Shown: positions 1 through 64,000 of the stretch, in pieces
Layout of the letters: each line of letters starts with the position of its first letter
Position numbering within the stretch: the first letter of the stretch is position 1
Origin: an uncultured Candidatus Peribacteria bacterium
GTDB taxonomy: Bacteria > Patescibacteriota > Gracilibacteria > Peribacterales > Peribacteraceae
Assembly: GCA_964608325.1 (NCBI GenBank)
Contig: CAZSMX010000006.1
Location: forward strand, 1,426-65,425
Direction: 5' to 3'
DNA length: 64,000 bases
Notes under the pieces: generated by a model
The model's input: only the letters and a program-made list of their open reading frames with translations
Database searches by the model: none
What the model was told of the DNA's origin: nothing
Translations under genes and position numbers: made by a program

Positions 1-346
1 GAACGCGAAGCGTGGTAGGCGGATCCTCTCGAAGAGGTGTCCTCGGTTAGCCAACCGTTGCATCGCAGTAGCAGCTGCCGATCTGCCTTTCCTCGACGTG
101 AGGATGGTCAGACGACGTCAACTGCCCGCGCCCGAGCCAGAGAAGAAAAGAACATGACAGGCTCCTAGGGAGCCAATGAAACAATCATATCTTGGGGTCC
201 TCCATGGTTTCGGCGTCAACATGATGATGGCGGCGGGGCACCGTGCCCCGGAATCGCCGGGTGAAAGATCGCCTTCGTCGATTGCTCGTCGAAGGATGTG
301 CATATTAGCATCTAATTAACATATGTCAAATATATTCTATAATTAA

Positions 347-664
347 TTAAATGAGCCATTGGGTTCTAAAAACAAGCCCCCTGTCGAGGCTTTGGTGCGT
401 GGAATGAGTCACACCGAACCGGTGACAGGGGGCTTTGCGCATCAGCATCGTTGGAGGTCGCCCTCGTGCTAAGGCGAGCAGGACATGCTGATTGCTTGCC
501 ATACGGTATTCCCAGCCGTCATCCGCCGTCAAATTCTCCATACCCCTGACTTCCTTATATAGGCACTCCTGGAAAGGAATTCGAAACGCCGCATTTTTGT
601 GTTCGGTGCATGCAAAATCCATTTGACTTGAAATCTGAACATCCTTACAGTGCCCGCACTCCAT
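347..664 (-). CDS. hypothetical small Cys-containing protein (105 aa), unrecognised
   Basis: Only sizeable ORF in the 730 nt upstream of rplC. N-terminal CGHC motif. Its last ~29 codons run through a strong hairpin, so the true extent is uncertain. Confidence 0.3.
   Translation of the reverse strand: MECGHCKDVQISSQMDFACTEHKNAAFRIPFQECLYKEVRGMENLTADDGWEYRMASNQHVLLALARGRPPTMLMRKAPCHRFGVTHSTHQSLDRGLVFRTQWLI
366..435 (-). terminator. long hairpin with T-run on the minus strand (putative rho-independent terminator)
   Basis: 12-bp perfect stem: aagccccctgtc (374-385) pairs with gacagggggctt (424-435). On the minus strand it is followed by gttttta. The loop contains an inner caccg/cggtg stem. Confidence 0.45.
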
Positions 665-732
665 CGAACTTGTGTTCGAGAGCGCCTTGGATTTGCTCCA
701 ATAAGCGCTCCGGATGAACCTCCAAGCCCCCT

Positions 733-1335
733 ATGATTGGTCTAATCGCCCGCAAAATCGGTATGTCCCGCGCCTTCCTCCCCAACGGTGAGGCGGTTGC
801 CGTGACTTACCTCAAGGTCAGCCCGAACACGGTCGTCCGTCAGAAGACGAAGGAGAAGGACGGCTACGACGCCGTGGTCCTCGGCATGGAGCCGAAGGAA
901 TGGAAGACCCGCAAGGGCAACACGCACACGCGCTACAAGTTCCAGAAGGAATGGCAGGTCGACTCCCTCGACGGTTTCGAAACCGGCAAGGAGCTCACCG
1001 TCTCCATCCTTCCCCAGGACAGCAAGGTGACGATCATGGGTATCTCCAAGGGAAAGGGTTTCCAGGGAGTCATGAAGCGCCACGGGTTCCACGGAGGTCC
1101 GGGATCCCACGGTTCGCACTTCAAGCGCGAGCCGGGTTCCGTGGGTATGCGCGCCGATCCGGGACGCATCTTCAAGGGACACCGAATGGCAGGCCACATG
1201 GGCTTGGACAAGACCACCATCAAGAACCGCACGATCGTTGTGTGCGATGAAAAAGAAAATATCGTTGCCGTCACGGGACCCGTACCGGGACCCACCGGCA
1301 GTGCGGTATTCCTTACCCTCGAATCCTCCAAATAA
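733..1335 (+). CDS. rplC: 50S ribosomal protein L3
   Basis: GKGFQGVMKRHGFHGGPGSHGS...MAGHMG signature. First gene of the conserved r-protein string. Confidence 0.97.
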   Translation: MIGLIARKIGMSRAFLPNGEAVAVTYLKVSPNTVVRQKTKEKDGYDAVVLGMEPKEWKTRKGNTHTRYKFQKEWQVDSLDGFETGKELTVSILPQDSKVTIMGISKGKGFQGVMKRHGFHGGPGSHGSHFKREPGSVGMRADPGRIFKGHRMAGHMGLDKTTIKNRTIVVCDEKENIVAVTGPVPGPTGSAVFLTLESSK

Positions 1336-1337
1336 TC

Positions 1338-2090
1338 ATGACGATCGATGTCTATTCCATGACCGGCCAGAAAGGAAAGAGCATGGAGCTCCCTGAATCC
1401 CTCTTCGGAGCGGATGTGAACTGGGGCCTCATGCACCAGGCCGTGATGTTGCAGCAGGGCAACCGCCGTTCCAGCGGTGCACACGCCAAGACGCGCGGAG
1501 AAGTGCAGGGTTCCACCAAGAAGCTGTTCGCACAGAAGCACACGGGCCAGGCACGCCGCGGCGCGGTACGCAGCCCGCTCCTGCGCGGAGGAGGAAAGAC
1601 GTTCGGACCCCGCAACGTCATGAACTACGAGCGCAGTATGCCGAAGAAGATGCGCCACGCGGCTCTCCGCTCCTGCCTGAGCCTCCAGGCCCAGAAGGGA
1701 AACGTGATCGTCCTCGAGGGATACCCCGACGACGTGAAGACGAAGACGTTCGCGACGCTGCTCGGCAAGCTGCCGATCGAAGCCGGACGCAAGGTCCTCG
1801 TCGTGAGCCCGGGCAAGATGAAGTCCCTCCAGCTCTCCGCACGCAACGTTCCGTCCGTCACGACGGTCTACGCCAGCTACCTCAACCCCGAATCCATCCT
1901 GAACTCCCGCTACGTCGTTTTCCTCGTCGATTCCATCAAGGAAGCCGAGCAGATCTTCGGAAAGAAGGACATGATCTCCCAGAAGGTGAAGCCGCTCGCG
2001 AAGAAGGAGGTGAAGGAGAAGGCTCCCAAGGCACCCAAGAAGGCAGCCGCCGCCAAGAAGCCGGCCGCCAAGAAGAAAGCTTCTAAATAA
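1338..2090 (+). CDS. rplD: 50S ribosomal protein L4 with Lys/Ala-rich C-terminal tail
   Basis: KTRGEVQGSTKKLFAQKHTGQARRG...GGGKTFGPR motif. Position after rplC. Tail: KKEVKEKAPKAPKKAAAAKKPAAKKKASK. Confidence 0.96.
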   Translation: MTIDVYSMTGQKGKSMELPESLFGADVNWGLMHQAVMLQQGNRRSSGAHAKTRGEVQGSTKKLFAQKHTGQARRGAVRSPLLRGGGKTFGPRNVMNYERSMPKKMRHAALRSCLSLQAQKGNVIVLEGYPDDVKTKTFATLLGKLPIEAGRKVLVVSPGKMKSLQLSARNVPSVTTVYASYLNPESILNSRYVVFLVDSIKEAEQIFGKKDMISQKVKPLAKKEVKEKAPKAPKKAAAAKKPAAKKKASK

Positions 2091-2128
2091 TTACCCTCTC
2101 GATACTCTCCCTACCTACGAATTACTCC

Positions 2129-2428
2129 ATGGAACTCTCCCGCGTCATCGTCGGCCCCGTCACCACGGAAAAGTCCGAGCGCCTGAAGGCAGGCCGCACC
2201 TACACCGTGCGCGTCGCCCCCGAGGCAACCCGCATCGAAGTGCAGAAGGCGCTTGAGTCGTTCTATGACGTCGAAGTCTCCAGCGTGCGCATCCTGCACG
2301 TCCGCGAGAAGACCCGCATGCTCAACTCACACCGCAGCCTGACGAAGCGCCACACCCAGAAGCGCGCCCTCGTGACGCTGGCCCCGAAGAGCAAGTTGCT
2401 CGACCTCTCCCAATTCAAAGCTTCCTAA
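2129..2428 (+). CDS. rplW: 50S ribosomal protein L23
   Basis: Size (99 aa), synteny between rplD and rplB, and a YTVRVAPEATRIEVQKALE-type sequence. Confidence 0.95.
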   Translation: MELSRVIVGPVTTEKSERLKAGRTYTVRVAPEATRIEVQKALESFYDVEVSSVRILHVREKTRMLNSHRSLTKRHTQKRALVTLAPKSKLLDLSQFKAS

Positions 2429-2434
2429 CCTCCC

Positions 2435-3283
2435 ATGGCTCTCAAGAAGATGAAACCAACGACTCCGGGACGCCGCCAGATGATGGTCGCGGACTTCTCG
2501 GACCTGAGCAAGAAGCGCCCTGAAAAGTCGCTGTCCCATGGTAAGAAGCGCTTGTCCGGCCGCGACGGCAAGGGACAGGTGTCCATCCGCCACCGCGGAG
2601 GAGGCCACAAGAAGCTGTACCGCGACATCGACTTCAAGCAGCTCGATAAGAAGGGAATCCCGGGAACGGTTCTCGGCCTCGAATACGATCCGAACCGCAC
2701 CGCGCGCATCGCCCTCATCCAGTACGTCGACGGTGAAAAGCGCTACATCCTGGCTCCCCAGACCCTGAAGGCAGGCGACCAGATCGTCTCCGGAGAGCGC
2801 ACGAAGGTGAAGGTGGGCAACCGCATGCAACTCCAGCACATCCCGGTGGGATACAAGGTATTCAACCTCGAGATGCAGGCAGGACGCGGCGGACAGATCG
2901 TCCGCAGCGCGGGAACGTCCGCGACGCTCGTGGGATTCGACGGCGACTTCGCCCTCATCGAGCTTCCGTCCTCCGAAATGCGCCGTATCCGCAAGGAGTG
3001 CAGCGCGACCATTGGCATCGTCAGCAACCCGGAGCATAATCTCATCAACATCGGAAAGGCCGGACGCATGCGCTGGAAGGGCCGCCGCCCGCAGGTTCTC
3101 GGAACGGCCATGAACGCCGTCGACCACCCGCACGGAGGAGGAGAAGGACACTCGTCCATCGGTCTCAAGGCCCCGAAGACCCCGTGGGGAAAGAAGGCCC
3201 TTGGCGTCAAAACCCGCAAGCGCAAACTCAAGAGCAACGACCTTATCGTTCGCCGCCGCGTGAAGAAGAACAAGAAGAAGTAA
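2435..3283 (+). CDS. rplB: 50S ribosomal protein L2
   Basis: GGGHKKLYR and MNAVDHPHGGGEG motifs. Confidence 0.98.
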   Translation: MALKKMKPTTPGRRQMMVADFSDLSKKRPEKSLSHGKKRLSGRDGKGQVSIRHRGGGHKKLYRDIDFKQLDKKGIPGTVLGLEYDPNRTARIALIQYVDGEKRYILAPQTLKAGDQIVSGERTKVKVGNRMQLQHIPVGYKVFNLEMQAGRGGQIVRSAGTSATLVGFDGDFALIELPSSEMRRIRKECSATIGIVSNPEHNLINIGKAGRMRWKGRRPQVLGTAMNAVDHPHGGGEGHSSIGLKAPKTPWGKKALGVKTRKRKLKSNDLIVRRRVKKNKKK

Positions 3284-3322
3284 TCTCCTCTTTCCTAACC
3301 CCAACCCTACTCCTACCCACCC

Positions 3323-3646
3323 ATGTCCCGCTCCCTCAAGAAAGGCCCCCACATCGACGAGAAGTTGATGAAGAAGGTCTCGGCCATGATCGCCAAAGGC
3401 GAGAAGAAGATCATCAAGACGTGGGCTCGCGACTGCGACATCCCGCCGGAGTTCGTGGGATTCACCTTCGCGGTTCACAACGGCAAGGAATTCCCGGCCG
3501 TCTACGTTACGGAACAGATGGTAGGACACAAGCTCGGGGAGTTCTCCTGGACCACGAAGTTCAAGGCTCACGGAGGCAAGGCCGCCGCTGCAGATGCAGC
3601 GCCCGGTGCCAAGCCCGCAGCAGCCCCCTCAGCTCCCGCAAAATAA
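3323..3646 (+). CDS. rpsS: 30S ribosomal protein S19 with Ala/Pro-rich tail
   Basis: [12 protein letters not shown]...[21 protein letters not shown]. Confidence 0.97.
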
Positions 3647-3668
3647 TCCCTGAATTACTCACCCTCTC

Positions 3669-4106
3669 ATGAAAGCATTCCTCAAGTCAGCACCGATCGC
3701 CCCTAAGAAGGCAAACATCATCGCCAAGATGGTGCGAGGCATGCCCGTCGTCGACGCGCAGATCGCGCTGCGCCGCACGAACAAGAAGGCCGCGCGCATG
3801 GTGGAGAAGCTCATCGCTTCCGCCGTCGCCAACGCGACGCACAACGACAAGCAGGACAAGCAGCTCCTCGTCGTGAAGACCCTCTACGTCAACCAGTCCA
3901 TCGGTATGCGCCGCGGAATGCCCAAGGCCCGCGGTCAGACGCGTCCGTACCGCAAGTTCATGACGCACATCACGCTGGAACTCGGCATTGCCGACCTCGA
4001 GGGCAAGGAACAGAAGAAGGCCGAAAAGAAAGCGGCCAAGGCCCCGAAGGCTCCCAAGGCATCCTCCAAGAAGACCACTCCTGATACTTCCTCTTCCGCT
4101 TCCTAA
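3669..4106 (+). CDS. rplV: 50S ribosomal protein L22 with Lys/Ala-rich tail
   Basis: APKKANIIAKMVRGMPVVDAQIALR motif and synteny. Confidence 0.96.
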   Translation: MKAFLKSAPIAPKKANIIAKMVRGMPVVDAQIALRRTNKKAARMVEKLIASAVANATHNDKQDKQLLVVKTLYVNQSIGMRRGMPKARGQTRPYRKFMTHITLELGIADLEGKEQKKAEKKAAKAPKAPKASSKKTTPDTSSSAS

Positions 4107-4108
4107 GT

Positions 4109-4798
4109 ATGGGTCAGAAAGTTAACCCCAACGGCTTCCGCATCGGTATCACCCATACCTGGGCGAGCACGTGGTTCGCACGCGGCAAGAAGTACCGCGA
4201 TCTGTTCCTCCAGGACCAGCTCATCAAGCGCCATATCAACTCGAAGCTGAAGGACGCCGGTATCAGCGAGATCCACATCGACCGCAACAAGAAGATCTCG
4301 GTATCCATCGAAAGCAGCAAGCCGGGCGTGATCATCGGCAAGCAGGGCGCCGCCATCGAGGAGCTCCGCAAGGATCTCGAGCACAAGTTCGGCGGATCGT
4401 TCGAAGTCGATATCAAGGAACTGCGCAACCCGGATGCGGATCCCACGGTGATCGCCGAGAGCATCCAGGGCCAGATCGAGCGCCGCATGCCGTACCGCCG
4501 CGCCGCCAAGATGGCGATGGAAAAGGCGATGCAGGCAGGCGCGCAGGGTGTGAAGGTCCTCGTCGCGGGACGCTTGAACGGCGCCGAAATCGCACGCAGC
4601 GAACTCTTCAAAGAAGGCAACATTCCCCTGCAGACGCTCCGCGCCGACATCCGCTTCGCACGCCGCCATGCGGTGACGAAGTTCGGAACGATCGGCATCC
4701 AGGTGCACGTCTACAAAGGAATGGTGTTCAAGAACGTGCAGCAGGCACAATCCTCCTCGTTGAACGCGCAGCCCTCCGCTAACCTCTCCACTAAATAA
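4109..4798 (+). CDS. rpsC: 30S ribosomal protein S3
   Basis: MGQKVNPNGFRIGI N-terminus, KH-domain sequence and synteny. Confidence 0.98.
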   Translation: MGQKVNPNGFRIGITHTWASTWFARGKKYRDLFLQDQLIKRHINSKLKDAGISEIHIDRNKKISVSIESSKPGVIIGKQGAAIEELRKDLEHKFGGSFEVDIKELRNPDADPTVIAESIQGQIERRMPYRRAAKMAMEKAMQAGAQGVKVLVAGRLNGAEIARSELFKEGNIPLQTLRADIRFARRHAVTKFGTIGIQVHVYKGMVFKNVQQAQSSSLNAQPSANLSTK

Positions 4799-4816
4799 AG
4801 CCTTCTCTATCCTCCC

Positions 4817-5239
4817 ATGTTAGAACCCAAGAAACTAAAGCGCCGTAAACAGCACCGCAACCGCGGGGCTTGGTCGGGCAAGGCGACGCGCGGAGCGAAC
4901 CTGGCCTTCGGGTTCATCGGCCTGAAGTGCACGCACGGAGGGGAAGTCACCGCCCGCCAGATCGAAGCCGCCCGCAAGGCCATGGCCCACAGCGTCGAGC
5001 GCAAAGGAAAGTTCTGGATCCGTCCGTTCCCGCACACGCCGGTCACCCGCAAGGCTGCCGAAGTGCCGATGGGAGCCGGAAAGGGTTCGCTCGAGTACTT
5101 CTCGGTCGTGCTGAAGCGCGGCGCCCTCATCTTCGAAATGGACGGTCTCCCCGAAGCCGAGGCACGCGAGGCTCTCCGTCTCGCCGGCCACAAGCTTCCG
5201 GTCCCGACGAAAATCGTCATTGATCCTACCAAGCGTTAA
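4817..5239 (+). CDS. rplP: 50S ribosomal protein L16
   Basis: MLEPKKLKRRKQHRNRG N-terminus and synteny. Confidence 0.97.
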   Translation: MLEPKKLKRRKQHRNRGAWSGKATRGANLAFGFIGLKCTHGGEVTARQIEAARKAMAHSVERKGKFWIRPFPHTPVTRKAAEVPMGAGKGSLEYFSVVLKRGALIFEMDGLPEAEAREALRLAGHKLPVPTKIVIDPTKR

Positions 5240-5250
5240 TCCACCCCATC

Positions 5251-5544
5251 ATGGCATCCACCCTCTCCCTCACCGACCTCCGCAAGATGCAAGTCTCCGA
5301 CTTGGAGAAAGATCTCCAGGAAAAGAAGCTCGCCGTCGCGAAGATCCGCCTCGACATCGGTATGATGTCGCAGAAGGACACGGCCGCGTACAAGAAGGAG
5401 AAGAAGGACATCGCCCGCATGCTTACCGTCATCAACGAGAAGAAAGGCGAGGGAATGACGTTGAAGACCGGAGAAAAAACCGCTACTGTACGCGCCCCTC
5501 GCGCCTCCAAGAAGGCTAAGGGCTCTTCCACCTCCTCCAAATGA
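5251..5544 (+). CDS. rpmC: 50S ribosomal protein L29 (extended)
   Basis: LRKMQVSDLEKDLQEKKLAVAKIRL helix and synteny. 97 aa. Confidence 0.93.
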   Translation: MASTLSLTDLRKMQVSDLEKDLQEKKLAVAKIRLDIGMMSQKDTAAYKKEKKDIARMLTVINEKKGEGMTLKTGEKTATVRAPRASKKAKGSSTSSK

Positions 5545-5870
5545 CCGAGAAACAGGGAATCGTCACAAAGGCAGGCACCATGAAGCGCACGGTTACCGTG
5601 ACGGTCCACCAGTCTGTCCGTCACCCGCTCTACAAGAAGAGCTACCGCATGAGCAAGAAGTTCCTCGTCGATACGGGGGACGTGACGGACATCGCCGTCG
5701 GCGACGAAGTCATCATCCAGGAATGCCGCCCCCTCAGTAAAAACAAGCACTTCATGCTGAAGGAAGTCACGAAGCGCGTTCCCCGCGTGAGCGAGATGAA
5801 GGACGAAGCATCCGTGACCTCGGCTCTTAAGCTCGATAAAGAGGAAGAAGTTTCCACCCCCGCCAAATGA
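5541..5870 (+). CDS. rpsQ: 30S ribosomal protein S17
   Basis: [28 protein letters not shown]...[22 protein letters not shown] overlaps with both neighbours. Confidence 0.96.
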
Positions 5871-6235
5871 TCCAGCAGACCACTTACCTCACCGTATGCG
5901 ATAACACAGGCGCCAAGCAGGCGAGCTGCATCCTGGTGCTGGGTGGTACGCGCCGCCGCTACGCCAGAGTCGGCGATGTGATCATCGTCTCCATCAAGGA
6001 GGCGTCCCCCCGCGGAGCCGTGAAGAAGAAGAGCGTGGAGCGCGCCGTGGTCGTTCGAACCAAGTTCCCCACCCGCCGCAAAGACGGCTCCGTCATCACC
6101 TTCGATGACAACGCCTGCGTGATCATCCAGACGGATGGCATGCCGAAGGGTACCCGCGTCTTCGGACCGGTCGCCCGCGAACTGCGCGCAAAGGGATACC
6201 AGAAAATTATCTCCCAGGCCCCCGAAGTCCTATGA
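5867..6235 (+). CDS. rplN: 50S ribosomal protein L14
   Basis: [18 protein letters not shown]-terminus. Confidence 0.98.
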
Positions 6236-6753
6236 AGATCCACACCGGCGACACCGTCGTCATCATCACCGGCAAGGACAAAGGCAAGAGCGGTCGTGTC
6301 ATGAAGATCCTCAAGGAAAAAAACCGCGTCGTCGTGGAGGGCATCAACATGCGCATCCGCCACATCAAGAAGACGGCCCAGGGCCCCGGACAGCGCCTCA
6401 GCTACGAAGCCAGCCTCCATGCTTCCAACGTCATGATCGTCGATCCGAAGACGAAGAAGCCCGCCCGCATCGGATTCAAGATGGATGAGAAGAAGGGCAA
6501 GGTCCGCATTGCGAAGGGCTCCGGCGAAATGATCGTGAAGGCCGCCAAGGCAACCCCCGCGAAGGGCGCCAAGAAGACGGAGGGCGAGAAGAAGGAGAAG
6601 GCCGCACCCAAGTCCGACGCCAAGCCGACGAAGCAGCCGTTCTGGAAGCGCGGAGGCGAAGGCAATCCCGAGGCAAGCGACCAGAAAGTCACTGAAACGA
6701 AAACCGGCGGCGCCGCATCCATGCCGAGTGCTCATCGTTCCCAAGGCGGCTAA
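6232..6753 (+). CDS. rplX: 50S ribosomal protein L24 with ~70-aa Lys/Ala-rich C-terminal extension
   Basis: [29 protein letters not shown] motif. 173 aa. Confidence 0.95.
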
Positions 6754-6758
6754 TCCCT

Positions 6759-7331
6759 ATGGCATACGCAACCCTCCATGACCGGCTCAAAGGACCGATC
6801 GCCGAAGCCCTGAAGAAGGAGCTCTCGATCTCCAACGTCAACGCCCTTCCGAAGATGAAGAAGGTGATCGTGAACGTGGGTATCAACCGCTCGAAGATGG
6901 AAGGAAAGGAAGTGATCGAGTTCATTACGGACGCCCTCCAGCGCATTACGGGACAGAAGCCCGTCCTCCGCGAGAGCAAGAAGGCCATCTCCAACTTCAA
7001 GATCCGCAAGGGTCTCGTGGTGGGAGCCATGGTCACCCTCCGCGGCAAGAAGATGGAGCAGTTCGTCGACCGCCTGGTGAGCTACGTGCTCCCGCGCATC
7101 CGCGACTTCCGCGGCCTCCCCACGAAGCTCGACGGACAGGGCAACTACGCCATCGGTCTCACGGACCACAGCGTATTCCCGGAAATCCCGAACATGGATA
7201 TCCAAAAGACGTTCGGTCTCCAGATCCAGATCACCACGAGTGCCAAGAACGACGAAGAGGCCAAGGCCCTTCTGAAGCAGATCGGCATCCCGTTCCGTCC
7301 CGATCGCAAGACCCTCGCGGAACTGTCGTAA
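6759..7331 (+). CDS. rplE: 50S ribosomal protein L5
   Basis: Synteny plus NALPKMKKVIVNVGI and later conserved blocks. Confidence 0.97.
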   Translation: MAYATLHDRLKGPIAEALKKELSISNVNALPKMKKVIVNVGINRSKMEGKEVIEFITDALQRITGQKPVLRESKKAISNFKIRKGLVVGAMVTLRGKKMEQFVDRLVSYVLPRIRDFRGLPTKLDGQGNYAIGLTDHSVFPEIPNMDIQKTFGLQIQITTSAKNDEEAKALLKQIGIPFRPDRKTLAELS

Positions 7332-7384
7332 TTCTTCCTTGATTCTTTTCCCTTCCTTCTAGACAATCCCCCCACTTTGATTCC

Positions 7385-7609
7385 ATGGCTCGCACTTCGA
7401 TCGTCCTTCGGCAACAGCGCGGACTTGAGGCATTCCTCAAGGCCAAGGCTGCGGGAAAGAAGCCCAAGTTCCCGACGCGCGTGTACAACCGCTGCAGTCT
7501 CTGCGGCCGCCGCCATGGCTTCATCCGATTCTTCGGAGTCTGCCGCATTTGCTTCCGCGAGCTCGCCACGAACGGCGATATCCCGGGCGTCACCAAATCC
7601 TCCTGGTAA
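7385..7609 (+). CDS. rpsN: 30S ribosomal protein S14, zinc-binding (type Z)
   Basis: [23 protein letters not shown] (two CxxC pairs) and C-terminal SSW. Confidence 0.95.
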
Positions 7610-7612
7610 CCC

Positions 7613-7999
7613 ATGTCTTACGTGAACGACCCCATCGGCGACCTTCTCACCCGCATGCGCAACGCGCAGAACGCCCGCAAGGCCACCTGCTCCGCACCGC
7701 ATTCGAAGATGAAGCTCCAGCTCTGCGAACTTCTGAAGAAGGAAGGATGGATCGCCGACGTCAAAGTGACGGGCGATGCCCCAAAGCAGGACATCGAAAT
7801 CACGTTTGATCCTGAAAAGCAGCTCCTCCTCTCCCGCGTATCCAAGCCCGGACGCCGCGTCTACGCGAAGTCCGAGGAATTGAAGCCCATCCTCCGCGGC
7901 TACGGCATCGCCGTCCTCACGACGAGCGAGGGAATCATGACCGACGCCGACGCCCGCAGGAAGAAGATCGGCGGAGAAGTTCTCTGCACAATCGCTTAA
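7613..7999 (+). CDS. rpsH: 30S ribosomal protein S8
   Basis: NDPIGDLLTRMRNAQNA N-terminus. Confidence 0.97.
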   Translation: MSYVNDPIGDLLTRMRNAQNARKATCSAPHSKMKLQLCELLKKEGWIADVKVTGDAPKQDIEITFDPEKQLLLSRVSKPGRRVYAKSEELKPILRGYGIAVLTTSEGIMTDADARRKKIGGEVLCTIA

Positions 8000-8024
8000 C
8001 CCCAACCCTAATTCTAACCCTATA

Positions 8025-8582
8025 ATGTCTCGCATTGGACGCAAATCAGTGGCACTCCCGAGCGGCGTCACCCTTGAGGTGAAGGGCTCCACGGTCTCCG
8101 TCAAAGGAGGCAAGGGAGAACTGACCTACGTTCTCCTTCCGGAAGTTTCCGTGAAGGTCGAGGACAACGAAGTGACCGTCGAGCGCAAGGATGATTCCAA
8201 GGCTTCCCGCGCACGCCACGGCCTCACCCGCGCCATCATCGCCAATATGGTGAAGGGCGTGTCCGACGGCTACCAGAAGACGCTCGAGATCATCGGAGTG
8301 GGTTACAAGGCGAACGTGAAGAGCAAGACCCTCCTCGTCCTCAACCTCGGTCACAGCCATCCGATCGACTTCGTCATCCCGGCCAACATCGAGATCGCCC
8401 AGGACGAGAAGAACAAGAACATCCTGTACATCAAGGGCGCCGACAAGCAGCTCGTGGGACAGGTTGCCGCACAGATCCGCGAACTCCGCCCGCCCGAGCC
8501 GTACAAGGGCAAGGGTATCCGTTACATCGACGAGCAGGTCCGCCGCAAGGTCGGTAAGGCCGCCGCCGCCAAGTCCGCATAA
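8025..8582 (+). CDS. rplF: 50S ribosomal protein L6
   Basis: [16 protein letters not shown]-terminus and [11 protein letters not shown] motif. Confidence 0.97.
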
Positions 8583-8587
8583 TCCCC

Positions 8588-8932
8588 ATGACGCTTTCCC
8601 GCTCCCTCTCCCGGCTCTCCCGCAAGAAGCGCATCCGCGCCCGCATCCAGGGTACGGCCGCGCGTCCGCGCCTCACGGTGCACCGCTCCCTGACGCAGAT
8701 CCGCGCCCAGGTGGTGGACGACTCCACGGGCAAGACGCTCGCAGCCGCTTCCACCAAGGAGGCGAAGGCGAAGATGACCGTCGAGGGCGCCAAGAAGGTC
8801 GGCGAACTCCTGGCCAAGAAGGCCAAGGACGCCGGCGTTACCTCCGTCGTCTTCGACCGCAACGCCTACAAGTACCACGGCCGCGTGAAGGCCCTGGCCG
8901 ACGGCGCCCGCGAAGGAGGCCTCCAATTCTGA
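8588..8932 (+). CDS. rplR: 50S ribosomal protein L18
   Basis: [20 protein letters not shown] and C-terminal [19 protein letters not shown]. Confidence 0.96.
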
Positions 8933-8963
8933 TCCCAACCCTAACCCTAATCCTATCCCTACG

Positions 8964-9578
8964 ATGTCCGCCAAGACCACCAACACCGACCGTCAGAACA
9001 AGCGAGACCGCGGTCAGCGCGCTCCCTCCGAGTTCACGGAAACGACGCTCTCGTTGGACCGCGTCACCCGCGTGGTGAAGGGAGGTCGCCGCATGCGTTT
9101 CCGCGCCGTCGTGGTCGTCGGTGACCGCAAGGGCCGCGTGGGAATGGGAACGGGCAAGGCGAACGAAGTGCAGGTTGCCGTCCAGAAGGCCACGAAGGAC
9201 GCCAAGCGCTACATGATTCGCATCCCGCTCGTGAAGGGAACGATCCCGCACCAGGTCGACGTGAAGTTCAAGTCCGCCAAGCTCCGCATCATGCCCGCTT
9301 CCGAAGGAACGGGAATCATCGCCGGAGGCGCCCTGCGCGTCGTGTTGGACCATGCCGGCGTGAAGAACGTGCTGGCCAAGCGCTTCGGCACGGGAAACAA
9401 GCTCGTTAACGCACAGGCTACGTTCCGCGCCCTTAAGCTCCTGAAGCCTGCTCGCCAGAAGGATCTCGAAGTCGTCGAAGTGAACAAGGATGCTGTCCAA
9501 GTGAAAGAAGTCGGTTCCGACGAGATCAAGCACGGCGGAATCGTTGAGAAGAAGAAAGAGAAGAAGGACGCGAAGTAA
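8964..9578 (+). CDS. rpsE: 30S ribosomal protein S5 with C-terminal extension
   Basis: [34 protein letters not shown] motif. Confidence 0.97.
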
Positions 9579-9583
9579 GCCTC

Positions 9584-12577
9584 TTAGGACGGATTGCGGG
9601 AAGTAAGATCCCGATAGTCGTAATTTGCCATTCCCCGAAGGGCTTGGATCAGTTCGGGCTTTTTCCTGTATCCGCTCCATAAGACCCAAATCGGGTCGCT
9701 TTTGTCCGGCCATGTCGCCGGGTCCTCCGTCATCTCGGAAAAGGCTTTTTCGGCCCTCGCTCCCTCGTACCATTCATGCGGTTTCAGTTCCGTTCTCTCA
9801 ACGTCCGGCCTGTTTTTTGCATAGAATTCCCAGAGGGCGAATGCGTCATCCGATACGCGCTTGCGGTCCGATGTCAGCCACAGGCCGCGTGTTGTGGCCA
9901 GCTCCATGGCGATGTCGTACATCACCGGTCCGATGCCGCCCGTGGCGCTGGAAGATTCCACGACCATCACTTGGGAATTCGGGATCCGCTGGCAATCGAT
10001 CATTCCTTTTACTTCTCCGTCGAAAGCAATCGTGATGCGCTGATCGCTATCGGTTACTTTTATGTTGGTATTCTTCAAGGAAAGCAATTTTTCCAACGTC
10101 GTGCGCTTTTTGGGCGCTACTTCGACCGCGGAGTCACCGGATTGCGCTTCTTTCTGATGTACCGCCGTTTCCTTGTTCGTCTCGGCATCGCCATCGGGGC
10201 TTGCCTCGGGTACATCAGGAAGCGCAGCCGCCTTCGCGAACGCCGCTTCGAATTCCGCCTTCGTCTTCTTCAGTCCGTCGAGTTCCTCGAAGATCTGCTT
10301 CAGCTCGGTGTCCCCGACCTTGTTCTTTTTCAGGAGCGCGGCGGGATCGGCGGAAGACAGGAGGTCTTCCACGTGGATGCCTCCGCTCAATTTGTGCACG
10401 TTCATCCGTCCCAGGTTCGCCTTGTTCACCAGCTGGGACAGGCCATGGAGTTCCGCATCCGGCGCGCTGCGCAGCTTCCTCAGAAGGCCGCTCATTCCCT
10501 GCTGGCCGAATTCCGCGAAACTGAGTCCGAAGAACATCGCGTTGCTCTGCAGGTTCTCGATGAATTCGCCGCCCTTGATGGTGGTGTCGAGCGTGGTTCC
10601 GACCAAGAGGTCCGCCGTGCCTTCGCCCGTCGCGCCGATGAGGCGCGTAGCTAGGCTCGACGCGTCGTCGAGGGAACCCAAGAGCTTCGCGCCGCCGGCC
10701 TTGCCCGCGATGCTGAAGATCTTCGAGAGTCCGCCCGCCTGTTGTAGCAGTCCCGCGCGCGATAGTTGGAACGCCGCGCGTCCCGCCGAGATGTAGCGTG
10801 CCGCGCCCATCGTCGCGGTGTTCACCGCGAAGTCTTTTCCGTATGTCTTGAATGCGTCTTCCAAATTGTCGAATCCCTGCTGGTTGATCACCGCGTTGAC
10901 GCCCGTCATTGCCGCGCCTCCCGCAAGGGCTGCCGCGACGACGCCGAGTCCTCCGGTCGCGATACCGACGGCGATACCCGCGGCGATCATGGCCGCGATC
11001 TTGGCGCCGATCGCCACGTAGCTCCACGTCTTGTCGGACACGTCGTATCCGTATCCCTGGATGTCCGCCAGCAGTTGCCATGCTTCCACCTGCATCGGGT
11101 TGAGTCCCGGCTCGCCGATGGTGGCGTTGATTTCATTCAGAGTCGCGGCGCCCCCGATGGTGCCGTCCAGGAAGGTTTCGAATTTCACATACGCGCTTTC
11201 CAGGAAGGGGATGAAATCCTTGTTGATTTCCCCCTGGATGGTTTCCTGATTGATTCCCGAGCCGCTCATCTGTGCCTCGATGTTGCGCAGGAGGGCGTAC
11301 TGCGCGGAAATCCCGGTGACGTCCGTCGGATTGCCGTTCAGTTGCGCTTCTATCTGCACGATCTGGTCGGTGCGTTGTTCGGGCGGCAGTGACGCGAACT
11401 TCGAGAGGATGGCCCCCTTTTTTTCGGAGACGTAGTTTTTCAGTGGGTTTTTCTCACTCAGGGTTTTTTCGACGTAGCGCATCGCCAGTTCCTCGAATCC
11501 CATGGCGTCCTTCGCCATCGCCTCCGCGAAGTCGATATCGGTGAGGGCGCTGTCGATGGGGGAGCCGCGGTCCGTGAAGAGTTTCGCCAGTTCCATCGCG
11601 TGGCGGCAGAAATCGGCGGCCCTGGCCGGGTCGTTTCCGATGTTGCCCTTTTCTTCCGCCAGTTTTTTCTGGATGGCGGCTTTGCACGTATTGATGAGTT
11701 TTCCGTACGTTTCCTTCAGGCCGCTGCTCTGCCAGTCGTTCCCGTCGATGGAAGACAGCGTCTGCTGCACCCAATCGATCGCTTCTTCCATGGTCATGTT
11801 CGGGATCATTTCGGCAGCCTGCTGCGTCGCCAGGGTCGCGTCGCGCAGTTCCACGTTCTCCTCATCCTCGTTCACGCTCGCCACCAGTTCGGTATAGCGC
11901 TTCGCGCGTTGCAAGTAGAGGGCGCGGAGGTGTTCGTATTCCTTGCCGCCCTTCGGGTCTGCGGACGCCAGCGCCTTCGACAGCTCGCTCAGGTTCCTGC
12001 GGATCGATTGCGCGATGCTTTGCAGAAGGTTTTTTTCCAACTGAGCCTCATTGCTTCCGTCTGCCAGCCATTCGTCCTTGTCCTTCATTTCCTCCAGCAC
12101 GTGCTCCAGGAAGGGGACGTATCCCAAGCTGTCGTGGATGTACGCAACGTGGTATTCCACGTCAGGCGTGATCGCGCTGTCCGCGGCTACTTTTTCCTTG
12201 GCCAGGTAATCGGCAGCCACGCCCGCGAGCCGTTCCGCTTGGAGATCTTTCTTCGCCTCGGCCTTCAACCCCAAGTCGTCCGCGAGCTTATTCATCTTCT
12301 CCCGGTTCGTTTTCACATCCGCGTCCACTCCCGCGGTCGGGAAGCGTTCGCCGTCCAGCCATTTGCCGACCGGTTCCGAATTATTCCTCCACTGCCATGT
12401 GTTTCCGTTCTTGCGGAACTCCACGTTCGTGATCTCCGTTCCGTTGAATCCCGCGCCGAGTCGCAATTCTTTTTTCCACACGCCGTCCTTTTGGACGAGG
12501 CCGGCTTGCTCCAGTTTTTGGGCGTCCGCGTCCGTATTGTTTTGGTCGGGCCGTTCCTGGAATGATTCGGGTGACAT
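9584..12577 (-). CDS. giant hypothetical protein (997 aa): helical N-terminal region, Ala/Gly-rich hydrophobic hairpin, GNAT-like C-terminal domain
   Basis: Uninterrupted 2994-nt ORF whose antisense ORFs are low-complexity noise. Residues ~518-565 (YVAIGAKIAAMIAAGIAVGIATGGLGVVAAALAGGAAMTGV) form a glycine-zipper-like hydrophobic segment. Residues ~868-905 (QVMVVESSSATGGIGPVMYDIAMELATTRGLWLTSD) resemble GNAT motif A. No signal peptide was seen. Confidence 0.8.
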   Translation of the reverse strand: MSPESFQERPDQNNTDADAQKLEQAGLVQKDGVWKKELRLGAGFNGTEITNVEFRKNGNTWQWRNNSEPVGKWLDGERFPTAGVDADVKTNREKMNKLADDLGLKAEAKKDLQAERLAGVAADYLAKEKVAADSAITPDVEYHVAYIHDSLGYVPFLEHVLEEMKDKDEWLADGSNEAQLEKNLLQSIAQSIRRNLSELSKALASADPKGGKEYEHLRALYLQRAKRYTELVASVNEDEENVELRDATLATQQAAEMIPNMTMEEAIDWVQQTLSSIDGNDWQSSGLKETYGKLINTCKAAIQKKLAEEKGNIGNDPARAADFCRHAMELAKLFTDRGSPIDSALTDIDFAEAMAKDAMGFEELAMRYVEKTLSEKNPLKNYVSEKKGAILSKFASLPPEQRTDQIVQIEAQLNGNPTDVTGISAQYALLRNIEAQMSGSGINQETIQGEINKDFIPFLESAYVKFETFLDGTIGGAATLNEINATIGEPGLNPMQVEAWQLLADIQGYGYDVSDKTWSYVAIGAKIAAMIAAGIAVGIATGGLGVVAAALAGGAAMTGVNAVINQQGFDNLEDAFKTYGKDFAVNTATMGAARYISAGRAAFQLSRAGLLQQAGGLSKIFSIAGKAGGAKLLGSLDDASSLATRLIGATGEGTADLLVGTTLDTTIKGGEFIENLQSNAMFFGLSFAEFGQQGMSGLLRKLRSAPDAELHGLSQLVNKANLGRMNVHKLSGGIHVEDLLSSADPAALLKKNKVGDTELKQIFEELDGLKKTKAEFEAAFAKAAALPDVPEASPDGDAETNKETAVHQKEAQSGDSAVEVAPKKRTTLEKLLSLKNTNIKVTDSDQRITIAFDGEVKGMIDCQRIPNSQVMVVESSSATGGIGPVMYDIAMELATTRGLWLTSDRKRVSDDAFALWEFYAKNRPDVERTELKPHEWYEGARAEKAFSEMTEDPATWPDKSDPIWVLWSGYRKKPELIQALRGMANYDYRDLTSRNPS

Positions 12578-12580
12578 GGG

Positions 12581-13216
12581 TTAATTCGAAGCGGTATCGC
12601 CTTCGTTTTCTTTCTCCTCGCGCCTGCTCGCATTCCTCGCGACGATGTCGGAAATGCTCGGGATCGGTCTGTCCGATGCCTTCCAATCCACGTCGATGTC
12701 CGGCAGCGCGGGAAGTACGTCGATAGCTTCCTCTTCTTCTTTTTGCACGGCGTCCAGACGGTATATGGAATTTTTCGTCCGCACGTACGCGTTGCCATAC
12801 TGGTCCATGAGACACTGCGTCACCGGGCTCGTTGCTCCCGCTCCTTCATTCAGCGAAAGCGATTCGCCCAGGGCCACGTCCTCGTCCATTTCCCCCCAAT
12901 CAGACATCTTGGCGCGGACGGTGTTCGTCTGCGGATCGACCTTCGACAGTCCGACGATGCTGCCTTTTTGAAAAGGGAATTCCGCAGGATCCACTTCCAC
13001 CAATGTCGGCGACTCCCGCCCGTCGGCCGTCGGGTCGCCTTCCCTGATGACCTTCATCATCTTTTTCCGATCGTCTCCGAGCATCCTGGCCATTCGTTTG
13101 ATCATCTTCAGGAAACGGCGGCGACTGTCGTCTTCGTTACGTTCCTCCGGTTGCCGCGCTTCAGGCTGCACGCCTTCGTTTTCATGTTCTTCCCGCTGTT
13201 GTTTGTTTTCTGCCAT
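12581..13216 (-). CDS. hypothetical protein with highly charged N- and C-terminal tails (211 aa from ATG 13216)
   Basis: ORF 12581..13261. The internal ATG at 13216 is preferred because it avoids overlap with the upstream gene. Only 3 nt separate it from the 997-aa gene. Confidence 0.6.
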   Translation of the reverse strand: MAENKQQREEHENEGVQPEARQPEERNEDDSRRRFLKMIKRMARMLGDDRKKMMKVIREGDPTADGRESPTLVEVDPAEFPFQKGSIVGLSKVDPQTNTVRAKMSDWGEMDEDVALGESLSLNEGAGATSPVTQCLMDQYGNAYVRTKNSIYRLDAVQKEEEEAIDVLPALPDIDVDWKASDRPIPSISDIVARNASRREEKENEGDTASN

Positions 13217-13224
13217 AGGATATT

Positions 13225-14340
13225 TTAGGGTAAAAGGACGCCGCCGAAGTGCTGGACCCACAGGCCCCCGAACACTCCGATGCCAATGTCCGAATAATCA
13301 GGATTGAGAATCGCTTCCTTGTGGGAAGGGGATTTCATCCACGCCGTCACCACTTCCTCCGCCGTCTTCTGTCCGCGCGCGATATTCTCGCCGAACGTGT
13401 ATCCCTTGATGCATCCGCAATCGCGGGAGAACGAGCGGTCGTAGTAACCCGTCGCCCCGACGCGGTCCTTCAGCGTCTTGCCGTCCGGGCTCACATGCCC
13501 GAAGAATCCCTGTTCCGCCATGTCGATGGCGTACTGCTGGGCGGAGCCCTCCAAGTAGACGTTGTAGGTGAGGGGTTTGATTCCTTCCTTTCTGCGGATG
13601 TCATTCACGCGGTCGATGATTTGCGTGCGTATTTCCGGAAGCGTCAGGAGAATCGACGGCGCTTCCTCTGCTGCCGGGGCCGCGTGCGCAGATCCGGGCG
13701 GGGGAGTCGTGTCTAGGATCGCGTTCGTCTTGCGCGTGGAAATCACCGAATAAATCGTCAGTCCGCCTTTCGCTTCCTCCTTCGCCAGTTGCTTTTCCAT
13801 CTGGCCTCCCGCTACTCCCTGCGGTACCGATGCCGAGATGAAGCGTTCCATGGCGAATGCTGCTTCCGTTTCCAGCATACGGAGCGTTGGCTGGAGGGAG
13901 TGCGGATTCTTGAGGTCGAAGAGGCGGTACTTCTGCGCGATGCCCGCGTATTTCTTGTACCAGGCGTCATCCGGGATATCCGTGTACAGATACGGGTATT
14001 CCTTCGCGATGCCGAAGGTGAAGGACAGCATTTTCAGGAATTCGGCGCGTGAAACGGAACCCATGGGGCGGAGGTTTCCGTGTTCATCGGGCGACAGGAT
14101 GCCGAACTGCGCCGCCGCAAGCATGGCGCTTTCGTACCAGCTTCCTTTCGGGATATCCCCGAATTGCCCTTTGTTTTCAATGACGGGCAGCGTCGTGCTG
14201 CGTGCCGACAGCAACACGGAAACGAGTTCCGCGCGCGTCACGTAGTTCGTCGCTTCGATATCCGCACTCACCGCCAACGAACGCCCGGCGCCGAGCGCGA
14301 CGATCATCAAGCCTATGAGGGCGAGACGGATACGGGTCAT
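13225..14340 (-). CDS. secreted SLH-repeat protein with C-terminal CAP/SCP (YkwD-like) domain
   Basis: N-terminal signal-like MTRIRLALIGLMIVALGAG. Two SLH-like repeats (FGDIPKGSWYESAMLAAAQFGIL...SRAEFLKML and YTDIPDDAWYKKYAGIAQKY). CAP motifs: FFGHVSPDG, GENIARG, WMKSPSHKEAILNP. Confidence 0.75.
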   Translation of the reverse strand: MTRIRLALIGLMIVALGAGRSLAVSADIEATNYVTRAELVSVLLSARSTTLPVIENKGQFGDIPKGSWYESAMLAAAQFGILSPDEHGNLRPMGSVSRAEFLKMLSFTFGIAKEYPYLYTDIPDDAWYKKYAGIAQKYRLFDLKNPHSLQPTLRMLETEAAFAMERFISASVPQGVAGGQMEKQLAKEEAKGGLTIYSVISTRKTNAILDTTPPPGSAHAAPAAEEAPSILLTLPEIRTQIIDRVNDIRRKEGIKPLTYNVYLEGSAQQYAIDMAEQGFFGHVSPDGKTLKDRVGATGYYDRSFSRDCGCIKGYTFGENIARGQKTAEEVVTAWMKSPSHKEAILNPDYSDIGIGVFGGLWVQHFGGVLLP

Positions 14341-14384
14341 CGAGTGGGAAACGGAGAGGGGAGTGAATGTGAATTTTTCTATCT

Positions 14385-14390
14385 ATTATA
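14385..14390 (-). promoter_or_regulatory. candidate -10 box (TATAAT on the minus strand) for the antisense cassette
   Basis: Plus-strand attata at 14385-14390 lies ~45 nt upstream of the ATG at 14340. The -35 is poor. The leader that follows is G-depleted. Confidence 0.3.
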
Positions 14391-14548
14391 CCTTTTTACG
14401 CCATTTTAGGCCAGGCTCTAGGGAAATACCTCATACTGTATTAAGGCATTGGTCAAGGTCTTTCCCATTCCCGTAAAAACACCAGCAATTTGCCCTTTAC
14501 GGGGTGGGAATCACCGTTTACTATGGCGCCCTCGAACACCCTTTTCCC

Positions 14549-14992
14549 ATGCTTCACAACCTCCGACCAGCATCCGGCTCCCGTCCTTCCAGAAAGCGCA
14601 TTGCCCGCGGTAACAGCGGCGCAGGCGGTACGACCGCAGGACGCGGAACCAAAGGACAGCATTCCCGCACGGGAAAGGGTCGCAAGCACGGCTTTGAAGG
14701 AGGACAGGTTCCGCTGCTCCGCCGCCAGCCGAAGCTCGGCGGTTTCAAGCGCGATCGCCGCAAGGAATACGAAGTCGTGAACCTTTGGTCGTTGGAAGAG
14801 GTCCTTCCGGCCGGAACGTACACGATCGAAGATCTGCGCCAGAAGCGCCTGATCCGCAAGGGAAAGCTCGTGAAGATCCTCGCAGACGGCGAGATCTCCA
14901 AGAAGTTCGTCCTCGAAGCGCATGCCGCTTCGAAGAAGGCCAAGCAGATGCTTGAAAAGGCGGGCGGAACGCTCACCATTCTCCGCGACTAA
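14549..14992 (+). CDS. rplO: 50S ribosomal protein L15
   Basis: MLHNLRPASGSRPSRKRIARGNSGAGGTTAGRGTKGQ matches the L15 N-terminus. The ORF's upstream extension to 14504 is rejected. Confidence 0.95.
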   Translation: MLHNLRPASGSRPSRKRIARGNSGAGGTTAGRGTKGQHSRTGKGRKHGFEGGQVPLLRRQPKLGGFKRDRRKEYEVVNLWSLEEVLPAGTYTIEDLRQKRLIRKGKLVKILADGEISKKFVLEAHAASKKAKQMLEKAGGTLTILRD

Positions 14993-15003
14993 CCCCCACA
15001 GAC

Positions 15004-16287
15004 ATGTTCTCGTACTTGCGACAGATCTGGCATACGAAGGATCTCCGCCGACGCATTTTGATCACGGTCGGACTTCTGGTCGTATACCGTATTACGGCCC
15101 ACACCCCCATCCCGGGCACCGATCCTCTGATTCTCCAGCAGTTCCTGGCATCGCGCGGAGCGGGTGGAATCCTTGGCGTGTTCGCTTCCCTCACGGGAGG
15201 AGCCGTCGACAATTTCTCGATCGCCCTGCTCGGTTTGTCCCCGTATATCAACGCATCCATCGTCATCCAGCTCTGCACCGTTATCTTCCCGAAGCTTGAA
15301 GCCCTCAGTAAAGAGGGTATCCAGGGACAGCAGGCATTGAACCGCTACACGCGCTGGCTCGCGCTGCCGCTCGCATTCGTCCAGAGTTACGGATTCCTGC
15401 TCCTGATCGCCCAGCCGGGCACGGGAACGGGGCTTGTGGATCTGTCCTTCCCGAACGTTCTCCTTCCGATGCTTTTCGCGACGGTCGGTTCGCTGTTCAT
15501 CATGTGGCTGGGCGAGATGATTTCCGAGAAGGGAATCGGCAATGGCATCTCCATGATCATCTTCGCAGGTATCGTTGCCAGCATCCCGACGAACATCGGA
15601 GCCCTCTTCATCGGGGGAACCGGCGTAGGGGGCCAGGCCGTTTTCTTCGGAATCCTGGCCATCGCCATGCTTATCGCCGTTGTGCTCTTCACCGATGCGC
15701 ACCGCCTCGTTCCGCTGACGTACGCCAACCAGGGCGCCGGACGCGGAGTGGCCGGAAACCTCCCGATCCGCCTCAACCAGGCGGGCATGATCCCGATCAT
15801 CTTCGCGGTCTCACTCATCACGCTGCCGGCTATCGCCGCCCAGTTCCTCCAGAATTCGCCGCGCTTCTCTGGAATCGCGTCTTTCATTACGACCCATTTG
15901 AATGCCAATAACCCGGGATGGGCCTACATCGTCGCCTACTTCGTTCTCGTCATCATCTTCACGTACTTCTACGTGTCCGTCACGTTCAAGCCTGCGGACC
16001 TTGCCGAGAGTATCCAGAAGAGAGGAGGATTCATTCCGGGAACGCGCCCGGGTGCCGCCACCGCGAGCATGCTCCAGAAGATCAGCAACCGCCTGAACCT
16101 GTGGGGCGGACTCTTCCTCGGCATCATCGCCATTATCCCGCTCGTGTTCACCAAGTTCACGGCGCTCGGCAGCTCCAGCCTGCTCATCTCCGGCTCCAGC
16201 CTCATCATCGTGGTGGGGGTGGTGATGGAACTCATCCGCCAGATTAACGCGCAGATGCTCGCGCACGATTACGAGAAGTTGGTCTGA
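15004..16287 (+). CDS. secY: preprotein translocase subunit SecY
   Basis: 10-TM protein after rplO, with LGISPYINASIV-like and GGFIPGTRPG motifs. Confidence 0.97.
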   Translation: MFSYLRQIWHTKDLRRRILITVGLLVVYRITAHTPIPGTDPLILQQFLASRGAGGILGVFASLTGGAVDNFSIALLGLSPYINASIVIQLCTVIFPKLEALSKEGIQGQQALNRYTRWLALPLAFVQSYGFLLLIAQPGTGTGLVDLSFPNVLLPMLFATVGSLFIMWLGEMISEKGIGNGISMIIFAGIVASIPTNIGALFIGGTGVGGQAVFFGILAIAMLIAVVLFTDAHRLVPLTYANQGAGRGVAGNLPIRLNQAGMIPIIFAVSLITLPAIAAQFLQNSPRFSGIASFITTHLNANNPGWAYIVAYFVLVIIFTYFYVSVTFKPADLAESIQKRGGFIPGTRPGAATASMLQKISNRLNLWGGLFLGIIAIIPLVFTKFTALGSSSLLISGSSLIIVVGVVMELIRQINAQMLAHDYEKLV

Positions 16288-16528
16288 TATCGTGAAAGAC
16301 AAACCTCCGGTTTTTCTTTCACGGGCTATCTTTTCGGCATGGAGCGTCTCCACTTCGGGCGTAGCCCTCGTTCGACGCGGTTCGTTTGATGATCGTCCAT
16401 ATGGAGTGTCACGGATGATGTGTCACACAACATATTGGATTCGCGAGCAGTTCACCTTTGCCAATGTGAAGCAGATTGTTCTGGACGGAGATAGCCGCGA
16501 CCATTAGTCTCGCGTCTCCCTTCCATTC

Positions 16529-17083
16529 ATGGATCTCTCTCTGTTCGGTATCCAGGGCTGTGGCAAAGGAACGCACGCGAAGATCCTCGCCGCAGAATTC
16601 GATTATGATATTTTCGGCGCGGGATCCCAGCTGCGCAGGGTGGCAGCGCAGGACACGGACGTCGGTCGCATCGTGAAGCAACATACGGATGCGGGAGATC
16701 TCGTTCCCATCGAGATCACGATGGGCATCACCGCCGATTGGCTGAAGGAGCATGCTTCAAGAAAGGTCATTTTCGACGGCATTCCGCGCAGCATGGAACA
16801 GCTCGAGTATTTCAGCAAGATCGTTGAGGACTCCGGCCGCACGCTCATGGGCGTGCATATCGTGCTGAGCGAGGACGCCGCGTTCGACCGCATCATGAAG
16901 CGCGCGTCGGGACGCATCGACGACGCCACGGAGGGGTCCATCCGCCGCCGTCTCCAGATCTTCCGCGAGACGACGATGCCGGTGATCGAGTGGTACCGCG
17001 AGCGCGGCGCGATGGTCGACATAGACGGGGACGGCCCCATCGAGGAGGTCTACGCGAACATCAAAAAAGCGCTGGCACTCTGA
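16529..17083 (+). CDS. adk: adenylate kinase (short form)
   Basis: P-loop GIQGCGKGTHA, DGIPRSMEQ, and synteny after secY. Confidence 0.9.
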   Translation: MDLSLFGIQGCGKGTHAKILAAEFDYDIFGAGSQLRRVAAQDTDVGRIVKQHTDAGDLVPIEITMGITADWLKEHASRKVIFDGIPRSMEQLEYFSKIVEDSGRTLMGVHIVLSEDAAFDRIMKRASGRIDDATEGSIRRRLQIFRETTMPVIEWYRERGAMVDIDGDGPIEEVYANIKKALAL

Positions 17084-17159
17084 GACTTTCGCTTCCGTTA
17101 GCCATTTTAGACGGTAATTTGGCCTCCAAACCGGGTCCGTTTTGCTTTACAATGCCCGC

Positions 17160-17906
17160 ATGTCCCAATGCCAGATTTTCCGGCCCGAAGAAATCGCCAG
17201 CGTCCGCCGCGCGGGCTCCATCCTGAAGGCCTGCCTGGAGATGCTTGCGAAGGAAGTGAAGCCGGGCATCACTACGGTGGAGCTCGACAAGCTCGCGGAG
17301 GACTTCATCCGCCACCATGGTGGGGAGCCTGCGTTCAAGGGCTACCACAATTTCCCGGCTACGCTCTGCACGTCGGTGAACGACGAGTGCGTGCATGGCA
17401 TCCCGAGTATGCGCGTGTTGGAGGAAGGGGACGTCGTGTCATTGGATTGCGGTGTGGTCGTCGACGAACTCTACACGGATGCCTGTATCACGGTGCCCGT
17501 CGGGCAGGTATCCAAGGATGCGCAGCGCTTGCTCACCGTCACGAAACAGGCCTTGGAGGACGCCGTTGCCGTCATCAAAGAAGGGGCGAGGGTAGGCGAT
17601 ATTTCCGCCACCATCCAGAAAACGGTGGAGGGCGGGGGATGCACGCCGGTCCGTTCCCTTACGGGCCACGGTCTCGGACGCACGTTGCACCAATTTCCGG
17701 ATATCCCGAATATCGGCAAGGCACACACCGGAGCCGCGCTCCCGGCTTGGACGGTCATCGCCATCGAACCCATCGTATCGCTCGGCAGCGGGGAAGTACG
17801 TGACGGAGGCGACGGTTGGACGTTGAATATTGCCGACGGATCCTTGGCCGCGCACTTCGAACATACGGTCCTGGTGACCCCGGATGGGTGCGAAGTCTTG
17901 GCATAA
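17160..17906 (+). CDS. map: type I methionine aminopeptidase
   Basis: Metal-ligand blocks (VSLDCG, GHGLGRTLHQ, IAIEP, EHTVLVT). ATG 17160 is preferred over TTG 17142. Confidence 0.95.
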   Translation: MSQCQIFRPEEIASVRRAGSILKACLEMLAKEVKPGITTVELDKLAEDFIRHHGGEPAFKGYHNFPATLCTSVNDECVHGIPSMRVLEEGDVVSLDCGVVVDELYTDACITVPVGQVSKDAQRLLTVTKQALEDAVAVIKEGARVGDISATIQKTVEGGGCTPVRSLTGHGLGRTLHQFPDIPNIGKAHTGAALPAWTVIAIEPIVSLGSGEVRDGGDGWTLNIADGSLAAHFEHTVLVTPDGCEVLA

Positions 17907-18130
17907 GACACAACCCATTGTGAAGCGAGTATATTTGGCAATAAGACATGAATTCCTGTCCAGAACGCATGTCTGGTTTACTTGGTAATTATATATTAAT
18001 AAAACATTTTCAGAATATTGCAATACAAAGTGGCAAATATCCCGTAAAAATGGTCCCCAGGCCTTGCTGGAGGCCTCTTCGCTCTGTAGGATTGCGCGGC
18101 TTTTCGCACCGTTTTTCCCTTTATTCTTCT

Positions 18131-18415
18131 GTGTCCAAGGATGTAATTGAGCTCATGGGTGTGGTGGAAGAAACCTTCCCCAATGCCACCTTCCGCGTCA
18201 AAATTCTGAGTCCTGAAGCGAAAGATCACGAGCTCCACTGTCACCTGGCCGGACGCATGCGCGTCAACCGGGTCCGCATCCTCCCCGGAGACAAGGTAAG
18301 GGTTGAAATGACGCCGTACGATTTGCAAAAGGGACGCATCACGTACAGATTCCGTTCGGATGCACCCCTGGATTCTTCCGGTTCCCCCATTCAGCCTTCC
18401 CAGCCCGCATCATGA
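18131..18415 (+). CDS. infA: translation initiation factor IF-1 with ~20-aa C-terminal extension
   Basis: GTG start gives (M)[22 protein letters not shown]...[26 protein letters not shown]. The upstream part of ORF 17948.. is rejected. Confidence 0.9.
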
Positions 18416-18540
18416 AAGTTCGCGCTTCCGTCAAAAAGATTTGCAAGGATTGCTTCACCTTCCGCCGCAGAAATGGGGCGGGCAAGGTCGTGATCCGCAA
18501 CGGCTGCAAGAATCCCAAGCACAAGCAGCGCCAGGGCTGA
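18412..18540 (+). CDS. rpmJ: 50S ribosomal protein L36 (42 aa; absent from the ORF track because it is <60 aa)
   Basis: [46 protein letters not shown] overlap with the infA stop. Confidence 0.93.
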
Positions 18541-18580
18541 TTCCTCTTTTGATTTTCCTTTTCAGTTTTCCTTCTCTCCT

Positions 18581-18961
18581 ATGGTTCGTATCTCCGGAGT
18601 CGTCCTCCCCGGCCACAAGAATATCGACATCGCGCTGACGTCCATCAAGGGCATCGGCCGTCCGTTGGCTGGACGCATCGTCAAAGAGCTCAAGATCGAC
18701 GCCGCCACGAAAGCGGACAAGATCACCGAGGAGCAGGAAGCACGCCTTCGCACCCGCATCGAGCAGGAAGTGACGGAGGGAGAGCTGACGCGCAAGGTGT
18801 CGCTCGACGTGAAGCGCCTCCAGGACATCGGAACGTGGCGCGGCATGCGTCACCGCAAGAAGCTCCCGGTGCGCGGACAGACGTCCCGCCGCAACGCCCG
18901 CACGAAGCGCGGCAAGCGCAAGACGGGTTCCTCGGGCCGCACGACCCTGACCAAGACCTAA
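18581..18961 (+). CDS. rpsM: 30S ribosomal protein S13
   Basis: MVRISGVVLPGHKNIDIALTSIKGIG N-terminus. Confidence 0.97.
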   Translation: MVRISGVVLPGHKNIDIALTSIKGIGRPLAGRIVKELKIDAATKADKITEEQEARLRTRIEQEVTEGELTRKVSLDVKRLQDIGTWRGMRHRKKLPVRGQTSRRNARTKRGKRKTGSSGRTTLTKT

Positions 18962-19007
18962 ACCTCCTTCTTCCAAATCCTAACCCTAGCCCTAACCCTA
19001 TTCTCCC

Positions 19008-19466
19008 ATGGCTGAAACGACCACTCCCGCCGCCACTCCCTCCGTTACGGACCTTCTCGGTTCGGATACGGCAGCAGCTGCAGCAGCCCCCAAGACCCGC
19101 CGCAAGAAAGTGAAGCGCAGCATCAAGAACGCTCGCGTTTGCATTCACGCAGGCGAGAACAACACGATCGTGACGATTACGGACATGGAAGGAAACACGC
19201 TCGCATGGGCCAGCTCCGGTTCCTCCGGTTTCGAAGGAACGCGCAAGTCCACGCCGTACTCCTCCAAGGTCGCCGCCGAGAACGCGGTCGCCAAGGTCGC
19301 CGGTTACGGCATCGAGTCGGTTACGGTGGAAGTGAAGGGCCTCGGCCCCGGACGCGAGCAGAGCATCCGCGGCCTCCAGGCTGCCGGCCTCAACCTCGAC
19401 GCCATCATCGACGTCACGCCCATCCCGCACGGAGGCTGCCGTCCGTCCCGCCGCCGCCGCGTCTAA
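19008..19466 (+). CDS. rpsK: 30S ribosomal protein S11
   Basis: [26 protein letters not shown] and C-terminal [18 protein letters not shown]. Confidence 0.97.
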
Positions 19467-19505
19467 TCCTCAACTCCCCCTAGCCCCAACCCTAACCCTA
19501 ACCCT

Positions 19506-20123
19506 ATGAAGTATACCGGTCCCAAAGCACGCAAAGTCCGCCGCCTCGGCATGAACCTCTACGGAAGCGACAAGTATGATCGCATCCTGACGAAGAAGCC
19601 GTACGGTCCGGGCAAGAGCCCCAAGACGCGTTCCGGCCGCGACAGCGAATACGCCAAGCAGCTGAAGGAGAAGCAGAAGGCCCGCGATATCTACGGCCTC
19701 TCGGAGAAGCAGTTCCGCCGCCTCTACAGCGACGCCATCAAGTCCAAGGGCCGCACGGGAGACACGCTCCAGCAGCTCCTTGAGCAGCGCCTCGACAACG
19801 CCATTTTCCGCGCCGGATTCGCCATGACGCGTTTCCAGTCCCGCCAGTTCGCGGGTCACGGCCTGTTCCTCGTGGACGGCCAGCGCGTGACGTCGCCGAG
19901 CTACCGCCTCAAGCCGGGCCAGGTGATCACGGTCCGCCCCAAGGCGAAGGATTCCCCGGTCTTCGCCGGAATCCGCGAGCGCAACAGCAAGTACCTCGCG
20001 CCGAAGTGGCTCAAGGCCGACAGCGACAAGCTCTCCGCCGAAGTGGTGGCCGTTCCCACCGCGCAGGACGCAGAGCAGGCCGTCGATATGCGTCTCGTCA
20101 TCGAGTTCTACTCACGCAACTAA
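19506..20123 (+). CDS. rpsD: 30S ribosomal protein S4
   Basis: MKYTGPKARKVRRLG N-terminus and the S4 domain. Confidence 0.97.
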   Translation: MKYTGPKARKVRRLGMNLYGSDKYDRILTKKPYGPGKSPKTRSGRDSEYAKQLKEKQKARDIYGLSEKQFRRLYSDAIKSKGRTGDTLQQLLEQRLDNAIFRAGFAMTRFQSRQFAGHGLFLVDGQRVTSPSYRLKPGQVITVRPKAKDSPVFAGIRERNSKYLAPKWLKADSDKLSAEVVAVPTAQDAEQAVDMRLVIEFYSRN

Positions 20124-20131
20124 TTTTTCTT

Positions 20132-20168
20132 CCCTGCACCCGTATGGTGCGGGGTATTCTCCTTTTTT
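20132..20168 (+). terminator. intra-operon hairpin plus T-run between rpsD and rpoA (attenuator/terminator)
   Basis: Stem ccctgcacc (20132-20140) pairs with ggtgcgggg (20146-20154), with one G-U pair. Loop is cgtat, followed by tattctcctttttt. Confidence 0.5.
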
Positions 20169-20187
20169 CCTCTTCCTTCCATCCATT

Positions 20188-21189
20188 ATGCACATTATTC
20201 AGGAAGAAATCGGATTGCCAGTCTTCAGCACCCAGAAGGGCGCCAAAGGTGACGATTCGCATAAGATCTTCACCATTTCGCCGCTCCCTCCGGGATTCGC
20301 GATGACCCTCGGCAATGCGTTGCGCCGCGCGCTGCTTTCCAGTTTGCCCGGTGCCGCAGTCAGTTCGATTCGCATCCAGGGTGTGCAGCACGAGTACACG
20401 ACCATCAAGGGCGTGAAGGAGAGCGTCGTCGATATCATGTTGAACCTCAAGCAGCTGAAGCTTCGCAAGCACAGCAAGGACGCCGAGGTCATCACGCTCG
20501 ACATCAAGGGTCCGAAGGATGTCACGGCACGCGACCTCAAGGTCTCGTCCGATATCGAAGTCCTGAACCCGGATCTCCCGTTGTTCACCATTGAGAAGGG
20601 CGGTTCCGTCGAGATGCAGATCACGGTGGAGAAGGACGTCGGATTCGAAGTCGCCACCGAACGCAACAAGTTGCACCATGAACCGGGCCTCATCTACCTC
20701 GATGCGGTCTACAGCCCGGTCGAGAAGGTCCGCTTCGATGTCGAGCTCGCCCGTGTCGGTCAGCGCACCAACCTCGAGAAGCTCGTCCTGGAAGTCCAGA
20801 CGAACGGATCCCTCAACGCCGAGGAAGCCGTCCAGTTCGCTTCCCAGCTCCTCCAGAGCTACTTCAAGTACTTCGGTTCCGACCAGAAGACGGTCGAGCC
20901 GGAATTCATGGCAGACTTCTCCCGCGCGTCCGTCCAGCAGATGGAAGACATGTCCGGCGGAGGCGCCGTCCCGGTGAAGGAAAGCTACACCCCGATCGAA
21001 ATCCTCAACCTCAGCCCGCGCACCCTGAACGCCCTTATCAACGCAGGCGTCGGTTCCATCGAGCAGCTCACGAAGTGCACGGAATCCATGCTGAGCAACT
21101 TCCGCGGATTCGGCGCAAAGGCCCTGGATGAGGTCAAAGCGACCCTTGCGACCCGCGGCCTGACCCTGGGTTCCGAGTCCGAAGAATAA
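20188..21189 (+). CDS. rpoA: DNA-directed RNA polymerase subunit alpha
   Basis: PLPPGFAMTLGNALRRALLSSLPGAAV, and a C-terminal domain with ILNLSPRTLNAL. Confidence 0.97.
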   Translation: MHIIQEEIGLPVFSTQKGAKGDDSHKIFTISPLPPGFAMTLGNALRRALLSSLPGAAVSSIRIQGVQHEYTTIKGVKESVVDIMLNLKQLKLRKHSKDAEVITLDIKGPKDVTARDLKVSSDIEVLNPDLPLFTIEKGGSVEMQITVEKDVGFEVATERNKLHHEPGLIYLDAVYSPVEKVRFDVELARVGQRTNLEKLVLEVQTNGSLNAEEAVQFASQLLQSYFKYFGSDQKTVEPEFMADFSRASVQQMEDMSGGGAVPVKESYTPIEILNLSPRTLNALINAGVGSIEQLTKCTESMLSNFRGFGAKALDEVKATLATRGLTLGSESEE

Positions 21190-21257
21190 GCTTGTTTTCG
21201 ACCCCGGTTTTCCCTATTCTCCCCGCCCCGAGCGAAATTCCCTATTAGCCCCGACCA

Positions 21258-21707
21258 ATGCGTCACCAGCACTCCAAAGCAGAGCTCAACCTGAAACTCA
21301 ACCACGCCCGTCTCCTGACGAGGAACCTGGCCACGTCCTTGATCCTCTACGAGTCCATCCGCACGACGAAGTCGCGCGCACGCGTGGTCCAGCCCATCGT
21401 CGATCGTCTCATCACGATCGCCAAGAAGAAGCAGGGACAGCAGGCCATCCGCGCGATCAACGCCGTGGTGACCGATCTCAACGCATCCAGGAAGCTCATG
21501 GAAGTTCTGGCCAAGCGCTACGCTTCCCGCCCGTCCGGATTCTCCAAGGCCAAGCCGGCCGGAGCCCGCAAGGGTGACGGAGCCGCGCTCGTGGACCTCA
21601 TGCTCATCGACGCGGAAACGCGTGCAGTCGCCGAGCCGAAGAAGGAGAAGAAGGCGGCCGCTCCCAAGAAAGCAGCATCCAAGAAAGCTACCACCTCCGA
21701 ATCATGA
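21258..21707 (+). CDS. rplQ: 50S ribosomal protein L17 with Lys/Ala-rich tail
   Basis: MRHQHSKAELNLKLNHARLLTRNLATSLILYESIRTT. Confidence 0.96.
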   Translation: MRHQHSKAELNLKLNHARLLTRNLATSLILYESIRTTKSRARVVQPIVDRLITIAKKKQGQQAIRAINAVVTDLNASRKLMEVLAKRYASRPSGFSKAKPAGARKGDGAALVDLMLIDAETRAVAEPKKEKKAAAPKKAASKKATTSES

Positions 21708-22138
21708 AGACGACGACCGTTCCAGTATCGGCGCCCAAGTGGCACATCATCGACGCCGAAGGCCAGTCGATCGGTAAGATCGCCGTGAAGGCCGCCATGG
21801 TCATCCGTGGCAAGCACAAGGCCACGTTCTCCCCTCACCAGCTGTGCGGAGACCACGTCATTGTGATCAATGCGGAGAAGGTGAAGCTTCCGCCGAAGAA
21901 AGGTCTGCGCAAGGTCTACCACCGCCACACCGGTTTCCCCGGAAACATGAAGCATGCGAACCTGACGCAGATGCTTGAGAAGAAGCCGACCTACGTTATC
22001 GAGAACGCCGTCAAAGGAATGCTTGAGGCCAACCGCCTCCGCCAGCAGATGGTGAAGCGCCTCCACGTCTTCGTGGGAGCAGAGCATCCCTACAACGCAC
22101 AGCAGCCCACTCCTCTCACCCTCATCCGCACCAAGTAA
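21704..22138 (+). CDS. rplM: 50S ribosomal protein L13
   Basis: WHIIDAEGQSIGKIAVKAAMVIRGKHK N-terminal block. Confidence 0.96.
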   Translation: MKTTTVPVSAPKWHIIDAEGQSIGKIAVKAAMVIRGKHKATFSPHQLCGDHVIVINAEKVKLPPKKGLRKVYHRHTGFPGNMKHANLTQMLEKKPTYVIENAVKGMLEANRLRQQMVKRLHVFVGAEHPYNAQQPTPLTLIRTK

Positions 22139-22140
22139 TC

Positions 22141-22533
22141 ATGGCCTCCACGTACACCTACAGCGTCGGCAAGAGAAAGACCGCGATCGCCCGCGTGAAA
22201 CTGTTCCAGGGCGGATCCGGTGAACTGAAGGTGAATGACAAGCCTGCCAAGACGTACTTCACGCCGCTCCAGATCGAGAACCTCTTCGCCCCCCTCGTCC
22301 TTACCGGACAGAAGGGCAGCTTCGATATCGAGGCTCGCCTGACGGGAGGCGGAAAGTCCGCCCAGAGTGATGCGATCCGCCACGGCATCAGCCGCGCACT
22401 GCTCCTCGTGAACCCTGAATTCCGCACCGAACTCAAGCGCGCCGGATTCCTCCGCCGCGATTCCCGCGTCAAGGAGCGCAAGAAGCCGGGTCTCCACAGA
22501 GCACGCCGCGCGCCGCAGTTCTCCAAGCGCTAA
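22141..22533 (+). CDS. rpsI: 30S ribosomal protein S9
   Basis: GKRKTAIARV... and C-terminal RRDSRVKERKKPGLHRARRAPQFSKR. Confidence 0.97.
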   Translation: MASTYTYSVGKRKTAIARVKLFQGGSGELKVNDKPAKTYFTPLQIENLFAPLVLTGQKGSFDIEARLTGGGKSAQSDAIRHGISRALLLVNPEFRTELKRAGFLRRDSRVKERKKPGLHRARRAPQFSKR

Positions 22534-22545
22534 CATCGACTCTCC

Positions 22546-22575
22546 AAGAAGGCCCGAAAGGGCCTTCTTTCGTAT
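22546..22575 (+). terminator. rho-independent terminator closing the ribosomal super-operon
   Basis: 10-bp stem aagaaggccc/gggccttctt with gaaa loop and a T-rich tail. Confidence 0.8.
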
Positions 22576-22576
22576 A

Positions 22577-22604
22577 TTGACGTAGGTTTGAATATACTTA
22601 TAGT
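22577..22604 (+). promoter_or_regulatory. sigma70-like promoter (TTGACG, 16-nt spacer, TATAGT)
   Basis: TTGACG at 22577-22582 and TATAGT at 22599-22604, ~50 nt upstream of the ATG at 22654. Confidence 0.5.
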
Positions 22605-22653
22605 ACGCGGGCGTTCTTTTCCCGTTCGTTGTTTGCAAACCTGAGAGGTGTGT

Positions 22654-22971
22654 ATGTCGTCAGTCGCAAACCCTGTTGCGTCGAAGGAATTTTTCCTGCC
22701 TGGTGAAGCCGCGATCCTGCTGCAGTGCAGCCCCGAGTCGGTCAGTAATTACTACGACAAGGGTAAATTGAAGGGCGACCGCAACGGCCCGCGCAAATGT
22801 CGCCGCATCAGTCGTGGAAGCCTTATCGCCCTGATGAAGGAGAAACAGCTCGACACCAGTGAACTCGAACCCGACGCGTCCTCCGACGCGGCACTGACCG
22901 GCGTAAGTAGCACGAATTCCTCCGCCCAGGGCACTCCGCCTCCCGGCGACGGCGTTGCTGCTGATCAGTAA
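22654..22971 (+). CDS. excisionase/MerR-like helix-turn-helix DNA-binding protein
   Basis: FFLPGEAAILLQCSPESVSNYYDKGKLKG...RRISRGSLIALM fits the excisionase-family HTH pattern. A GAGAGG SD-like element lies 6 nt upstream of the ATG. Confidence 0.55.
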   Translation: MSSVANPVASKEFFLPGEAAILLQCSPESVSNYYDKGKLKGDRNGPRKCRRISRGSLIALMKEKQLDTSELEPDASSDAALTGVSSTNSSAQGTPPPGDGVAADQ

Positions 22972-23011
22972 CGGTCAAAAACGCACCGCGCAGGCGTAGT
23001 CTGCGCACGAG

Positions 23012-23044
23012 CCCCTGGCAGCAATGCCAGGGGTCTCTTTTTTA
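23012..23044 (+). terminator. rho-independent terminator
   Basis: 9-bp stem cccctggca/tgccagggg with gcaa loop, followed by tctctttttt. Confidence 0.85.
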
Positions 23045-23073
23045 TACCTTGCCATACGTGGCCTCGGGCTGCG

Positions 23074-24720
23074 TTGCTCGGCTATCATATCCCTGTGCTC
23101 CGCCGTGCGTTACGTCGTCTACCGGCTTCCGTTTGGCTTCTGATAGGCCTGGTATGCATCTTGTACCTTCCGTCCCTGTCGTACGGGTTCGTGAGTTGGG
23201 ACGACGAACTGCTGGTAACGCGTAATCCTCTACTACGCCTGCCGTTTTTCGCCATGGTCGGGAAGGCCTTCACATCCTACGACCCGGAGCTCTACGCGCC
23301 CCTCACGACGCTTTCCTTCGGCTTGCAGTACAAGGTGTTTGGCCTTTGGGCGCCTGCCTACCACGCATTCAATCTCCTGCTGCACCTTGGCAATGCCGTC
23401 TTTGTGTTTCTCATCCTGGGCCGCCTGACGGGCAAGCAGAAGGTTGCATTCGCCTGCGCGCTTCTCTGGGCCATCCATCCGTTGAACGTGGAGGCGGTTA
23501 CATGGATCAGCGCCAGGAAGGATCTCTTGGCCTCCTGTTTCGCTCTGGCTTCCATTCTGGCCTATCTCCATGACCGGAAGGGGTGGAGCGCCGTGCTGTA
23601 TGTCTTGGGCCTTCTCAGCAAGGTTTCCATCGTGCCGTTGCCCTTCGCTCTCTTGCTTCTCGATTGGCATCGCGGACGGGACCTCAAACGTTCCCTGAAG
23701 GATCAAGGGCCGTTATTCCTCGTCGCGGCGGTCTTCGTCTTCATCGCATTCATGGGAAAGACGCGCGGCATCGCGGCGTTGTCGTTCGGCGATACGTTCC
23801 TGCTCGCAATCCAAAGCACGTGGTTCTACCTGTGGAAACTGATCGCCCCCGTGTCGCTGTCCATCCTCTATCCGCCGTCGGCATCGCATGCGCCGGTCAT
23901 TCTGTCTGCCATCGCGAGCGTCGCCGCATGCGCGCTCATCGCCTGGGCGCTCCGAAAGAAGATGCCCGCCATTCCCTTTGCGGCCGGGTGGTACGTATGT
24001 TTCCTGCTTCCAAGCTTCGCGTCGTTCGTCCGTGCCGGCAGGGTCTCCGTCGCGGTGGATCACTATGCGTATCTCGCGATTCTCGCACCCCTCGCACTGA
24101 TCACCTTGTTCATCGACCGTTTGGCGACAAATCGAAGAACCTATGGCGCCGCCATCGCGTGCCTGTCTCTCGCGTTGGCCTACGGGTCGTACCTGCGCAT
24201 GACCGAGTGGCGGAGCAGCGAAGCCCTCTATGCCTCGGCTATCCGTCTGTCCCCGCAGGAAGCGGTCCTCCACTACAACCTGGGCGTAGAGTATTCCGTG
24301 CAGAGCCGCTGGGACGAGGCGATCGGTTCGTATCGCAGCGCCATCGCGGCTGATCCGGCGTACGACAGTGCCATGAGCAACCTGGCCATACTCCTGTCGG
24401 CCCGGGGGGAAACCGAAGAGGCGCGAGCGCTATTGGAGAAGGCTATCGCACTCAATCCGAAAAACGCGAACGCATACAACAACAGGGGGTCGATGCTGTT
24501 GGATGAGGGGAATGTCGAAGCGGCGATCCGGGATTTCCAAACGGCCATACGGCTCGATGAAACCAATGTCAAAGCCCATCGCAACCTTGGCGCTGCCTAC
24601 GGGAAAAAGGGGATGTACCGCGAAGGTCTCCTGGAGTTCAAGCGGGCGTTGGAACTGGATCCTAATGCCGACCCGGAAGAGATACGCAAAATCGAGAGAG
24701 CTCTAGATCAAGCCAATTAA
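23074..24720 (+). CDS. multi-pass membrane protein with C-terminal TPR repeats (PMT/TMTC-like glycosyltransferase family candidate)
   Basis: About 9-10 hydrophobic segments, then TPR repeats (YNLGVEY..W.EAI..Y..AI..DP; NAYNNRGSMLLDEGNVEAAI). Start codon uncertain (TTG). Confidence 0.7.
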   Translation: MLGYHIPVLRRALRRLPASVWLLIGLVCILYLPSLSYGFVSWDDELLVTRNPLLRLPFFAMVGKAFTSYDPELYAPLTTLSFGLQYKVFGLWAPAYHAFNLLLHLGNAVFVFLILGRLTGKQKVAFACALLWAIHPLNVEAVTWISARKDLLASCFALASILAYLHDRKGWSAVLYVLGLLSKVSIVPLPFALLLLDWHRGRDLKRSLKDQGPLFLVAAVFVFIAFMGKTRGIAALSFGDTFLLAIQSTWFYLWKLIAPVSLSILYPPSASHAPVILSAIASVAACALIAWALRKKMPAIPFAAGWYVCFLLPSFASFVRAGRVSVAVDHYAYLAILAPLALITLFIDRLATNRRTYGAAIACLSLALAYGSYLRMTEWRSSEALYASAIRLSPQEAVLHYNLGVEYSVQSRWDEAIGSYRSAIAADPAYDSAMSNLAILLSARGETEEARALLEKAIALNPKNANAYNNRGSMLLDEGNVEAAIRDFQTAIRLDETNVKAHRNLGAAYGKKGMYREGLLEFKRALELDPNADPEEIRKIERALDQAN

Positions 24721-24757
24721 CGAGTGCTCATGAGAGAAGGCCGGAGGTTTTTTCGTG

Positions 24758-25114
24758 TTACGCCAGCGCCATCCTCACGTAGTACAGGCTCGATCCGCTG
24801 TCGGTATCGAGGATGAACTTCGCGTCCAGCAGCTGAAGCTGGATGATCGTCTGGCACATGCGCAGGAGCATGCGCGGCGGAAGGGCGACGCCCGATTCCA
24901 GTACCACGGCGCAGAGGCCGGCGGAGTCCTGGGATCTCAAATACTTTTCGCCCGACTCGCGAATGACATTGCACAAACTCTCGTGCATCTGGCTGACGTA
25001 CTGTTCAACGTACGGCTCCAGTTGTTCCACGGGGAGGTCCTGGATTTCCGGAAGCGCCTCGACGATGTCGAGGTCCTTGTGGATGGCGTGCGCGATGCAG
25101 GTATCGATCGTCAT
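24758..25114 (-). CDS. hypothetical protein (118 aa from ATG 25114)
   Basis: ORF 24758..25228. The internal ATG is preferred because it lies just downstream of a G-free CA-rich leader. Confidence 0.45.
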   Translation of the reverse strand: MTIDTCIAHAIHKDLDIVEALPEIQDLPVEQLEPYVEQYVSQMHESLCNVIRESGEKYLRSQDSAGLCAVVLESGVALPPRMLLRMCQTIIQLQLLDAKFILDTDSGSSLYYVRMALA

Positions 25115-25373
25115 AAAGTTTGTGTGTTTGTTTGTATGTGTTTGTGAAATCCAATCAGTATAGCAAAAATCGTGGATTTTCTCAAGGGTAGGGGAAAGTC
25201 GCGGGCGTGCGAACACATGGATGGGCACGGGGACCCTTTCAGGGCTTTTCCAGGCGTATGAATCATAAAGTGCGAATACCCTTCCGTTTGATTATTAGTC
25301 AAATTTGCCAGATTGGGGATAGTGGTCTTGCTGCTTCTTTTCTCCATAGGCGCGATCTCGTATACTCCGCCTC

Positions 25374-25886
25374 ATGCGCGCCGCCTTCTTCCTATTTTTC
25401 AGTTTCCTGTCCATTCCCGTCTCGTTCGCCCACACGGGCGGTCTTTCTTTCGAACGGCAAATAAAGGACGTGTTAATCGATATCGGTTTCGGCACGGATA
25501 TCCCGACGGTAGGTTCCGCACCCACCTATTCCTTCGATCTCTTCAATACCGCGGATCCCAATGCCTACGCGTTCGAACCGTTCAGCAAGGTCCACGTGCG
25601 CGTCTTCAAGGATCGCCAGGAACTGCTGAGTAGGACGTTGGAAAACAACGGCCTCAACGTACCCTTTCTTTCGTTCCAGTATAAGGAAGCAGGGGACTAT
25701 TCCATGGCGGTAAAATTCGAACGCAAGGGAAAGGATTCGGTGGATGCTTCCTTTGGCTACCGCGTCATGCCGGCCCCGACGCCCTCCGTGAATGTCTCGC
25801 CGGGCATGACGGTCATGATCTTAGGCGTCGTTACGGCCATCATTGCCTTCCTGTTGTACAAGTTGGTCGTCGCGGTGCGCGCGTAG
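25374..25886 (+). CDS. hypothetical secreted protein with C-terminal membrane anchor
   Basis: Signal-like MRAAFFLFFSFLSIPVSFA and C-terminal TM MTVMILGVVTAIIAFLLYKLVV. Confidence 0.6.
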   Translation: MRAAFFLFFSFLSIPVSFAHTGGLSFERQIKDVLIDIGFGTDIPTVGSAPTYSFDLFNTADPNAYAFEPFSKVHVRVFKDRQELLSRTLENNGLNVPFLSFQYKEAGDYSMAVKFERKGKDSVDASFGYRVMPAPTPSVNVSPGMTVMILGVVTAIIAFLLYKLVVAVRA

Positions 25887-25888
25887 CC

Positions 25889-26257
25889 TTACCCTACGTA
25901 CGACGTCACGCGTTCGAAGATCGCCTGCAGCGGCATCTTGTGCTTCACTATGTATTCCTTCACTCCGGACATGGTGCACTTCTCGCGGTAGTCCGCTGTA
26001 TCGTAGTTCGTCAGTACGACCACGGGTACGTCCGGGTTACTCTTCTGCAGGTGTTCCAACACGGCGAATCCGTCCGCCTTGGGCATGCGCAAATCAAGGA
26101 CGAGGAGATCGGGTTTCGTGCGGTTGATGGCGTTGATGGCTTCCTCCCCGTTCTCCGCGGCACGTACCACCACGTCCAGGTCGCGGTTATCGAACTCGAT
26201 ACTCATCAGCTTCATCATGGTCAGGTCATCGTCTGCTACAAGGATGTTTTTAGACAT
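25889..26257 (-). CDS. stand-alone response-regulator receiver domain (CheY-like)
   Basis: ILVADDD...DLLVLDLRMPKADGF...VVVLTN receiver motifs. No output domain. Confidence 0.85.
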   Translation of the reverse strand: MSKNILVADDDLTMMKLMSIEFDNRDLDVVVRAAENGEEAINAINRTKPDLLVLDLRMPKADGFAVLEHLQKSNPDVPVVVLTNYDTADYREKCTMSGVKEYIVKHKMPLQAIFERVTSYVG

Positions 26258-26412
26258 ATCTGTTGGTATTGATACTATTTTATTATAGCATAAATATATG
26301 TTTTGTAAAATACAAAAAAATGGCTTCAAATAGGGCTGATTCAAAATATATATGTTTTTTCATGACTTTGATTTATTTGACATTTGTTTTTCAGAGTATC
26401 AGCATCGTGTGC

Positions 26413-26682
26413 ATGAGTGGGGAATCTCCATTATCAACGTCGGAATTGGGCCATGATGCAGGGCAGGAAGTTGTAAAAGATTGGAATTTTCTTTGGTCGC
26501 AGTACGGCGTCCAGGCTACGTGCGATTTGTACTGGGGAAAGTATCTTGTAGTTTTCGAGGGAGAAATCGTTGCAAGCGGAGAAAGAGAGACGCCTGCCCG
26601 TGAAGAAGGCGTAAGAAAATTGGCAGAAAAAGGAAAAAATGTTCCTGCCGAACGTTTGGTTGTGGGTTATTTAGGTTGGTAG
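26413..26682 (+). CDS. small DUF5678-like protein (89 aa)
   Basis: W..YG....DLYWGKYLVVFEGEIVASG pattern recalled from the DUF5678 family. Low-GC upstream region. Confidence 0.4.
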   Translation: MSGESPLSTSELGHDAGQEVVKDWNFLWSQYGVQATCDLYWGKYLVVFEGEIVASGERETPAREEGVRKLAEKGKNVPAERLVVGYLGW

Positions 26683-26705
26683 GCCACCGAAAAAGAAAAC
26701 GCTCG

Positions 26706-27179
26706 TTAGTGCCAGGCGTATTTTTGTGATGTGATCAATTTGCCGTCCAGGAAATTCTGGAACGGAATGAAGCGCGGGGTGGGGAGTTTGGAGGTTGGCA
26801 CCCATCCCACGAACGCTGTTTCGCGCGGCGACGTGATGGTCGGTTCGCCGTAGGCGTACTCCGCTTCCACCCACATCGTCACGTAGTGCTTTCCTTCCTC
26901 GCGAAAGACGTCGTTCGTGTATCCCAGGAAGCGGGCATTGCGTATAACCACGCCCGTCTCTTCCAATACTTCGCGCGCTGCGCACTCCTCCACGCTCTCG
27001 CCGAAATCGATATGCCCTCCGGGCACCGACCACGAACCCGCGCCGTGCGAACCCTGGCGTTGGATCTGCAAGATCTCCCCGTCCCTGCGGACGATCACTC
27101 CCACGCCGACGCTGGCTCGATCAACTGCCACGTCCGCAGTATAGATCCGGGCCACCGGCGGGCCTAGCGTCATGATCAC
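26706..27179 (-). CDS. NUDIX hydrolase
   Basis: Canonical Nudix box GGHIDFGESVEECAAREVLEETG. Confidence 0.9.
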   Translation of the reverse strand: MIMTLGPPVARIYTADVAVDRASVGVGVIVRRDGEILQIQRQGSHGAGSWSVPGGHIDFGESVEECAAREVLEETGVVIRNARFLGYTNDVFREEGKHYVTMWVEAEYAYGEPTITSPRETAFVGWVPTSKLPTPRFIPFQNFLDGKLITSQKYAWH

Positions 27180-27311
27180 CTTTTTGATCCGTCATCTAAG
27201 GCACTATGCCAACCATTCTTAAGGCCGCGCTCATCGCGGTCGTCTTCGGAGGCGGCTGGGCCGTACTCTACCTGCTCTTCAAGGCGATCACGTGATGGGT
27301 ATACTGTCCGC

Positions 27312-27809
27312 ATGACGCGATCCAAAGAGCAGGTATTTTCCTTGGTCGAAGGTCTCCTTGCCGAAACGGGCCTTCCCGTCGTCGCGAAAGACGATGCACG
27401 TCCTTGGGGCGGCTTCTTCGTCATCGACGAGGCGCATGCCGCGGACTTTATGAAGAAGTTTTTTCCGAGGGAGGATCCCGCGCAGTTCGCGGGAAAGAAG
27501 ATCAGCCCGAAGATGCTGCTCGTGGCGCCGAAGATGCGGCTCTCCTGGCAGTACCACCATCGCCGCGCGGAACTCTGGCGCGTGTATGAAGGCGAGGTGT
27601 TCGTGATGATGAGCGACACCGACGACGAAACCGAGCCGAAGAAATTCGTGCCCGGAGATCTCGTTCGCCTGAAGCAAGGGGAGCGTCACCGATTGATTGG
27701 CGCGGACGGCTGGGGGATCGTCGCGGAGATCTGGCAGCACACGGATCCGAACAATTCCAGCGACGAAAACGACATCGTGCGTGTGCAGGATGATTTCGGG
27801 AGGGGGTAA
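27312..27809 (+). CDS. cupin-fold protein, type II phosphomannose isomerase-like
   Basis: RPWGGF...SWQYHHRRAELWRV.EGEV...GERHRL cupin motifs. Confidence 0.7.
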   Translation: MTRSKEQVFSLVEGLLAETGLPVVAKDDARPWGGFFVIDEAHAADFMKKFFPREDPAQFAGKKISPKMLLVAPKMRLSWQYHHRRAELWRVYEGEVFVMMSDTDDETEPKKFVPGDLVRLKQGERHRLIGADGWGIVAEIWQHTDPNNSSDENDIVRVQDDFGRG

Positions 27810-27862
27810 GGGGGAGGGTAATGGAGCTTCCTATGTGAGCGTATCAGGAACTGGTATTAATA

Positions 27863-27891
27863 TTGACAAAATTTATAAATTTGATATTTTA
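27863..27891 (+). promoter_or_regulatory. candidate promoter (TTGACA, 17-nt spacer, ATTTTA) for the Gly-rich peptide gene
   Basis: TTGACA at 27863-27868 in an AT-rich stretch. The -10 is weak. Confidence 0.35.
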
Positions 27892-27925
27892 ATTAAAATT
27901 GCTGAAGATGCATTAAGACGGTCTT

Positions 27926-28072
27926 ATGCCAGCAATTCAAAGCTCTTTCAGTGGAGGTCATATGCCTGGTGGCAATGGCGGAAACGGAACGGGTTCCGGT
28001 GGTCAAGGTGGCGGCGGTGGCCGCGGTGGCTCTGGAACCGGTAGCGGCCAAAGTGGAGGCCGTGGAAAGTAG
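27926..28072 (+). CDS. 48-aa glycine-rich peptide
   Basis: ATG..TAG reading MPAIQSSFSGGHMPGGNGGNGTGSGGQGGGGGRGGSGTGSGQSGGRGK. GGN codon periodicity. Flanked by a promoter-like element and a strong terminator. Too short for the ORF track. Confidence 0.5.
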   Translation: MPAIQSSFSGGHMPGGNGGNGTGSGGQGGGGGRGGSGTGSGQSGGRGK

Positions 28073-28110
28073 TCTAGTGTAGGAATCCTCGTGATTCTTC
28101 CACGCCAAGG

Positions 28111-28146
28111 TCCCCGGTTAGCAATAACCGGGGACTGTTTTATCTC
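28111..28146 (+). terminator. rho-independent terminator after the Gly-rich peptide gene
   Basis: 10-bp stem tccccggtta/taaccgggga with gcaa loop, followed by ctgtttta. Confidence 0.85.
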
Positions 28147-28174
28147 TCATTTCTATTTGGGTATAATCCCATCT

Positions 28175-28945
28175 ATGTCAGCAATCAGTCTTTCGAAATT
28201 GGCACAGGAAAAACGTGCATCCATTGTGCGGATCGTGTGCATGCGCGGTAAAAAAATCGCCATGACCGGCACTGGTTTTTTTATTGATGACTCCTATGTT
28301 CTGACATGCGCGCATGTCTTGCTTTGCAATGCGAATATAGCTTCTCTTCTAGGGGCAGGAGATAAATTAACTAAAGAATCCACATCTTTGGAACAGAAAT
28401 TAAAGACGCACTTTCTAAAATCAAAAATCACCGTTTTTGTGGAAACTGAGAAAGGAAAGAGAATGAAGGCAAAGTCAGTGTTATTCAATGGTTCAATGGA
28501 TGTTGGTTTGGTTTCCATTCAAAGTCGCGGCGTTCCCGTTGAAGTGAAAATGCGTCCGACAAAAATAGGGGAAACGATAATGTCCCTCGGTTTTCCTTAC
28601 GCAATACAAACTGCAGACGATAAGTTCCCTTTTTCGGCGGTGCAGGGGAATGTCATGTCTCAACCGAAGGTTCAAATCGGGGGCTACTTGCGTCGATCAT
28701 TCACACAAATTTATTGTCCTTCGATGGGTGGTGCTTCCGGATCCCCGGTTTTTGATGAGCAGGGCTTTGTTATTGGCATCCTAAATGGCCAGATGAGATG
28801 GGGGGATGACAATTTTTTGTTTAGAGATGAAGACGCAAAAGATTCATCTAAAATAATAAAGGATGCGTTTCATGTGCCACTTCCCTATGGTTTCATTACC
28901 CCCCTTCAGAAAATTTGGCCCAAAGTCGAGAGTCTGAAGTCATAA
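28175..28945 (+). CDS. trypsin-like (S1/Trypsin_2) serine protease without signal peptide
   Basis: Catalytic triad contexts LTCAHV, MDVGLVSI and MGGASGSPVF. TATAAT at 28162-28167 lies just upstream of the ATG. Low-GC gene. Confidence 0.8.
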   Translation: MSAISLSKLAQEKRASIVRIVCMRGKKIAMTGTGFFIDDSYVLTCAHVLLCNANIASLLGAGDKLTKESTSLEQKLKTHFLKSKITVFVETEKGKRMKAKSVLFNGSMDVGLVSIQSRGVPVEVKMRPTKIGETIMSLGFPYAIQTADDKFPFSAVQGNVMSQPKVQIGGYLRRSFTQIYCPSMGGASGSPVFDEQGFVIGILNGQMRWGDDNFLFRDEDAKDSSKIIKDAFHVPLPYGFITPLQKIWPKVESLKS

Positions 28946-28958
28946 TAATTTTTTTTAG

Positions 28959-29083
28959 TGGAGCCGACGACCGGATTTGAACCGGTGATCCGCCTTAGGC
29001 GGATTTACGATACCTATGAGCTGCGCTTTGGTTATTTCAGAACGTCTTTGCAAGCAAAGACGTAGCAACTGAGCTACGTCGGC
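28959..29083 (-). tRNA. tRNA-Thr(CGU)-like unit 1: D-loop insertion plus altered anticodon-stem/variable region (possible pseudogene or novel tRNA-like RNA)
   Basis: Same acceptor, T arm, CCA and ATCGTAA loop as the canonical copy. 47 nt replace the 6-nt D-loop segment, and ACCTAGGGTC is replaced by the hairpin ATCCGCCTAAGGCGGATC. Confidence 0.5.
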
Positions 29084-29101
29084 TTACTAAGTGGTGAGTG
29101 A

Positions 29102-29218
29102 TGGAGCCGACGACCGGATTTGAACCGGTGACCCTAGGTTTACGATACCTATGAGCTGCGCTTTGGTTATTTTAGAACGTCTTTGCAAGCAAAGACGTAG
29201 CAACTGAGCTACGTCGGC
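29102..29218 (-). tRNA. tRNA-Thr(CGU)-like unit 2 with net 41-nt D-loop insertion (possible pseudogene or novel tRNA-like RNA)
   Basis: Identical to the canonical copy except that GTAGAG is replaced by CTACGTCTTTGCTTGCAAAGACGTTCTAAAATAACCAAAGCGCAGCT. Confidence 0.5.
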
Positions 29219-29235
29219 TTTTGAGTGGTGAGTGA

Positions 29236-29311
29236 TGGAGCCGACGACCGGATTTGAACCGGTGACCCTAGGTTTACGATACCTATGCTCTACCAACTGA
29301 GCTACGTCGGC
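29236..29311 (-). tRNA. tRNA-Thr (anticodon CGU), CCA encoded
   Basis: GCCGACGTAGCTCAGTTGGTAGAGCATAGGTATCGTAAACCTAGGGTCACCGGTTCAAATCCGGTCGTCGGCTCCA folds as a 76-nt cloverleaf. Confidence 0.95.
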
Positions 29312-29458
29312 GTATTTGGTGCGCTGGTGCAAAAGGAGAATCCGTTCCGTTCCCTTTGGGAACCGAAGGGAGCCCTATTGTGGGTGTTTTGCCGTTGCGG
29401 GGCAAGGTTTTTTCAGATGCTTCGGCCCCTTTGTCCATGGGTCCCATACAATGGCTTT

Positions 29459-30544
29459 ATGAAGCCAGAAACGGCACTTCTCTGGTGGTATCTTCAAATC
29501 CTTCCCAATCGGAGGAGGTATGACATGCTGATAGAACGCTTCGGAAGCCTAGATGAGGCGACTGCGAATATGACGTCACGCCTCTTGGGGGAACTGGGGT
29601 GTCGCCAAGATACCATCCTGGATATCTTCCGGAAGAAGGAGGAGTTCGATGTCGGGAAATTCGGGGATGAACTGGCGAGGAAAAATATCGTTCTGATCTC
29701 TCTGGAAGACGACGCGTATCCCGAGCAACTGAAAACGATCGACGACGCGCCCGTGTTCATGAGTTACCACGGTGACATATCTATTCTCACCCAACCTCTT
29801 ATTGGTTTGGTGGGAACGCGCAACATGTCGTCGTACGGGAAGCGTGTCGTGGGGTCCTTCGTGCCCGATCTCGTCCGATGCGGTGTGGTGACCGTCAGCG
29901 GGTTGGCTCTCGGGATCGATGCGGAGGTCGCGCGCGAAACGATGGTCGCGGGAGGGAAGACGGTCGCGGTGCTGGGCGGGGGACTCAGCGCCATCTACCC
30001 GAAGACGAACGAATTGCTCGCACGAGAGATCGTCGCGTCGGGGGGACTCCTTATCAGCGAGTTCCCGCTCCACGCGACGCCGGAGCGTTTCACCTTTCCG
30101 TCGCGCAACCGCATCATCGCCGGGCTCAGTCTTGGCACGGTCGTGCTGGAGGCCGCGGAAAAATCCGGTGCGATCATCACGGCGCAGCTCGCACTCGACT
30201 ACAACCGAGGCGTATTCGCGGTGCCGGGTTCCGTCTTCGATCCCGGCAGTCCCGGTTGCCATATGCTTATAACCAAGGGGGAGGCCAAGCTCGTCTCCTG
30301 CGCTCGCGATATCCTTTTGGAAGTAGGAATAATGGCTTCGGATAGGGCTGAAGCCATATCGTTCGATTCTTCATCCGTCGAAGAGGAAGCGCTTTGGAAT
30401 ACGTTAAGCTCGTTACCGCAGACGATGGACGACTTGGTGGAGCGGTCGAATCTCTCAGTCGGTACGGTTTCCGCGGCACTGACCGTGATGGAGTTGCAAG
30501 GCGTGGTGAAAAATATCGGCGGAGGGCAGTGGGTGAAAAACTGA
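29459..30544 (+). CDS. dprA: DNA-processing protein DprA (Smf)
   Basis: [12 protein letters not shown]...[14 protein letters not shown]...[12 protein letters not shown]...[10 protein letters not shown] blocks. The upstream ORF extension overlaps the tRNA and is rejected. Confidence 0.9.
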
Positions 30545-30590
30545 CGGTTCCCTTTTTCGGAAAGTCCGTTGCGGGTATGCTCCGCTCACT

Positions 30591-31265
30591 ATGAAGAAAC
30601 TCATCGCAGCAAATTGGAAAATGAACGCGGCTCCCGCAGGATTCGAATCCGCCTCGGCGTTTCGCTCCACAGACTCGGCGGACGTCGTCGTCTTTCCTTC
30701 CGCCCTCGACATCCATGCCGTCGTGAAAGCGGGCATCGTCACGGGCGGACAGGCATCGCGCCCCGAAGAAAAAGGTGCCTTCACGGGCGACGTGAGCATC
30801 CATGCCCTGAAGAACGCCGGTTGCGCGTACGTACTCTGCGGACACAGCGAGCGCAGGCAGCATCACCATGAAACCGACGAAGACATCGCCAAGCAGGCGG
30901 ACGCCGCCAAGGCGCTCGGCCTTACTCCTATCCTTTGCATCGGCGAGACCCTTGCGGAGCGCGAGGCCGGCAAGGAAGAGGAGGTCGTCGGCAAGCAGCT
31001 GTCGCTCGCGAAGGACGTTCCCGTCGTCGCCTACGAGCCCGTGTGGGCCATTGGCACCGGCAAGACAGCCACCACCGAGCAGGTCGCCGCGATGCACGCG
31101 TTCATCCGTTCCATCGTAGGCGAGGGCACGCGCATCCTGTACGGCGGATCCGTGAAGCCGGATAACGCGAGGGAGCTGTTGTCCCAGCCAAACGTCGACG
31201 GCGCCCTTGTAGGAGGCGCATCTTTGGACGCCAATTCCTTTGCATCCATCGTCGCGGGCGTATAA
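30591..31265 (+). CDS. tpiA: triosephosphate isomerase
   Basis: AANWKMN, CGHSERR and [11 protein letters not shown] motifs. Confidence 0.95.
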
Positions 31266-31292
31266 TCAGGTCTTATCCTTTCCTTCTTTGAC

Positions 31293-32033
31293 ATGGGATT
31301 CCTGATTCCTATCATCATCGTCTTCGTTCTGGGTTGCATCCGTCAGATCAACCAGTACGAACGCGGCATCCTGTTCACCATGGGAAAATATTCCCGCATG
31401 TGGGAGCCGGGTTGGCACATCCTCATTCCCGTTTTCCAGTCGCTCAAGAAAGTGGACGTGCGCGTGAAAGCCGTCGACGTGCCGGATCAGGAGGCGATCA
31501 CCAAGGATAACATTCCCATCCGCATCAACGCCGTCATTTACTTCCGCGTGAATGACGCCGGCAAGGCGGTTATCGAAGTCGAGGATTTCTTCAATGCCGT
31601 TGGCCAGCTGGCGCAGACGACGATGCGTAATGCCGTTGGAGAGGTAACGCTCAATGAACTGCTTTCGAATAAGAAGCAGGTGAGCGAAAACATCAAGGAT
31701 GCGGTGGATAGCGTTTCCGAGAAATGGGGTGTGGATGTTCAGTCGATGGAGCTCAAGGATATCGTCCTTCCGGAAACCCTGAAGCGCACGATCGCCAAGG
31801 TTGCCGAGGCGGAACGCGAGAAGCAGGCCGTCATCATCAACTCCGAAGGAGAGGTTGGTGCCGCAGCGAACATGGCGAAGGCCGCGGAAATGCTCGCCAC
31901 CGTTCCTGGCGCGTTGCATCTGCGCACGCTGCAGAGCATCAACGATATCAGTTCCGACCAGTCGAACACGACGGTGTGGATGGTGCCGGTCGAAGTGCTG
32001 AAAGCGATCGAAGGGCTGGCGAAGAAGCAATAG
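31293..32033 (+). CDS. SPFH/band-7 (stomatin/prohibitin-like) membrane protein
   Basis: N-terminal TM followed by an SPFH core (QYERGILFTMGKY..., AEAEREKQA). Confidence 0.85.
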   Translation: MGFLIPIIIVFVLGCIRQINQYERGILFTMGKYSRMWEPGWHILIPVFQSLKKVDVRVKAVDVPDQEAITKDNIPIRINAVIYFRVNDAGKAVIEVEDFFNAVGQLAQTTMRNAVGEVTLNELLSNKKQVSENIKDAVDSVSEKWGVDVQSMELKDIVLPETLKRTIAKVAEAEREKQAVIINSEGEVGAAANMAKAAEMLATVPGALHLRTLQSINDISSDQSNTTVWMVPVEVLKAIEGLAKKQ

Positions 32034-32044
32034 AACGACATACG

Positions 32045-32139
32045 AATCACCAATAATCAATGATCAATCATCAATGAAGGAATACAAAACATTCCAACAT
32101 TGGTGATTGGTTATAGGTGATTGATCATTTTCTTTTTAT
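32045..32139 (+). terminator. long imperfect inverted repeat of (ATCAAT)-like units with T-run
   Basis: The left arm aatcaccaataatcaatgatcaatcatcaatg and right arm cattggtgattggttataggtgattgatcatt contain complementary blocks (catcaatg/cattggtg; atcaccaat/attggtgat). The overall alignment is imperfect and partly rearranged. Followed by ttctttttatt. Confidence 0.5.
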
Positions 32140-32178
32140 TGGATGTACACATGCACCCTCCTGTATGCTTCTTTTATT

Positions 32179-32625
32179 ATGAGCATCACGAAAGTCGTTC
32201 TCGCCTCCGACCATGCCGGCTTCCACCTGAAGGAAGAGATCAAAGAGTACCTGGAAGAGAAGGGGATCGAAGTAGAAGACGTCGGCACGGATTCGACGGA
32301 TCCCGTCGACTATCCCGCCATCATGCGCGCTGGAGCGCGGATCGTGGTGGACGAAGGCGTGCCCGGGATCTTCTTCGGAGGCAGCGGCAATGGAGAAGTA
32401 ATGGCAGCCAATAAGGTGAAGGGGATTCGCGCAGCGGTGTGCTGGTCCGAGGAATCCGCCCGACTCGCACGCGCTCATAACGATGCAAACGTGATGAGCC
32501 TTGGCGCACGCCTTATCGAACCCGATCTCGCGCGTGCCTTGGTCGATATCTTCCTTACGACAGCATTCGAAGGAGGACGCCATATCGCACGCATCAACGA
32601 TCTCGATACCCCCCTCGCATCATGA
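32179..32625 (+). CDS. rpiB: ribose-5-phosphate isomerase B
   Basis: VVLASDHAGFHLKEEIKEYL...GGSGNGEVMAANK...ARAHNDANV motifs. Confidence 0.93.
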   Translation: MSITKVVLASDHAGFHLKEEIKEYLEEKGIEVEDVGTDSTDPVDYPAIMRAGARIVVDEGVPGIFFGGSGNGEVMAANKVKGIRAAVCWSEESARLARAHNDANVMSLGARLIEPDLARALVDIFLTTAFEGGRHIARINDLDTPLAS

Positions 32626-33254
32626 AAGCCCTTGTCGCCCCCTCCATCCTCGCGGCCGATCTCAGCCACCTCCAAGACGAAGTCGACAGCGTTTCGTCCG
32701 CGGACTGGTTGCAAGTGGACGTGATGGACGGGCACTTCGTTCCGAACCTTTCCTTCGGCGCACCCATCCTGAAGCACCTGCGCACCACCCTTCCCCTCGA
32801 TATCCACCTAATGGTGGAGAACCCGGAGGACCGCATCGAGGAATTCCTGGAGCTTAAAGTAAAGAACATCACCTTCCATGCCGAGGCGGTGCACCAGACG
32901 GATTCAAGAAGAGCCCTTATACAAGCCATTCGTGACGGGGATGCTACTGCGGGGATCGCATTGCGCCCGGCGACCCCATTGGAAGATATCGACGATGTTG
33001 TCGAGGACGTGGACCTGGTGCTGATCATGTCCGTGGAGCCCGGTTTCTCCGGCCAGCCGTTTGACCAGTCTGTCCTGGCGAAAGTCGTGAAGCTGCGCGA
33101 ACGATTCCCGAACCTTATGATCCAGGTGGATGGCGGGGTGAACGTCGAGACCGCGGCGCTATGCCGCGAGGCGGGCGCGAACAACCTTGTGGCGGGCAAT
33201 GCCGTATTCCTCGCTTCGGATAGGGCCGATGCCATTTCCAAAATTCGGGGATGA
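32622..33254 (+). CDS. rpe: ribulose-phosphate 3-epimerase
   Basis: PSILAADL...VDVMDGHFVPNLSFG...MSVEPGFSGQ motifs. Confidence 0.95.
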   Translation: MKALVAPSILAADLSHLQDEVDSVSSADWLQVDVMDGHFVPNLSFGAPILKHLRTTLPLDIHLMVENPEDRIEEFLELKVKNITFHAEAVHQTDSRRALIQAIRDGDATAGIALRPATPLEDIDDVVEDVDLVLIMSVEPGFSGQPFDQSVLAKVVKLRERFPNLMIQVDGGVNVETAALCREAGANNLVAGNAVFLASDRADAISKIRG

Positions 33255-33736
33255 AAAAGATTATTCCACTTATTGCAATCGTTCTTCTCTCTGGATGCGT
33301 GACACAAACGGAGCCAATGGCGCAGTCGGAGTCGTCATCTTCGTCCGCTCCGTACATCAGGGGTGTGGCGCTCTACGAACCGGGTAAGGAAATGGATCAG
33401 GTCATGCTCGGTGCAGAAATCGTGGACACGCCTGAGCAGCGCGAGAAGGGCATGATGTTCCGGACGGATTTCGGTGACGCGCAAGGTATGTTGTTCTTCT
33501 TCGACGAAGAACAGCCTTTATCTTTCTGGATGAAGAACACGCTGATTCCCCTGGATGTCCTGTTCTTCGACGATGAAGCGACATTCGTATCATTCTCGAC
33601 CATGGTCCCGTGCGAATCCGATCCTTGCCCGATCTACTCATCCGAAGAACCGGCGATGTCGGCTCTGGAAGTACCTGCGGGGTTTGTGAAAAAACACGGG
33701 ATCGGCAAAGGGTGGAAGATTCGGCTGATGGAGTGA
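33251..33736 (+). CDS. DUF192 family protein (lipoprotein-like signal)
   Basis: LLSGC lipobox; EKGMMFR...GMLFFF...FWMKNTLIPLDVLFFD. Confidence 0.8.
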   Translation: MKKIIPLIAIVLLSGCVTQTEPMAQSESSSSSAPYIRGVALYEPGKEMDQVMLGAEIVDTPEQREKGMMFRTDFGDAQGMLFFFDEEQPLSFWMKNTLIPLDVLFFDDEATFVSFSTMVPCESDPCPIYSSEEPAMSALEVPAGFVKKHGIGKGWKIRLME

Positions 33737-33746
33737 TACTGGATGC

Positions 33747-34226
33747 ATGAACGCAACGGTCGCGCATGCATGGAGGTCCGTCCTGTCGGTACGAGATGAG
33801 ATTCTCAGGATCCTCCTGTTGGCTCTGGGATTTTGCGCGGGCATGCCCGTGGGGATTGCTGCGGCGTTCCTCATCCAATCCGATGCGATTGCGTTCACCG
33901 TGGCTGATGGGATACCCCGGATCCCGACCGTCATCATCGAGGCCGCGCCGAACGGGACGGTAGAGGGGCGGGTGAGCGGCGACGCCCGGTTGCTCCTCGG
34001 AAACGACCTGGTGGCCGCCGGCAGCGGGTCCTTCCGCGGCCTGATGCAGGGCAGTCTGCCCGTGGTCGTCGAGGTGGCCGTCCCGCCCGGCATGCAATAC
34101 GTCGCTTCGAAAACAGGCAAGAAGTATTACGACGTGACCTCCGCCATGGGGAATCGCCTTCTGCCCAAGAACCGCGTGTATTTTCCGGATCGGCAATCCG
34201 CCGAAGCGGCCGGATACAAGCCGTAA
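33747..34226 (+). CDS. hypothetical membrane-anchored protein with C-terminal Ada/sunset-like motif
   Basis: TM ILLLALGFCAGMPVGIAAAFLI. C-terminal KKYYD....N.VYF.D..SAEAAGYKP. Confidence 0.5.
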   Translation: MNATVAHAWRSVLSVRDEILRILLLALGFCAGMPVGIAAAFLIQSDAIAFTVADGIPRIPTVIIEAAPNGTVEGRVSGDARLLLGNDLVAAGSGSFRGLMQGSLPVVVEVAVPPGMQYVASKTGKKYYDVTSAMGNRLLPKNRVYFPDRQSAEAAGYKP

Positions 34227-34240
34227 AAAAACTCGCCTTG

Positions 34241-36208
34241 ATGCGTGACTATCGCCGAAAACGCGCTACAATGCGGCGTATTCCAATGACGCCGCGCAGA
34301 TCACCGGGTAACCGACAGCAATGGCTCCTGAGCTTACTCCTCTTCGCGTCCCTTTTGTCGTTGTCGTTCTATTATCTTACCGCCCCCGAACGCGGCCAGG
34401 AGGAGCAGTATGCGATGGCCAAGGAAGTTTCCATCAGCGAGATCACCAAGGGGTACAACGAGAATAAATTCAGCAAGATCCTCGTCCGCGACAACAAAGT
34501 CTACGCGACGACGTCCACGGGCGTCGTATTGCAGTCGTACAAGGAGACCCTCGATACCGTCAGCCAGCTCGGCTGGAACAATCCCAGGAACCCGACCGTC
34601 GTGCAGGTGGAGAACCGCGAAGCGGCGAACATGTTTTTCGCCGTCTTGCCCGATCTCCTTTTCTTCGTATTGGTCATAGGAGGAGTGATCTGGCTCTTCC
34701 GGGGCATCTCGCGCAGCCAGAACAACGCCATGTCGTTCGGAAAGTCCCGCGCGCGCGTGGCGGATGCCAAGCAAGTGAAGACGCGTTTCAAGGACGTTGC
34801 GGGCGTGGCGGAGGCGAAGGAAGAGCTTGTCGAAGTCGTCGACTTCCTGAAAGCGCCGAAGAAGTACCTCGATATCGGTGCGAAGATCCCGAAGGGCGTG
34901 TTGCTCGTGGGATCGCCAGGAACGGGTAAGACGTTGCTCGCGCGCGCCGTCGCCGGCGAAGCGGGCGTGCCGTTCTTCTCCATTTCCGGTTCGGAATTCG
35001 TGGAGATGTTCGTCGGCGTGGGAGCCTCCCGCGTCCGCGATCTGTTCGTCCGCGCCAAGCGTAACGCCCCGTGCATCATCTTCATCGACGAAATCGACGC
35101 GGTGGGCCGCCAGCGCGGAGGCGCCGGATTCGGCGGAGGACACGATGAGCGCGAACAGACGTTGAACCAGATCCTTACCGAAATGGACGGTTTCGAGCAG
35201 GGCACGAACGTCATCGTCATGGCCGCCACGAACCGCCCCGACGTTCTCGACAGCGCATTGCTGCGTCCGGGCCGCTTCGACCGCCACGTCTACCTCGATA
35301 AGCCGGACATCGATGCCCGCGAGGAAATCCTGGCCGTCCACGCCCGTAACAAGCCGCTGGCCAAGGGTATCGACCTCAACGCCATCGCGCGCCAGACGGT
35401 GGGTATGACGGGAGCCGATCTGGAGAGCGTCATGAACGAGGCTGCCATCTTCGCTGCCAAGCGCAACCGCAAGAGCATCACGCAGCAGGACATCGTCGAT
35501 GCTTTGGAAAAGGTGAGCATCGGTCCGGAGCGCAAATCCCGCAAGCTGACGCAGAAGGAGAAGGAGATTACCGCGTACCACGAACTCGGCCACGCCATCG
35601 TGGGGCATCTCTGCAAGGAATCCGACAAGCTGCACAAGGTCTCCATCGTCTCGCGCGGCTCCGCGCTGGGCGTCACATGGTTCCTGCCCGAGGAAGACCA
35701 GTACACCACCAGCCGCAATAAATTCCTCGACGAGATCTGCGGGCTCCTCGCAGGACGTGCCGCGGAGAAGCTGATCTTCAACGATATCTCCACGGGCGCC
35801 AGCAACGACATCGAGCGCGCCTCGCAGATCGCCCGCAACATGGCGATGCGCTACGGCATGGATGAGGAGCTTGGGCTCGTGGCCTACGGAGAATCCAACG
35901 GAGCCACGGCAACCGGAATGGATCCACACCTGGCCCGCAACTATTCCGAGGAAAGCGCTCAGAAGATCGATGCGTTCGTGAAGACGACGTTGGACGTCCA
36001 GTACAAGCGCGCCATGGACATGCTCGTAAAGCACGAGGACAAGCTGCGCAGCATCGAGGTGGTGCTGATGAAGGAGGAGACGCTCTCCGCCGAGGAATTC
36101 ATCGAACTCTTCGAAGGCAAGACGTCCGCCGAGGCGATCGAGACGAAGCGCAAGACGAGGAAGAAAGCCATCGCTCCGGTCGAAGGAACGGAGGAGAAGG
36201 AGGTGTGA
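34241..36208 (+). CDS. ftsH: ATP-dependent zinc metalloprotease FtsH
   Basis: Walker [15 protein letters not shown] region and HELGHAIVG zinc motif. Confidence 0.97.
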
Positions 36209-36239
36209 TGCCGCATATATGTGCGACAGATAAAAGAAG

Positions 36240-36323
36240 ATGTACGATGTACGTATGGTTTTGATTGCAATCGCAGTGGTTGTCATTCTTGTTGTTGTGT
36301 TCGTTGTCGTTCGCAACGACTGA
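36240..36323 (+). CDS. candidate 27-aa hydrophobic mini-protein
   Basis: ATG..TGA reading MYDVRMVLIAIAVVVILVVVFVVVRND, 32 nt after the ftsH stop. No other support. Confidence 0.25.
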   Translation: MYDVRMVLIAIAVVVILVVVFVVVRND

Positions 36324-36360
36324 CAATAGTTTGAATGTTCTATGGAGCAGGCAATGGGAG

Positions 36361-37023
36361 CTATTCCCTTTCCCATCGGATCTTCACGATCTTCTTGCAC
36401 ATTTCCGCATCGGAAAGCCTGTCACACAGCGAGGAATTGTTTGCGGCAACCGCAATGTCGAAGTAGCAATTGTGCTTTTCGCTTTGGAGGATGCCCTTGC
36501 TCCTTTCCGTTGTGCCTTCCGGGATCAAATCGCAGTAGGAAGTATCCAACCTTTTCACTGCGACTGCCGCGAAACATCTCCCGATATTGCTTTCGGTGAT
36601 ATCTTCTGTGATGTCTTTCAAATTTCCCTCCGTGCAGTTGGAGGGATCTCCCAATTCCATGGCGCGGTATGTGCGCTGAATTGGGCCAATCGAGGTGTCG
36701 GCCTTCAGGATCGGTTGCATCTGCAATAGGAAAACGATCGGTGCGAAGACGTATCCCCAACGCATTCCCTTTGATACCTCCGGATATTTCTTCCGAAGCA
36801 GCAGCCATGCAACGGTGATCGCGAGAACCATCGGGAAAACGGCGAGGGCGCTGAATACGATGCCTGCCGTCAAAAATGATTTGGTGGCACTGGATGTCAC
36901 GAGCATCCACGTCCAAAGCCGGTAACCAAAAAGAACCTGCACGGCCACGTGGCACACGGCGCTGATGACGAGAGACAATCCGAAGCCCAAGAGAATTTTC
37001 GCGAAGCGCGAGGTAGCAGTCAT
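36361..37023 (-). CDS. hypothetical multi-pass membrane protein
   Basis: Several TM segments. ATG 37023 is chosen because the longer ORF overlaps tRNA-Leu. Confidence 0.6.
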   Translation of the reverse strand: MTATSRFAKILLGFGLSLVISAVCHVAVQVLFGYRLWTWMLVTSSATKSFLTAGIVFSALAVFPMVLAITVAWLLLRKKYPEVSKGMRWGYVFAPIVFLLQMQPILKADTSIGPIQRTYRAMELGDPSNCTEGNLKDITEDITESNIGRCFAAVAVKRLDTSYCDLIPEGTTERSKGILQSEKHNCYFDIAVAANNSSLCDRLSDAEMCKKIVKIRWERE

Positions 37024-37059
37024 TATTTTCGGGTGAAATAATCCAAAGAATATAAGTAC

Positions 37060-37146
37060 TGGTGCCGTGGAGAGGACTCGAACCTCCACAAGATTACTCT
37101 TACACGCCCCTCAAGCGTGCGCGTCTACCAATTCCGCCACCACGGC
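37060..37146 (-). tRNA. tRNA-Leu (anticodon GAG), long variable arm, CCA encoded
   Basis: GCCGTGGTGGCGGAATTGGTAGACGC...CACGC-TTGAGGG-GCGTG...GGAGGTTCGAGTCCTCTCCACGGCACCA, 87 nt. Confidence 0.93.
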
Positions 37147-37262
37147 ACGTGGTTGTTTACTGAGGATCCGTTCATGACAAAAGGACCGAGGGCCCAAAGT
37201 GTACCAAGATTTGCAGGTTCGGCAATGTCGAATTCGGCCTTTCAAAGGCTTTATAGTTCTTT

Positions 37263-38126
37263 TCAGGCCCTTCCCATCTTCCGCCTGGTCTCCCAGCCGA
37301 TGTGCTGCAGGCGCTTCATGACGTGCGGGTCCGATGCTTTCTTTTTCCTGGTGATGCCTTTCTTCAGGGGATTCGTGGCGATGAGGCGCTGCCCGGTTCG
37401 TTTCGCCGTTTTCTTTGTGCGGGTCGCAGCCGTCGCCATTGCCAGGGGGAAGGCGAGCAGGAGATCCGCCGGGTCCGTGGGATCGGTGTCGTCGATATCG
37501 CGCGTGACGTAGTCCTTGGTTTTTTTGTGGCGCATCCCGATCCACGCCAGCACCCCGCCTGCCAGGAAGACGAGCGCATCGAGGAGGTTTCCGAACGCAT
37601 CTCGCAGCATCCTTAGAAGCCAGGCGAGCGGTTTCAAGATAGCGCCCATCGTCCGCAGCACGCCCGGGAAATCTCGGATGAGATCGCCGATGAACGAAAG
37701 GACGGATCGAACGAAATTAGTGATTGCCCGGATGATTCCCAGGGCCGCGTTCCAAAACGTGCGTAATGCGTAGCGTATCGTCTTGGCCAAGCCCCGCAGC
37801 AGCGGTCCCAGGCTTTTGAAGAGCTCTTTGATCATCTTCAGGATCCATTCGATCAGTTTCCCGATCCATTCGAAGAGCGTGCGGAACATCGGCGTGATCA
37901 TTTCCCACAGCGCGGCGATCGCCTGCGCAAGGACCAGCGCCATCTGGCCCAATCCGAACATCAGCCATCCCAGCAGCACGAACGGCGCGAACAACAAACC
38001 GATCAGCAGACCGCCGCCTTTTCCATCGGATTTCTTTTTGTCTCCTTTCGCATCACCGGCCTCCGTGCCGAACACGACCCAGATGATGAAGAAAACCGAG
38101 AAGAGGGTGAAGAGTGTCTGTAACAT
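37263..38126 (-). CDS. hypothetical membrane protein (287 aa)
   Basis: Hydrophobic N-terminus and repeated amphipathic segments, with a basic C-terminal tail. Unrecognised. Confidence 0.6.
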   Translation of the reverse strand: MLQTLFTLFSVFFIIWVVFGTEAGDAKGDKKKSDGKGGGLLIGLLFAPFVLLGWLMFGLGQMALVLAQAIAALWEMITPMFRTLFEWIGKLIEWILKMIKELFKSLGPLLRGLAKTIRYALRTFWNAALGIIRAITNFVRSVLSFIGDLIRDFPGVLRTMGAILKPLAWLLRMLRDAFGNLLDALVFLAGGVLAWIGMRHKKTKDYVTRDIDDTDPTDPADLLLAFPLAMATAATRTKKTAKRTGQRLIATNPLKKGITRKKKASDPHVMKRLQHIGWETRRKMGRA

Positions 38127-38252
38127 TAATATATAATTATAACATATTTATAGTTATATGTGAATAACGAGAAAAAGGCTTGAATCAGGGCTTTGCTTGA
38201 TTCTTGTCATGGTTCGCCGTACCGTTCGTCTTAGTATCACCAACCATTCCCT

Positions 38253-38849
38253 ATGCGCGTTTCGCCCGTTTCCGCCGGCCTTCTCAGTCTCTTGCTTCTC
38301 TCCGGATGCTGGGGTGCATCGACCGACGGAGGCTCTTCGTCATCGTCTTCTTCCTCCGCGTCGTCAAACCCGGCCGCCTCCCGCATCGCGTCTTCGTCGC
38401 CGTCTTGGGATGCCGGTGAATTCCGGAGGACGGACAAGGGCTACCTCGGCATGGTGACGCTCACCGGATACGTGACGAAGAGGGAGGCGAGGGAGCCGTT
38501 CTGCGAGACTGATTGCAAAACGTACCAGTACGTCTTTTTCAACATCACCGATGGCGAAACGGCTGCGCTGCGGGAATTCCTTGGCGATAACGAAGGCAAT
38601 TCCTACGCGGGCCGGGGGATGATCGGGCTCGGCTGCGTGTCTGACAACGGCAAGACGATCGTGAGCGAAGTGGCGGATGCGGATACGTACATGTCTTCGC
38701 GAGAAATCAGTGCCGCCGACTCGGCGGTCATCCTCACATCCAACCCGCGCAATCTCGTGACGATCACGTTGAACCGCGACTACGAACCCGCGGGCGGCGA
38801 GGCACCGGCCTGCTACTCGCACTTCGAGTACGTGATGGTGACGGATTAA
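38253..38849 (+). CDS. hypothetical lipoprotein
   Basis: Lipobox LLLLSGC followed by a Ser-rich linker. Confidence 0.65.
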   Translation: MRVSPVSAGLLSLLLLSGCWGASTDGGSSSSSSSSASSNPAASRIASSSPSWDAGEFRRTDKGYLGMVTLTGYVTKREAREPFCETDCKTYQYVFFNITDGETAALREFLGDNEGNSYAGRGMIGLGCVSDNGKTIVSEVADADTYMSSREISAADSAVILTSNPRNLVTITLNRDYEPAGGEAPACYSHFEYVMVTD

Positions 38850-38993
38850 GGCTTCATCGATGGCAAAACAAGGGAAAAACAGCTCACTTGGGCCAAAAAA
38901 CCCTTGCAATTAATTTGGCCAAAAGGTACAAGCTCTGCTCGCGCGGCGTCGGAATGCCGGTTCCGCGTGCATTCTCCATTTTCCGTCATTGTT

Positions 38994-39710
38994 ATGCATA
39001 CATCAGCCGACGTGACGTCCGAGGACGTCCAGACCATCGATACCATTTGCATCTCCGGCCTTCCCGGCTCCGGCAAGGGGACCGCGAACGAATACCTGGA
39101 ACAGCAGATCAAAGAACGCGGCTTGCAGTATTCCTACCTGGGAACGGGTGATCGCATTCGCCAGGAGAAGGAGCAGGGGACCGAATTCGGATTGCTCTGC
39201 CAACAGTACCAGGAGAACGGCATCATGGTCCCCGCGGAGATTATCAACGACAACATCTGGCAGTGGATCCGCGAGATCGACAGAAGGGCGATCGCGGTGA
39301 TCGATGGCGCGCCGCGCACGGAAGACCAGACGGATCCGTACCTGGATCTTATGGACGAGCTTGGCAGGAAGGACATCATGGTGTTCCTCGATGTTCCCGC
39401 GGAGGTGGCGGAAGAGCGTATGATCAAGCGCGGAGAGAAGGCGATTGAAGAGGGCAGAATTCCCCGTCCTGAAGATATTGATCCGGAAAAGCGCAGCAGG
39501 CGCCTGGATGACGGGAAGATGCTGAAGGACGTGGTCCTTCCCCGATTTGCGGAGCGCGACAAACTCCTGCTTATCGACGCCCTGGGTGATATTGAAGAAG
39601 TGCGCGGCATCATGGCCGAGCGGATTTTGAAGCTTCTGCCCCAGGTCCGCAGGAAAGATACCACGGTCAGTGATCACGGACGCAGCCGCGTCGCGGCGCC
39701 CGCCTACTGA
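38994..39710 (+). CDS. adenylate kinase-family nucleoside monophosphate kinase (second paralogue)
   Basis: P-loop GLPGSGKGT, LGTGDRIR, VIDGAPRTEDQ, and LID-like RGEKAIEEGRIPRPEDID. Confidence 0.75.
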   Translation: MHTSADVTSEDVQTIDTICISGLPGSGKGTANEYLEQQIKERGLQYSYLGTGDRIRQEKEQGTEFGLLCQQYQENGIMVPAEIINDNIWQWIREIDRRAIAVIDGAPRTEDQTDPYLDLMDELGRKDIMVFLDVPAEVAEERMIKRGEKAIEEGRIPRPEDIDPEKRSRRLDDGKMLKDVVLPRFAERDKLLLIDALGDIEEVRGIMAERILKLLPQVRRKDTTVSDHGRSRVAAPAY

Positions 39711-39740
39711 GCGGCGTTACCACATCTCGCGATTGATATT

Positions 39741-39768
39741 GAAAAGCGCCCCGCGAGGGGCGCTTTTC
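39741..39768. terminator. bidirectional rho-independent terminator between the adk-like gene and eno
   Basis: Perfect 12-bp stem gaaaagcgcccc/ggggcgcttttc with gcga loop. The A/T runs form part of the stem on both strands. Confidence 0.85.
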
Positions 39769-39788
39769 AGTTCGATGTTCGGTCTGGT

Positions 39789-41054
39789 TTAGAACGGGCT
39801 GACGTAGCGTGCCTTGCTTCCGAGTTCCTCCTCGATGCGCAGGAGCTGGTTGTACTTGCAGATGCGGTCCGTGCGGGAGAGGGAACCGGTCTTGATCTGC
39901 CCCGTGCCTAGTCCCACGGCGAGGTCCGCGATGAAGGTGTCCTCGGTCTCGCCGGAGCGGTGGCTGGAGATGGCGGTCCATCCGGCCTTCTGCGCCATCT
40001 GAATGGCGTCGACGGTCTCGGAGACGGAGCCGATTTGGTTCAGCTTGATGAGCACGCTGGATGCGGCCTTGGAACCGATGGCCTTCTCAATGCGCTGGAC
40101 GTTCGTGACGAGCAGGTCGTCGCCGACGATCTGCACCTTTCCTTCCATCTTCTGCACCATCGTCTGGAAGCCTTCCCAGTCGTCCTCGGCGTGGCTGTCC
40201 TCGATGGAGACGATGGGATACTTGGCGCAGAGCGCTTCATAGTAAGCGACGAGTTCCTGGGACGAGAGCGTCTTGCCGTCGATATGGTACATGCCGTCCT
40301 TGTAGAACTCGGACGCGGCGGCGTCGATGGCGAACTTGATGCGGCCCGTGTAGCCGGCCTTCTCGATCGCTTCCGTGAGCACCGCGAACGCGTCGTCGCT
40401 GTTCGTGAGGTGCGGGGCGAATCCTCCCTCATCGCCAACGGCCGTCACGTGTCCCTTGGCCTTCAGGATGGACTTGAGGTTGTGGAACACTTCGGCTCCC
40501 GCGCGCAGGGCGTCGCTGAAGGTCGTGAAATCGGTGGGAACGAGCATGCACTCCTGGAAGGAGAGTCCGCTGTCCGCGTGGGCGCCTCCGTTGATGACGT
40601 TCATCAGCGGAACCGGGAGTAGCGTCGTGTTAGCGACTCCGAACTGCTTCGCGAGGGACGCGTAGAGCGGGAGCTTCTCGCTCGTCGCGCGGGCCTTGGA
40701 GACGGCCATGGAAGCGCCAAGGATGGCATTGGCGCCGAGCTTGGACTTGTTGGGCGTTCCGTCCAGGGCGAGCATCGCCTTGTCGATGGCGCGCTGGTCC
40801 GAGACCTCCTTTCCCTTCAATTCGTTGGCGATCGCCGTGTTCACGTTCTCCACTGCATTCAGCACGGACTTGCCGAGGTAGACGGACTTATCGCCGTCGC
40901 GCAGTTCGAGTGCTTCGTGCGAACCCGTGGACGCTCCGGACGGCACGGCCGCGCGACCGAAGGAACCGTCGTCGAGCATGCAGTCGACTTCCACCGTGGG
41001 GTTGCCGCGGGAGTCGAGGATCTGTCGGGCCTTGAGGGAAACGATGGTAGGCAT
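39789..41054 (-). CDS. eno: enolase
   Basis: [25 protein letters not shown] and [10 protein letters not shown] motifs. Confidence 0.98.
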
Positions 41055-41090
41055 GTGATGTTAGGAGGTAGGAAGTAGGTGTGTAGGAGA

Positions 41091-42425
41091 TCAGAGGGTG
41101 ACGACCGAGGGGGCCGGGTTCTCCGCGGAAGCGGCGACGACTTTCGTGCCGGCTTTGAGCCACTTCTTGGCTCCGGAGAGGTCGCTGCCTGCGACCGGGT
41201 AGATCGCGAAGCGCAACTGGAGCATGCGCAGGATCTTCGCGTTGCCGGAGCACACGATGATCGGCATGTTCGGGCGCAGGGCCGAGATGGCCGCGGGCAA
41301 TTCTTCCGTTTCGGTCGAGATCACGATCGCTTCCACGTCGTCGGCCTTCGCTTCGTTGATGATGCGCATGGCGTCGGAGTGGTGCGGCGCGCGTTCCACG
41401 ATGGATCCGCGCTGCATCGTTTCTTCGGCCTCAACGAGGATCTTTGCCATGGATTCCGCGGACTTGAACGGGTACTTGCCGTTCGCGGACTCTCCGGAAA
41501 GCATCGTGGAATCCGCGTGCGTCTCCGCCGCATGGAATACGTCCGTCACTTCGGCGCGAGTCGGAATGGGGTTACCGATCATGCTTTCCAGCATGTGCGT
41601 GGCGACGATCACCGGCTTGCCCGCGCGGATGCAGCGGTCGACGATGTCGTTCTGGACGCGGGGGATCTTCTCGAAAGGCATTTCGGCCCCCAAGTCGCCG
41701 CGGGCCACCATGATGCCGTCGGACTCGCGGATGACCGCTTCGATGTCTTCCACCGACTGGCGCGTCTCCACCTTCGTGATGATCTTCATGGTGCCGCCGT
41801 GCTTCTTGATGAACTCGCGCACTTCGGGGATCTCGTCGCCGCGGCGGATGAACGACAAGGCGACGAAGTCGGCGTCTTCCTTGCATCCCATTTCGATGGC
41901 TTCCCAGTCAGTCGGCATGAGGGAAGGGAGGGACACGTCCGCGCCCGGAAGGTTGATGTGGCGGCGGGAACCGATCTTGCCGTTATCGCGGCTCTTCGCG
42001 TGCACCGCTCCGTTCGCACGCACCTCGATGACGTCGAAGATCGTCTCGCCGTTGTCGACGAGGATGCATTCCGCCTTCTTCACGTCCTCGCTGAATTCCT
42101 TGTAGTTGACGCGGATTACCGTGAGGTCCGGGTTTGCGATCTCATCGAAGGAGAACAGGACTTCCTGTCCCGGCACGACGATGATCGGTTCGGTGACTTC
42201 GCCCGTGCGGATTTCCGCGCCCTTCGTATCCAGGAGGATGCCCAGGGTGAATTCGCCTTCGGCGTTCACGGCCTTCACGCGCTGCAGGACTTCCTGCTGG
42301 CTCTGCACCGTTCCATGGGAGAAATTGAGGCGAGCGACGTTCATGCCGGCCTTCGCGAGCGCGCGGATTCCTTCGGGGGAGTTGGAGGTGGGTCCGAGGG
42401 TACACACCATTTTCGTCAGTCTCAT
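41091..42425 (-). CDS. pyk: pyruvate kinase
   Basis: KMVCTLGP, NFSHG, MVARGDLG and ATHMLESM motifs. Confidence 0.97.
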   Translation of the reverse strand: MRLTKMVCTLGPTSNSPEGIRALAKAGMNVARLNFSHGTVQSQQEVLQRVKAVNAEGEFTLGILLDTKGAEIRTGEVTEPIIVVPGQEVLFSFDEIANPDLTVIRVNYKEFSEDVKKAECILVDNGETIFDVIEVRANGAVHAKSRDNGKIGSRRHINLPGADVSLPSLMPTDWEAIEMGCKEDADFVALSFIRRGDEIPEVREFIKKHGGTMKIITKVETRQSVEDIEAVIRESDGIMVARGDLGAEMPFEKIPRVQNDIVDRCIRAGKPVIVATHMLESMIGNPIPTRAEVTDVFHAAETHADSTMLSGESANGKYPFKSAESMAKILVEAEETMQRGSIVERAPHHSDAMRIINEAKADDVEAIVISTETEELPAAISALRPNMPIIVCSGNAKILRMLQLRFAIYPVAGSDLSGAKKWLKAGTKVVAASAENPAPSVVTL

Positions 42426-42583
42426 GTGGCAATAAGGAAGAGCAAGCGCCTAAAACTGCGTTTGCAGGGGCATTGAATAGCGATTTCTCGCCTAAAAATC
42501 AAGGCTCCGACATTTTTCTTCGCATTGAAATAGCCTCAAAAACCCAGCAAATGCTATACTTCCCGACGTTTTCACCCCCTCTT

Positions 42584-43201
42584 ATGACCATGTACGTCTG
42601 CCCCATGCACCCTGAGATTCTCCAAGATCATCCGGGAACGTGTCCCAAATGCGGCGGCATGCAGCTGGTTCCCGAAAACGATGTGACGTCCGCCGCACAC
42701 CATTCCGGGGAGACGACGGAGGGATTCTTTGTTACCTACAAGCCTCTTTTCATTATCGTGGGCCTGATCCTTCTGCCGGTGATCGCGGTGTACCTTACCG
42801 CGCCGTCCCATTGGACGGATGCGATGCAGAATTTCATGGCCGGCTTCTTTCTGGTTTTCTCGGGTTTGAAGTTGCTGGATGTCCCGGGTTTCGCGGAGGG
42901 GTATTCCACATACGATCTGCTTGCCCGCCGCGTGAAGGCGTACGGTTATGTCTATCCGTTCCTCGAATTGCTGCTCGGACTGGCGTACCTCACGCGCTTC
43001 GAACCCCTTTTCACGAACTGGTTCGCATTGGTCCTCATGTCATTCAGCGGCATCGGCGTCGTCCAAAGTCTCATGCAAAAAAGGAAGTTCCAGTGCGCAT
43101 GCCTCGGTACCTTCATCAAGGTTCCCCTCACGAAAGTAACCATCATCGAGGATTTCGGCATGGCCCTCATGGCTGCCGTCATGCTCTTGGATCTCGCGTA
43201 A
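42584..43201 (+). CDS. heavy-metal-binding (CPMHPE...CPKCGM) domain fused to a MauE/DoxX-like membrane domain
   Basis: YVCPMHPEILQDHPGTCPKCGGMQL followed by ~4 TM segments. Confidence 0.65.
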   Translation: MTMYVCPMHPEILQDHPGTCPKCGGMQLVPENDVTSAAHHSGETTEGFFVTYKPLFIIVGLILLPVIAVYLTAPSHWTDAMQNFMAGFFLVFSGLKLLDVPGFAEGYSTYDLLARRVKAYGYVYPFLELLLGLAYLTRFEPLFTNWFALVLMSFSGIGVVQSLMQKRKFQCACLGTFIKVPLTKVTIIEDFGMALMAAVMLLDLA

Positions 43202-43217
43202 GGAACGCCGGTTTTTC

Positions 43218-43976
43218 TCAGCATTGCCGGTTTTCCTGCTCCGGTTGCGGTTCGAAAGCGATGCCGTTCAGCGAGAACACTTTGTCGATCTGTTTGTCCG
43301 CGTGCACGAGGTGTTTTTCCTGGATGCCCAATATCGAGAGCGTGTTTTCCTTCGAGTCGTTGCGCCCCTTGTGCGTCCGAACCGTCGCAAGGATGGCATC
43401 GCGCGTTTCCGTCTTCATCGGCTTCACCCACGAGAGCATGCCGTAGTGCTCTTCCGTCATCAGTCCCTCGATCGCCTTGCTCGGGCTTTTCGTCGCGAAG
43501 AAACTAAGCGCCAAGGGAAGAAGGGTGTGGTTTTTTGTCGGGAAGTCCCCGTTTCCGTTCAACGTCTCGATCGTTTTGCGAACCCATACGATTTCTTCCA
43601 TGATCTGCGTTTTGAAATGCGCGAACGCCGTCAGCATGGAGGAATATCCCGATATGTCCACCGACGGGCGGAACGCATGCGCGTCGTACAGGTTGGACCA
43701 TTGCAGCAGGGTCGTGATTTGGAAAAGGGTGTTGAGCCTCTCGTTGCCGATGCTGGATTCCCCCTTGCCGAGGGAATGAAGCGCGATATAGCGTGCCAGT
43801 TGTCCCGGATCCCGGTTCGATGCCCACTGATGAAAGTCAGCGTGGCGGCTTTTCGGCACGTCGGAAATATTCACGTCGTGGTCGCTGCCACCGCGGGAAC
43901 AGGGAATATTGTGGTGTTCGTTTGATTTTGAGTGTCTGCCGGAATCGCTCCCTTTGAGGGCGTTCGACATGACCAA
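43218..43976 (-). CDS. HNH-motif protein with unrecognised ~170-aa C-terminal domain
   Basis: EHHNIPCSRGGSDHDVNISDVPKSRHADFHQW fits the HNH (H-N-H) pattern. Confidence 0.6.
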   Translation of the reverse strand: MVMSNALKGSDSGRHSKSNEHHNIPCSRGGSDHDVNISDVPKSRHADFHQWASNRDPGQLARYIALHSLGKGESSIGNERLNTLFQITTLLQWSNLYDAHAFRPSVDISGYSSMLTAFAHFKTQIMEEIVWVRKTIETLNGNGDFPTKNHTLLPLALSFFATKSPSKAIEGLMTEEHYGMLSWVKPMKTETRDAILATVRTHKGRNDSKENTLSILGIQEKHLVHADKQIDKVFSLNGIAFEPQPEQENRQC

Positions 43977-44016
43977 ACAGTAGCACTCGCCCGAACGCTG
44001 CCAAGTATGATTCGGT

Positions 44017-44907
44017 TTACATTCCTTGCGACCAGCGGGCGACGATGCCCGTCGAGATCAGCCGCTTGTCCTTCTGCTCCAGGCACAGTTCGCCGTATTC
44101 CAGCTTTCCTTTCTTCTTCGCCGTCGTGTCTTCCAGCAGGTTCTTCAGCGCGATCGCCGAGGAGTTCGTCGCATATCCGTTGATGATCAGGAAGTCGGCA
44201 TCATCCGTCAGCAGTTCCACGCAATCGGAAAGAAGATTCGGCACGTCATCGTTGAATTTCCACGTGCGTCCGTCCGGCGAGTGCCCGAACGCCGGCGGGT
44301 CCATGATGATGCCGTCGTATTTCTGGCCGCGCTTGATTTCGCGCATCACGAATTTGGACGCATCGTCCAGGATCCAACGGATGGAATCCGCCGGGAGTTT
44401 GTTCAGTTCCTGGTTTTCCTTCGCCCAGCCGATCGCCGGCTTGCTGGCGTCCACGTGCGTCACGCTGTGTCCGAGCGCCGTGAGCATCACGCTCGCCGCG
44501 CCGGTGTATCCGAACAGGTTCAGGATCTTGCGTCCTTTCTTTCCCTCCAGCTTCTTGGCCATCCACTCCCAGTTCGCCGCCTGCTCGGCGAAGACGCCCG
44601 TATGCTTGAACGGCGTGAGGCGCGCCTTGAACGAGAGCTGCGTCGATGTTCCCGGCACGTCGTAGCGGATAGGCCACGATGCCGGAAGCTTCGTGATCAT
44701 GTTCCACTGGCCCTTGTCCCCCCGCGTTTCAAACCTCGCATCGCATGCGTTCCATTCGTTGTCGTCCAGGTGCTTGTTCCAAATGATCTGCGGATCCGGT
44801 CGCGCGAGACGGTAGGGTCCCCATTGCTCCAGGCGGTATCCGTCGCCCGTGTCGAGCAACTGGAAATCCGTGAAAGCCGAGAAGTGGTCCTGGAGGAAAG
44901 AATCCAT
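44017..44907 (-). CDS. class I SAM-dependent methyltransferase (RlmI/RlmK-like rRNA methyltransferase family)
   Basis: ILNLFGYTGAASV (motif I), VTHVDAS and IIMDPPAFG (motif IV). Confidence 0.75.
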   Translation of the reverse strand: MDSFLQDHFSAFTDFQLLDTGDGYRLEQWGPYRLARPDPQIIWNKHLDDNEWNACDARFETRGDKGQWNMITKLPASWPIRYDVPGTSTQLSFKARLTPFKHTGVFAEQAANWEWMAKKLEGKKGRKILNLFGYTGAASVMLTALGHSVTHVDASKPAIGWAKENQELNKLPADSIRWILDDASKFVMREIKRGQKYDGIIMDPPAFGHSPDGRTWKFNDDVPNLLSDCVELLTDDADFLIINGYATNSSAIALKNLLEDTTAKKKGKLEYGELCLEQKDKRLISTGIVARWSQGM

Positions 44908-44992
44908 GAGCGCAGGATACAGGATTTATGGCTTTTTAGAAGGGTATTACGATAGATTGATAATATATCATATCAGTATGTAATATATTCAT

Positions 44993-47697
<2,705 letters not shown>

Positions 47698-47699
47698 TT

Positions 47700-47951
47700 A
47701 TGGGCAAAGATCTCCACCAGGAAACCATGAAGCAGTATGCAACCATCCTCGATGCCCTCGAGGAGCTCACGCTGCTCTATGCCGATGCCGATGAGGAAGA
47801 GGAGGAAGAGAAGGATGATTCCGATGCGTCCGAACACGACGATGTCGACCTGATGGTGGAATCCGCTACCGAGCGCGGCATGGACGAGGAGAGCGTGGAG
47901 AAGGTCTTCCGCGCCGTCGCTGCATTAGCGAAGAAGGCGAAGGAAGGTTGA
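47700..47951 (+). CDS. small highly acidic hypothetical protein
   Basis: 83-aa ORF with a DADEEEEEEKDDSDASEHDD tract. Confidence 0.4.
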   Translation: MGKDLHQETMKQYATILDALEELTLLYADADEEEEEEKDDSDASEHDDVDLMVESATERGMDEESVEKVFRAVAALAKKAKEG

Positions 47952-48024
47952 TTTTCGGGCACGAGAAATCGCAGGGGAGCTGCGATTTTCCCACCTTCAT
48001 CCAAGGATGAAGATATTCTTGTTA

Positions 48025-48693
48025 CTAACTCTTCGCGCCTGAGTCGGCGGTTTCGCGACGGCTGCCGTTACGACCGGGCTCGGCCGAAGCGCTGTTGCCG
48101 CGGCGATTGAGACGGCTGAGCAACATGCCCAAGCCGCTTTCGTCGAGCATCTTTCCGAGACCGCCTTCGCCGCCGCTCATCAAATCGCCGAGAGTGACGA
48201 CGCGAACGCCGTCGCCGAACAGGTTTCCGAACGCCGGGCCGCCCATAAATCCGCCGGCCGGCAGAAATTCGCCGAGGTTGAACGGCTGCATGCTGCTGAT
48301 CGGCTGATCGAGGTTGGTCACGAAGCCGGTGCGGATCGACGGAAGTCGGACGGTCAGCTTGTTGCACTGACCGCAGATGCAGGCCGGACTACGGCCGCCG
48401 ATTTCCAGCATCACGACCTTGTCGTGTTCCAGGTTCGAAACAACTTCGATCGTGCCGATGTTGTTCGGCATCGATATGACGCATTCGGCGTCGGAGATGG
48501 CGAAATTCGCTTCGAATCCCTTGGCGACCTTCGTGCGGAAGCTGTAGTGGCGATCATTCAGACATCGGACGACGACGTCGTTTCCGGAATTCAAGACGAC
48601 GAAATCGGTCTTCTGTCCGTGTCCCGGTTTCGGCAGGACAAGATCCAGCAAGCCGCGTGCTTCTTCCAAGCGTTGTGAAAGCATGGGTGTCAT
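48025..48693 (-). CDS. hypothetical protein with Gly-rich C-terminal half
   Basis: 222-aa ORF, divergent from pilT. Unrecognised. Confidence 0.5.
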   Translation of the reverse strand: MTPMLSQRLEEARGLLDLVLPKPGHGQKTDFVVLNSGNDVVVRCLNDRHYSFRTKVAKGFEANFAISDAECVISMPNNIGTIEVVSNLEHDKVVMLEIGGRSPACICGQCNKLTVRLPSIRTGFVTNLDQPISSMQPFNLGEFLPAGGFMGGPAFGNLFGDGVRVVTLGDLMSGGEGGLGKMLDESGLGMLLSRLNRRGNSASAEPGRNGSRRETADSGAKS

Positions 48694-48980
48694 TAAGTCG
48701 ATCCTTCGTTTCTAGAATAATTGTAGTAACAAAAAATGAAAATCTGCTCCCCCACGAATCCTTTCTAGACTGTCGCTCCCCGACAATCTGTAAGAGAATG
48801 TCGTGCGGACGCAGCCCCTAGAAAGGGTATATGGGGGTCAGGAACGGTGTTTTTAATGACCTGGATGCGTATAATAATATATTTAACAATAAAGTCAAAT
48901 ATCTTCCTTTGGGCTTCGGAAGGCCCAGAGGATAGTCAAAATGACTTCAAAAACAAGCCAGATTCTGCTATACTTATTGG

Positions 48981-50012
48981 ATGTCTTCCCTTCCCGATTC
49001 CGTATTTGAAAAAGCCCTGGCGGCCAAAGCATCCGATGTCCACATCGTCGCCGGAGCTCCTTTATTGTTCCGCATCGACGGCGTGCTCACGCCGCAGACG
49101 CAGACCGATGTGAGTCCGAAGGAAGTGGAAGCATTCGTGAAGGACCTCCTGGGTACCGCGGCTTTTGAGCGTTTCCAGAAGGAGAAGGAGATCGACATGG
49201 CTCATGGATTGCCTAACGGCGTCCGCCTGCGCGTGAACTGCCACTTCGAACGCGGCAACATGGCCGTCGCCGCGCGCATCATTCCCGTGGAAATCCCCAA
49301 CCTCGCGGATGTCGATCTCACGGACATCGCGACGCAGGTCGTGGGACTTCGCGAAGGACTCATCCTGTTCACCGGTCCCACGGGATCCGGAAAGAGCACG
49401 TCGCTCGCAGCACTGTTGCAGAGCATCAATGAATCGCGCGCCGAGAATATCATCACTTTGGAAGACCCGATCGAGTTCCTCTTCCCGAAGGGCAAGGGCG
49501 TCATTCGCCAGCGCCAGTACATGGAAGATTTCCTCTCGTTCCCCGAGGCGATGAAGCGCATCCTGCGCCAGGACCCGAATATCATCATGGTCGGCGAAAT
49601 GCGCGATCCCGAAACGATCGCCGCTGCCCTCACGCTTGCTGAGACGGGTCACCTTGTCCTTGCGACGCTCCATACGCCGAACGTCATGCAGACCATCGAC
49701 CGCATCGTGGATGTCTTCCCGCCTCACCAGCAGCCGCAGGTGCGTTCACAGCTCGCGCTATCGCTCAAAACCATCGTCGCACAGAAACTTCTGCCGAAGG
49801 AAGGCGGGGGACGCGTGGCGCTTCGCGAAGTGCTCATCAATACGCCTGCGGCGCAGAACATCATCCGCGATAACCGCGTACAGGAGCTTGCGTCGGTCTT
49901 GCAGACGGGCAAGGAGCTTGGCATGCGTTCCTTCGAGGCAGATCTGAAGCGCCTGAAGAAGGACGGGCTCATCAGCGAGGAGACGCTGGAGCTTATGATG
50001 GGAAACCTGTAA
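48981..50012 (+). CDS. pilT: type IV pilus retraction ATPase PilT
   Basis: Walker A GPTGSGKST, Asp/His boxes and TLHT motif. 343 aa. Confidence 0.92.
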   Translation: MSSLPDSVFEKALAAKASDVHIVAGAPLLFRIDGVLTPQTQTDVSPKEVEAFVKDLLGTAAFERFQKEKEIDMAHGLPNGVRLRVNCHFERGNMAVAARIIPVEIPNLADVDLTDIATQVVGLREGLILFTGPTGSGKSTSLAALLQSINESRAENIITLEDPIEFLFPKGKGVIRQRQYMEDFLSFPEAMKRILRQDPNIIMVGEMRDPETIAAALTLAETGHLVLATLHTPNVMQTIDRIVDVFPPHQQPQVRSQLALSLKTIVAQKLLPKEGGGRVALREVLINTPAAQNIIRDNRVQELASVLQTGKELGMRSFEADLKRLKKDGLISEETLELMMGNL

Positions 50013-50021
50013 GACCATTCT

Positions 50022-50050
50022 GTTCCATAGGGGTATGGAACGGTAATTTT
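50022..50050 (+). terminator. hairpin after pilT
   Basis: 8-bp stem gttccata/tatggaac with gggg loop, followed by ggtaatttt. Confidence 0.5.
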
Positions 50051-50139
50051 GGCTTTCGGAAGCGTCTTTTCGGAAGCCGCATTTCACGCATGGAACGTGC
50101 GTTTGTTTCGCAAAACCCTCTCCCGTAAAGTGAGGAGCT

Positions 50140-51711
50140 ATGAACAGCCTCCCTTCCAGCATCGAGACGTATTTCCAAGAGGCGGGCTTCTCCGGCACGG
50201 AGATCGCCATCATCAAGAAGCTTGTGGAAGGGGATGCCATGACCTTGCGCGACCTCGCGTTCAAGACGGGCAAGAGCACGGGAGTGTTGGACCAGGCGAT
50301 GAAGAAGCTCCTGAAAAAGAAGATCGTCGTGCGTGAGATGATCAACGGCACGCCGAAGTACGTCCTGCATTCGTTGGAATCCGTGTCGAAGTGGCTGCAG
50401 GATGATATGAAGCAGAAGAAGAACGTTCTGGAATTGCGTCATCAAAACTTCGAATCATTCATCTCTTCCATCACGTCTGGCAAGAGGCGTCCCGAGATGC
50501 AGTTCTTCCAGGGTGCGGAAGGCCTGAAGAAGGCCTACACGCTGCTGCTGGAAAAGGGGAATGACTTCGTACAGTACGGCCCTGTTCTGTATACGGAAAC
50601 CGAGGATCCTTTGCGGGAATTCAATGTCCAGTATTTCCGCGAGCGCCGGAAAAGGAACATCTTCCTCCGGGTCATCGCGCACAACACGCCGCTTGGGCGT
50701 CGATTCCAGAACAGGGATCCGTTCGAATACAGGAAGACCGTACTCGTGAACGAGAACCTGTATCCGTTCGCCTTTGAGAAGATTGTCGTCGGAAATACGG
50801 TGGCCTGCTTCCAGCATGAAACGCAGGAGGCGTGCTTTATCGAATATAAGGAACTTGCTGAACGAGAGCGTCAGTTCTTCGAGAGGCTCTGGAATATGAA
50901 GTTGCAGCATCCTGACGAGGGGGTGGAACCGGTAGTGGATCTCAATCCATTGCCGATCGTTTCCGTGTCGATGACGGTGCCGACGAAAACGAAGGTACTT
51001 TCGCAAGTGAGGGAGTTCTTCTTGAGTCCAAAGAGTATTTTTGCATTCGTTATTTGTGGCATTCTCTCGGCTGGCGTGACGTATTTTTTGTACCAACATA
51101 GCTTGTCATTAAATCTTGAGAGAATTCAGGAAAAAGCAAAGGTGGTCGCTGCAACTGGTGCACTCCAATTTAGTATTAACGATTTAAATCAATTACATAC
51201 TCTTGAAGATACGAAAAAAAGTGAGTATTCAAAAATTGTTTCATTATTAAATGAAATTCGTAACCAGGATAAAGATATAAAATATGCTTACATTATGAGG
51301 TTAACTGAGGAGGAAGGTGTTTGGGAATTTATTGCAGACGCAGATTCTCTTGATCCTTCTGCAAAAAAAGATATTACCGGCGATGGAAAAATTGATGATA
51401 AAGATTTGTTATCTCCACCTGGTCAAAAATATGACACCAAAGCCTTTCCTCCAATTGAAGATAATAAGCAGGCATTAATACATCCAATAATCCTAGGTCC
51501 ATTTGTTGATCATTGGGGAAGTCTTATTTCTGGCTGGGCACCAATAAGAGATGAAAATGGAAAAGGGGTAGCAATATTAGGAATAGATATTTTTAGTGAA
51601 ACCGCTGTAAAATTATCAAAACAAGCTTTCGCCTCAATTTCATACTTTCTAGGATTTTTCTTGGTTTTCATACTGTTTAGGCTAATTGCTTTCAATAAAT
51701 TCTTGTTATAA
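50140..51711 (+). CDS. membrane-tethered TrmB-like winged-helix regulator fused to a periplasmic Cache/PDC-like sensor domain
   Basis: N-terminus EIAIIKKLVEGDAMTLRDLAFKTGKSTGVLDQAMKKLLKKKIV (wHTH). Two TM segments flank a domain paralogous to the sensor of the kinase at 52684. GC content drops inside the gene. Confidence 0.7.
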   Translation: MNSLPSSIETYFQEAGFSGTEIAIIKKLVEGDAMTLRDLAFKTGKSTGVLDQAMKKLLKKKIVVREMINGTPKYVLHSLESVSKWLQDDMKQKKNVLELRHQNFESFISSITSGKRRPEMQFFQGAEGLKKAYTLLLEKGNDFVQYGPVLYTETEDPLREFNVQYFRERRKRNIFLRVIAHNTPLGRRFQNRDPFEYRKTVLVNENLYPFAFEKIVVGNTVACFQHETQEACFIEYKELAERERQFFERLWNMKLQHPDEGVEPVVDLNPLPIVSVSMTVPTKTKVLSQVREFFLSPKSIFAFVICGILSAGVTYFLYQHSLSLNLERIQEKAKVVAATGALQFSINDLNQLHTLEDTKKSEYSKIVSLLNEIRNQDKDIKYAYIMRLTEEEGVWEFIADADSLDPSAKKDITGDGKIDDKDLLSPPGQKYDTKAFPPIEDNKQALIHPIILGPFVDHWGSLISGWAPIRDENGKGVAILGIDIFSETAVKLSKQAFASISYFLGFFLVFILFRLIAFNKFLL

Positions 51712-51797
51712 ACCACATAAGATACTTAATAAACTTATAGACAAATGCTAAATAAAATAAGCATGTAGTTTTGAATTTGTAGTGATATTATTTATAT

Positions 51798-52613
51798 ATG
51801 AGCAAATCTAAAACTGAAGGTAACTATTCCCCAAAAGATTGGGATCAGATTGAGGACATAAATGAAGTTAAAGTAATTACTGCAAATCTGGAGAAGTTAA
51901 ATAAAGTGCATGTTTATGATCATGCTGAACTCTATGATATTGCTTATCCTGGTTATGAAGGAGACATGAGTTTTTATTTAAAGAAAGGTAGGGTTGGGAA
52001 GGTGCTCTATTTAGGCATAGGATCCGGAAGGATATTTTCTGAGCTTGTAAAGGTTAATCAAAATATCATAGGAATTGATAACTCAGTTGAAATGTTGAAC
52101 CTTCTTTATAAAAAATTTCCCCATATCAACAAAAATCAAGCCATCTTAAAAGATGCGCTGGTTGACGAATTTCCAACAGAAGAATTTGATTTAGTGTTAG
52201 CGCCATACTCTTTTATGCAATGTTTCGAAGTAGAGCAGTTAGAAATTTTACTTTCAAATGTTAAAAAATGGCTAAAGCCCAACGGTAAATTTTATACTGA
52301 TACTTTCTCAACATTTTTAATTCCTTTTAGAAAGAAAGGTCTTGAGACAATTAGAGAAAAAATAGGAGATATCGATTTCCAAATTTTTATTAAATACAAT
52401 CACATTCTACAAAAAATGAGAGAATGGGTTCTAATTAAGAAGGGCGAAAAAGAGTATTTAATTGAAATGAACTTAAATTATTACTTCCCTCATGAAATCT
52501 TTCCTATCGCAAAAAAAGCGCATTTAAAAAATATAAAAGTTTTTGGCGATTATTCAGAGGATATTTTTGATCCAACTTTGCATAACGTAATTAGCTACGA
52601 AATGCAAAAATAA
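51798..52613 (+). CDS. class I SAM-dependent methyltransferase
   Basis: Motif I VLYLGIGSGRI, followed by IGIDNS. Low-GC. Confidence 0.75.
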   Translation: MSKSKTEGNYSPKDWDQIEDINEVKVITANLEKLNKVHVYDHAELYDIAYPGYEGDMSFYLKKGRVGKVLYLGIGSGRIFSELVKVNQNIIGIDNSVEMLNLLYKKFPHINKNQAILKDALVDEFPTEEFDLVLAPYSFMQCFEVEQLEILLSNVKKWLKPNGKFYTDTFSTFLIPFRKKGLETIREKIGDIDFQIFIKYNHILQKMREWVLIKKGEKEYLIEMNLNYYFPHEIFPIAKKAHLKNIKVFGDYSEDIFDPTLHNVISYEMQK

Positions 52614-52683
52614 GGTCAATTATGATGCTTATTTGCTGTTTTACTAGCTTTAAAAGTAAAGGACTTTATGATATAATGTATTG

Positions 52684-54135
52684 ATGTCTAGAAATACAAA
52701 TAGCCAGGCTGTGACCGATCAAAAAGCAGCAGGGAAATTCCATTCCTTGCGGATATATTTATTGCTATTTGTGTTTTTAACTTTGACGGTAATAACTACC
52801 CTTGTTCTTTACAATAAAACTCAAGAATTCTTTAGGTGGAGTTTAAATGAAAGAATGCTGGCTTTAGCATCTATTGCTTCAACAGAATTTGAAGCTGAAG
52901 ATCTCAATAAAATCACTGGTCCTGAAAGTATCCATTTAAATGTTTATAAAGAAACAGTAATTAAATTGCAGAGAATTCGAAATAAGACTGATAAATTGAA
53001 ATACATTTACATTTTAAGAGAAACAAACAATCCGAATGAATTAGAGTTCGTTGCCGATGCAGATTCTCTAGAGCCTGATAAACCGATTGATCTTAATGAA
53101 GATGGGATCGTAGATGAGGAAGATGCACTTACATTTCCAGGAGATATATACGACATTTCTGAATTTCCAGAGTTTAAAGAGGCAGCATTTGATAAATCTT
53201 TTGTAGATCCTGAGCTTACCTCTGATCAATGGGGAACTTTTCTTTCTGGGACTTCGCCGATAATTGGTTTCAGTAAAGATGGAAAAAGATATGTTATTGG
53301 TTTAGATCTTGATGTTTCGGAATATTTGAATTTAACAAATCTTGCTTTGGTGCCATTCGCATTGTTCGTTGTATTTCTTTTGTTAATACTCACAACTTTG
53401 ACGCTGATTCTTAAAAGATTGTGGAAAACGCAAGTAAAATTATTGGCAGAACTAGATATTCAAAAAGATGAGCTATTAAGCATTGTGAGTCACCAGCTAG
53501 CAACTCCGGTTTCATCTATTAAATGGTATTTGGAAATGATGAAGGATGGAGATCTGGGTAAATTAAATGATGAACAAAAAGCACATGTTACTTCTATGCA
53601 AGAAGTAGCTGTGAATCTTTCAGATCTTGTAAGCATGATCCTCGATGTGTCCCGTATTCAGTTGGGGCGTATGCATATCGAGAAGCAAGACCTCGATCTC
53701 AGTGCTTTCTTTAAGGAGATTCTTGAAATTATCGAGCCGAAAGCTCTCGAAAAGAAAGTGAATTTTATTAAAAAAATTCCCACATCTTTCCCTGCTGCAA
53801 AACTTGATAAGAGGTATACACATATGACAATTGAGAACCTGCTGAGTAATGCTGTGAAATACACACCGGAGAATGGGAATGTAGATTTCACAGTAACAAT
53901 TACTGGCAATATATTGCGTTGCGTTGTGAAAGATACTGGAGTTGGTATCCCGAAGGCTGATCAAGAAAAGATTTTTGGAAAATTGTTCCGTGCCAGTAAC
54001 GTACGCAATAGCGTAGATGGAAATGGATTTGGATTATATGTTGCAAAAGGCGCTGTAGAAGCTCAAGGGGGAAAAATTTGGTTTGAAAGTACAGAAGGAA
54101 AAGGAACTACTTTCTTTATTGAATTACCTTTGTAA
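52684..54135 (+). CDS. sensor histidine kinase (TM - Cache/PDC-like sensor - TM - HisKA - HATPase_c)
   Basis: H-box SIVSHQLATP, N-box LLSNAVKYT, G1 DTGVGI and G2 GNGFGL. Confidence 0.9.
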   Translation: MSRNTNSQAVTDQKAAGKFHSLRIYLLLFVFLTLTVITTLVLYNKTQEFFRWSLNERMLALASIASTEFEAEDLNKITGPESIHLNVYKETVIKLQRIRNKTDKLKYIYILRETNNPNELEFVADADSLEPDKPIDLNEDGIVDEEDALTFPGDIYDISEFPEFKEAAFDKSFVDPELTSDQWGTFLSGTSPIIGFSKDGKRYVIGLDLDVSEYLNLTNLALVPFALFVVFLLLILTTLTLILKRLWKTQVKLLAELDIQKDELLSIVSHQLATPVSSIKWYLEMMKDGDLGKLNDEQKAHVTSMQEVAVNLSDLVSMILDVSRIQLGRMHIEKQDLDLSAFFKEILEIIEPKALEKKVNFIKKIPTSFPAAKLDKRYTHMTIENLLSNAVKYTPENGNVDFTVTITGNILRCVVKDTGVGIPKADQEKIFGKLFRASNVRNSVDGNGFGLYVAKGAVEAQGGKIWFESTEGKGTTFFIELPL

Positions 54136-54139
54136 AAAA

Positions 54140-54161
54140 CCCACCAAGTTGCCTTGGTGGG
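54140..54161. terminator. shared hairpin between the kinase (+) and DMT (-) genes
   Basis: 9-bp stem cccaccaag/cttggtggg with ttgc loop. An A-run on the plus side gives the T-tail for the minus-strand gene. Confidence 0.7.
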
Positions 54162-54185
54162 TAAATATCGATGAGAGTGATGAGA

Positions 54186-54656
54186 TTATTTTGCAGTACC
54201 TATAAGATACAAAGCACCTCCTCCTAAGAACCAAGCTACAACGATCTGTAGTGATGGAAATTTGTGCTCAAAGATTGCGGTAAAAAGAGCTGCGGCGACC
54301 GGCATTAATGAGTAGGCCATCGTAAGCGTTAAAGTTCCTACATTTTGATGAAGTGCCTGAAAATGTGAGCTGGCTGCAATGAAGGATGCAACAATCATCA
54401 AGAATATAAAACTAGATTGTTTTAAGTCTGGGGTAACAATACTAGTCTTATAAAAAAACAACGTAGTAAGAGAAAAAATTGCCATCCCCACCGCATAACA
54501 TGCAGTGATGAATTTAGGGGGGAGACTGGTTAATTTTAAATCCGTTATTGTGATTTCCAATGCATAGAAGAGCATTGCGATCACACACATGAACATACCA
54601 CTTTTCATATAAGTACTCCTATACTCTCTTGAAACGATATTTGAAAGACCTATCAA
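54186..54656 (-). CDS. small EamA/DMT-like membrane protein (about 5 TM)
   Basis: 156-aa all-hydrophobic ORF. Low-GC. Confidence 0.6.
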   Translation of the reverse strand: MIGLSNIVSREYRSTYMKSGMFMCVIAMLFYALEITITDLKLTSLPPKFITACYAVGMAIFSLTTLFFYKTSIVTPDLKQSSFIFLMIVASFIAASSHFQALHQNVGTLTLTMAYSLMPVAAALFTAIFEHKFPSLQIVVAWFLGGGALYLIGTAK

Positions 54657-54747
54657 TAACTTATTATTAATATAAAATTAAAAATGTATTTAGTCAATAT
54701 ATTACATATTAAGTTTAAATTTCAATATTCAGTGATATTGTTCAAAC

Positions 54748-56487
54748 ATGACCAACGCCGAGATTGCCTCCATTTTCGAGCGCATCGGGAAAATCCTCAC
54801 GTTGAAAGACGAAAACCCCTTCCGTATCCGCGCCTACGATCGCGCGGCTCTCACCATTCTCTCCCTCTCGGAAGACCTTTCTTCCATCTATAAGGAGAAG
54901 GGGACGGAGGGTCTCATGGATATTCCCGGCATCGGAGAAGACTTGGCCGCGAAGATCGAGGAGCTGGTGACCACCGGGAAGCTGCAGTACCTGGAGAAGA
55001 TGCAGAAGGAAGTGCCGGCGGGATTGTTCGACATCATGCAGATCCAGGGGATGGGTCCCAAGAAAACGCATTTCGTGTGGAAGGAATACAAGGTGGAGAC
55101 GGTGGCAGACCTGAAGAAATTGATGGAATCCGGAAAGTTGGAGGGCGTGAAGAACTGGGGCGAGAAGAGCATCCAGAACGTGCTGTTGGGCATCCAGTCC
55201 ATGCAGTCCCATGGGTCGCGAGTCGCGTTGCCCGTGGCTCTGAAGGTCGCGCAGAACATCGTCATGGAACTGAAAGCGACCGGACTGTGCAGCAATATCG
55301 AGATCGCCGGGAGCGTGCGCCGCCGCAAGGAGAGCATCGGGGATATCGATATCCTCGTAAGCAGCAAGAAGCCGGAGAAGGTGATGGACGTCTTCTGCGC
55401 GTACGCGCTCGTGGAGCGCGTGCTGGGAAAGGGGGAAACGAAATCCAGCGTGCAGCTGAGCTCCGGTTTGAATGCCGACCTGCGCGTCGTGGACGAGGAA
55501 GTCTTCGGCGCCGCGTTGCACTACTTCACCGGAAGCAAGGAACACAACGTGGCGGTGCGTTCGCTGGGTATCAAGAAGGGGATGACGATCAACGAATACG
55601 GGGTACACAAGGGAACCGCGGAGAAGAAGGGAAAGTTGCTCGCGTCGCGCACCGAGGAAGACGTGTACAAGGCGGTGGGGCTCGCATACGTTCCGCCGGT
55701 ATTGCGCGAGGACCGCGGGGAAGTCCAGCTGGCCATGAAGGGGGACCTGCCTGTGTTGATCGAAGAGAAAGATATCCGCGGGGACCTGCACATGCACAGC
55801 AACTTCAGCGACGGAAGCGCGACGATGACCGAGATGGCCAAATCCGCTGCCGCGCAAGGACACGAGTACATCGCCATCACGGATCATGCTTCCCCGATGG
55901 GCATGGTTGCGGGCATCAAGAAGGACAACATCAAGGAATACTTGAAGCTCATCGACAAGGCGCGCAATGCCGTGCCGGACATCCGCATCTTCGCCGGAAC
56001 CGAGGTGGACATCTTGGACGACGGATCCCTGTACCTGGATGACAAGGTGCTCGCCCAGTTGGATTGGGTCGTCGCATCCGTCCACGGCAACTTCAAGATG
56101 TCCCGCGAGGACATGACGGATCGCTTGCTGCGGGCCATCGAAAATCCGCACGTTCGCATGATTGCCCATCCCATGGCACGCAAACTCCTGAAGCGCGATC
56201 CCATCGACTTCGATATCGATACCGTGTTCCGCGCCGCTGCCAAGCACGGCGTCGCATTGGAAGTGAGTGCATCCGTGGACCGCTTGGATCTGAACGACGT
56301 GCTCTGCAAGCGCGCGAAGGACCTGGGGGTGAAAATGCTCATCAACGCGGATGCGCACAACCCGGGCGAGTTGGATTACACCTACGGCATCAGCCAAGCG
56401 CAGCGCGGGTGGCTGACGAAAGAAGACGTGTTGAATACCCTTCCGTTAAAAAATTTTGAAAGTTATGTACAAAAAAAGAGATCATGA
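54748..56487 (+). CDS. polX: family X DNA polymerase with C-terminal PHP domain
   Basis: N-terminal NAEIASIFERIGKILTLKDENPFRIRAYDRAA, GSVRRRKESIGDIDIL, and PHP motif HMHSNFSDG. Confidence 0.92.
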   Translation: MTNAEIASIFERIGKILTLKDENPFRIRAYDRAALTILSLSEDLSSIYKEKGTEGLMDIPGIGEDLAAKIEELVTTGKLQYLEKMQKEVPAGLFDIMQIQGMGPKKTHFVWKEYKVETVADLKKLMESGKLEGVKNWGEKSIQNVLLGIQSMQSHGSRVALPVALKVAQNIVMELKATGLCSNIEIAGSVRRRKESIGDIDILVSSKKPEKVMDVFCAYALVERVLGKGETKSSVQLSSGLNADLRVVDEEVFGAALHYFTGSKEHNVAVRSLGIKKGMTINEYGVHKGTAEKKGKLLASRTEEDVYKAVGLAYVPPVLREDRGEVQLAMKGDLPVLIEEKDIRGDLHMHSNFSDGSATMTEMAKSAAAQGHEYIAITDHASPMGMVAGIKKDNIKEYLKLIDKARNAVPDIRIFAGTEVDILDDGSLYLDDKVLAQLDWVVASVHGNFKMSREDMTDRLLRAIENPHVRMIAHPMARKLLKRDPIDFDIDTVFRAAAKHGVALEVSASVDRLDLNDVLCKRAKDLGVKMLINADAHNPGELDYTYGISQAQRGWLTKEDVLNTLPLKNFESYVQKKRS

Positions 56488-56632
56488 TTAACGGCTTATC
56501 TAAGGCTTATTTGATAATTAAAATATATTATTAATAAACGAAAATAAGATCGTACTCCGAAGGGCATTTACACTATTTTACTGTGGTGATATACACGGCG
56601 TCCGGTTTTTTGCATCAGCGCCTCAATAAAGA

Positions 56633-57130
56633 ATGGAGTTGAATATGGTGGAGAAACGTCTCGACACGGGGTTGATCCTTGTCACGAAACATAATGGGAA
56701 AAAGACCGCGTTGCTCATGCAGCGCATGGAAGATGAAGGCACGAAGGATTGTTCCGTCACGTGTTTCGGTATGTGGCGTCCCGACGGCAAGACGCCTCTG
56801 GCGAAGGGGGATCCTCGGTTCCTTAACATCATCAGTAATGCCAACGCCTTATTCGGCCACGATGTCGGGGAAATGGTCCTGCGGAATATCCATAACGCGC
56901 GGCTCGTCGTCGAAGACGAAACGGAAACAGTGCATTTGCAACTGTATGCACTGGAACTGGATGTGCCAAAGGAAGCATGGCCCGAACGCACCGTTCCCGT
57001 CACCCGGGAAACCAGGATCGCCGTCCGCCAGAACAACGAAGAAGATCTCAAAGTCGGACCCGATACCTACTTCATGGCCATCCATGGAAAGGAGGCGCTG
57101 GAAAAAGCTTTCCATCTCTTCGCTGCATAG
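56633..57130 (+). CDS. degenerate Nudix-fold-like protein, paralogue 1
   Basis: GLILVTKHNGKKTALLMQR strand pattern. SVTCFG aligns with QVTCHG of paralogue 3. The Nudix box is degraded. Confidence 0.45.
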   Translation: MELNMVEKRLDTGLILVTKHNGKKTALLMQRMEDEGTKDCSVTCFGMWRPDGKTPLAKGDPRFLNIISNANALFGHDVGEMVLRNIHNARLVVEDETETVHLQLYALELDVPKEAWPERTVPVTRETRIAVRQNNEEDLKVGPDTYFMAIHGKEALEKAFHLFAA

Positions 57131-57166
57131 CGGCGTAACTGCTTGGAACCCTTAAAAGCCGGAACG

Positions 57167-57193
57167 CGGCAGACCTCCGGGTCTGCCGTTTTT
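57167..57193 (+). terminator. rho-independent terminator
   Basis: 9-bp stem cggcagacc/ggtctgccg followed by ttttt. Confidence 0.8.
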
Positions 57194-57335
57194 CCATGCG
57201 AAAAGTCAGGGAAAGTTCTCTCTTAGACCCTTTACAGGAAAAGGCCACGGTGATATATCGCGCGAACGGTTTTTCATTAATCTGTTCATTTTTCATATCC
57301 GGTTACGGAAGCATCGCACAAAAGGAGTGTTCCCA

Positions 57336-57818
57336 GTGTCCGCCAAGTTTAAAGTCCGTTTGCTCGTCATCTGCGCTTCGTCCGGCGAGGGCGCGTTCGC
57401 GTATCTGAAGAGAAAGTCCGACGGTACCCACAGTCTCACCTACAGCGAGGATGTCGGCAGCCGATCCGAAGGGGAAGAGTGGGTCAAGCGACAGTTGCGC
57501 GAATCGTTTGGTCGCCGCGACGCCGAACGCCTCATGGAACGGAGCGAATCGTTCTTCATCATCGACGAAAATTCGATGGAGTTGAACTTCGGCGTTCTCG
57601 TTCCCCATGGTCAGATCCCGAATGCGATCGGGGCATGCAAGAAAAAGACGCCTCATTTGCTCGAAGCCGTGGCACGCGACGTAAAAATCGCGGCGCCGGG
57701 CGAAGAGTACGACGGAGCCGGCCTGTACATGTCCGCGGCCGCCATCGCCGTCATTCAAAAGACGGCCGAGAAGTTTCGCCCGAAGCAAGCCGAACGTCGA
57801 GTTCCCGCAACCGTATAG
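57336..57818 (+). CDS. Nudix-like protein, paralogue 2
   Basis: GTG start 8 nt after AAGGAG. GSRSEGEEWVKRQLRESFG matches G-x5-E-x7-RE. Confidence 0.5.
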   Translation: MSAKFKVRLLVICASSGEGAFAYLKRKSDGTHSLTYSEDVGSRSEGEEWVKRQLRESFGRRDAERLMERSESFFIIDENSMELNFGVLVPHGQIPNAIGACKKKTPHLLEAVARDVKIAAPGEEYDGAGLYMSAAAIAVIQKTAEKFRPKQAERRVPATV

Positions 57819-57860
57819 CTGCCTGCCCCCACGGGTCAGGCGGCCGAGAAAAACCAACCC

Positions 57861-57884
57861 CCGCCAGACCCATGCGTCTGGCGG
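57861..57884 (+). terminator. hairpin after paralogue 2
   Basis: 9-bp stem ccgccagac/gtctggcgg followed by atttaat. Confidence 0.55.
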
Positions 57885-57975
57885 ATTTAATAATGGACAA
57901 TATTTTCTATGAATGTAGAATATCCATTCCGTAGTTCTTTCGCAGTATCAGTAACCCTTTTGAAGAGGTGTAATC

Positions 57976-58491
57976 GTGGCCAAAAAACGAGGTTCGGGTT
58001 TGGTTCTCACGTCTCATCATCCGAAGCTTGGATATTTCGCTCTCCTGAGCCGGCGGGGAACATACAATTGGGAGAAGATGGAGCCCGAAAGTTTCCCGGG
58101 TGCCTGCCAAGTGACGTGCCACGGCGGGCTGGAAGGTGACGAGAGTTTCCGTGAAGGTCTCTTCCGCGAAGCGGAGCAGGAACTCGGACCGCAGTTCGCG
58201 AACGCGTTGCGTCTCCACGAAGGCGAGCTGAGGGAAGTCGGCCACAAGGACGATGACCGCGCTGAAGTCGTCACCGAAGGATTGCACGTCGACTACGAGC
58301 TGATCGAAATGATTTTCGCGGATCGGGGTTCGGAAAAATTCGTTCCGTGCACGGTGGAACAGGCCCGGACTATCCGGATTCTCCATCCCAAGGAAGACAG
58401 GGTCAAAGGCGTCACCGACGGAAGCATCGCGATGTTCGGGGATGAAATGGAGGCCGTCGTCCAGGCGCTGGACGACATCGTGGGTTCTTGA
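57976..58491 (+). CDS. Nudix hydrolase-like protein, paralogue 3 (near-canonical Nudix box)
   Basis: GGLEGDESFREGLFREAEQELG versus the consensus Gx5Ex7REUxEExGU. GTG start after GAAGAGG. Confidence 0.6.
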   Translation: MAKKRGSGLVLTSHHPKLGYFALLSRRGTYNWEKMEPESFPGACQVTCHGGLEGDESFREGLFREAEQELGPQFANALRLHEGELREVGHKDDDRAEVVTEGLHVDYELIEMIFADRGSEKFVPCTVEQARTIRILHPKEDRVKGVTDGSIAMFGDEMEAVVQALDDIVGS

Positions 58492-58523
58492 AGAAGCGAA
58501 GCCATATACTACGGAGAAACAAC

Positions 58524-58558
58524 GGGCGGCAATTCCATGCGAGTTGCCGCCCTTTTTA
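58524..58558. terminator. hairpin between the convergent Nudix-like and SEC-C genes
   Basis: 9-bp stem gggcggcaa/ttgccgccc followed by ttttta. Confidence 0.7.
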
Positions 58559-59089
58559 TTTCCTCTTTTTGCCCAGGCAGCACTGTTTGTATTTTTTCCC
58601 GCTGCCGCAGGAGCAGGGATCGTTGCGTCCCGGCGCTTCCTTTGTATTCCTGATGGTTCCGGCTCCGAAACCGCTCATGACTTCCTTCACGTTCCTGCGG
58701 ATTTCCTTTCCCGTCGCGTGTGCCGGGGCGACCTTTTCCAGGACGTGCTGCTTCACGCCTTCCAGGAAACCCTTGTCCGTCGCGCTCACGCCGCCTGTCG
58801 CCATATCCATGCGTACGTCTTCCGGAAGGGTTGCCAGCAGGCTTCGCATTCCTTCCTCGGTCAGTCCGGCAATGTCCACCAAGCTGCCGGAAGGCAAATG
58901 CAGGCGCGCCCTCTGTTCCGCATCCGCTCCATCGCCCTTGGATAGCTCTGTGAGAAGATTCTCGATGCCCTCGGCATCCAGTCCCGATATATCGATCTTG
59001 CTTCCCTCCGGAAGATGCAGTTTCAGTATCCGTTGCGCCAAATCGTCTCCTAACGCATCGTGGCCCGGGGTTTCCGTCTGATTCTCCAT
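58556..59089 (-). CDS. SEC-C motif protein with two internal ~37-aa repeats
   Basis: C-terminal RNDPCSCGSGKKYKQCC. Repeats: LHLPEGSKIDISGLDAEGIENLL and LHLPSGSLVDIAGLTEEGMRSLL. Confidence 0.75.
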   Translation of the reverse strand: MENQTETPGHDALGDDLAQRILKLHLPEGSKIDISGLDAEGIENLLTELSKGDGADAEQRARLHLPSGSLVDIAGLTEEGMRSLLATLPEDVRMDMATGGVSATDKGFLEGVKQHVLEKVAPAHATGKEIRRNVKEVMSGFGAGTIRNTKEAPGRNDPCSCGSGKKYKQCCLGKKRK

Positions 59090-59113
59090 GAAAAAGTGGG
59101 AAAGTATGCGATG

Positions 59114-59266
59114 TTACTCCTTTCCGTTATCGCAACAAGTCTCGCAGAGCGTGCCGCACACCGTGCAATGTTTCTTCAGCCTGCGCTCCTTCAATTCGCC
59201 GCCGCAGACGTAGCACTTGTCTTCGATCGAGCAGGCCGGGTCGTTTACCGGAAGAGTTTCCACCAT
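59114..59266 (-). CDS. 50-aa zinc-ribbon mini-protein
   Basis: MVETLPVNDPACSIEDKCYVCGGELKERRLKKHCTVCGTLCETCCDNGKE (CxxC...CxxC). Confidence 0.45.
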   Translation of the reverse strand: MVETLPVNDPACSIEDKCYVCGGELKERRLKKHCTVCGTLCETCCDNGKE

Positions 59267-59448
59267 GTGAGCAGCAGGGAAACGCCGGTCAGGATGAAGA
59301 ACGACGCGACGATGTAGGCGAGGAGTTCCGGTGCTTCGATGATCGCGAGTCCGAAGACGATGCACACGATGCTCAAAAGCAGAAGCCACGAACGAGCGGC
59401 AGACGATCCCTTTTCGTACGGTTGCCTGGGGCGCATGAGAAACCACAT
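59245..59448 (-). CDS. 67-aa two-TM mini-protein
   Basis: WLLLLSIVCIVFGLAII...LLAYIVASFFILTGVSLLLTWW. The longer ORF form would overlap ogt. Confidence 0.45.
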   Translation of the reverse strand: MWFLMRPRQPYEKGSSAARSWLLLLSIVCIVFGLAIIEAPELLAYIVASFFILTGVSLLLTWWKLFR

Positions 59449-59515
59449 GAACCGATCATAGCATAAATCGTCCGCGTTTGTTTGATTGCGTATTTCTACG
59501 GAGTAGGATGAAAGC

Positions 59516-59986
59516 ATGCAAATGTTCAGGACGTACGTCGATTCGCCAATCGGGCGCGTGCGCATCAGCGGCACGGAGCGCGGCATCACCCACGTGGATT
59601 TCGCGGAGGAAAAGGAAGCGCCGATGGATACTTTGCCCCCGTCCTTCCTGCTCTGCGTCGCGCAGCTCCAGGAATATTTCGACGGTTCCCGCAAGGCGTT
59701 CGATTCGCTCCCGCTCGTTTTGCGCGGGACGGAGTTCCAGCTGAAGGTGTGGGAAGCGACGTCGGACGTCCCTTTCGGGGAGACGGTCCATTACGGCGAT
59801 ATCGCGAAGGCAATCGGACATCCGGATGCGGTCCGCGCGGTCGGAACGGCATTGGGCAGGAATCCCCTGTGCCTCATCGTTCCGTGCCATCGCATCCTTC
59901 CCAAGGGCGAGAACGGGGGAGGGTATGCCTGGGGCTTGGAGAGGAAAGAGTGGTTATTGAAGCATGAAGCGGCCAAAACGGCATAG
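59516..59986 (+). CDS. ogt: methylated-DNA-protein-cysteine methyltransferase
   Basis: YGDIAKAIGHPDAVRAVGTALGRNPLCLIVPCHRI active-site motif. Confidence 0.93.
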   Translation: MQMFRTYVDSPIGRVRISGTERGITHVDFAEEKEAPMDTLPPSFLLCVAQLQEYFDGSRKAFDSLPLVLRGTEFQLKVWEATSDVPFGETVHYGDIAKAIGHPDAVRAVGTALGRNPLCLIVPCHRILPKGENGGGYAWGLERKEWLLKHEAAKTA

Positions 59987-60073
59987 AAACGGCCATTTTC
60001 GATTGATTTTCGGCCTTCGAGAGCCTATAAGGGTGGCTCCCGATTTCGGGATGCTTTTTTGACCCTCTTTCGT

Positions 60074-61885
60074 ATGGAAATCCGCAATATCGCCATTATC
60101 GCCCACGTCGACCACGGCAAGACGACCCTCGTCGATGCCCTTCTCAAGCAAGGAGGCGCCTTCAACGACCACGAAGCGGTGGGGGAATTGATGATGGACA
60201 GCAACGATCAGGAGCGTGAGCGCGGCATCACCATCTATGCGAAGAACTGCAGCATCCGTTACAAGGATACGATCATCAACATCGTCGATACGCCGGGACA
60301 TGCCGACTTCGGATCCGAAGTGGAGCGCATCCTGCGCACCGTCGACTGCGTGCTTCTCCTCGTGGACGCGCAGGAAGGTCCGATGCCGCAGACGAAGTTC
60401 GTGTTGAAGAAGTCGTTGCAACTCGGCATCCGCCCCATCGTGGTCATCAACAAGATCGACAAGCCCGCCGCCCGCCCGATGAAAGTGGTCGACATGGTCT
60501 TCGACCTCTTCGGAGCCCTCGGCGCCAACAACGAACAGTTGGACTTCCCCTACGTCTTCGCCATCGCCCGCGAGGGAATCGCGAAGAAGAACCTGGAAGA
60601 CGAGTCCAAGGACCTTACGCCGCTCTTCGAACTCGTTATGCAGCACGTGAAGCCCGCGGAGCAGAACCTCACGGCGCCGTTCCGCATGCAGCCCAGCTCC
60701 CTCGGATATGATAACTTCGTGGGACGCCTCGCCATCGGACGCGTGTTCGAAGGAGTCGCGCACGTCGGTGACGCCGTGTTCGTGAAGGCCGAAGGAAAGG
60801 AAACGCGCCGCGGCAAGATCACCAAGATCTTCAAGTACCAGGGAATGAAGCGCATGGAAGCGCAGGAAGCGAGCGCCGGCGACATCCTCATCCTCGCCGG
60901 AATCCCGGACATCTACGTGGGAGAGACGATCACGACCGATGAGAACGTGGAGACGTTGCCCGCCATCCGTATCGATCCTCCGACCGTCACGATGACGTTC
61001 CTCGTCAACGATTCCCCGTTCGCGGGCAAGGAAGGAAAGCTCGTCACCACCCGCCACATCCGCGAGCGCCTCTTCAAGGAGAAGGAAACGAACGTCGGAC
61101 TCGAAGTGGCCGAAGTGCCCAACAGCGATTCCTACAAGGTATCCGGACGCGGCGAGCTCCACCTCTCGGTGTTGCTCGAGCAGATGCGCCGCGAGGGATT
61201 CGAGATCCAGGTGTCGCGCCCGCAGGTGATCATGCGCGACGGACCGAGCGGAAAGGAGGAGCCGATCGAGCAGGCGATCATCGACGTGCCGGAATCCAAC
61301 GCCGGAACGATCATCGACATGATGAACAGGCGCAAGGCCGAACTCGTCGACATGCGCACGGAGGAAGGACACACCCGCATCGAATTCAAGGTCCCGACGC
61401 GCGGACTCCTCGGTTTCCGCGGAGACTTCATCATCGAGACGCGCGGCGAGGGAATCCTGAACCACTCGTTCCTCGCGTACGAACCGTACAAGGGTGACCT
61501 GCCGGGACGTTCCCGCGGCTCCATGATCTCCATGATCGCCGGCGAGGCGATGGGATTCGACCTGTGGAAGCTCGAGGAGCGCGGCAAGCTGTTCATCGTC
61601 CCGCAGACGAAGATCTACGAAGGCATGATCGTCGGCGAGAGTGCCAAGGACCAGGATATGGTCGTGAACGTCACCAAGGGAAAGAAGCTCACGAACATGC
61701 GCGCCTCCGGAAGCGACGAAGCCACCAAGCTCACGCCGATCAAGCCGATGAGCTTGGAGGAAGCGTTGGAATACATCGACGAGGATGAACTCGTCGAGAT
61801 CACGCCGACGTCCATCCGCCTGCGCAAGAAGCTCCTCACGGAAAACGAGCGCAAGCGTGCAGGAAAGAGCGCTGCATCGGAATAA
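60074..61885 (+). CDS. typA: translational GTPase TypA/BipA
   Basis: IRNIAIIAHVDHGKTTL, DTPGHADF, NKID and the BipA-type C-terminus. Confidence 0.96.
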   Translation: MEIRNIAIIAHVDHGKTTLVDALLKQGGAFNDHEAVGELMMDSNDQERERGITIYAKNCSIRYKDTIINIVDTPGHADFGSEVERILRTVDCVLLLVDAQEGPMPQTKFVLKKSLQLGIRPIVVINKIDKPAARPMKVVDMVFDLFGALGANNEQLDFPYVFAIAREGIAKKNLEDESKDLTPLFELVMQHVKPAEQNLTAPFRMQPSSLGYDNFVGRLAIGRVFEGVAHVGDAVFVKAEGKETRRGKITKIFKYQGMKRMEAQEASAGDILILAGIPDIYVGETITTDENVETLPAIRIDPPTVTMTFLVNDSPFAGKEGKLVTTRHIRERLFKEKETNVGLEVAEVPNSDSYKVSGRGELHLSVLLEQMRREGFEIQVSRPQVIMRDGPSGKEEPIEQAIIDVPESNAGTIIDMMNRRKAELVDMRTEEGHTRIEFKVPTRGLLGFRGDFIIETRGEGILNHSFLAYEPYKGDLPGRSRGSMISMIAGEAMGFDLWKLEERGKLFIVPQTKIYEGMIVGESAKDQDMVVNVTKGKKLTNMRASGSDEATKLTPIKPMSLEEALEYIDEDELVEITPTSIRLRKKLLTENERKRAGKSAASE

Positions 61886-61934
61886 AGCATCGCACAAGCC
61901 AAAATCCGGTTGTGTTGGTGTATGATTTGGTGCG

Positions 61935-64000
61935 ATGTTCCACTCGTTGTCATCGGACGAAACGCTCATCCGTCTCGGAAGTTTCCGCGAGGGATTGGAC
62001 GACGCGTCCATTGAGTTGAAGCGCAAGGAGCACGGATGGAACGAATTGCCCCATAAGAAGAAGAGTTTGATTCTCCTGTTCCTGCGCCAGTTCCAGGATA
62101 TTTTGGTGTATATACTCATTGCGGCGCTCTTCCTGTCCATCGCATTGCGCGTGCTGGAAGGCTCCGGATCCTGGGAGGAGAACGTCGATATCGGCGCCAT
62201 CCTGGCGATCCTGATCCTTAACGCGGTCCTCGGGTTCGTGCAGGAGTACCGCGCGGGGAAGGCGCTCGAGAGTTTGCAGCAACTGACGTCCCCGCATGCC
62301 CGCGTGCGCAGGGCCGGCCGCGAGATGCTCATAACGTCCCGTGAACTCGTTCCCGGAGACATCGTCATCGTGGAAGCCGGCGACCGCATCTCCGCCGACG
62401 GACGCATTTTGGAATTGTCGCATGCCGAGGCGGACGAATCGAGCCTGACGGGCGAGAGCTTGCCGGCCGGGAAAACGAGCGATGCCGTATCGCGCGATGC
62501 GGGGATCAGCGATCAGAAGAACATGCTCTTCGCAGGAACCCTCGTCACCCGCGGTTCCGCGGAGTACGTCGTTACGTCCATCGGCAAGGATACGCAGATC
62601 GGCACCATCGCCACCCTCGTCACGCAATCCGAAACGCCGCCGACGCCGCTGGAAAACCGCATGAAGCATTTCAGCGCGCTCATCGGCGCCGTCGTCGTTC
62701 CGCTCAGCGCGGCGCTTGCGGTATTGCAATGGTATCGCGGCGAGCCGGTCATGTCGGTCGTTCTGCTCGGCGTCAGTCTTGCGGTATCCGCCGTCCCGGA
62801 AGGATTACCCGCCGTCGTCACCGCTTGCTTGGCAATGGGCGTGAAGCGCATGGCCGCGAAGAACGCCCTCGTCATGCGGCTCGACGCACTCGAAACTCTG
62901 GGCAGCGTTAACATCATCTGTTCCGATAAGACGGGTACCATCACGGAGAACAAGATGAAGGTGACGGAGATCTGGGTGGCGGAAGGGGAGAGCGAGAAGC
63001 TGCTCGTCCAGATCGCCATTTCCTGCAACCGCGCGTCCTTGCCGAACCTGGGCGATCCCACGGAGATCGGGCTCCTCCATTACGCGAAAGGAAAAGGCAT
63101 CGAGCGCTTGGACATCGACGAGGAAACGGTGCCGTTCAGTTCCGAGCTCAAGTACATGCAGACCCGCCACGGGCCGAGGCTGTTCATGAAGGGCGCGCCG
63201 GAAAAAATCGTCACCCTGTGCGACCATTGCGACCATGCGGAAGTGCTGGCGCAGACGATGCGCATGGCTGGCAACGGGCTGCGCGTTCTCGCCATGGCCA
63301 TGGAGGAAAAGGGCGAGCTGCGCCTCATCGGTCTCATGGGTATGCAGGATCCTCCGCGCAAGGAAGTGATGCGCGCCATGAGGGATGCCGCATCCGCCGG
63401 CATCCGCACCGTGATGATCACGGGCGATAACGTGGATACCGCTTCCGCGATCGCGAAGAAAGTCGGCATCAAGGGGCACGCGCTCGACGGGGCGGCGCTC
63501 GATCGCATGACGCCGGAACAGCTGAAGGATGCCGTACAGTTCGTTTCCATCTACGCGCGCGTGTCGCCGCAGCACAAGATCGACATCCTGAAAGCGCTGC
63601 AATCCCACGGCAACGTGGTGGCCATGACGGGAGACGGCGTGAACGACGCACCCGCCTTGAAGGCCGCGCACGTCGGCATCGCGATGGGGCGCGACGGGAC
63701 GCAGGTGGCGCGCGAGGCGGCAAGCCTGGTCCTGACGGACGACAACTACGCGACGATTGTCATGGCGATACGCGAAGGGAGGCGCATCTACGACAACATC
63801 CGCAAGTTCATCCTGTATCTCGTACGCGCGAACCTGGGGCAGATGGCGCTCATCACGCTGACGGTCATCATGGGTCTGCCGCTGCCCCTCCTGCCCGTCC
63901 ATTTGCTGTGGATTAACCTTATGACCGACGGATTGCCCGCGCTCGCGCTGGGCATGGAGAACGAAGAGCCGGGCATCATGCAGCGCCTGCCCCGAAAGCA
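61935..64000 (+). CDS. P-type cation-transporting ATPase (Ca2+/Mg2+-type, P2-like), 3'-truncated by the window end
   Basis: Not in the ORF track because it has no stop inside the window. N-terminus [16 protein letters not shown]...[25 protein letters not shown] phosphorylation site near 62920. [13 protein letters not shown] hinge near 63625. Confidence 0.92.

What the first reader, a model, noticed from the sequence alone, without database searches (positions are those of the whole stretch)
9579..14548. Three-gene antisense cassette splits the spc ribosomal operon exactly at the rpmD (L30) position
Seen in sequence: rpsE ends at 9578 and rplO starts at 14549, both on the plus strand. Between them lie three tightly packed minus-strand genes (14340-13225, 13216-12581, 12577-9584), separated by gaps of 8 and 3 nt. 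The stop of the 997-aa gene lies 5 nt from the rpsE stop, so the two transcription units converge with no room for a terminator hairpin. No L30-like ORF exists anywhere in the gap. The cassette has the same high-GC composition as its flanks, and its 5' leader is G-depleted like the r-protein leaders, so it does not look like a recent import. Established knowledge: rpsE-(rpmD)-rplO-secY is one of the most conserved gene strings in bacteria, and loss of L30 is known for CPR lineages. I am not aware of an opposite-strand envelope/giant-protein module occupying that slot. Inference: rplO-secY and the genes after them must have acquired their own promoter in 14341-14548. Head-on transcription into rpsE could couple cassette expression inversely to ribosome synthesis.
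Basis: partly seen in the sequence, partly recalled or inferred. Interest (0 to 1): 0.8.

Follow-up and report, generated by a model that had tools for sequence, protein, structure and literature searches.

The report
Ancient split in Peribacteria ribosomal operon
In this candidate-phyla-radiation bacterium, and in every relative of its class examined, the normally unbroken ribosomal-protein gene string is cut between the S5 and L15 genes by a variable slot that here holds three opposite-strand genes for a cell-wall protein, a small acidic protein and a modular membrane protein with a swappable enzyme-like tail.

Summary
rpsE ends at 9578 and rplO starts at 14549. Three packed minus-strand genes lie between them, and there is no L30 gene. 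It is not an assembly artefact: six other assemblies of close relatives carry an antisense cassette in the same slot. All 55 Peribacteria genomes examined have 0.7-7.1 kb between rpsE and rplO.

The ancestral content of the slot looks like a sense-strand DJ-1/PfpI gene plus an antisense SLH-CAP wall-protein gene. The window's clade lost DJ-1 and acquired variable cargo behind SLH-CAP.

A sigma-70-like element (TTKACS-N17-TAnnnT) lies just upstream of rplO in 35 of 54 genomes and in 0 of 54 control regions.

The 997-aa protein belongs to a family with a conserved helical core, a hydrophobic hairpin and interchangeable C-terminal domains (at least five types, one calpain-like). The window's tail is a phage-associated domain with a probable GNAT-like fold.

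Verdict: a real, undescribed, class-wide variant of operon architecture, of moderate interest. The function of the cargo genes is inferred only.

The parts
8964..9578 (+). rpsE (uS5, 204 aa, with a Lys-rich C-terminal extension). It is the last gene of the upstream r-protein transcription unit.
   Evidence: Pfam S5 N- and C-terminal domains; TIGR01021 at 178 bits, above its cutoff.
9579..9583 (.). 5-nt spacer between the convergent stop codons of rpsE and the 997-aa gene.
   Evidence: Direct read. No canonical intrinsic terminator was found, and terminator-like hits in the region are not above shuffled expectation (11 against 8.2 +/- 2.9).
9587..10207 (-). C-terminal 'tail' module of the 997-aa protein (about residues 791-997). 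It is a phage-associated domain with a probable GNAT-like fold; the motif GGIGPVMYDIAMELA starts at residue 880.
   Evidence: No DNA homology to the nearest relative L010, but 70% aa identity to L007/P0002. Free-standing and embedded homologs exist. AF2 model: pLDDT 83. Foldseek top hits are GNATs, with E=0.02 in PDB and 3e-4 in BFVD. The profile's only PDB hit is the GNAT 2i79, E=0.06. GC3 is 0.65 against 0.80 in the core.
10208..12232 (-). Conserved core of the 997-aa protein (residues 116-790): an all-alpha region plus a hydrophobic segment.
   Evidence: 44-85% identity to P0002-P0013. About 45 further cluster representatives of 1000-3200 aa. AF2 gives pLDDT around 80 for residues 15-510 and is poor for 510-708. 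No Pfam, NCBIfam, PHROGs, PADLOC or PDB relative.
10883..11026 (-). Gly/Ala-rich hydrophobic segment of about 48 residues (518-565), long enough for a transmembrane helical hairpin.
   Evidence: Kyte-Doolittle windows above 1.4, maximum 2.12. Many invariant Gly/Ala columns in alignment A3.
12257..12547 (-). N-terminal small beta-rich module (residues 11-107). It is duplicated in L005 and L006 and also occurs in unrelated proteins.
   Evidence: tblastn shows two copies in L005 and L006. Hits to P0064, P0065 and P0135. AF2 predicts strands at residues 28-65.
9584..12577 (-). Whole 997-aa gene, the third gene of the antisense cassette.
   Evidence: ORF. Homologs occupy the same slot in L001, L005, L006 and L007.
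12581..13216 (-). 211-aa acidic protein with no hydrophobic segment (226 aa if it starts at GTG 13261). Function unknown.
   Evidence: ORF. Homologs only in L005 (84%), L006 (78%) and L007 (49%, placed after the big gene there). No family or PDB hits.
13225..14340 (-). 371-aa secreted SLH + CAP (SCP/PR-1, YkwD-like) cell-wall protein. This is the conserved, ancient antisense occupant of the slot.
   Evidence: Pfam CAP E=3e-20 and SLH E=1e-8, both above gathering cut-offs. N-terminal hydrophobic signal-like segment. Antisense homologs lie in the uS5-uL15 gap of 32/54 Peribacteria.
14385..14390 (-). Perfect TATAAT on the minus strand, 45 nt upstream of the SLH-CAP ATG. Candidate -10 element of the cassette promoter.
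   Evidence: Coordinates verified. Lies in a block that is invariant in window, L001, L005, L006 and L007 (alignment A1). The -35 is poor, and no class-wide motif was found.
14496..14524 (+). Sigma-70-like promoter candidate for rplO-secY: TTTACG (14496-14501), a 17-nt spacer, then TACTAT (14519-14524). The -10 ends 24 nt before the rplO ATG.
   Evidence: Verified. Conserved in the five-genome alignment. The element class TTKACS-N17-TAnnnT occurs in 35/54 loci upstream of rplO, in 0/54 of each of two control regions, and in 0.10 loci on average per shuffle (maximum 2).
14549..14992 (+). rplO (uL15, 147 aa), first gene of the downstream unit.
   Evidence: TIGR01071 at 137 bits.
15004..17083 (+). 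secY (15004-16287) and adk (16529-17083), continuing the downstream unit. These are followed by map, infA, rpmJ, rpsM, rpsK, rpsD, rpoA and rplQ.
   Evidence: Pfam. Same order in L001, L093 and L117.

Best explanation
In the class Peribacteria the S10-spc-alpha ribosomal supercluster is permanently divided into two transcription units at the uS5|uL15 boundary, the position that L30 occupies in other bacteria.

The split is ancient. Its likely original content was a co-directional DJ-1/PfpI gene after rpsE and an opposite-strand gene for a secreted SLH-anchored CAP-domain wall protein, transcribed divergently from rplO. The downstream unit (rplO-secY-adk-map-...) is driven by its own sigma-70-type promoter immediately upstream of rplO.

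The space between rpsE and the 3' end of the SLH-CAP gene behaves as a permissive, fast-turnover slot. In the window's clade DJ-1 is gone. Two extra genes have been added behind SLH-CAP, with 8-nt and 3-nt gaps, so they are probably co-transcribed from the SLH-CAP promoter. They run convergently into the end of rpsE.

The larger cargo gene encodes a modular protein. It has a small N-terminal beta module, a conserved helical core with a hydrophobic hairpin that probably anchors or inserts it in a membrane, and a C-terminal enzyme-like domain exchanged by recombination between lineages. Here that domain is phage-related and GNAT-like. I infer that it is a surface or host-interaction (effector-like) protein.

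Shown: the anatomy, conservation, slot variability, promoter-like element and modularity. Inferred: actual transcription, membrane topology, enzymatic activity and biological role.
For: Split is real and class-wide:
- 54/54 non-redundant Peribacteria loci, plus L117, have a gap of 677-7107 nt.
- L30-less non-CPR controls have uS5 and uL15 only 52-94 nt apart.

Ancestral content:
- DJ-1 lies in sense in 39 loci (Pfam E=2e-30), SLH-CAP in antisense in 32, and ACT in antisense in 14.
- The order 'S5> DJ1> <SLHCAP L15>' is scattered over the whole uS5+uL15 tree.
- Independent gene calls in L093/L094 show the same order.

Own promoter: TTKACS-N17-TAnnnT occurs within 120 nt upstream of rplO in 35/54 loci, against 0/54 in two control regions and a shuffle mean of 0.10. 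It is also present where only the sense DJ-1 fills the gap. The window copy is at 14496-14524, in a block conserved across five genomes.

Slot turnover:
- Window, L005 and L006 carry SLH-CAP+mid+big.
- L007 carries SLH-CAP+big+mid.
- L001 carries SLH-CAP+big plus a PP2C-like gene.
- L117 carries SLH-CAP plus two unrelated genes.

Modularity and fast evolution of the big gene:
- Against L005, uS5 is 99.5% and SLH-CAP 97% identical, but the big core is 80-85% identical and the tail is unrelated.
- There are at least five tail types. One is calpain-like (PF00648, 27.1 bits against a cut-off of 23.8).

Tail domain: see the GNAT-like evidence listed under parts.

Native composition and no mobile-element hallmarks.
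Against: - No transcript data exist. Promoters, co-transcription and termination are inferred from sequence only.
- The window's promoter candidate matches only 8/12 consensus positions and fell below the generic scanner's threshold.
- No class-wide promoter motif was found for SLH-CAP.
- Other CPR lineages were not sampled as outgroups (one search returned only Peribacteria-like uL15). So 'Peribacteria-specific' rests on established knowledge of CPR r-protein synteny, not on a test made here.
- The NJ tree used for ancestral inference rests on about 350 aa and is not robust.
- The effector-like role of the 997-aa protein has no direct support. There is no signal peptide and no recognized secretion or trafficking domain. 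The hairpin region has a low-confidence model (pLDDT 30-40). All GNAT-fold evidence is sub-threshold (best PDB E=0.02, TM 0.39).
Confidence: 0.75

Rival explanations
1. Assembly or binning artefact: a chimeric contig joined two halves of the r-protein cluster through unrelated DNA.
For: A single metagenome-derived contig with no read data. The exact junction 'tail-A stop, 5 nt, rpsE stop' is unique to the window.
Against: The same slot is occupied in six independent assemblies of close relatives from different projects (NCBI, Logan, JGI), and in all 54 species representatives. Flanks align collinearly at 88-94% DNA identity with L010 on both sides.
Confidence: 0.01
2. Recent horizontal import: the whole three-gene cassette is a genomic island or prophage remnant that landed in the operon.
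For: The tail domain is phage-associated: 22 IMG/VR contigs and a tape-measure-type protein, P0074. The tail has lower GC3 than the core. Cargo differs between close relatives.
Against: SLH-CAP has occupied the slot since deep in the class. GC and GC3 are host-like. There is no integrase, no tRNA, no flanking repeats and no PHROGs hits for the big or mid proteins. The big-protein core is chromosomal and syntenic in other Peregrinibacteria. Only piecemeal recombinational gain, of tail and cargo, fits the data. That is already part of the best explanation.
Confidence: 0.08
3. Regulatory device: convergent, terminator-less transcription of the cassette into rpsE down-regulates ribosome synthesis, or the reverse, by transcriptional interference or antisense RNA.
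For: Only 5 nt separate the stop codons, with no canonical terminator on either strand. Tight convergent junctions (0-70 nt) recur at this slot in other lineages.
Against: The spacing is not conserved: 192 nt in L005, 2 nt in L006, and different genes abut rpsE in L001, L007 and L117. In most of the class a sense DJ-1 gene separates rpsE from the antisense gene. No antisense RNA or Rfam element was found. No expression data exist.
Confidence: 0.07
4. Classical polymorphic toxin-immunity module: the 997-aa protein is a contact-dependent toxin and the 211-aa protein is its immunity factor.
For: A conserved N-terminal region with at least five interchangeable C-terminal domains, one a calpain-like protease. 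The tail is shared with phage and giant multi-domain proteins. The gene evolves faster than its neighbours.
Against: The 211-aa gene lies upstream of the big gene, not downstream. It stays 78-84% identical in L005 and L006, whose tails are unrelated to the window's, so it does not co-vary with the tail. It is absent from L001 and from distant homolog loci. No LXG, RHS, PAAR, TPS or other trafficking domain was found, and there are no PADLOC or Pfam hits.
Confidence: 0.08

Closest known systems
Canonical S10-spc-alpha ribosomal protein cluster (E. coli / B. subtilis type; evolutionary analyses in PMC8046335 and PMC6735719)
   Same: The gene order on either side is canonical...rplF-rplR-rpsE | rplO-secY-adk-map-infA-rpmJ-rpsM-rpsK-rpsD-rpoA-rplQ, all on one strand.
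   Different: rpmD is absent. 0.7-7.1 kb of unrelated genes, mostly including an opposite-strand gene, lie inside what is elsewhere a single spc operon, and rplO carries its own promoter-like element. In the excerpts I read, the benchmark studies describe multigene insertions between operons and occasional gene deletions. I did not see an antisense cassette inside spc described there.
L30-less lineages with contiguous rpsE-rplO (CPR in general, per PMC5220378; Erysipelotrichaceae controls found here)
   Same: The L30 gene is missing.
   Different: In the L30-less controls retrieved here, uS5 and uL15 are 52-94 nt apart. In Peribacteria they are never adjacent. Other CPR lineages were not examined here.
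SLH-anchored CAP / SCP / PR-1 (YkwD-like) bacterial wall proteins
   Same: Signal-peptide-like N-terminus, an SLH domain and a C-terminal CAP domain, both above Pfam gathering scores.
   Different: Below the TIGR02909 YkwD cutoff (79 against 171 bits) and the DalA cutoff (58 against 200 bits). The conserved placement antisense inside an r-protein cluster is not a feature I know for that family.
Polymorphic toxin / modular effector proteins (conserved N-terminal region with swappable C-terminal enzymatic domains), and phage 'polyvalent' or tape-measure proteins carrying enzymatic modules
   Same: Conserved core plus at least five unrelated tails. One is calpain-like and one is GNAT-like. The GNAT-like domain is shared with phage ORFs, a tape-measure-type protein and 2-7-kaa giant proteins.
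   Different: No recognized secretion or trafficking domain and no co-varying immunity gene. The core has no detectable relative in Pfam, PDB or PHROGs. The genes are chromosomal and syntenic rather than on a mobile element.
GNAT (Gcn5-related N-acyltransferase) superfamily
   Same: The predicted topology is beta-beta-beta-beta / G-x-G-P loop / alpha / beta / alpha / beta. Top Foldseek hits are KKT23, Rv0802c, GCN5 and NAGS. Phage NAT_SF proteins appear among the BFVD hits. The profile's only PDB sequence hit is GNAT 2i79.
   Different: All scores are below significance (PDB E at least 0.019, TM 0.39 or less). There is no Pfam GNAT hit even at E<=5. The N-terminal beta1-alpha1-alpha2 part of the fold is not evident.

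Membership tests
Canonical spc operon | rpsE-(rpmD)-rplO-secY contiguous and co-directional, with no foreign genes between | tested here: not met
   4,970 nt with three minus-strand genes lie between rpsE and rplO. The same break is present in 54/54 Peribacteria loci.
Canonical spc operon | Presence of rpmD (L30) | tested here: not met
   The L30 HMM finds nothing in the window or in the Peribacteria loci, while the control scores E=2e-34. This agrees with 'all CPR lack L30' (PMC5220378).
Canonical spc operon | Single transcription unit from the spc promoter through secY | not testable with these tools
   Sequence evidence points the other way: a conserved sigma-70-like element upstream of rplO in 35/54 loci against 0/54 controls. 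Testing this needs RNA-seq or 5'-end mapping.
CAP superfamily (PF00188) with SLH anchoring (PF00395) | Domain matches above the curated gathering scores | tested here: met
   CAP 73.6 bits (cut-off 21.1) and SLH 35.3 bits (cut-off 20.8).
YkwD subfamily (TIGR02909) / DalA (NF052539) | Score above the NCBIfam curated cutoff | tested here: not met
   79.1 against 171 bits, and 57.9 against 200 bits.
GNAT acyltransferase superfamily (tail of the 997-aa protein) | GNAT fold with the beta4-(Q/R-x-x-G-x-G/A)-alpha3 acyl-CoA pyrophosphate-binding loop | tested here: inconclusive
   The AF2 model (pLDDT 83) shows the strand-loop-helix at the invariant G-x-G-P. Foldseek's best hits are GNATs, but at E=0.019 and TM 0.39. 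BFVD gives NAT_SF hits at E=0.03-0.1. The profile hit to 2i79 has E=0.063. No Pfam hit.
GNAT acyltransferase superfamily (tail of the 997-aa protein) | Acyl-CoA-dependent acyl transfer activity | not testable with these tools
   Requires biochemistry.
Polymorphic toxin systems | Conserved N-terminal region joined to variable C-terminal toxin or enzyme domains | tested here: met
   At least five unrelated tail types on a 44-85% identical core. One tail matches Peptidase_C2 above its cut-off.
Polymorphic toxin systems | Cognate immunity gene immediately downstream that co-varies with the toxin domain | tested here: not met
   Nothing lies downstream in the window, L005 or L006. The 211-aa gene is upstream and does not co-vary with the tail.
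Polymorphic toxin systems | Recognizable secretion or trafficking domain (LXG, RHS, PAAR, TPS, WXG, signal peptide) | tested here: not met
   No Pfam or NCBIfam hits and no N-terminal hydrophobic segment.
Mobile genetic element / genomic island | Integrase or transposase, flanking repeats, tRNA target, atypical composition | tested here: not met
   No such genes are present. Repeats are only short chance-level matches. There is no tRNA nearby. Composition is host-like.
DJ-1/PfpI passenger of the Peribacteria uS5|uL15 slot | Sense-strand DJ-1/PfpI gene directly after rpsE | tested here: not met
   Present in 39/54 loci by the strict in-gap count (45 loci by tblastn), but absent from the window and its clade.

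The most novel reading that the evidence does not exclude
The uS5|uL15 break is a selected expression platform rather than a tolerated scar. A bidirectional promoter region ties production of a major Sec-exported wall protein, and of whatever cargo is placed behind it, to the rplO-secY unit. The cargo slot is where Peribacteria keep rapidly diversifying host-interaction weapons. On this reading the 997-aa family would be a new class of membrane-inserting modular effectors. These would exchange phage-derived enzymatic tails (GNAT-like, calpain-like and others) and would need no immunity partner, because the target is another organism.
Probability: 0.15. Interest if true: 0.75.

Novelty: new variant of a known kind. 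Interest (0 to 1): 0.5.

Why it matters
The rpsE-(rpmD)-rplO-secY string is among the most conserved gene orders in bacteria. It is used as a syntenic block for CPR phylogenomics and for checking the contiguity of metagenome-assembled genomes (MAGs). A whole class in which it is always interrupted matters for four reasons:

1. It gives a cheap synapomorphy-like marker for Peribacteria.
2. It warns against treating a break there as misassembly.
3. It shows that the downstream half can run from its own promoter. In about ten lineages the -10 ends 8-11 nt before the ATG, which suggests leaderless rplO transcripts.
4. It exposes a small hypervariable locus in otherwise streamlined genomes. That locus points to candidate surface and effector proteins of organisms whose lifestyle and partners are still unknown.

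The modular 997-aa family and its phage-shared tail domain are concrete targets for experiment.

Tried and rejected
- Family libraries: Pfam, NCBIfam, PHROGs and PADLOC gave no hits for the 997-aa and 211-aa proteins, and Pfam gave none for the tail even at E<=5.
- PDB sequence searches: nothing significant for the tail, the 211-aa protein or the core profile. The only matches were low-complexity ones to SNF5.
- Full-length AF2 model: mean pLDDT 59. Foldseek returned only generic alpha-solenoid matches, none with E<1e-3, so it was uninformative.
- Rfam: no RNA family in or near the cassette.
- The conserved block AATTTGCCCTTTACGG does not recur elsewhere in the window, so it is not a dispersed operator.
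- The generic promoter scanner found 0 sites in 8900-15100. Terminator-like sites were not enriched.
- A class-wide sigma-70-like motif upstream of SLH-CAP was not found (0/22). Start-codon placement in that test was imprecise.
- Flanking repeats or mobile-element signatures: none.
- tblastn of the 997-aa protein against GenBank phages: no match.
- Source names for distant core homologs: almost none were available.
- Outgroup synteny: the last homolog search, with uL15, listed only Peribacteria-like proteins, so non-Peribacteria CPR were not examined.
- Replication origin: the idea that a cumulative GC-skew minimum near 24.5 kb marks an origin, and so bears on gene orientation, could not be resolved in a 64-kb window. 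I dropped it.
- The ~63-aa ORFs directly after uS5 (cluster 5) are most likely in-frame uS5 C-terminal tails picked up by my ORF extraction (inferred, not tested), and the L30 HMM gives them no hit.
- Minus-strand 'cluster 4' ORFs: rejected as shadows of DJ-1 on the opposite strand.

Full report
OBSERVATION.
- rpsE is 8964-9578 (+), with stop TAA at 9576-9578.
- After a 5-nt spacer (GCCTC) comes the stop of a 997-aa minus-strand ORF, 9584-12577.
- Three nucleotides further lies the stop of a second minus-strand ORF, 12581-13216 (ATG, 211 aa). An upstream GTG at 13261 would give 226 aa.
- Eight nucleotides further lies the stop of a 371-aa ORF, 13225-14340.
- A 208-nt intergenic region (GC 0.46) then precedes the rplO ATG at 14549.

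Pfam and NCBIfam confirm uL18, uS5, uL15, SecY and Adk on the plus strand. The rplO start at 14549, rather than the GTG at 14504, is supported in two ways: the TIGR01071 alignment begins there, and a 2-nt indel in L007 lies between the two candidates.

It hit nothing in six-frame translations of the window or of any Peribacteria locus. The control scored E=2e-34. GC and GC3 of the three genes resemble those of the flanks.

ORGANISM. Homologs of the 997-aa protein and the retrieved uS5 loci are all labelled Candidatus Peregrinibacteria, Peribacteria or Peribacteraceae. This is a candidate-phyla-radiation (CPR) class. CPR bacteria as a whole are reported to lack L30 (PMC5220378).

NOT AN ARTEFACT, AND NOT UNIQUE. 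Looking up the contigs that encode homologs showed an antisense cassette in the same uS5|uL15 slot in independent assemblies:
- L001: 371 + 1252 + 314 aa.
- L005: 371 + 207 + 1390 aa.
- L006: 371 + 212 + 1374 aa.
- L007: 379 + 987 + 176 aa.
- L117: 370 + 280 + 221 aa.

A scan of one genome per GTDB species with uS5 returned 63 Peribacteria loci. In all 54 non-redundant loci that contain both genes, uS5 and uL15 are 677-7107 nt apart and never adjacent. L30-less non-CPR controls from the same scan (Erysipelotrichaceae and others) have them 52-94 nt apart.

WHAT FILLS THE SLOT ACROSS THE CLASS. I clustered the gap ORFs and confirmed the families by tblastn and Pfam.
- A sense-strand DJ-1/PfpI gene directly after rpsE, in 39 loci (Pfam E=2e-30).
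- An antisense SLH-CAP gene in 32 loci, with 37 of 38 copies on the minus strand.
- An antisense ACT-domain gene in 14 loci.
- 46 of 54 loci have at least one recognized antisense gene. Four have only DJ-1.

On a rough uS5+uL15 neighbour-joining tree, the arrangement 'S5> DJ-1> <SLH-CAP L15>' is scattered throughout. One large subclade has ACT instead of SLH-CAP. The window's clade lacks DJ-1. Independent gene calls in L093/L094 show S5> DJ-1> 139 aa> 46 aa> <CAP L15>, and the same uL15 protein also lies on a 1.21-Mb contig. I therefore infer that the split and the antisense SLH-CAP gene are ancient, and that the other two genes of the window's cassette are recent cargo.

THE SLOT TURNS OVER QUICKLY. 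Within the window's own clade the genes between SLH-CAP and rpsE differ.
- The middle gene sits before the big gene in window, L005 and L006. It sits after it in L007 and is absent in L001, which has a PP2C-like gene instead.
- L117 (uS5 92% identical) has two genes unrelated to either.
- L012 carries a different 1033-aa antisense protein that shares only a linker module with the big family.
- No integrase, tRNA or flanking repeats explain this turnover.

TRANSCRIPTION SIGNALS. The generic scanner found no strong sigma-70 site, and terminator-like hairpins were not enriched. Comparative analysis is more informative.
- The SLH-CAP/rplO intergenic region has two blocks conserved across five genomes.
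- The first block holds a perfect TATAAT on the minus strand (14385-14390), 45 nt upstream of the SLH-CAP ATG.
- The second holds TTTACG-17 nt-TACTAT (14496-14524), ending 24 nt before the rplO ATG.
- Across the class, the element TT[G/T]AC[C/G]-N17-TAnnnT occurs within 120 nt upstream of rplO in 35/54 loci. It occurs in 0/54 of each of two same-cluster control regions. In 500 shuffles it occurs in 0.10 loci on average (maximum 2).
- The element is also present where only sense-strand DJ-1 fills the gap. In about ten loci its -10 ends 8-11 nt before the ATG, which suggests leaderless rplO mRNAs.

A comparable class-wide motif upstream of SLH-CAP was not found.

The 5-nt convergence with rpsE is not conserved. 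It is 192 nt in L005 and 2 nt in L006, and other genes abut rpsE in L001, L007 and L117. Tight convergent junctions are also common at this slot elsewhere. So I see no support for a conserved interference mechanism.

THE THREE PROTEINS.

1. The 371-aa protein has a signal-like N-terminus, an SLH domain and a CAP (SCP/PR-1, YkwD-like) domain, both above Pfam cut-offs. It falls below the YkwD and DalA NCBIfam cut-offs. It is most simply a Sec-exported, wall-anchored CAP protein.

2. The 211-aa protein is acidic, has no hydrophobic segment, and matches no family or structure. It is 78-84% identical in L005 and L006, whose big-protein tails are unrelated to the window's. It therefore does not behave as a tail-specific immunity protein.

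3. The 997-aa protein has four parts.
   - A small N-terminal beta module (residues 11-107). It is duplicated in L005 and L006 and also found in unrelated proteins.
   - A conserved all-alpha core (116-790). It is shared at 44-85% identity with 12 homologs and, more distantly, with about 45 cluster representatives of 1000-3200 aa.
   - A 48-residue Gly/Ala-rich hydrophobic segment within the core (518-565), long enough for a membrane hairpin.
   - A C-terminal tail (about 791-997).

Tails fall into at least five unrelated types on the same core. One type (P0006/P0008) matches calpain-type cysteine proteases above the Pfam cut-off.

Against its nearest relative L005, uS5 is 99.5% and SLH-CAP 97% identical. 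The big core is only about 80-85% identical, and the tail DNA has no homology at all. Yet the window's tail is 70% identical to that of the more distant L007. Tail GC3 (0.65) is lower than core GC3 (0.80). Together this indicates recombinational tail exchange and fast evolution.

THE TAIL DOMAIN. It also occurs in these contexts:
- As free-standing 160-250-aa proteins.
- In a phage-like contig (L091).
- In 22 IMG/VR viral contigs, mostly as ORFs of about 200-250 aa.
- Embedded in 2-7-kaa giant proteins. One has a tape-measure domain (P0074) and one a Ser/Thr kinase (P0055).

A free-standing copy (P0015, L089) sits in exactly the rplJ-rplL-divergent slot that holds a full-length family member (P0007) in the syntenic locus L008.

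An AF2 model from a 10-sequence alignment is confident (pLDDT 83, pTM 0.81). Its strands and helices are arranged around the invariant G-x-G-P-L-L-Y-D-I-A-M-E loop-helix. Three results point to a GNAT-like fold:
- The best PDB Foldseek neighbours are GNAT acyltransferases: KKT23 at E=0.019, probability 0.91 and TM 0.39, then Rv0802c, GCN5 and NAGS.
- The best viral-library neighbours are uncharacterized Caudovirales proteins (E=3e-4), followed by annotated NAT/GNAT proteins.
- The only PDB sequence hit of the tail profile is a GNAT (2i79, E=0.063).

These three weak results agree, but none is significant. I call the fold 'probably GNAT-like' and leave superfamily membership undecided.

The full-length model is poor in the hydrophobic region and finds only generic alpha-solenoids.

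INTERPRETATION. The best-supported account has these parts:
- Peribacteria carry an ancient, fixed break of the r-protein supercluster at uS5|uL15.
- rplO-secY and the genes after it run from their own promoter.
- An antisense SLH-CAP gene is the long-term resident of the gap.
- The stretch between SLH-CAP and rpsE is a permissive, fast-turnover slot.

In the window that stretch holds a small acidic protein and a modular, probably membrane-associated protein with an exchangeable, phage-related enzymatic tail. I regard the latter as effector-like. That functional label is an inference from modularity, rapid divergence and domain sharing with phage proteins, and nothing here tests it directly. 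The rival explanations are an assembly artefact, a recent island, a regulatory head-on device, and a classical toxin-immunity pair. Each is contradicted by at least one test made here, as set out in the rivals section.

LIMITS.
- There are no expression data.
- Non-Peribacteria CPR outgroups were not retrieved.
- The tree used for ancestral inference is crude.
- The literature check was limited to the held library. The founding Peribacter genome paper does not mention the break (PMC4736985). The benchmark operon-cluster study describes insertions between operons and gene deletions in the passages I read (PMC8046335). I therefore consider the class-wide split undescribed, but I cannot exclude a mention elsewhere.

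VERDICT. Observation confirmed. Interpretation partly supported. This is a new variant of a known kind: an r-protein operon architecture with a lineage-specific hypervariable slot. Interest is moderate (0.5). It is a clean, general and testable comparative result, with a lead on CPR surface or effector proteins, but it does not reveal a new mechanism.

Noticed in passing
window 51000-54700: A low-GC island (GC 0.30-0.40 against about 0.59 elsewhere). It encodes a 523-aa HTH/TM sensor-like protein (50140-51711, +), a 271-aa protein that looks like a SAM-dependent methyltransferase (51798-52613, +), a 484-aa protein that looks like a sensor histidine kinase (52681-54135, +) and a 156-aa membrane protein (54186-54656, -). 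It is probably horizontally acquired. The gene labels come from reading the translations only and were not tested.
   Followed up: partly
window 28962-29083 and 29105-29218 (minus strand): Two Rfam tRNA matches of unusual length (122 and 114 nt; 29.7 and 40.9 bits) lie next to tRNA-Thr (29236-29311). ARAGORN does not call them. They may be tRNAs with insertions or introns, or decayed copies.
   Followed up: partly
L073-L087 (Erysipelotrichaceae, Faecalicoccus, Faecalitalea and others): These non-CPR genomes have uS5 and uL15 only 52-94 nt apart, so there is no L30 gene in the slot. The Clostridiales control L088 has a 336-nt gap that does contain L30.
   Followed up: no
window 17084-17141; L010 10758-11556; L001 5621-5947: The adk-map spacer is a second small variable slot in the same cluster. 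L010/L005 carries an insertion of about 800 nt (a 205-aa ORF), L001 a 108-aa ORF, and the window nothing.
   Followed up: no
L008/L009 10001-13321 and L089/L090 7001-7633: In two syntenic Peregrinibacteria genomes, the slot divergent from rplJ-rplL holds different things. One has a full-length big-protein homolog (P0007, 1106 aa). The other has only a free-standing 210-aa homolog of the window's tail domain (P0015). This is a second association of the family with an r-protein operon border.
   Followed up: partly
L011, L024, L029, L032, L033, L046, L051, L052, L061, L067 (upstream of rplO): The -10 of the conserved promoter-like element ends 8-11 nt before the rplO ATG. This implies leaderless or near-leaderless rplO mRNAs in these Peribacteria.
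   Followed up: partly
L012, gap ORF at 908-4009 of the extracted uS5-uL15 gap segment, not locus coordinates (1033 aa, antisense): A different large antisense protein in the uS5|uL15 slot. It shares only the '...GFTREQ...LLRMGVCG + poly-Pro' linker module with the big-protein family, so that linker is itself a shuffled module.
   Followed up: partly
window about 24000-25000: Cumulative GC skew reaches a minimum and changes sign near 24.5 kb, just after the r-protein cluster. This could be a replication-related switch or simply a gene-strand effect. It cannot be resolved in 64 kb.
   Followed up: partly
window 8964-9578 (uS5 residues about 165-204): uS5 carries a Lys/Glu-rich C-terminal extension of about 40 residues. 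Its length and sequence vary among Peribacteria: alignments to relatives end anywhere between residues 161 and 204.
   Followed up: no

Follow-up and report, generated by a model that had tools for sequence, protein, structure and literature searches.

A Peribacteria-specific protein family with a conserved hydrophobic hairpin and exchangeable C-terminal domains, one of them GNAT-like

Between the ribosomal-protein genes rpsE and rplO, the stretch of DNA that we analysed (64,000 nucleotides from a Candidatus Peribacteria bacterium, hereafter the window) carries an inserted block that includes an open reading frame of 997 codons, and we asked what kind of protein it encodes and where its C-terminal domain might act. 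To our knowledge, the ways in which CPR/Patescibacteria interact with partner cells are largely unknown and few candidate effectors have been named. The family described here would supply a concrete candidate: a carrier specific to the lineage, whose membrane hairpin is ultra-conserved and whose enzyme heads vary from strain to strain. The reading that we favor, tentatively and with a probability of roughly 45%, is that the protein is a Peribacteria-specific modular membrane carrier for exchangeable enzyme heads, of which we infer the delivery and the catalysis.

The open reading frame is a real gene. Its start codon is ATG, and because the N-terminus MSPESFQERPDQ is also conserved in P0002-P0005, we take the annotated start to be correct. 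Twelve relatives, every one of them from Peribacteria/Peregrinibacteria genomes, bring the family to 13 proteins, and the gene is intact and has been kept at chromosomal sites in five species. Judged by these sequence relatives, the family is lineage-restricted and confined to one CPR class. Previous analysis of Peribacteria genomes found strain variation concentrated in large exported proteins, inferred a symbiotic lifestyle and, as to secretion machinery, reported type II secretion and type IV pili alone (PMC4736985).

Searches with the whole protein against Pfam, PHROGs, NCBIfam, PADLOC and PDB sequences gave no family match, and a colicin pore domain was matched neither as a family nor in the PDB; Foldseek with the full-length model returned generic helical repeats and nothing else. 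The initial annotation had likened the protein to colicins, glycine-zipper toxins, phage tape-measure proteins and GNAT toxins of toxin-antitoxin (TA) systems, to none of which we found homology. It had also reported that there is no signal peptide, and on direct reading the N-terminus is indeed polar and acidic; Pfam, NCBIfam and PADLOC hold no match that would indicate a secretion marker or a trafficking domain.

Table 1. Features of the inserted block and its borders, in window coordinates.
Feature	Position	Strand	Remarks
rpsE (ribosomal protein S5)	8964..9578	+	Convergent with the 997-aa gene; one border of the inserted block
Whole gene, 997 aa plus stop	9584..12577	-	Member of a 13-protein, Peribacteria-only family
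C-terminal GNAT-like domain (head), residues 823-997	9587..10111	-	Large uncatalogued family
ATGGIGP loop, residues 878-884	9926..9946	-	Between fourth strand and helix; aligns with GNAT pyrophosphate-binding 'P-loop'
Acidic low-complexity linker, residues 791-822	10112..10207	-	Opens the exchangeable cassette
Last shared-core helices, residues 721-790	10208..10417	-	Weakly conserved; end at EFEAAFxKA motif
Gly-rich polar/hydrophobic module, residues 566-720	10418..10882	-	Conserved; 27 invariant columns per 100
Gly/Ala hydrophobic hairpin, residues 517-565	10883..11029	-	Two helices and ATGGLG turn
All-helical domain, residues 118-510	11048..12226	-	Conserved; AlphaFold pLDDT about 80
Clade-specific leader, residues 1-117	12227..12577	-	Small beta domain (28-75, WQWRNNSEP motif)
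Partner gene, 211 aa from MAENK start	12581..13216	-	Acidic product, no family match; stop 3 nt before 997-aa start
CAP (PF00188) + SLH (PF00395) gene	13225..14340	-	First gene of block; exported, cell-wall-associated product with N-terminal signal peptide
rplO (ribosomal protein L15)	14504..14992	+	Other border of the block; then secY, adk, map, infA

The core of the protein (residues ~118-790; Table 1) is preceded by a leader that is duplicated in P0003 and P0004 and missing from distant members. Residues 1-515 had been described as helix-like; the AlphaFold model bears this out from about residue 86 to 510 (pLDDT about 80), but the beta domain of the leader had been overlooked. Neither structure nor sequence comparison yielded a specific relative of the helical domain at residues 118-510.

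The hairpin is the sole strongly hydrophobic stretch of the protein (19-residue Kyte-Doolittle maximum, 2.12), with 45.5% Ala plus Gly and 5.5% charged residues, and it agrees with the Ala/Gly stretch that the initial annotation had placed at about 518-565. It is also the most conserved segment of the family, with 37 invariant columns per 100 and pairwise identities of 70-97%, as against 39-84% in the remainder of the core; residues invariant across the homologues include G524, G534, G538, G543, G545, G553 and G554. Because it is the part of the family that is best conserved, the pattern of conservation indicates that it is not a chance low-complexity run. The repeated small-xxx-small spacing that had been read into it did not stand out, with 14 pairs compared to 11.5 +/- 1.8 in shuffled sequences, 13% of which reach 14. 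In the module that follows, which together with the hairpin is the best-conserved part of the core, we recognized the motifs NQQGFD, TMGAARY..AGR, GGxF..N...N..FxGL and LHG. Its segments at residues 590-665 are Gly/Ala-rich, as had been noted, but are weakly amphipathic (helical hydrophobic moment at most 0.39). With a pLDDT of 30-40 over residues 510-708, the AlphaFold model is too poor there to reveal a channel or a topology. The general description of a modular protein, with a putative membrane-inserting center and a separate C-terminal domain, holds; pore formation and an epibiotic role, also suggested in the initial annotation, are conjectural.

Where the two large domains lie relative to the membrane is the point on which the readings part. 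A hairpin of two helices alone would bring the C-terminus back to the cytoplasm, which counts against a carrier, as do the missing signal peptide and the lack of any link to known secretion or injection machinery. Instead, the protein could be a resident of the inner membrane, anchored by the hairpin with both large domains in the cytoplasm, whose C-terminal enzyme would work in cis on some cellular substrate, for instance a lipid, a protein or a precursor of the cell wall. We think this unlikely, yet it deserves to be weighed: the absence of a signal peptide, the single two-helix hairpin and the highly acidic N-domain of 516 residues all favor such an in/in topology.

The tails of the family bear on this choice. 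Beyond residue ~790 they fall into at least five unrelated classes. Between the window and locus L009 the flanks are 89-94% identical and the core is 81% identical, and DNA similarity ends at nt ~10206; this break marks the window's tail as a cassette that has been swapped, as a whole, between close relatives. One of the tail classes carries a calpain-like protease. Long Pro-rich spacers stand ahead of the head in other family members. Most of these members have both such a spacer and an adaptor of ~95 aa before the head; the window protein has neither, a point against the carrier. We also considered the tails of P0012 and P0013 as phosphothreonine-lyases, a likeness of motifs seen by eye, and set this aside as Pfam gave no support. 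For a resident protein, tail exchange would amount to metabolic or regulatory tinkering that involves no conflict. However, wholesale tail replacement between flanks that are ~90% identical is typical of genes for conflict or host interaction, and the same holds where the entire gene has been exchanged, at the rplJL/dtd locus (described below). A calpain-like protease among the tails, and Pro-rich spacers of great length, also fit poorly with such a resident.

According to Zhang et al. 2012, a conserved N-part joined to a variable C-part is reportedly the defining theme of polymorphic toxin systems. The 997-aa family shares with these and other modular effectors (CdiA, Rhs, LXG, MafB) the conserved N-part, a sharp recombination junction, the exchange of unrelated C-domains and the existence of stand-alone cassettes, here a cassette-like copy, P0014. 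In a classical interbacterial toxin of this kind the N-part would serve trafficking, the cassette would kill non-kin neighbors, and a cognate immunity protein would protect the producer. Unlike the polymorphic toxins, however, the gene has no cassette-linked immunity gene, known trafficking domain, secretion system or known toxin family (searches for known trafficking domains and toxin families gave no match), and its carrier is a module of integral-membrane type found in one CPR class only. As the initial annotation had stated, there is no immunity-like gene downstream: rpsE ends on the other strand with nothing between, and at L009, too, no gene follows the cassette. The only small neighbor is the partner gene, with homologues ahead of P0004 (L009) and behind P0002 (L028), which occurs with both GNAT-like and type-B tails; this change of side, and the pairing with two different cassettes, led us to reject it as an immunity gene. 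A classical polymorphic toxin is for these reasons improbable, and the family is best read as a further variation on the modular-effector theme.

The absence of an immunity gene also speaks for a resident membrane protein, as do the housekeeping genes that neighbor the family genes at all loci and that count against a carrier as well, but the operon partner that begins the block encodes an exported wall protein. At L003, L009 and L028, too, this CAP+SLH gene precedes the family gene. The 997-aa gene lies next to rpsE, and P0014 next to rplJ/rplL. As these are the substrates of RimJ and RimL, we also considered an acetyltransferase of ribosomal proteins; we rejected it because members with unrelated tails occupy the same sites and because many phage tape-measure proteins carry the head.

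The head itself had been described as a compact domain from about residue 835; the domain exists, but homology puts its start at ~823. We obtained no Pfam, NCBIfam, PHROG or PDB sequence match for residues 823-997, and no informative name from cluster look-ups. An exhaustive profile search nevertheless collected at least 1,649 clusters at 50% identity, with the signature SS.A.KG.GP.LYD..E ... DR..VS..A..W.YY..R.DV. The head is thus a very large domain family absent from Pfam, PHROGs and NCBIfam, whose homes are small viral proteins of ~200 aa, including those of uncultured viruses, the giant tape-measure proteins of phages (PF10145), and further large proteins, encoded on chromosomes, that bear a hairpin of similar kind. 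In the tape-measure proteins it is embedded in chains of 1,500-4,800 aa with N-terminal PF10145 domains (E 1e-19 to 1e-25), and in P0019 and P0021 it accompanies a single hairpin of ~50 residues with the same TGG turn as the Peribacteria hairpin. A tblastn search of the head and one small family member against 50,697 GenBank phage records matched nothing.

These associations count for the carrier reading, in that the head recurs together with membrane-crossing carriers (the tape-measure proteins, P0019 and P0021); they count against a resident protein, as tape-measure proteins leave the cell that makes them. The proposal of a carrier with an enzymatic head, made in the initial annotation, gains from both observations, namely the exchange of the head between near-identical loci and its embedding in tape-measure and other hairpin proteins. 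P0014, a free-standing copy of the head, stands in place of the whole carrier gene at the syntenic rplJL/dtd locus, and because it does so the head can exist without this carrier, which counts against the carrier reading. It has no export signal and adjoins dtd and relA, which again favors a resident protein. On both sides P0014 is bordered by conserved housekeeping genes, which leaves it with no candidate for an immunity partner, a further point against a polymorphic toxin. The marks of TA toxins of the TacT/AtaT/KacT type were likewise absent: no acetyltransferase model was matched, and neither the window gene nor P0014 has an antitoxin-like neighbor. With no immunity-like gene after the cassette and a free-standing head among housekeeping genes, the toxin reading of the initial annotation looks doubtful.

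The kinship of the head also raises the question of whether the gene is a prophage remnant, a chromosomal relic that encodes a degenerate tape-measure-like protein. Like the PF10145 PhageMin_Tail tape-measure proteins, the protein is long and helical, with hydrophobic Gly-rich segments and an embedded enzyme-like domain of the same family. Unlike them, it has a core that lacks sequence similarity to theirs (the core profile against head-bearing tape-measure proteins gave a best E of 0.23, and PF10145 did not match the 997-aa protein), and its gene sits in a ribosomal-protein operon with no tail-gene context: there are no phage genes near it between rpsE and rplO/secY. We did not find the core among the 2.9 million viral contigs of IMG/VR, and intactness and conservation at chromosomal sites in five species are likewise at odds with a remnant. 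This explanation is close to refuted.

We return to the carrier, for which the following course may be envisioned. The hairpin and the Gly-rich module would insert into a membrane, and the inserted module would place or pass the C-terminal head to the far side, be it the cell surface or a partner or host cell. Such delivery would parallel the way in which tape-measure proteins bring embedded enzymes into the infected cell. The small acidic partner protein, which accompanies different cassettes, may assist the conserved part as an accessory factor or chaperone. The exported, wall-anchored CAP+SLH protein at the start of the operon and the Pro-rich spacers in other members are in keeping with a protein that acts at the envelope or outside it.

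Effectors and translocators with transmembrane segments of their own include T6SS prePAAR proteins with their Eag chaperones, IpaB/YopB of T3SS with small acidic chaperones, the chlamydial Inc proteins and mycobacterial CpnT. Our protein resembles these in that an internal hydrophobic hairpin, with a large soluble domain on each side of it, takes the place of a signal peptide, and in that a small acidic protein encoded next door accompanies the conserved part. It differs in that no homology was detected and in that their secretion machines are not known in Peribacteria. A bolder version of the proposal, which we hold to be doubtful, is that the hairpin and Gly-rich module form a new, secretion-system-independent CPR translocation device, which would insert into the membrane of a partner cell, deliver exchangeable heads into that cell and draw on a cargo pool common with phage tape-measure proteins. 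If so, the GNAT-like head would be a new class of injected acyltransferase effector common to phages and episymbionts.

Whether the head is an acyltransferase is a separate matter. That it is GNAT-like is weakly but consistently supported by several concordant tests, all of them sub-threshold. GNAT cores follow the order beta1-alpha1-alpha2-beta2-beta3-beta4-alpha3-beta5-alpha4-beta6 (PMC4964394). The AlphaFold model of the head (pLDDT 78, pTM 0.75, built from 4 sequences) starts with four consecutive strands (837-878), after which helix and strand alternate (helix 883-896, strand 900-903, helix 910-922, strand 926-930), a predicted succession that is like that of GNATs except that the alpha1-alpha2 arm between the first strands is missing. 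In a Foldseek comparison with the PDB, all matches with a probability of at least 0.3 were GNATs (best E 0.018, TM 0.3-0.46), and matches in BFVD include acetyltransferase/NAT_SF proteins; antizyme and RNase-H-like folds appear low down in the list. GNAT is thus the most similar fold, as the initial annotation had proposed, but membership in the superfamily is putative, since no curated model matched, every fold match has E >= 0.018 and the model lacks the alpha1-alpha2 arm. We looked for a confident match to another fold, and for a tape-measure protein within a prophage, and found neither.

Sequence comparisons point the same way. Acetyltransferase models in Pfam and NCBIfam gave no match, with a cutoff of E <= 1 when we searched the window protein and of E <= 0.1 when we searched 10 small members, and the sole PDB profile match of the head was to motif A of the GNAT domain of 4zm6 (E 0.49); a lectin match obtained in a PDB profile search with the narrow cassette alignment was judged spurious. 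With hhalign, 54 columns of the head profile aligned to 7 annotated E. coli GNATs, with beta2-beta3-beta4-loop-alpha3 in register (score 19.0, E 0.031, probability 1.6%). Column shuffles scored 11.3 +/- 2.4 (0 of 150 reached 19.0), block shuffles 10.8 +/- 2.0 (1 of 150) and reversed profiles 11.8-12.4. Aligned to a single RimI sequence, the head fell into the right register, at a score that was not significant. In all, three independent sequence comparisons agreed in register and matched the invariant G-x-G loop to the P-loop of GNATs.

The pyrophosphate-binding loop of GNATs reads Gln/Arg-x-x-Gly-x-Gly/Ala and lies directly before alpha3. In the head the loop is A878-T-G-G-I-G883, with a family consensus of A-T-K-G-Y/W/F-G, so that the first position is Ala where GNATs have Gln/Arg. 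Some proven GNATs, AAC(6') enzymes among them, have atypical P-loops such as L-G-K-G-L-G and W-S-K-G-I-G (PMC4964394), which the consensus A-T-K-G-Y-G resembles.

Independently of how the carrier is read, the head might be no acyltransferase at all, being either a non-catalytic GNAT-like scaffold, of which the ornithine decarboxylase antizyme is an example, or a different alpha/beta fold with its own chemistry. We rate this as a possibility on the unlikely side. It draws on the sub-threshold nature of every GNAT similarity, the Ala at the first loop position, the absence of the alpha1-alpha2 arm from a model that rests on 4 sequences, and the presence of antizyme and RNase-H-like folds, low as they are, in the Foldseek list. 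The head also differs from GNATs in having a signature of its own and no curated-profile match. Against the non-acyltransferase reading stand the agreement of the three comparisons on the P-loop, the comparable atypical loops of proven enzymes, and a conservation that points to an active site.

As a GNAT-like enzyme, the head would probably use a CoA thioester as the donor and transfer its acyl group to a target, for which an amino group of the cell envelope is one candidate. Should it be an acyltransferase that enters cells with the tape measure, it would represent a new early-infection activity that is approachable in tractable systems. Across 38 diverse members of the head family, ten positions are invariant and nine nearly so, many of them polar. 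The invariant polar residues E892, S909, Y919, R923, D925 and K972, together with the invariant G-x-G loop (G881 and G883, followed by a nearly invariant P884), suggest catalysis by the head. The strand, G-x-G loop and helix that the initial annotation had singled out as motif A coincide with the invariant core of the family.

The 997-aa protein consists of a conserved membrane-type module joined to an exchangeable head, and the same head is also carried by phage tape-measure proteins and by other large hairpin-bearing proteins. The ORF is real and begins with ATG. Four homologues conserve its polar N-terminus, MSPESFQERPDQ; the start is therefore correct and a signal peptide is absent, the latter in agreement with the initial annotation. 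The sole strongly hydrophobic stretch in a Kyte-Doolittle scan (maximum 2.12) is the hairpin, residues 517-565, with 45.5% Ala+Gly and 5.5% charged residues; the nucleotide coordinates first given for it were right. The repeated small-xxx-small spacing attributed to it was not borne out (14 pairs, against 11.5 +/- 1.8 predicted by composition), and segments at 590-665 that had been called amphipathic are Gly/Ala-rich, yet weakly amphipathic (hydrophobic moment <= 0.39).

A search of 5.8 billion proteins yielded only 12 relatives, and those with a named source come from Candidatus Peregrinibacteria or Peribacteraceae. When one genome per GTDB species was scanned, the family was present in five species, all Peribacteria, as a single copy in each; it was not found among 2.9 million viral contigs, and searching the whole protein against Pfam, PHROGs, NCBIfam, PADLOC and PDB sequences gave nothing significant. 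The family alignment reveals a common core in which conservation is highest in the hairpin and the module that follows it (see table); within the hairpin, pairwise identity is 70-97% and seven glycines are invariant. In the full-length AlphaFold model, confidence is good at residues 28-75, which form a small beta domain, and at 86-510, which are all-helical, and low at 510-708 (pLDDT 30-40).

Past residue ~790, the tails belong to five or more classes with no relation to one another (P0001/P0002; P0003-5; P0006/8; P0007/10; P0012/13). The tail of P0006 matches a calpain-type protease (Pfam Peptidase_C2, E 3.4e-5; 23.5 bits, just short of the gathering cutoff of 23.8), and the P0006/P0008 class shows the signature GNCYLIAAF ... 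HAYSI of a calpain-like cysteine protease. At the DNA level, the window and locus L009, which holds P0004, share 89-94% identity in their flanks and 81% in the core, with zero similarity from window nt ~10206 through the stop codon; the same is true of L003, the locus of P0005. The tail is therefore an exchangeable cassette. Most other tails open with a ~95-aa adaptor followed by Pro-rich spacers, both of which the 997-aa protein lacks. The adaptor motif, LPDTPEG...AH...Y..EL..K..IL..aGFT..Q...L...GVCG, occurs in the tails of P0003-P0007, P0010 and P0013, and the adaptor, which has no family assignment, also precedes the GNAT-like domain in an unrelated protein, P0017. At a second chromosomal site, where the flanks rplJ-rplL and dtd-relA are 84-88% identical between two genomes, a complete family member is present in one genome (L007), and only a free-standing copy of the tail domain, with no trace of the core, in the other (L001); the two inserts have no DNA similarity to each other.

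The tail domain is 46-51% identical to the free-standing P0014 and P0015, and searching 1.84 billion representative proteins exhaustively with HMMER returned 1,649 clusters at E <= 1e-3 (395 at E <= 1e-10), which we sorted into three groups. The first comprises ~200-aa proteins of metagenomic origin, including some on viral-classed contigs of up to 273 kb and in phage-like neighbourhoods; none is named, none matches Pfam or PHROGs, and none occurs in 50,697 GenBank phage records. Because one member (L021) sits on a 273-kb viral-classed IMG/VR contig, we place the tail-domain family in very large viral genomes as well. The second group consists of very large proteins: in all four that were tested (1,570-4,774 aa), PF10145 (E 1e-19 to 1e-25) marks an N-terminal tape-measure region, with the tail domain embedded further along. 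The third is formed by large chromosomal proteins in cellular contexts, namely P0017 (672 aa), P0019 (2,644 aa; a Ser/Thr protein kinase domain at its end) and P0021. The unrelated P0019 and P0021 each have a single Gly/Ala hairpin of ~50 residues, and its turn, TGG(L/G), is that of the 997-aa protein. In P0022, P0029, P0042, P0066, P0083, P0090-P0093, P0098 and P0100-P0102, the domain's central strand-loop-helix-strand-helix core is repeated in tandem, as two or three partial copies.

An AlphaFold model of the tail domain, built from only four sequences (pLDDT 78, pTM 0.75), has four consecutive strands, helix 883-896, short strand 900-903, helix 910-922 and strand 926-930. It follows the central GNAT order beta2-beta3-beta4-alpha3-beta5-alpha4-beta6 (PMC4964394) and differs in lacking the alpha1-alpha2 arm. 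Foldseek, as initially suggested, gave nothing but generic helical repeats for the full-length model and sub-threshold GNATs for the tail: nothing in the PDB reached E <= 1e-3, and the matches with probability >= 0.3 were all GNATs (KKT23, OrfE, nourseothricin acetyltransferase, YycN, NAGS, RimI and PanZ; best E 0.018, TM about 0.33). Among viral models, uncharacterised Caudovirales proteins came first (probability 1.0) and acetyltransferase and NAT_SF proteins after them. In a 38-member alignment of the domain, G881, G883, E892, S909, A912, W916, Y919, R923, D925 and K972 are invariant and P884, Y887, D888, D904 and R905 nearly so. The G-x-G lies in the loop ahead of the helix, the site at which the CoA pyrophosphate is bound in GNATs, and the consensus A-T-K-G-Y-G is similar to atypical loops known from AAC(6') enzymes (PMC4964394). 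A profile search of PDB sequences gave a single match, to motif A of the 4zm6 GNAT domain (E 0.49). Aligned by hhalign with seven annotated E. coli K-12 GNATs (RimI, RimJ, RimL, SpeG, MnaT, YhhY and PanZ), the domain matched over 54 columns in the register beta2-beta3-beta4-loop-alpha3 (score 19.0, E 0.031). This score was reached by 0 of 150 column-shuffled comparators (11.3 +/- 2.4) and 1 of 150 block-shuffled ones (10.8 +/- 2.0); reversed comparators scored 11.8-12.4. Because the model order, Foldseek, the conserved G-x-G, the 4zm6 match and hhalign against shuffles all point the same way, a GNAT-like fold is the best-supported reading, and a probable one. The GNAT-like domain proposed initially thus stands as a resemblance in fold, yet no curated GNAT model matches it. 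Acyltransferase activity is a candidate function.

Taking these parts together, we infer one reading, at a probability of about 45%: the hairpin and Gly-rich module would enter a membrane and position the head on its other side, or pass it there, and the head would then perform acyl transfer. The main rival, which we rate as less likely, is an anchor resident in the bacterium's own membrane, with N- and C-termini both in the cytoplasm; a hairpin of two helices and no signal peptide would predict this most simply. Strain variation in large exported proteins and an inferred symbiotic lifestyle, both noted earlier for published Peribacteria genomes (PMC4736985), fit the membrane-carrier reading and prove nothing about this gene. 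In its conserved part and exchangeable head, the protein resembles polymorphic or modular effectors; it differs from polymorphic toxin systems in two of their defining features, having neither a cognate immunity gene nor a known trafficking route. Its layout is similar to that of tape-measure proteins and of effectors with their own transmembrane segments, with no homology to either. Two components are new: the carrier, which is specific to Peribacteria, and the head family, which is large, uncatalogued and shared with phages.

The 997-aa gene closes a three-gene block inserted between rpsE and rplO-secY-adk-map-infA, placed identically in L003, L009 and L028. The block interrupts the conserved ribosomal-protein operon precisely where most bacteria have rpmD (L30); no L30 gene is present, a trait reported for CPR bacteria. 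In the window and L009 the partner gene lies upstream of the big gene; L028 has it downstream (53% identity), and L003 lacks it. Its product is a small acidic protein of 176-211 aa, with no family or PDB match. Since it goes with tails of two different classes, it is not an immunity gene tied to one cassette, and it seems rather to be an accessory of the conserved part. No immunity-like gene lies nearby (none downstream, as first annotated), nor is there a phage or secretion gene. A classical immunity-protected interbacterial toxin is improbable, and a prophage remnant more improbable still.

Coordinates of features in the window, its proteins and the compared loci
Feature	Location	Strand	Remarks
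Three-gene block	window 9584-14340	-	opposite to ribosomal genes; flanks rpsE 8964-9578, rplO 14504-14992
CAP+SLH wall-associated protein	first gene of block	-	exported, clear signal peptide
Acidic partner, 211 aa	window 12581-13216	-	stop 3 nt from start of 997-aa gene
997-aa gene	window 9584-12577	-	ATG start
Common core	residues ~118-790
Helical domain	residues 118-510		14-17 invariant columns per 100
Hairpin	residues 511-570		37 invariant columns per 100
Gly-rich module	residues 571-720		27 invariant columns per 100
End of core	residues 721-790		3 invariant columns per 100
Tail domain	residues 823-997
Partner gene	L009 5576-6199
Partner gene	L028 5264-5794
314-aa gene	L003 11874-12818
P0007	L007 8001-11321		1,106 aa
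P0014	L001 8001-8633		210 aa
~200-aa tail-domain protein	L021 4481-5107
Calpain-like tail	P0006 residues 1109-1327
Adaptor	P0017 residues 383-490
Hairpin	P0019 (L014) residues 723-772
Hairpin	P0021 residues 821-870
Low-GC island	window ~50000-54200		GC 0.34-0.43 vs about 0.59 elsewhere
523-aa ORF	window 50140-51711		in island
Methyltransferase	window 51798-52613		in island
Histidine kinase	window 52681-54135		in island

In L003, the big gene is followed by a 314-aa gene that takes the place of the partner gene and in which a PP2C-phosphatase-like motif, VAVVDGMGG, was read by eye. Elsewhere in the window, a low-GC island was probably acquired horizontally.

What the first reader, a model, noticed from the sequence alone, without database searches (positions are those of the whole stretch)
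27840..28945. Low-GC islet with a self-contained glycine-rich 48-codon gene next to a signal-less trypsin-like protease
Seen in sequence: base composition drops sharply after 27810. A 147-nt ORF (27926-28072) encodes MPAIQSSFSGGHMPGGNGGNGTGSGGQGGGGGRGGSGTGSGQSGGRGK, with 23 Gly of 48 residues, no Cys, and an S/T/N/Q/R sprinkling. It is preceded by TTGACA (27863) and followed by a perfect 10-bp-stem terminator (28111-28146). Immediately downstream, with its own TATAAT (28162), is a 256-aa protease with an intact His/Asp/Ser triad and no signal peptide or TM segment. Established knowledge: Gly-rich, Ser/Thr/Asn-containing small precursors occur among microcins and other bacteriocins, and cytoplasmic trypsin-like proteases appear in several phage-defence and abortive-infection contexts. 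Inference: this could be a peptide plus processing or regulatory protease pair, an accessory toxin/defence module, or a small RNA gene whose GGN periodicity is incidental. Its position directly beside the tRNA-Thr triplet suggests acquisition by integration.
Basis: partly seen in the sequence, partly recalled or inferred. Interest (0 to 1): 0.65.

Follow-up and report, generated by a model that had tools for sequence, protein, structure and literature searches.

The report
Glycine-rich micropeptide paired with cytoplasmic protease
A 36-residue glycine-rich peptide gene, real and strongly conserved, sits in front of a cytoplasmic serine protease gene, and the pair recurs in five lineages of uncultured Peribacteria-like (candidate phyla radiation, CPR) bacteria, but its function is unknown and matches no described system.

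Summary
The peptide gene most likely starts at the second ATG (27962), which follows a GGAGG ribosome-binding site, and encodes 36 aa: MPGGNGGNGTGSGGQGGGGGRGGSGTGSGQSGGRGK. It is translated sequence, not an RNA gene. Against a relative whose protease is only 74% identical, all 13 nucleotide differences fall on third codon positions and none changes the peptide.

The layout is Gly-rich micro-ORF, then hairpin with a T-run, then a 256-aa Trypsin_2 protease. It recurs in five protease lineages, each in a different genomic neighbourhood. Five other lineages have the protease alone.

The protease has an HtrA/DegS/MarP-like fold with an intact His47/Asp109/Ser188 triad. It has no PDZ domain, signal peptide or membrane segment.

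The module's GC3 is 0.42-0.46, against 0.70-0.76 for host genes. In another Peribacteria genome the protease lies next to pilT. The module therefore looks relocated or acquired, but no integrase or att repeat was found.

A wastewater metatranscriptome contig covers the peptide gene and runs through the terminator.

My best reading is a two-gene operon in which the protease acts on the peptide. That step is inferred, not shown. The module fails the microcin, attenuator, toxin-antitoxin and known-defence membership tests.

The parts
27863..27890 (+). Sigma-70-like promoter of the peptide gene: TTGACA, 16 nt, TATTTT, with TG before the -10 hexamer
   Evidence: The scan scores it 10 of 12. TTGACA and the TTTGAT.TTTT block are conserved in L002 and L003, while the sequence to the left of them is not.
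27897..27961 (+). 5' leader. It holds a long hairpin at 27897-27937 and the GGAGG Shine-Dalgarno at 27953-27957. CUCU at 27943-27946 can pair with GGAG.
   Evidence: The window and L003 give the same dot-bracket fold, with compensatory changes (G-C to A-U; U-A to C-G). The fold z-score is only -0.9, so the structure rests on covariation between two sequences. The 1-nt indel in L003 breaks the upstream reading frame.
27962..28072 (+). Micropeptide gene, 36 codons plus TAG: MPGGNGGNGTGSGGQGGGGGRGGSGTGSGQSGGRGK
   Evidence: All 13 differences from L003 are at codon position 3, with no amino-acid change. The other five frames show 3-13 changes. Homologous peptides occur in L007, L089, P0011 and L113. 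An RNA contig covers 27942-28246 at depth 21.4.
28077..28103 (+). First hairpin after the ORF (GUG.AGGAAUC / GAUUCUU.CAC)
   Evidence: It appears in the minimum-energy folds of the window and L003. The outer pairs change GUG/CAC to GCG/CGC in a compensatory way.
28109..28146 (+). Intrinsic-terminator-like hairpin (12-bp stem, GCAA loop) followed by a T-run. It probably terminates only partially.
   Evidence: Found by the scan. L003 keeps the stem through compensatory changes, though its T-run is weaker. L007, L089 and L113 have an equivalent G+C-rich hairpin with a T-run between peptide and protease. The RNA contig runs through it to 28246.
28162..28167 (+). TATAAT, 7 nt before the protease ATG. 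It could be an internal promoter giving a leaderless mRNA. This is uncertain.
   Evidence: Read directly from the sequence. No -35 partner was reported. It is not conserved in L003. There is no Shine-Dalgarno before ATG 28175.
28175..28945 (+). 256-aa cytoplasmic serine protease of the chymotrypsin fold (Trypsin_2), with no PDZ domain
   Evidence: Pfam 4.9e-19. The His47/Asp109/Ser188 triad is invariant. The AF2 model has pLDDT 85. The nearest solved structures are the MarP (Rv3671c), DegS and HtrA protease domains, TM about 0.6. It belongs to a family of about 55 full-length representatives.

Best explanation
This is a self-contained two-gene operon.

Shown:
- The first gene is translated into a 36-aa Gly-rich, weakly cationic peptide with no hydrophobic residues after Met1. 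AF2 predicts no structure for it. It is under strong purifying selection.
- It has been linked to a cytoplasmic HtrA/MarP-like serine protease without a PDZ domain across the whole breadth of that protease family.
- The pair sits in different chromosomal places in different genomes.

Inferred from the anatomy: a strong sigma-70-like promoter and a GGAGG site drive the peptide. Two hairpins, the second terminator-like, let only part of the transcription continue into the protease gene. The result would be much peptide and little enzyme.

Inferred mechanism: the protease acts on the peptide. It either processes it or degrades it to keep its level in check, so the peptide would be the active agent and the protease its maturation or neutralising enzyme. 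This fits the existence of protease-only loci, which resemble orphan processing or immunity genes. The one peptide homologue recovered by searching with the peptide profile was also next to a protease.

What the peptide itself does is not known. Candidates are an antimicrobial or toxic role, metal binding through the (S/T)HGGG repeats of the other four lineages, or some other role.
For: Coding and selection: all 13 changes against L003 are synonymous, while the protease is 74% and about 69% identical at the amino-acid and nucleotide levels. The N-terminal M-x-x-G/N-N-G-x-N motif, the central SGG..GGG core and the C-terminal Lys/Arg are shared across lineages.

Linkage: the order peptide, hairpin, protease occurs in these settings.
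- Window, L002 and L003: a cupin gene upstream and tRNA-Thr downstream.
- L007: the end of rpoB upstream and ssb downstream.
- L089.
- The P0011 contig: an RF-1-like gene upstream and an amidase gene downstream.
- L113: a CAP-domain gene and an EamA gene as neighbours.
.

Two cases tested the link in advance. P0011 was found by peptide profile alone and proved to have a 256-aa Trypsin_2 gene 108 nt downstream. The L113 peptide was predicted from the Trp/Arg-rich wrong-frame N-terminal extension of P0013 and then found.

Peptide-bearing loci are scattered over the protease tree, including its deep branches. No third gene is conserved around the pair.

Protease: fold, triad and lack of targeting signals.

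Expression: a metatranscriptome contig covers 27942-28246 at depth 21.4. The protease body shows depth about 3, and most neighbouring genes 0-3.

Protease-only loci keep the catalytic triad: L004, L005, L006, L008 and L111.
Against: - No test shows that the protease binds or cuts the peptide.
- HtrA-type enzymes usually prefer aliphatic P1 residues, which the peptide lacks.
- Half of the lineages sampled lack the peptide next to the protease, so the protease must have a role without it.
- The His-rich repeats of four lineages are absent from the window's peptide, so no single chemical property beyond Gly richness and the termini is conserved.
- Neither product has an export signal, and no transporter lies nearby. 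This weakens any extracellular role.
- The RNA evidence comes from assembled contigs, whose depth is a poor measure and which may include DNA.
- In L113 the stop codon is lost (TAA to TAC), so at least one copy may be decaying.
Confidence: 0.4

Rival explanations
1. Glycine-sensing leader peptide (ribosome-mediated attenuation). On this reading the micro-ORF acts only in cis. Ribosomes slow down on its 21 Gly codons when charged tRNA-Gly is scarce, which changes RNA folding and lets transcription pass the terminator into the protease gene. The protease would then recycle protein in an organism that makes few amino acids.
For: - The ORF has 21 Gly among its 36 codons and is followed by two hairpins, the second with a T-run, then by the regulated gene.
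- The same layout occurs in all five lineages.
- Losing the ORF (L111 compared with L007) leaves a working protease gene directly behind the shared upstream motif.
- Peribacteria are inferred to obtain amino acids by degrading proteins (PMC4736985).
Against: - No alternative antiterminator pairing with the terminator's 5' arm was found in any of four folded loci.
- Non-Gly residues and both termini are conserved: none of the 15 non-Gly residues changed against L003, and the C-terminal Lys/Arg is shared. Attenuator peptides are normally free to vary outside the sensed codons.
- Gly codon choice drifts freely among GGT, GGC, GGA and GGG.
- The paper infers that Peribacteria can make glycine.
- The downstream gene has no link to glycine metabolism.
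Confidence: 0.15
2. Toxin-antitoxin-like or defence module. On this reading the protease is a dangerous effector held in check by an excess of the peptide, acting as a pseudo-substrate inhibitor. The protease is released on phage infection or stress.
For: - It is a small two-gene module with atypical GC, a patchy distribution and varied insertion sites among housekeeping genes.
- The layout gives more of the first product than the second.
- The protease domain resembles those fused to defence proteins in PADLOC: RT-Protease_XI at 3.3e-14, also LmuA, HamA and PDC-M35A.
Against: - Five lineages carry the protease with an intact triad and no peptide gene beside it. That should be lethal if the peptide were an essential antitoxin.
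- PADLOC matches cover only the generic protease domain, and no partner genes are present.
- The module is not in a defence island.
- It has no relatives in phage, plasmid or viral collections.
Confidence: 0.12
3. Neighbours with no functional tie. The peptide has a role of its own, for instance as a metal-binding or stress-related disordered peptide. It shares a transcription unit with the protease by historical accident.
For: - The protease occurs without the peptide in half of the lineages.
- The (S/T)HGGG repeats in four lineages recall the Cu(II)-binding HGGGW unit of prion-protein octarepeats and Gly/His-rich antimicrobial peptides. This resemblance comes from my own knowledge and was not tested.
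- AF2 gives no fold.
Against: - The adjacency survives protease divergence down to about 35% identity and at least five changes of genomic neighbourhood, with no other gene conserved around it.
- The only peptide homologue found independently was again next to the protease.
Confidence: 0.2
4. Non-coding RNA gene or chance ORF. GGN periodicity keeps several frames open, and what is conserved is an RNA.
For: - Four frames across the region are open, and gene callers chose different frames in different contigs.
- The leader and the 3' hairpins are conserved, with compensatory changes.
Against: - Substitutions follow a strict third-position pattern in one frame only, 13 of 13. If changes fell evenly over the three codon positions the chance would be about (1/3)^13.
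- A GGAGG site and an ATG are conserved.
- No Rfam family passes its threshold. The snoR20a match scores 31.4 bits against a gathering score of 42 and lies in the AT-rich leader.
Confidence: 0.03

Closest known systems
Bacteriocin and RiPP structural-gene operons, such as Gly-rich microcin B17 McbA and lantibiotic structural genes followed by a leaky terminator
   Same: A very small, highly expressed structural gene comes first. A hairpin lowers transcription of the downstream enzyme gene. The peptide is rich in Gly, Ser, Thr and Asn. A protease is encoded beside it.
   Different: There is no leader/core split and no double-glycine site. No Cys occurs in the window's peptide. No cyclodehydratase, exporter or immunity gene appears in any of five neighbourhoods. 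Both products lack export signals. The comparison with named systems rests on my own knowledge, while the absence of partner genes was tested here.
HtrA/DegP/DegS and MarP (Rv3671c) serine proteases, MEROPS family S1
   Same: They share the chymotrypsin fold and the His-Asp-Ser triad. They are the best matches in the PDB by sequence (3k6z, 1.5e-11) and by fold (3k6y and 3lgi, TM about 0.6).
   Different: This protease has no PDZ domain, signal peptide or N-terminal membrane domain. NCBIfam scores are far below the cut-offs: MarP 49 against 250, Do family 35 against 416. It also has a family-specific NGQMRWGDDNF...VPLPYGF C-terminal part.
Amino-acid-sensing attenuator leader peptides (hisL, trpL, pheL type)
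   Same: A short ORF is loaded with codons for one amino acid, is followed by a terminator and is placed ahead of the regulated gene.
   Different: No antiterminator was found. The peptide sequence is conserved beyond the Gly codons. The downstream gene is a protease, not a biosynthetic or tRNA-charging gene.
Eukaryotic Gly-rich and Gly/His-rich antimicrobial peptides (shepherins, armadillidin, holotricin-3) and the HGGGW copper-binding prion octarepeat
   Same: The composition is similar, and so is the roughly five-residue x-H-G-G-G periodicity seen in the L007, L089, P0011 and L113 peptides.
   Different: This is resemblance by composition only, recalled from knowledge and not tested. There is no sequence homology. 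The window's own peptide has no His.

Membership tests
Microcin / Gly-rich bacteriocin precursor (MccB17-like or class II microcin) | N-terminal leader with a processing site, distinct from the core peptide | tested here: not met
   Conservation starts at Met1, and the Gly-rich part begins at residue 3. The upstream 12 codons are out of frame in L003.
Microcin / Gly-rich bacteriocin precursor (MccB17-like or class II microcin) | Adjacent modification, export (ABC/C39) and immunity genes | tested here: not met
   The neighbours are a cupin gene and tRNA-Thr, rpoB and ssb, an RF-1-like gene and an amidase gene, or a CAP-domain gene and an EamA gene. None is shared between contexts.
Microcin / Gly-rich bacteriocin precursor (MccB17-like or class II microcin) | Antibacterial activity of the mature peptide | not testable with these tools
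   This needs synthesis or expression and a growth-inhibition assay.
Ribosome-mediated attenuation leader peptide | Short ORF enriched in one amino acid's codons, upstream of an intrinsic terminator | tested here: met
   21 of 36 codons are GGN. The terminator-like hairpin lies at 28109-28136 and is followed by a T-run.
Ribosome-mediated attenuation leader peptide | Mutually exclusive antiterminator structure coupled to ribosome position | tested here: not met
   Minimum-energy folds of four loci show two independent hairpins and no pairing that competes with the terminator's 5' arm. Suboptimal structures were not searched exhaustively.
Ribosome-mediated attenuation leader peptide | Peptide sequence free to vary outside the sensed codons | tested here: not met
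   There are no amino-acid changes against 13 synonymous changes. The termini and Ser/Asn positions are shared across lineages.
HtrA/DegP/DegS family (S1C) | Chymotrypsin-fold protease domain with a His-Asp-Ser triad | tested here: met
   H47, D109 and S188 are invariant. Foldseek gives probability 1.0 to the DegS, DegP and HtrA1 protease domains.
HtrA/DegP/DegS family (S1C) | One or more C-terminal PDZ domains, and targeting to the envelope | tested here: not met
   Only Trypsin_2 matches, over residues 32-202 of 256. There is no hydrophobic segment. TIGR02037 scores 35 bits against a cut-off of 416.
MarP family serine protease | N-terminal membrane domain plus protease domain, and a score above the NF033740 cut-off | tested here: not met
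   The score is 49 bits against a cut-off of 250. Only profile positions 235-353 of 390 are matched.
Toxin-antitoxin pair (peptide as antitoxin, protease as toxin) | The toxin gene is not maintained without its antitoxin | tested here: not met
   Protease-only loci with an intact triad are L004/L009, L005, L006, L008 and L111. A peptide gene elsewhere in those genomes cannot be excluded.
Known anti-phage systems with trypsin-like domains (PADLOC RT-Protease_XI, Lamassu LmuA, Hachiman HamA, Avs1) | Full-length match to the system's protein, and presence of its partner genes or domains | tested here: not met
   The matches cover only the protease part, for instance profile positions 328-484 of 506 at E 3.3e-14. 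No reverse transcriptase, SMC or helicase gene is present.
Small non-coding RNA (any Rfam family) | Covariance-model match at or above the gathering score | tested here: not met
   Only a snoR20a match at 31.4 bits against a gathering score of 42, in the AT-rich leader. Nothing passes at gathering threshold.

The most novel reading that the evidence does not exclude
The Gly-rich peptides are an undescribed family of bacterial effector micropeptides, for instance toxic or antimicrobial agents or metal binders. Each would be paired with a dedicated cytoplasmic S1 protease that matures or neutralises it. Together they would form a mobile two-gene module specific to Peribacteria-like bacteria of the candidate phyla radiation. 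Standard gene callers largely miss the family because they pick the wrong reading frame.
Probability: 0.3. Interest if true: 0.7.

Novelty: new variant of a known kind. Interest (0 to 1): 0.55.

Why it matters
Candidate-phyla-radiation bacteria are uncultured, have small genomes and carry many genes of unknown function. A micropeptide that is more conserved than its neighbours, probably highly transcribed and tied to a dedicated protease is a concrete pair to test. Both products can be made in the laboratory.

The case also exposes an annotation blind spot. GGN-periodic ORFs are open in several frames, and in public data this gene was variously called in the wrong frame, fused to the protease as a false Trp/Arg-rich N-terminus, or called from the second Met. 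Only one member besides the query could be recovered from a 5.8-billion-protein database. If the peptide proves to be an effector, for instance antimicrobial or metal-binding, it would add a new peptide class from a poorly explored part of the bacterial tree.

Tried and rejected
- Peptide profile searches of the 5.8-billion-protein set returned only P0011.
- Scans of genome and metagenome contigs with the protease profile gave one close relative, a Ca. Peribacteria genome assembled from a metagenome. About 100 distant Trypsin_2 loci also came back, and none has a comparable small Gly-rich ORF beside the match.
- Viral contigs, phage records and plasmid records hold no relatives.
- Pfam, NCBIfam and PADLOC give nothing for the peptide.
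- AF2 on the peptide alone gave pLDDT 60 and no secondary structure. This neither supports nor excludes a polyproline-II or polyglycine-II bundle like snow-flea antifreeze protein. I considered that idea and dropped it for lack of evidence.
- I looked for an antiterminator and for an att-type direct repeat of the tRNA 3' end at the left border of the islet. Neither was found.
- I considered stop-codon read-through fusing the peptide to the protease, because in the window the two ORFs are in frame with a single TAG between them. I rejected it because L003 has a second in-frame stop, and L007, L089 and L113 are out of frame.
- Five literature searches found no description of such a pair.
Full report
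1. WHAT IS IN THE SEQUENCE

GC falls from about 0.60 in the cupin-type gene (27312-27809) to 0.36 in the spacer 27810-27961 and 0.43 in the protease gene. Third-position GC is 0.46 for the peptide ORF and 0.42 for the protease. Host genes (cupin, dprA, tpiA) have 0.70-0.76.

TTGACA at 27863 is followed after 16 nt by TATTTT preceded by TG, a 10-of-12 match. The hairpin after the ORF is 28109-28136, with 12 pairs and loop GCAA, then GTTTTATCTC.

The protease gene runs from 28175 to 28945 and encodes 256 aa. It matches Pfam Trypsin_2 at 4.9e-19. His47, Asp109 and Ser188 are invariant in 11 homologues, and no segment is hydrophobic enough for a signal or membrane anchor.

Of the 'tRNA-Thr triplet', only 29236-29311 is an intact tRNA-Thr(CGT). 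The other two copies are tRNA-like, with an insert in the D-loop.

2. THE PEPTIDE GENE IS REAL, AND ITS START IS THE SECOND ATG

Three related contigs carry the same arrangement.
- L001 is identical to the window.
- L002 has a protease 96% identical.
- L003 has a protease 74% identical.

Between the window and L003 the 111-nt ORF from ATG 27962 differs at 13 positions. All 13 are third codon positions of the Gly frame, and the peptide is unchanged. The same 13 changes would alter 13, 13, 12, 3 and 13 residues in the other five frames. L002 differs at 9 positions, 8 of them third positions, with two amino-acid changes. This rules out a non-coding RNA and shows strong purifying selection.

GGAGG lies 4 nt before ATG 27962 in all three contigs. 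More distant homologues begin at the equivalent Met. The product is therefore most likely the 36-mer MPGGNGGNGTGSGGQGGGGGRGGSGTGSGQSGGRGK.

Gene callers disagree on this region. They chose a Val/Ala-rich frame in L001 and L003, and the 36-codon Gly frame in L002.

3. THE PAIR IS CONSERVED

The protease family is small. Word-based search of 5.8 billion proteins found 10 homologues. An exhaustive profile search of 1.84 billion representatives found 31 at E below 1e-30 and about 55 full-length members. The only close relative among 185,579 species genomes is a Candidatus Peribacteria genome assembled from a metagenome. The Peribacteria average GC of 58.5% (PMC4736985) fits the window's 56%.

A Gly-rich micro-ORF, then a G+C-rich hairpin with a T-run, then the protease gene occur in five lineages.
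- The window clade.
- L007: MSKGNGGNCGGSHSGGSHGGGTHGGGSHGGGQSGGKGGR, with a GGAGG site. The end of rpoB is upstream and ssb downstream. The protease is 43-45% identical to the window's.
- L089: MYQQNGNSGGAHSGGSHGGGTTGAGSYGGGK, with a protease 35-36% identical.
- A JGI contig found only through the peptide profile. P0011 ends in MRVYNSTGNCGGAHSGGSHGGGSHGGGSVGGK, and a 256-aa Trypsin_2 gene lies 108 nt downstream.
- L113. I predicted a peptide gene there because the annotated protease P0013 has a Trp/Arg-rich N-terminal extension, which is the signature of a GGN repeat read in the wrong frame. The DNA shows MLVYCNSGDGNCGGAHSGGSHGGGSHGAGSQGGGK. In that copy the stop codon reads TAC, so it may be decaying.

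Other loci have the protease alone.
- L004/L009 and L006 have it directly after pilT.
- L005 has it after an IS200-type transposase fragment.
- L008 has it after an acetyltransferase gene.
- L111 is the sister of L007. It shares an upstream motif with L007, which in L111 directly precedes the protease start.

On a neighbour-joining tree the peptide-bearing loci are interleaved with peptide-less ones and include the deepest branches. The simplest history is an old linkage with repeated loss or relocation of the peptide gene.

In the other loci scanned, ORFs this Gly-rich appeared only in front of proteases of this family.

4. ANATOMY AND EXPRESSION

The promoter hexamers, a leader hairpin (27897-27937) and both hairpins after the ORF are kept between the window and L003. 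Compensatory changes preserve the stems.

I found no alternative pairing that would act as an antiterminator.

TATAAT at 28162 ends 7 nt before the protease ATG, and no Shine-Dalgarno precedes that ATG. The protease may be made from read-through transcripts, from a leaderless internal transcript, or both. This is unresolved, because the element is not conserved in L003.

The sequence is found in wastewater, sludge, bioreactor and aquaculture metagenomes. In one wastewater metatranscriptome a contig covers 27942-28246 at depth 21.4. It spans the peptide ORF, both hairpins and the start of the protease gene. In a sister run the protease body is covered at depth about 3. Most of the surrounding 20 kb is at 0-3. 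This agrees with a strongly transcribed peptide gene and partial read-through. Contig depth is a weak measure, though, and DNA carry-over cannot be excluded.

5. THE PROTEASE

The AF2 model is confident, with pLDDT 85. Its best structural and sequence matches are the protease domains of M. tuberculosis MarP (Rv3671c), DegS, DegP/DegQ and HtrA1, at TM about 0.6 and 16-19% identity. It has no PDZ domain, and NCBIfam scores are far below every family cut-off. PADLOC matches are confined to the protease domains of larger defence proteins.

AF2 predicts no structure for the peptide alone.

6. ORIGIN OF THE ISLET

The atypical composition points to movement or acquisition, and so do the five different neighbourhoods of the module.

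In the Peribacteria genome the protease lies between pilT and a histidine-kinase gene. The window has pilT at 48981-50012 and a histidine-kinase gene at 52681-54135, but no protease between them. The module in the window was therefore relocated or acquired.

Between the window and L002 the module is more alike than the flanking cupin gene. The protease is 94% identical at the nucleotide level and the spacer 100%, against 85% for the cupin gene.

No integrase is present, no att-like tRNA fragment sits at the left border, and no phage or plasmid relative exists. The mechanism of movement is unknown.

7. MECHANISM

Shown: the peptide gene is translated and constrained, it has a long-standing physical link to this protease family, and the protease is cytoplasmic and probably active.

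Inferred: the module is an operon with much peptide and little enzyme, and the protease acts on the peptide. I favour the peptide as the active agent and the protease as its processing or neutralising enzyme (confidence 0.4). Protease-only loci are viable, and the only independently found peptide was again beside a protease.

The rivals are:
- a glycine-sensing attenuator (0.15), weakened by the missing antiterminator and by the conservation of non-Gly residues and both termini;
- a toxin-antitoxin or defence pair with the protease as toxin (0.12), weakened by the protease-only loci;
- unrelated neighbours (0.2), weakened by the persistence of the adjacency;
- a non-coding RNA (0.03), contradicted by the substitution pattern.

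8. COMPARISON AND NOVELTY

The module works most like a bacteriocin or RiPP structural-gene operon, but it fails that family's defining tests: it has no leader, exporter, modification enzyme or immunity gene. The protease is a PDZ-less offshoot of the HtrA/MarP fold and is not a member of those families.

Five literature searches found no description of such a pair. I rate it a new variant of a known kind, meaning a small peptide gene with a companion protease. Its function is open.

Noticed in passing
window 28962-29083 and 29105-29218 (minus strand); L003 about 1540-1700: Two tandem tRNA-Thr-like copies keep the acceptor stem, T arm and, in copy 2, the anticodon arm. In both, the D-loop is replaced by an insert of about 47 nt with a perfect hairpin (ACGTCTTTGC/GCAAAGACGT). 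Copy 3 also has a new hairpin, CCGCCTAAGGCGG. L003 has one such copy, with compensatory changes in the insert hairpin. L002 has none. Both window copies fold much better than shuffled sequence (z about -5.5). They could be decayed duplications, tRNA-like RNAs or a D-loop intervening sequence.
   Followed up: partly
window about 50600-54500: This is a second and larger low-GC island (GC 0.30-0.40). It covers the 3' part of a 523-aa ORF with no Pfam match, a methyltransferase gene (51798-52613) and a histidine-kinase gene (52681-54135). It lies just after pilT, at the place where other Peribacteria carry the protease.
   Followed up: partly
P0009 (L089), P0013 (L113); gene calls in L001 and L003: Public annotations misread the GGN-periodic gene. 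In P0009 and P0013 it is fused in the wrong frame to the protease as a false Trp/Arg-rich N-terminal extension. In L001 and L003 it is called as a 43-47-aa Val/Ala-rich protein. This probably hides the peptide family from protein databases.
   Followed up: yes
L113 3104-3391: The stop codon of the peptide ORF reads TAC instead of TAA, so the ORF runs on through the terminator hairpin and overlaps the protease start. This could be a decaying copy, an assembly error or a longer product.
   Followed up: no
L007 696-722 compared with L111 165-196: Sister proteases P0008 and P0007 share an upstream motif (gtgctttagtgcgctgaagtggga). In L007 the peptide gene and terminator lie between the motif and the protease. 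In L111 the motif directly precedes the protease start. This looks like a clean deletion or insertion of the peptide cassette.
   Followed up: partly
window 28070-28175: In the window the peptide ORF and the protease ORF are in the same frame, separated by a single TAG. This is not conserved: L003 has a second stop, and the other lineages are out of frame. It is probably coincidence.
   Followed up: yes
window 25400-26215: This is the most strongly covered stretch of the 20 kb examined in the metatranscriptomes, at depth 35-60. It spans a 170-aa ORF without a Pfam match (25374-25886) and part of the opposite-strand response-regulator gene.
   Followed up: no
metatranscriptome run X17, a 172-nt contig matching window 27995-28030: A different RNA contig matches 36 nt of the Gly-coding core with 3 mismatches, but its flanks are unrelated and also Gly-coding. 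This hints at further Gly-rich peptide genes in the same community.
   Followed up: no
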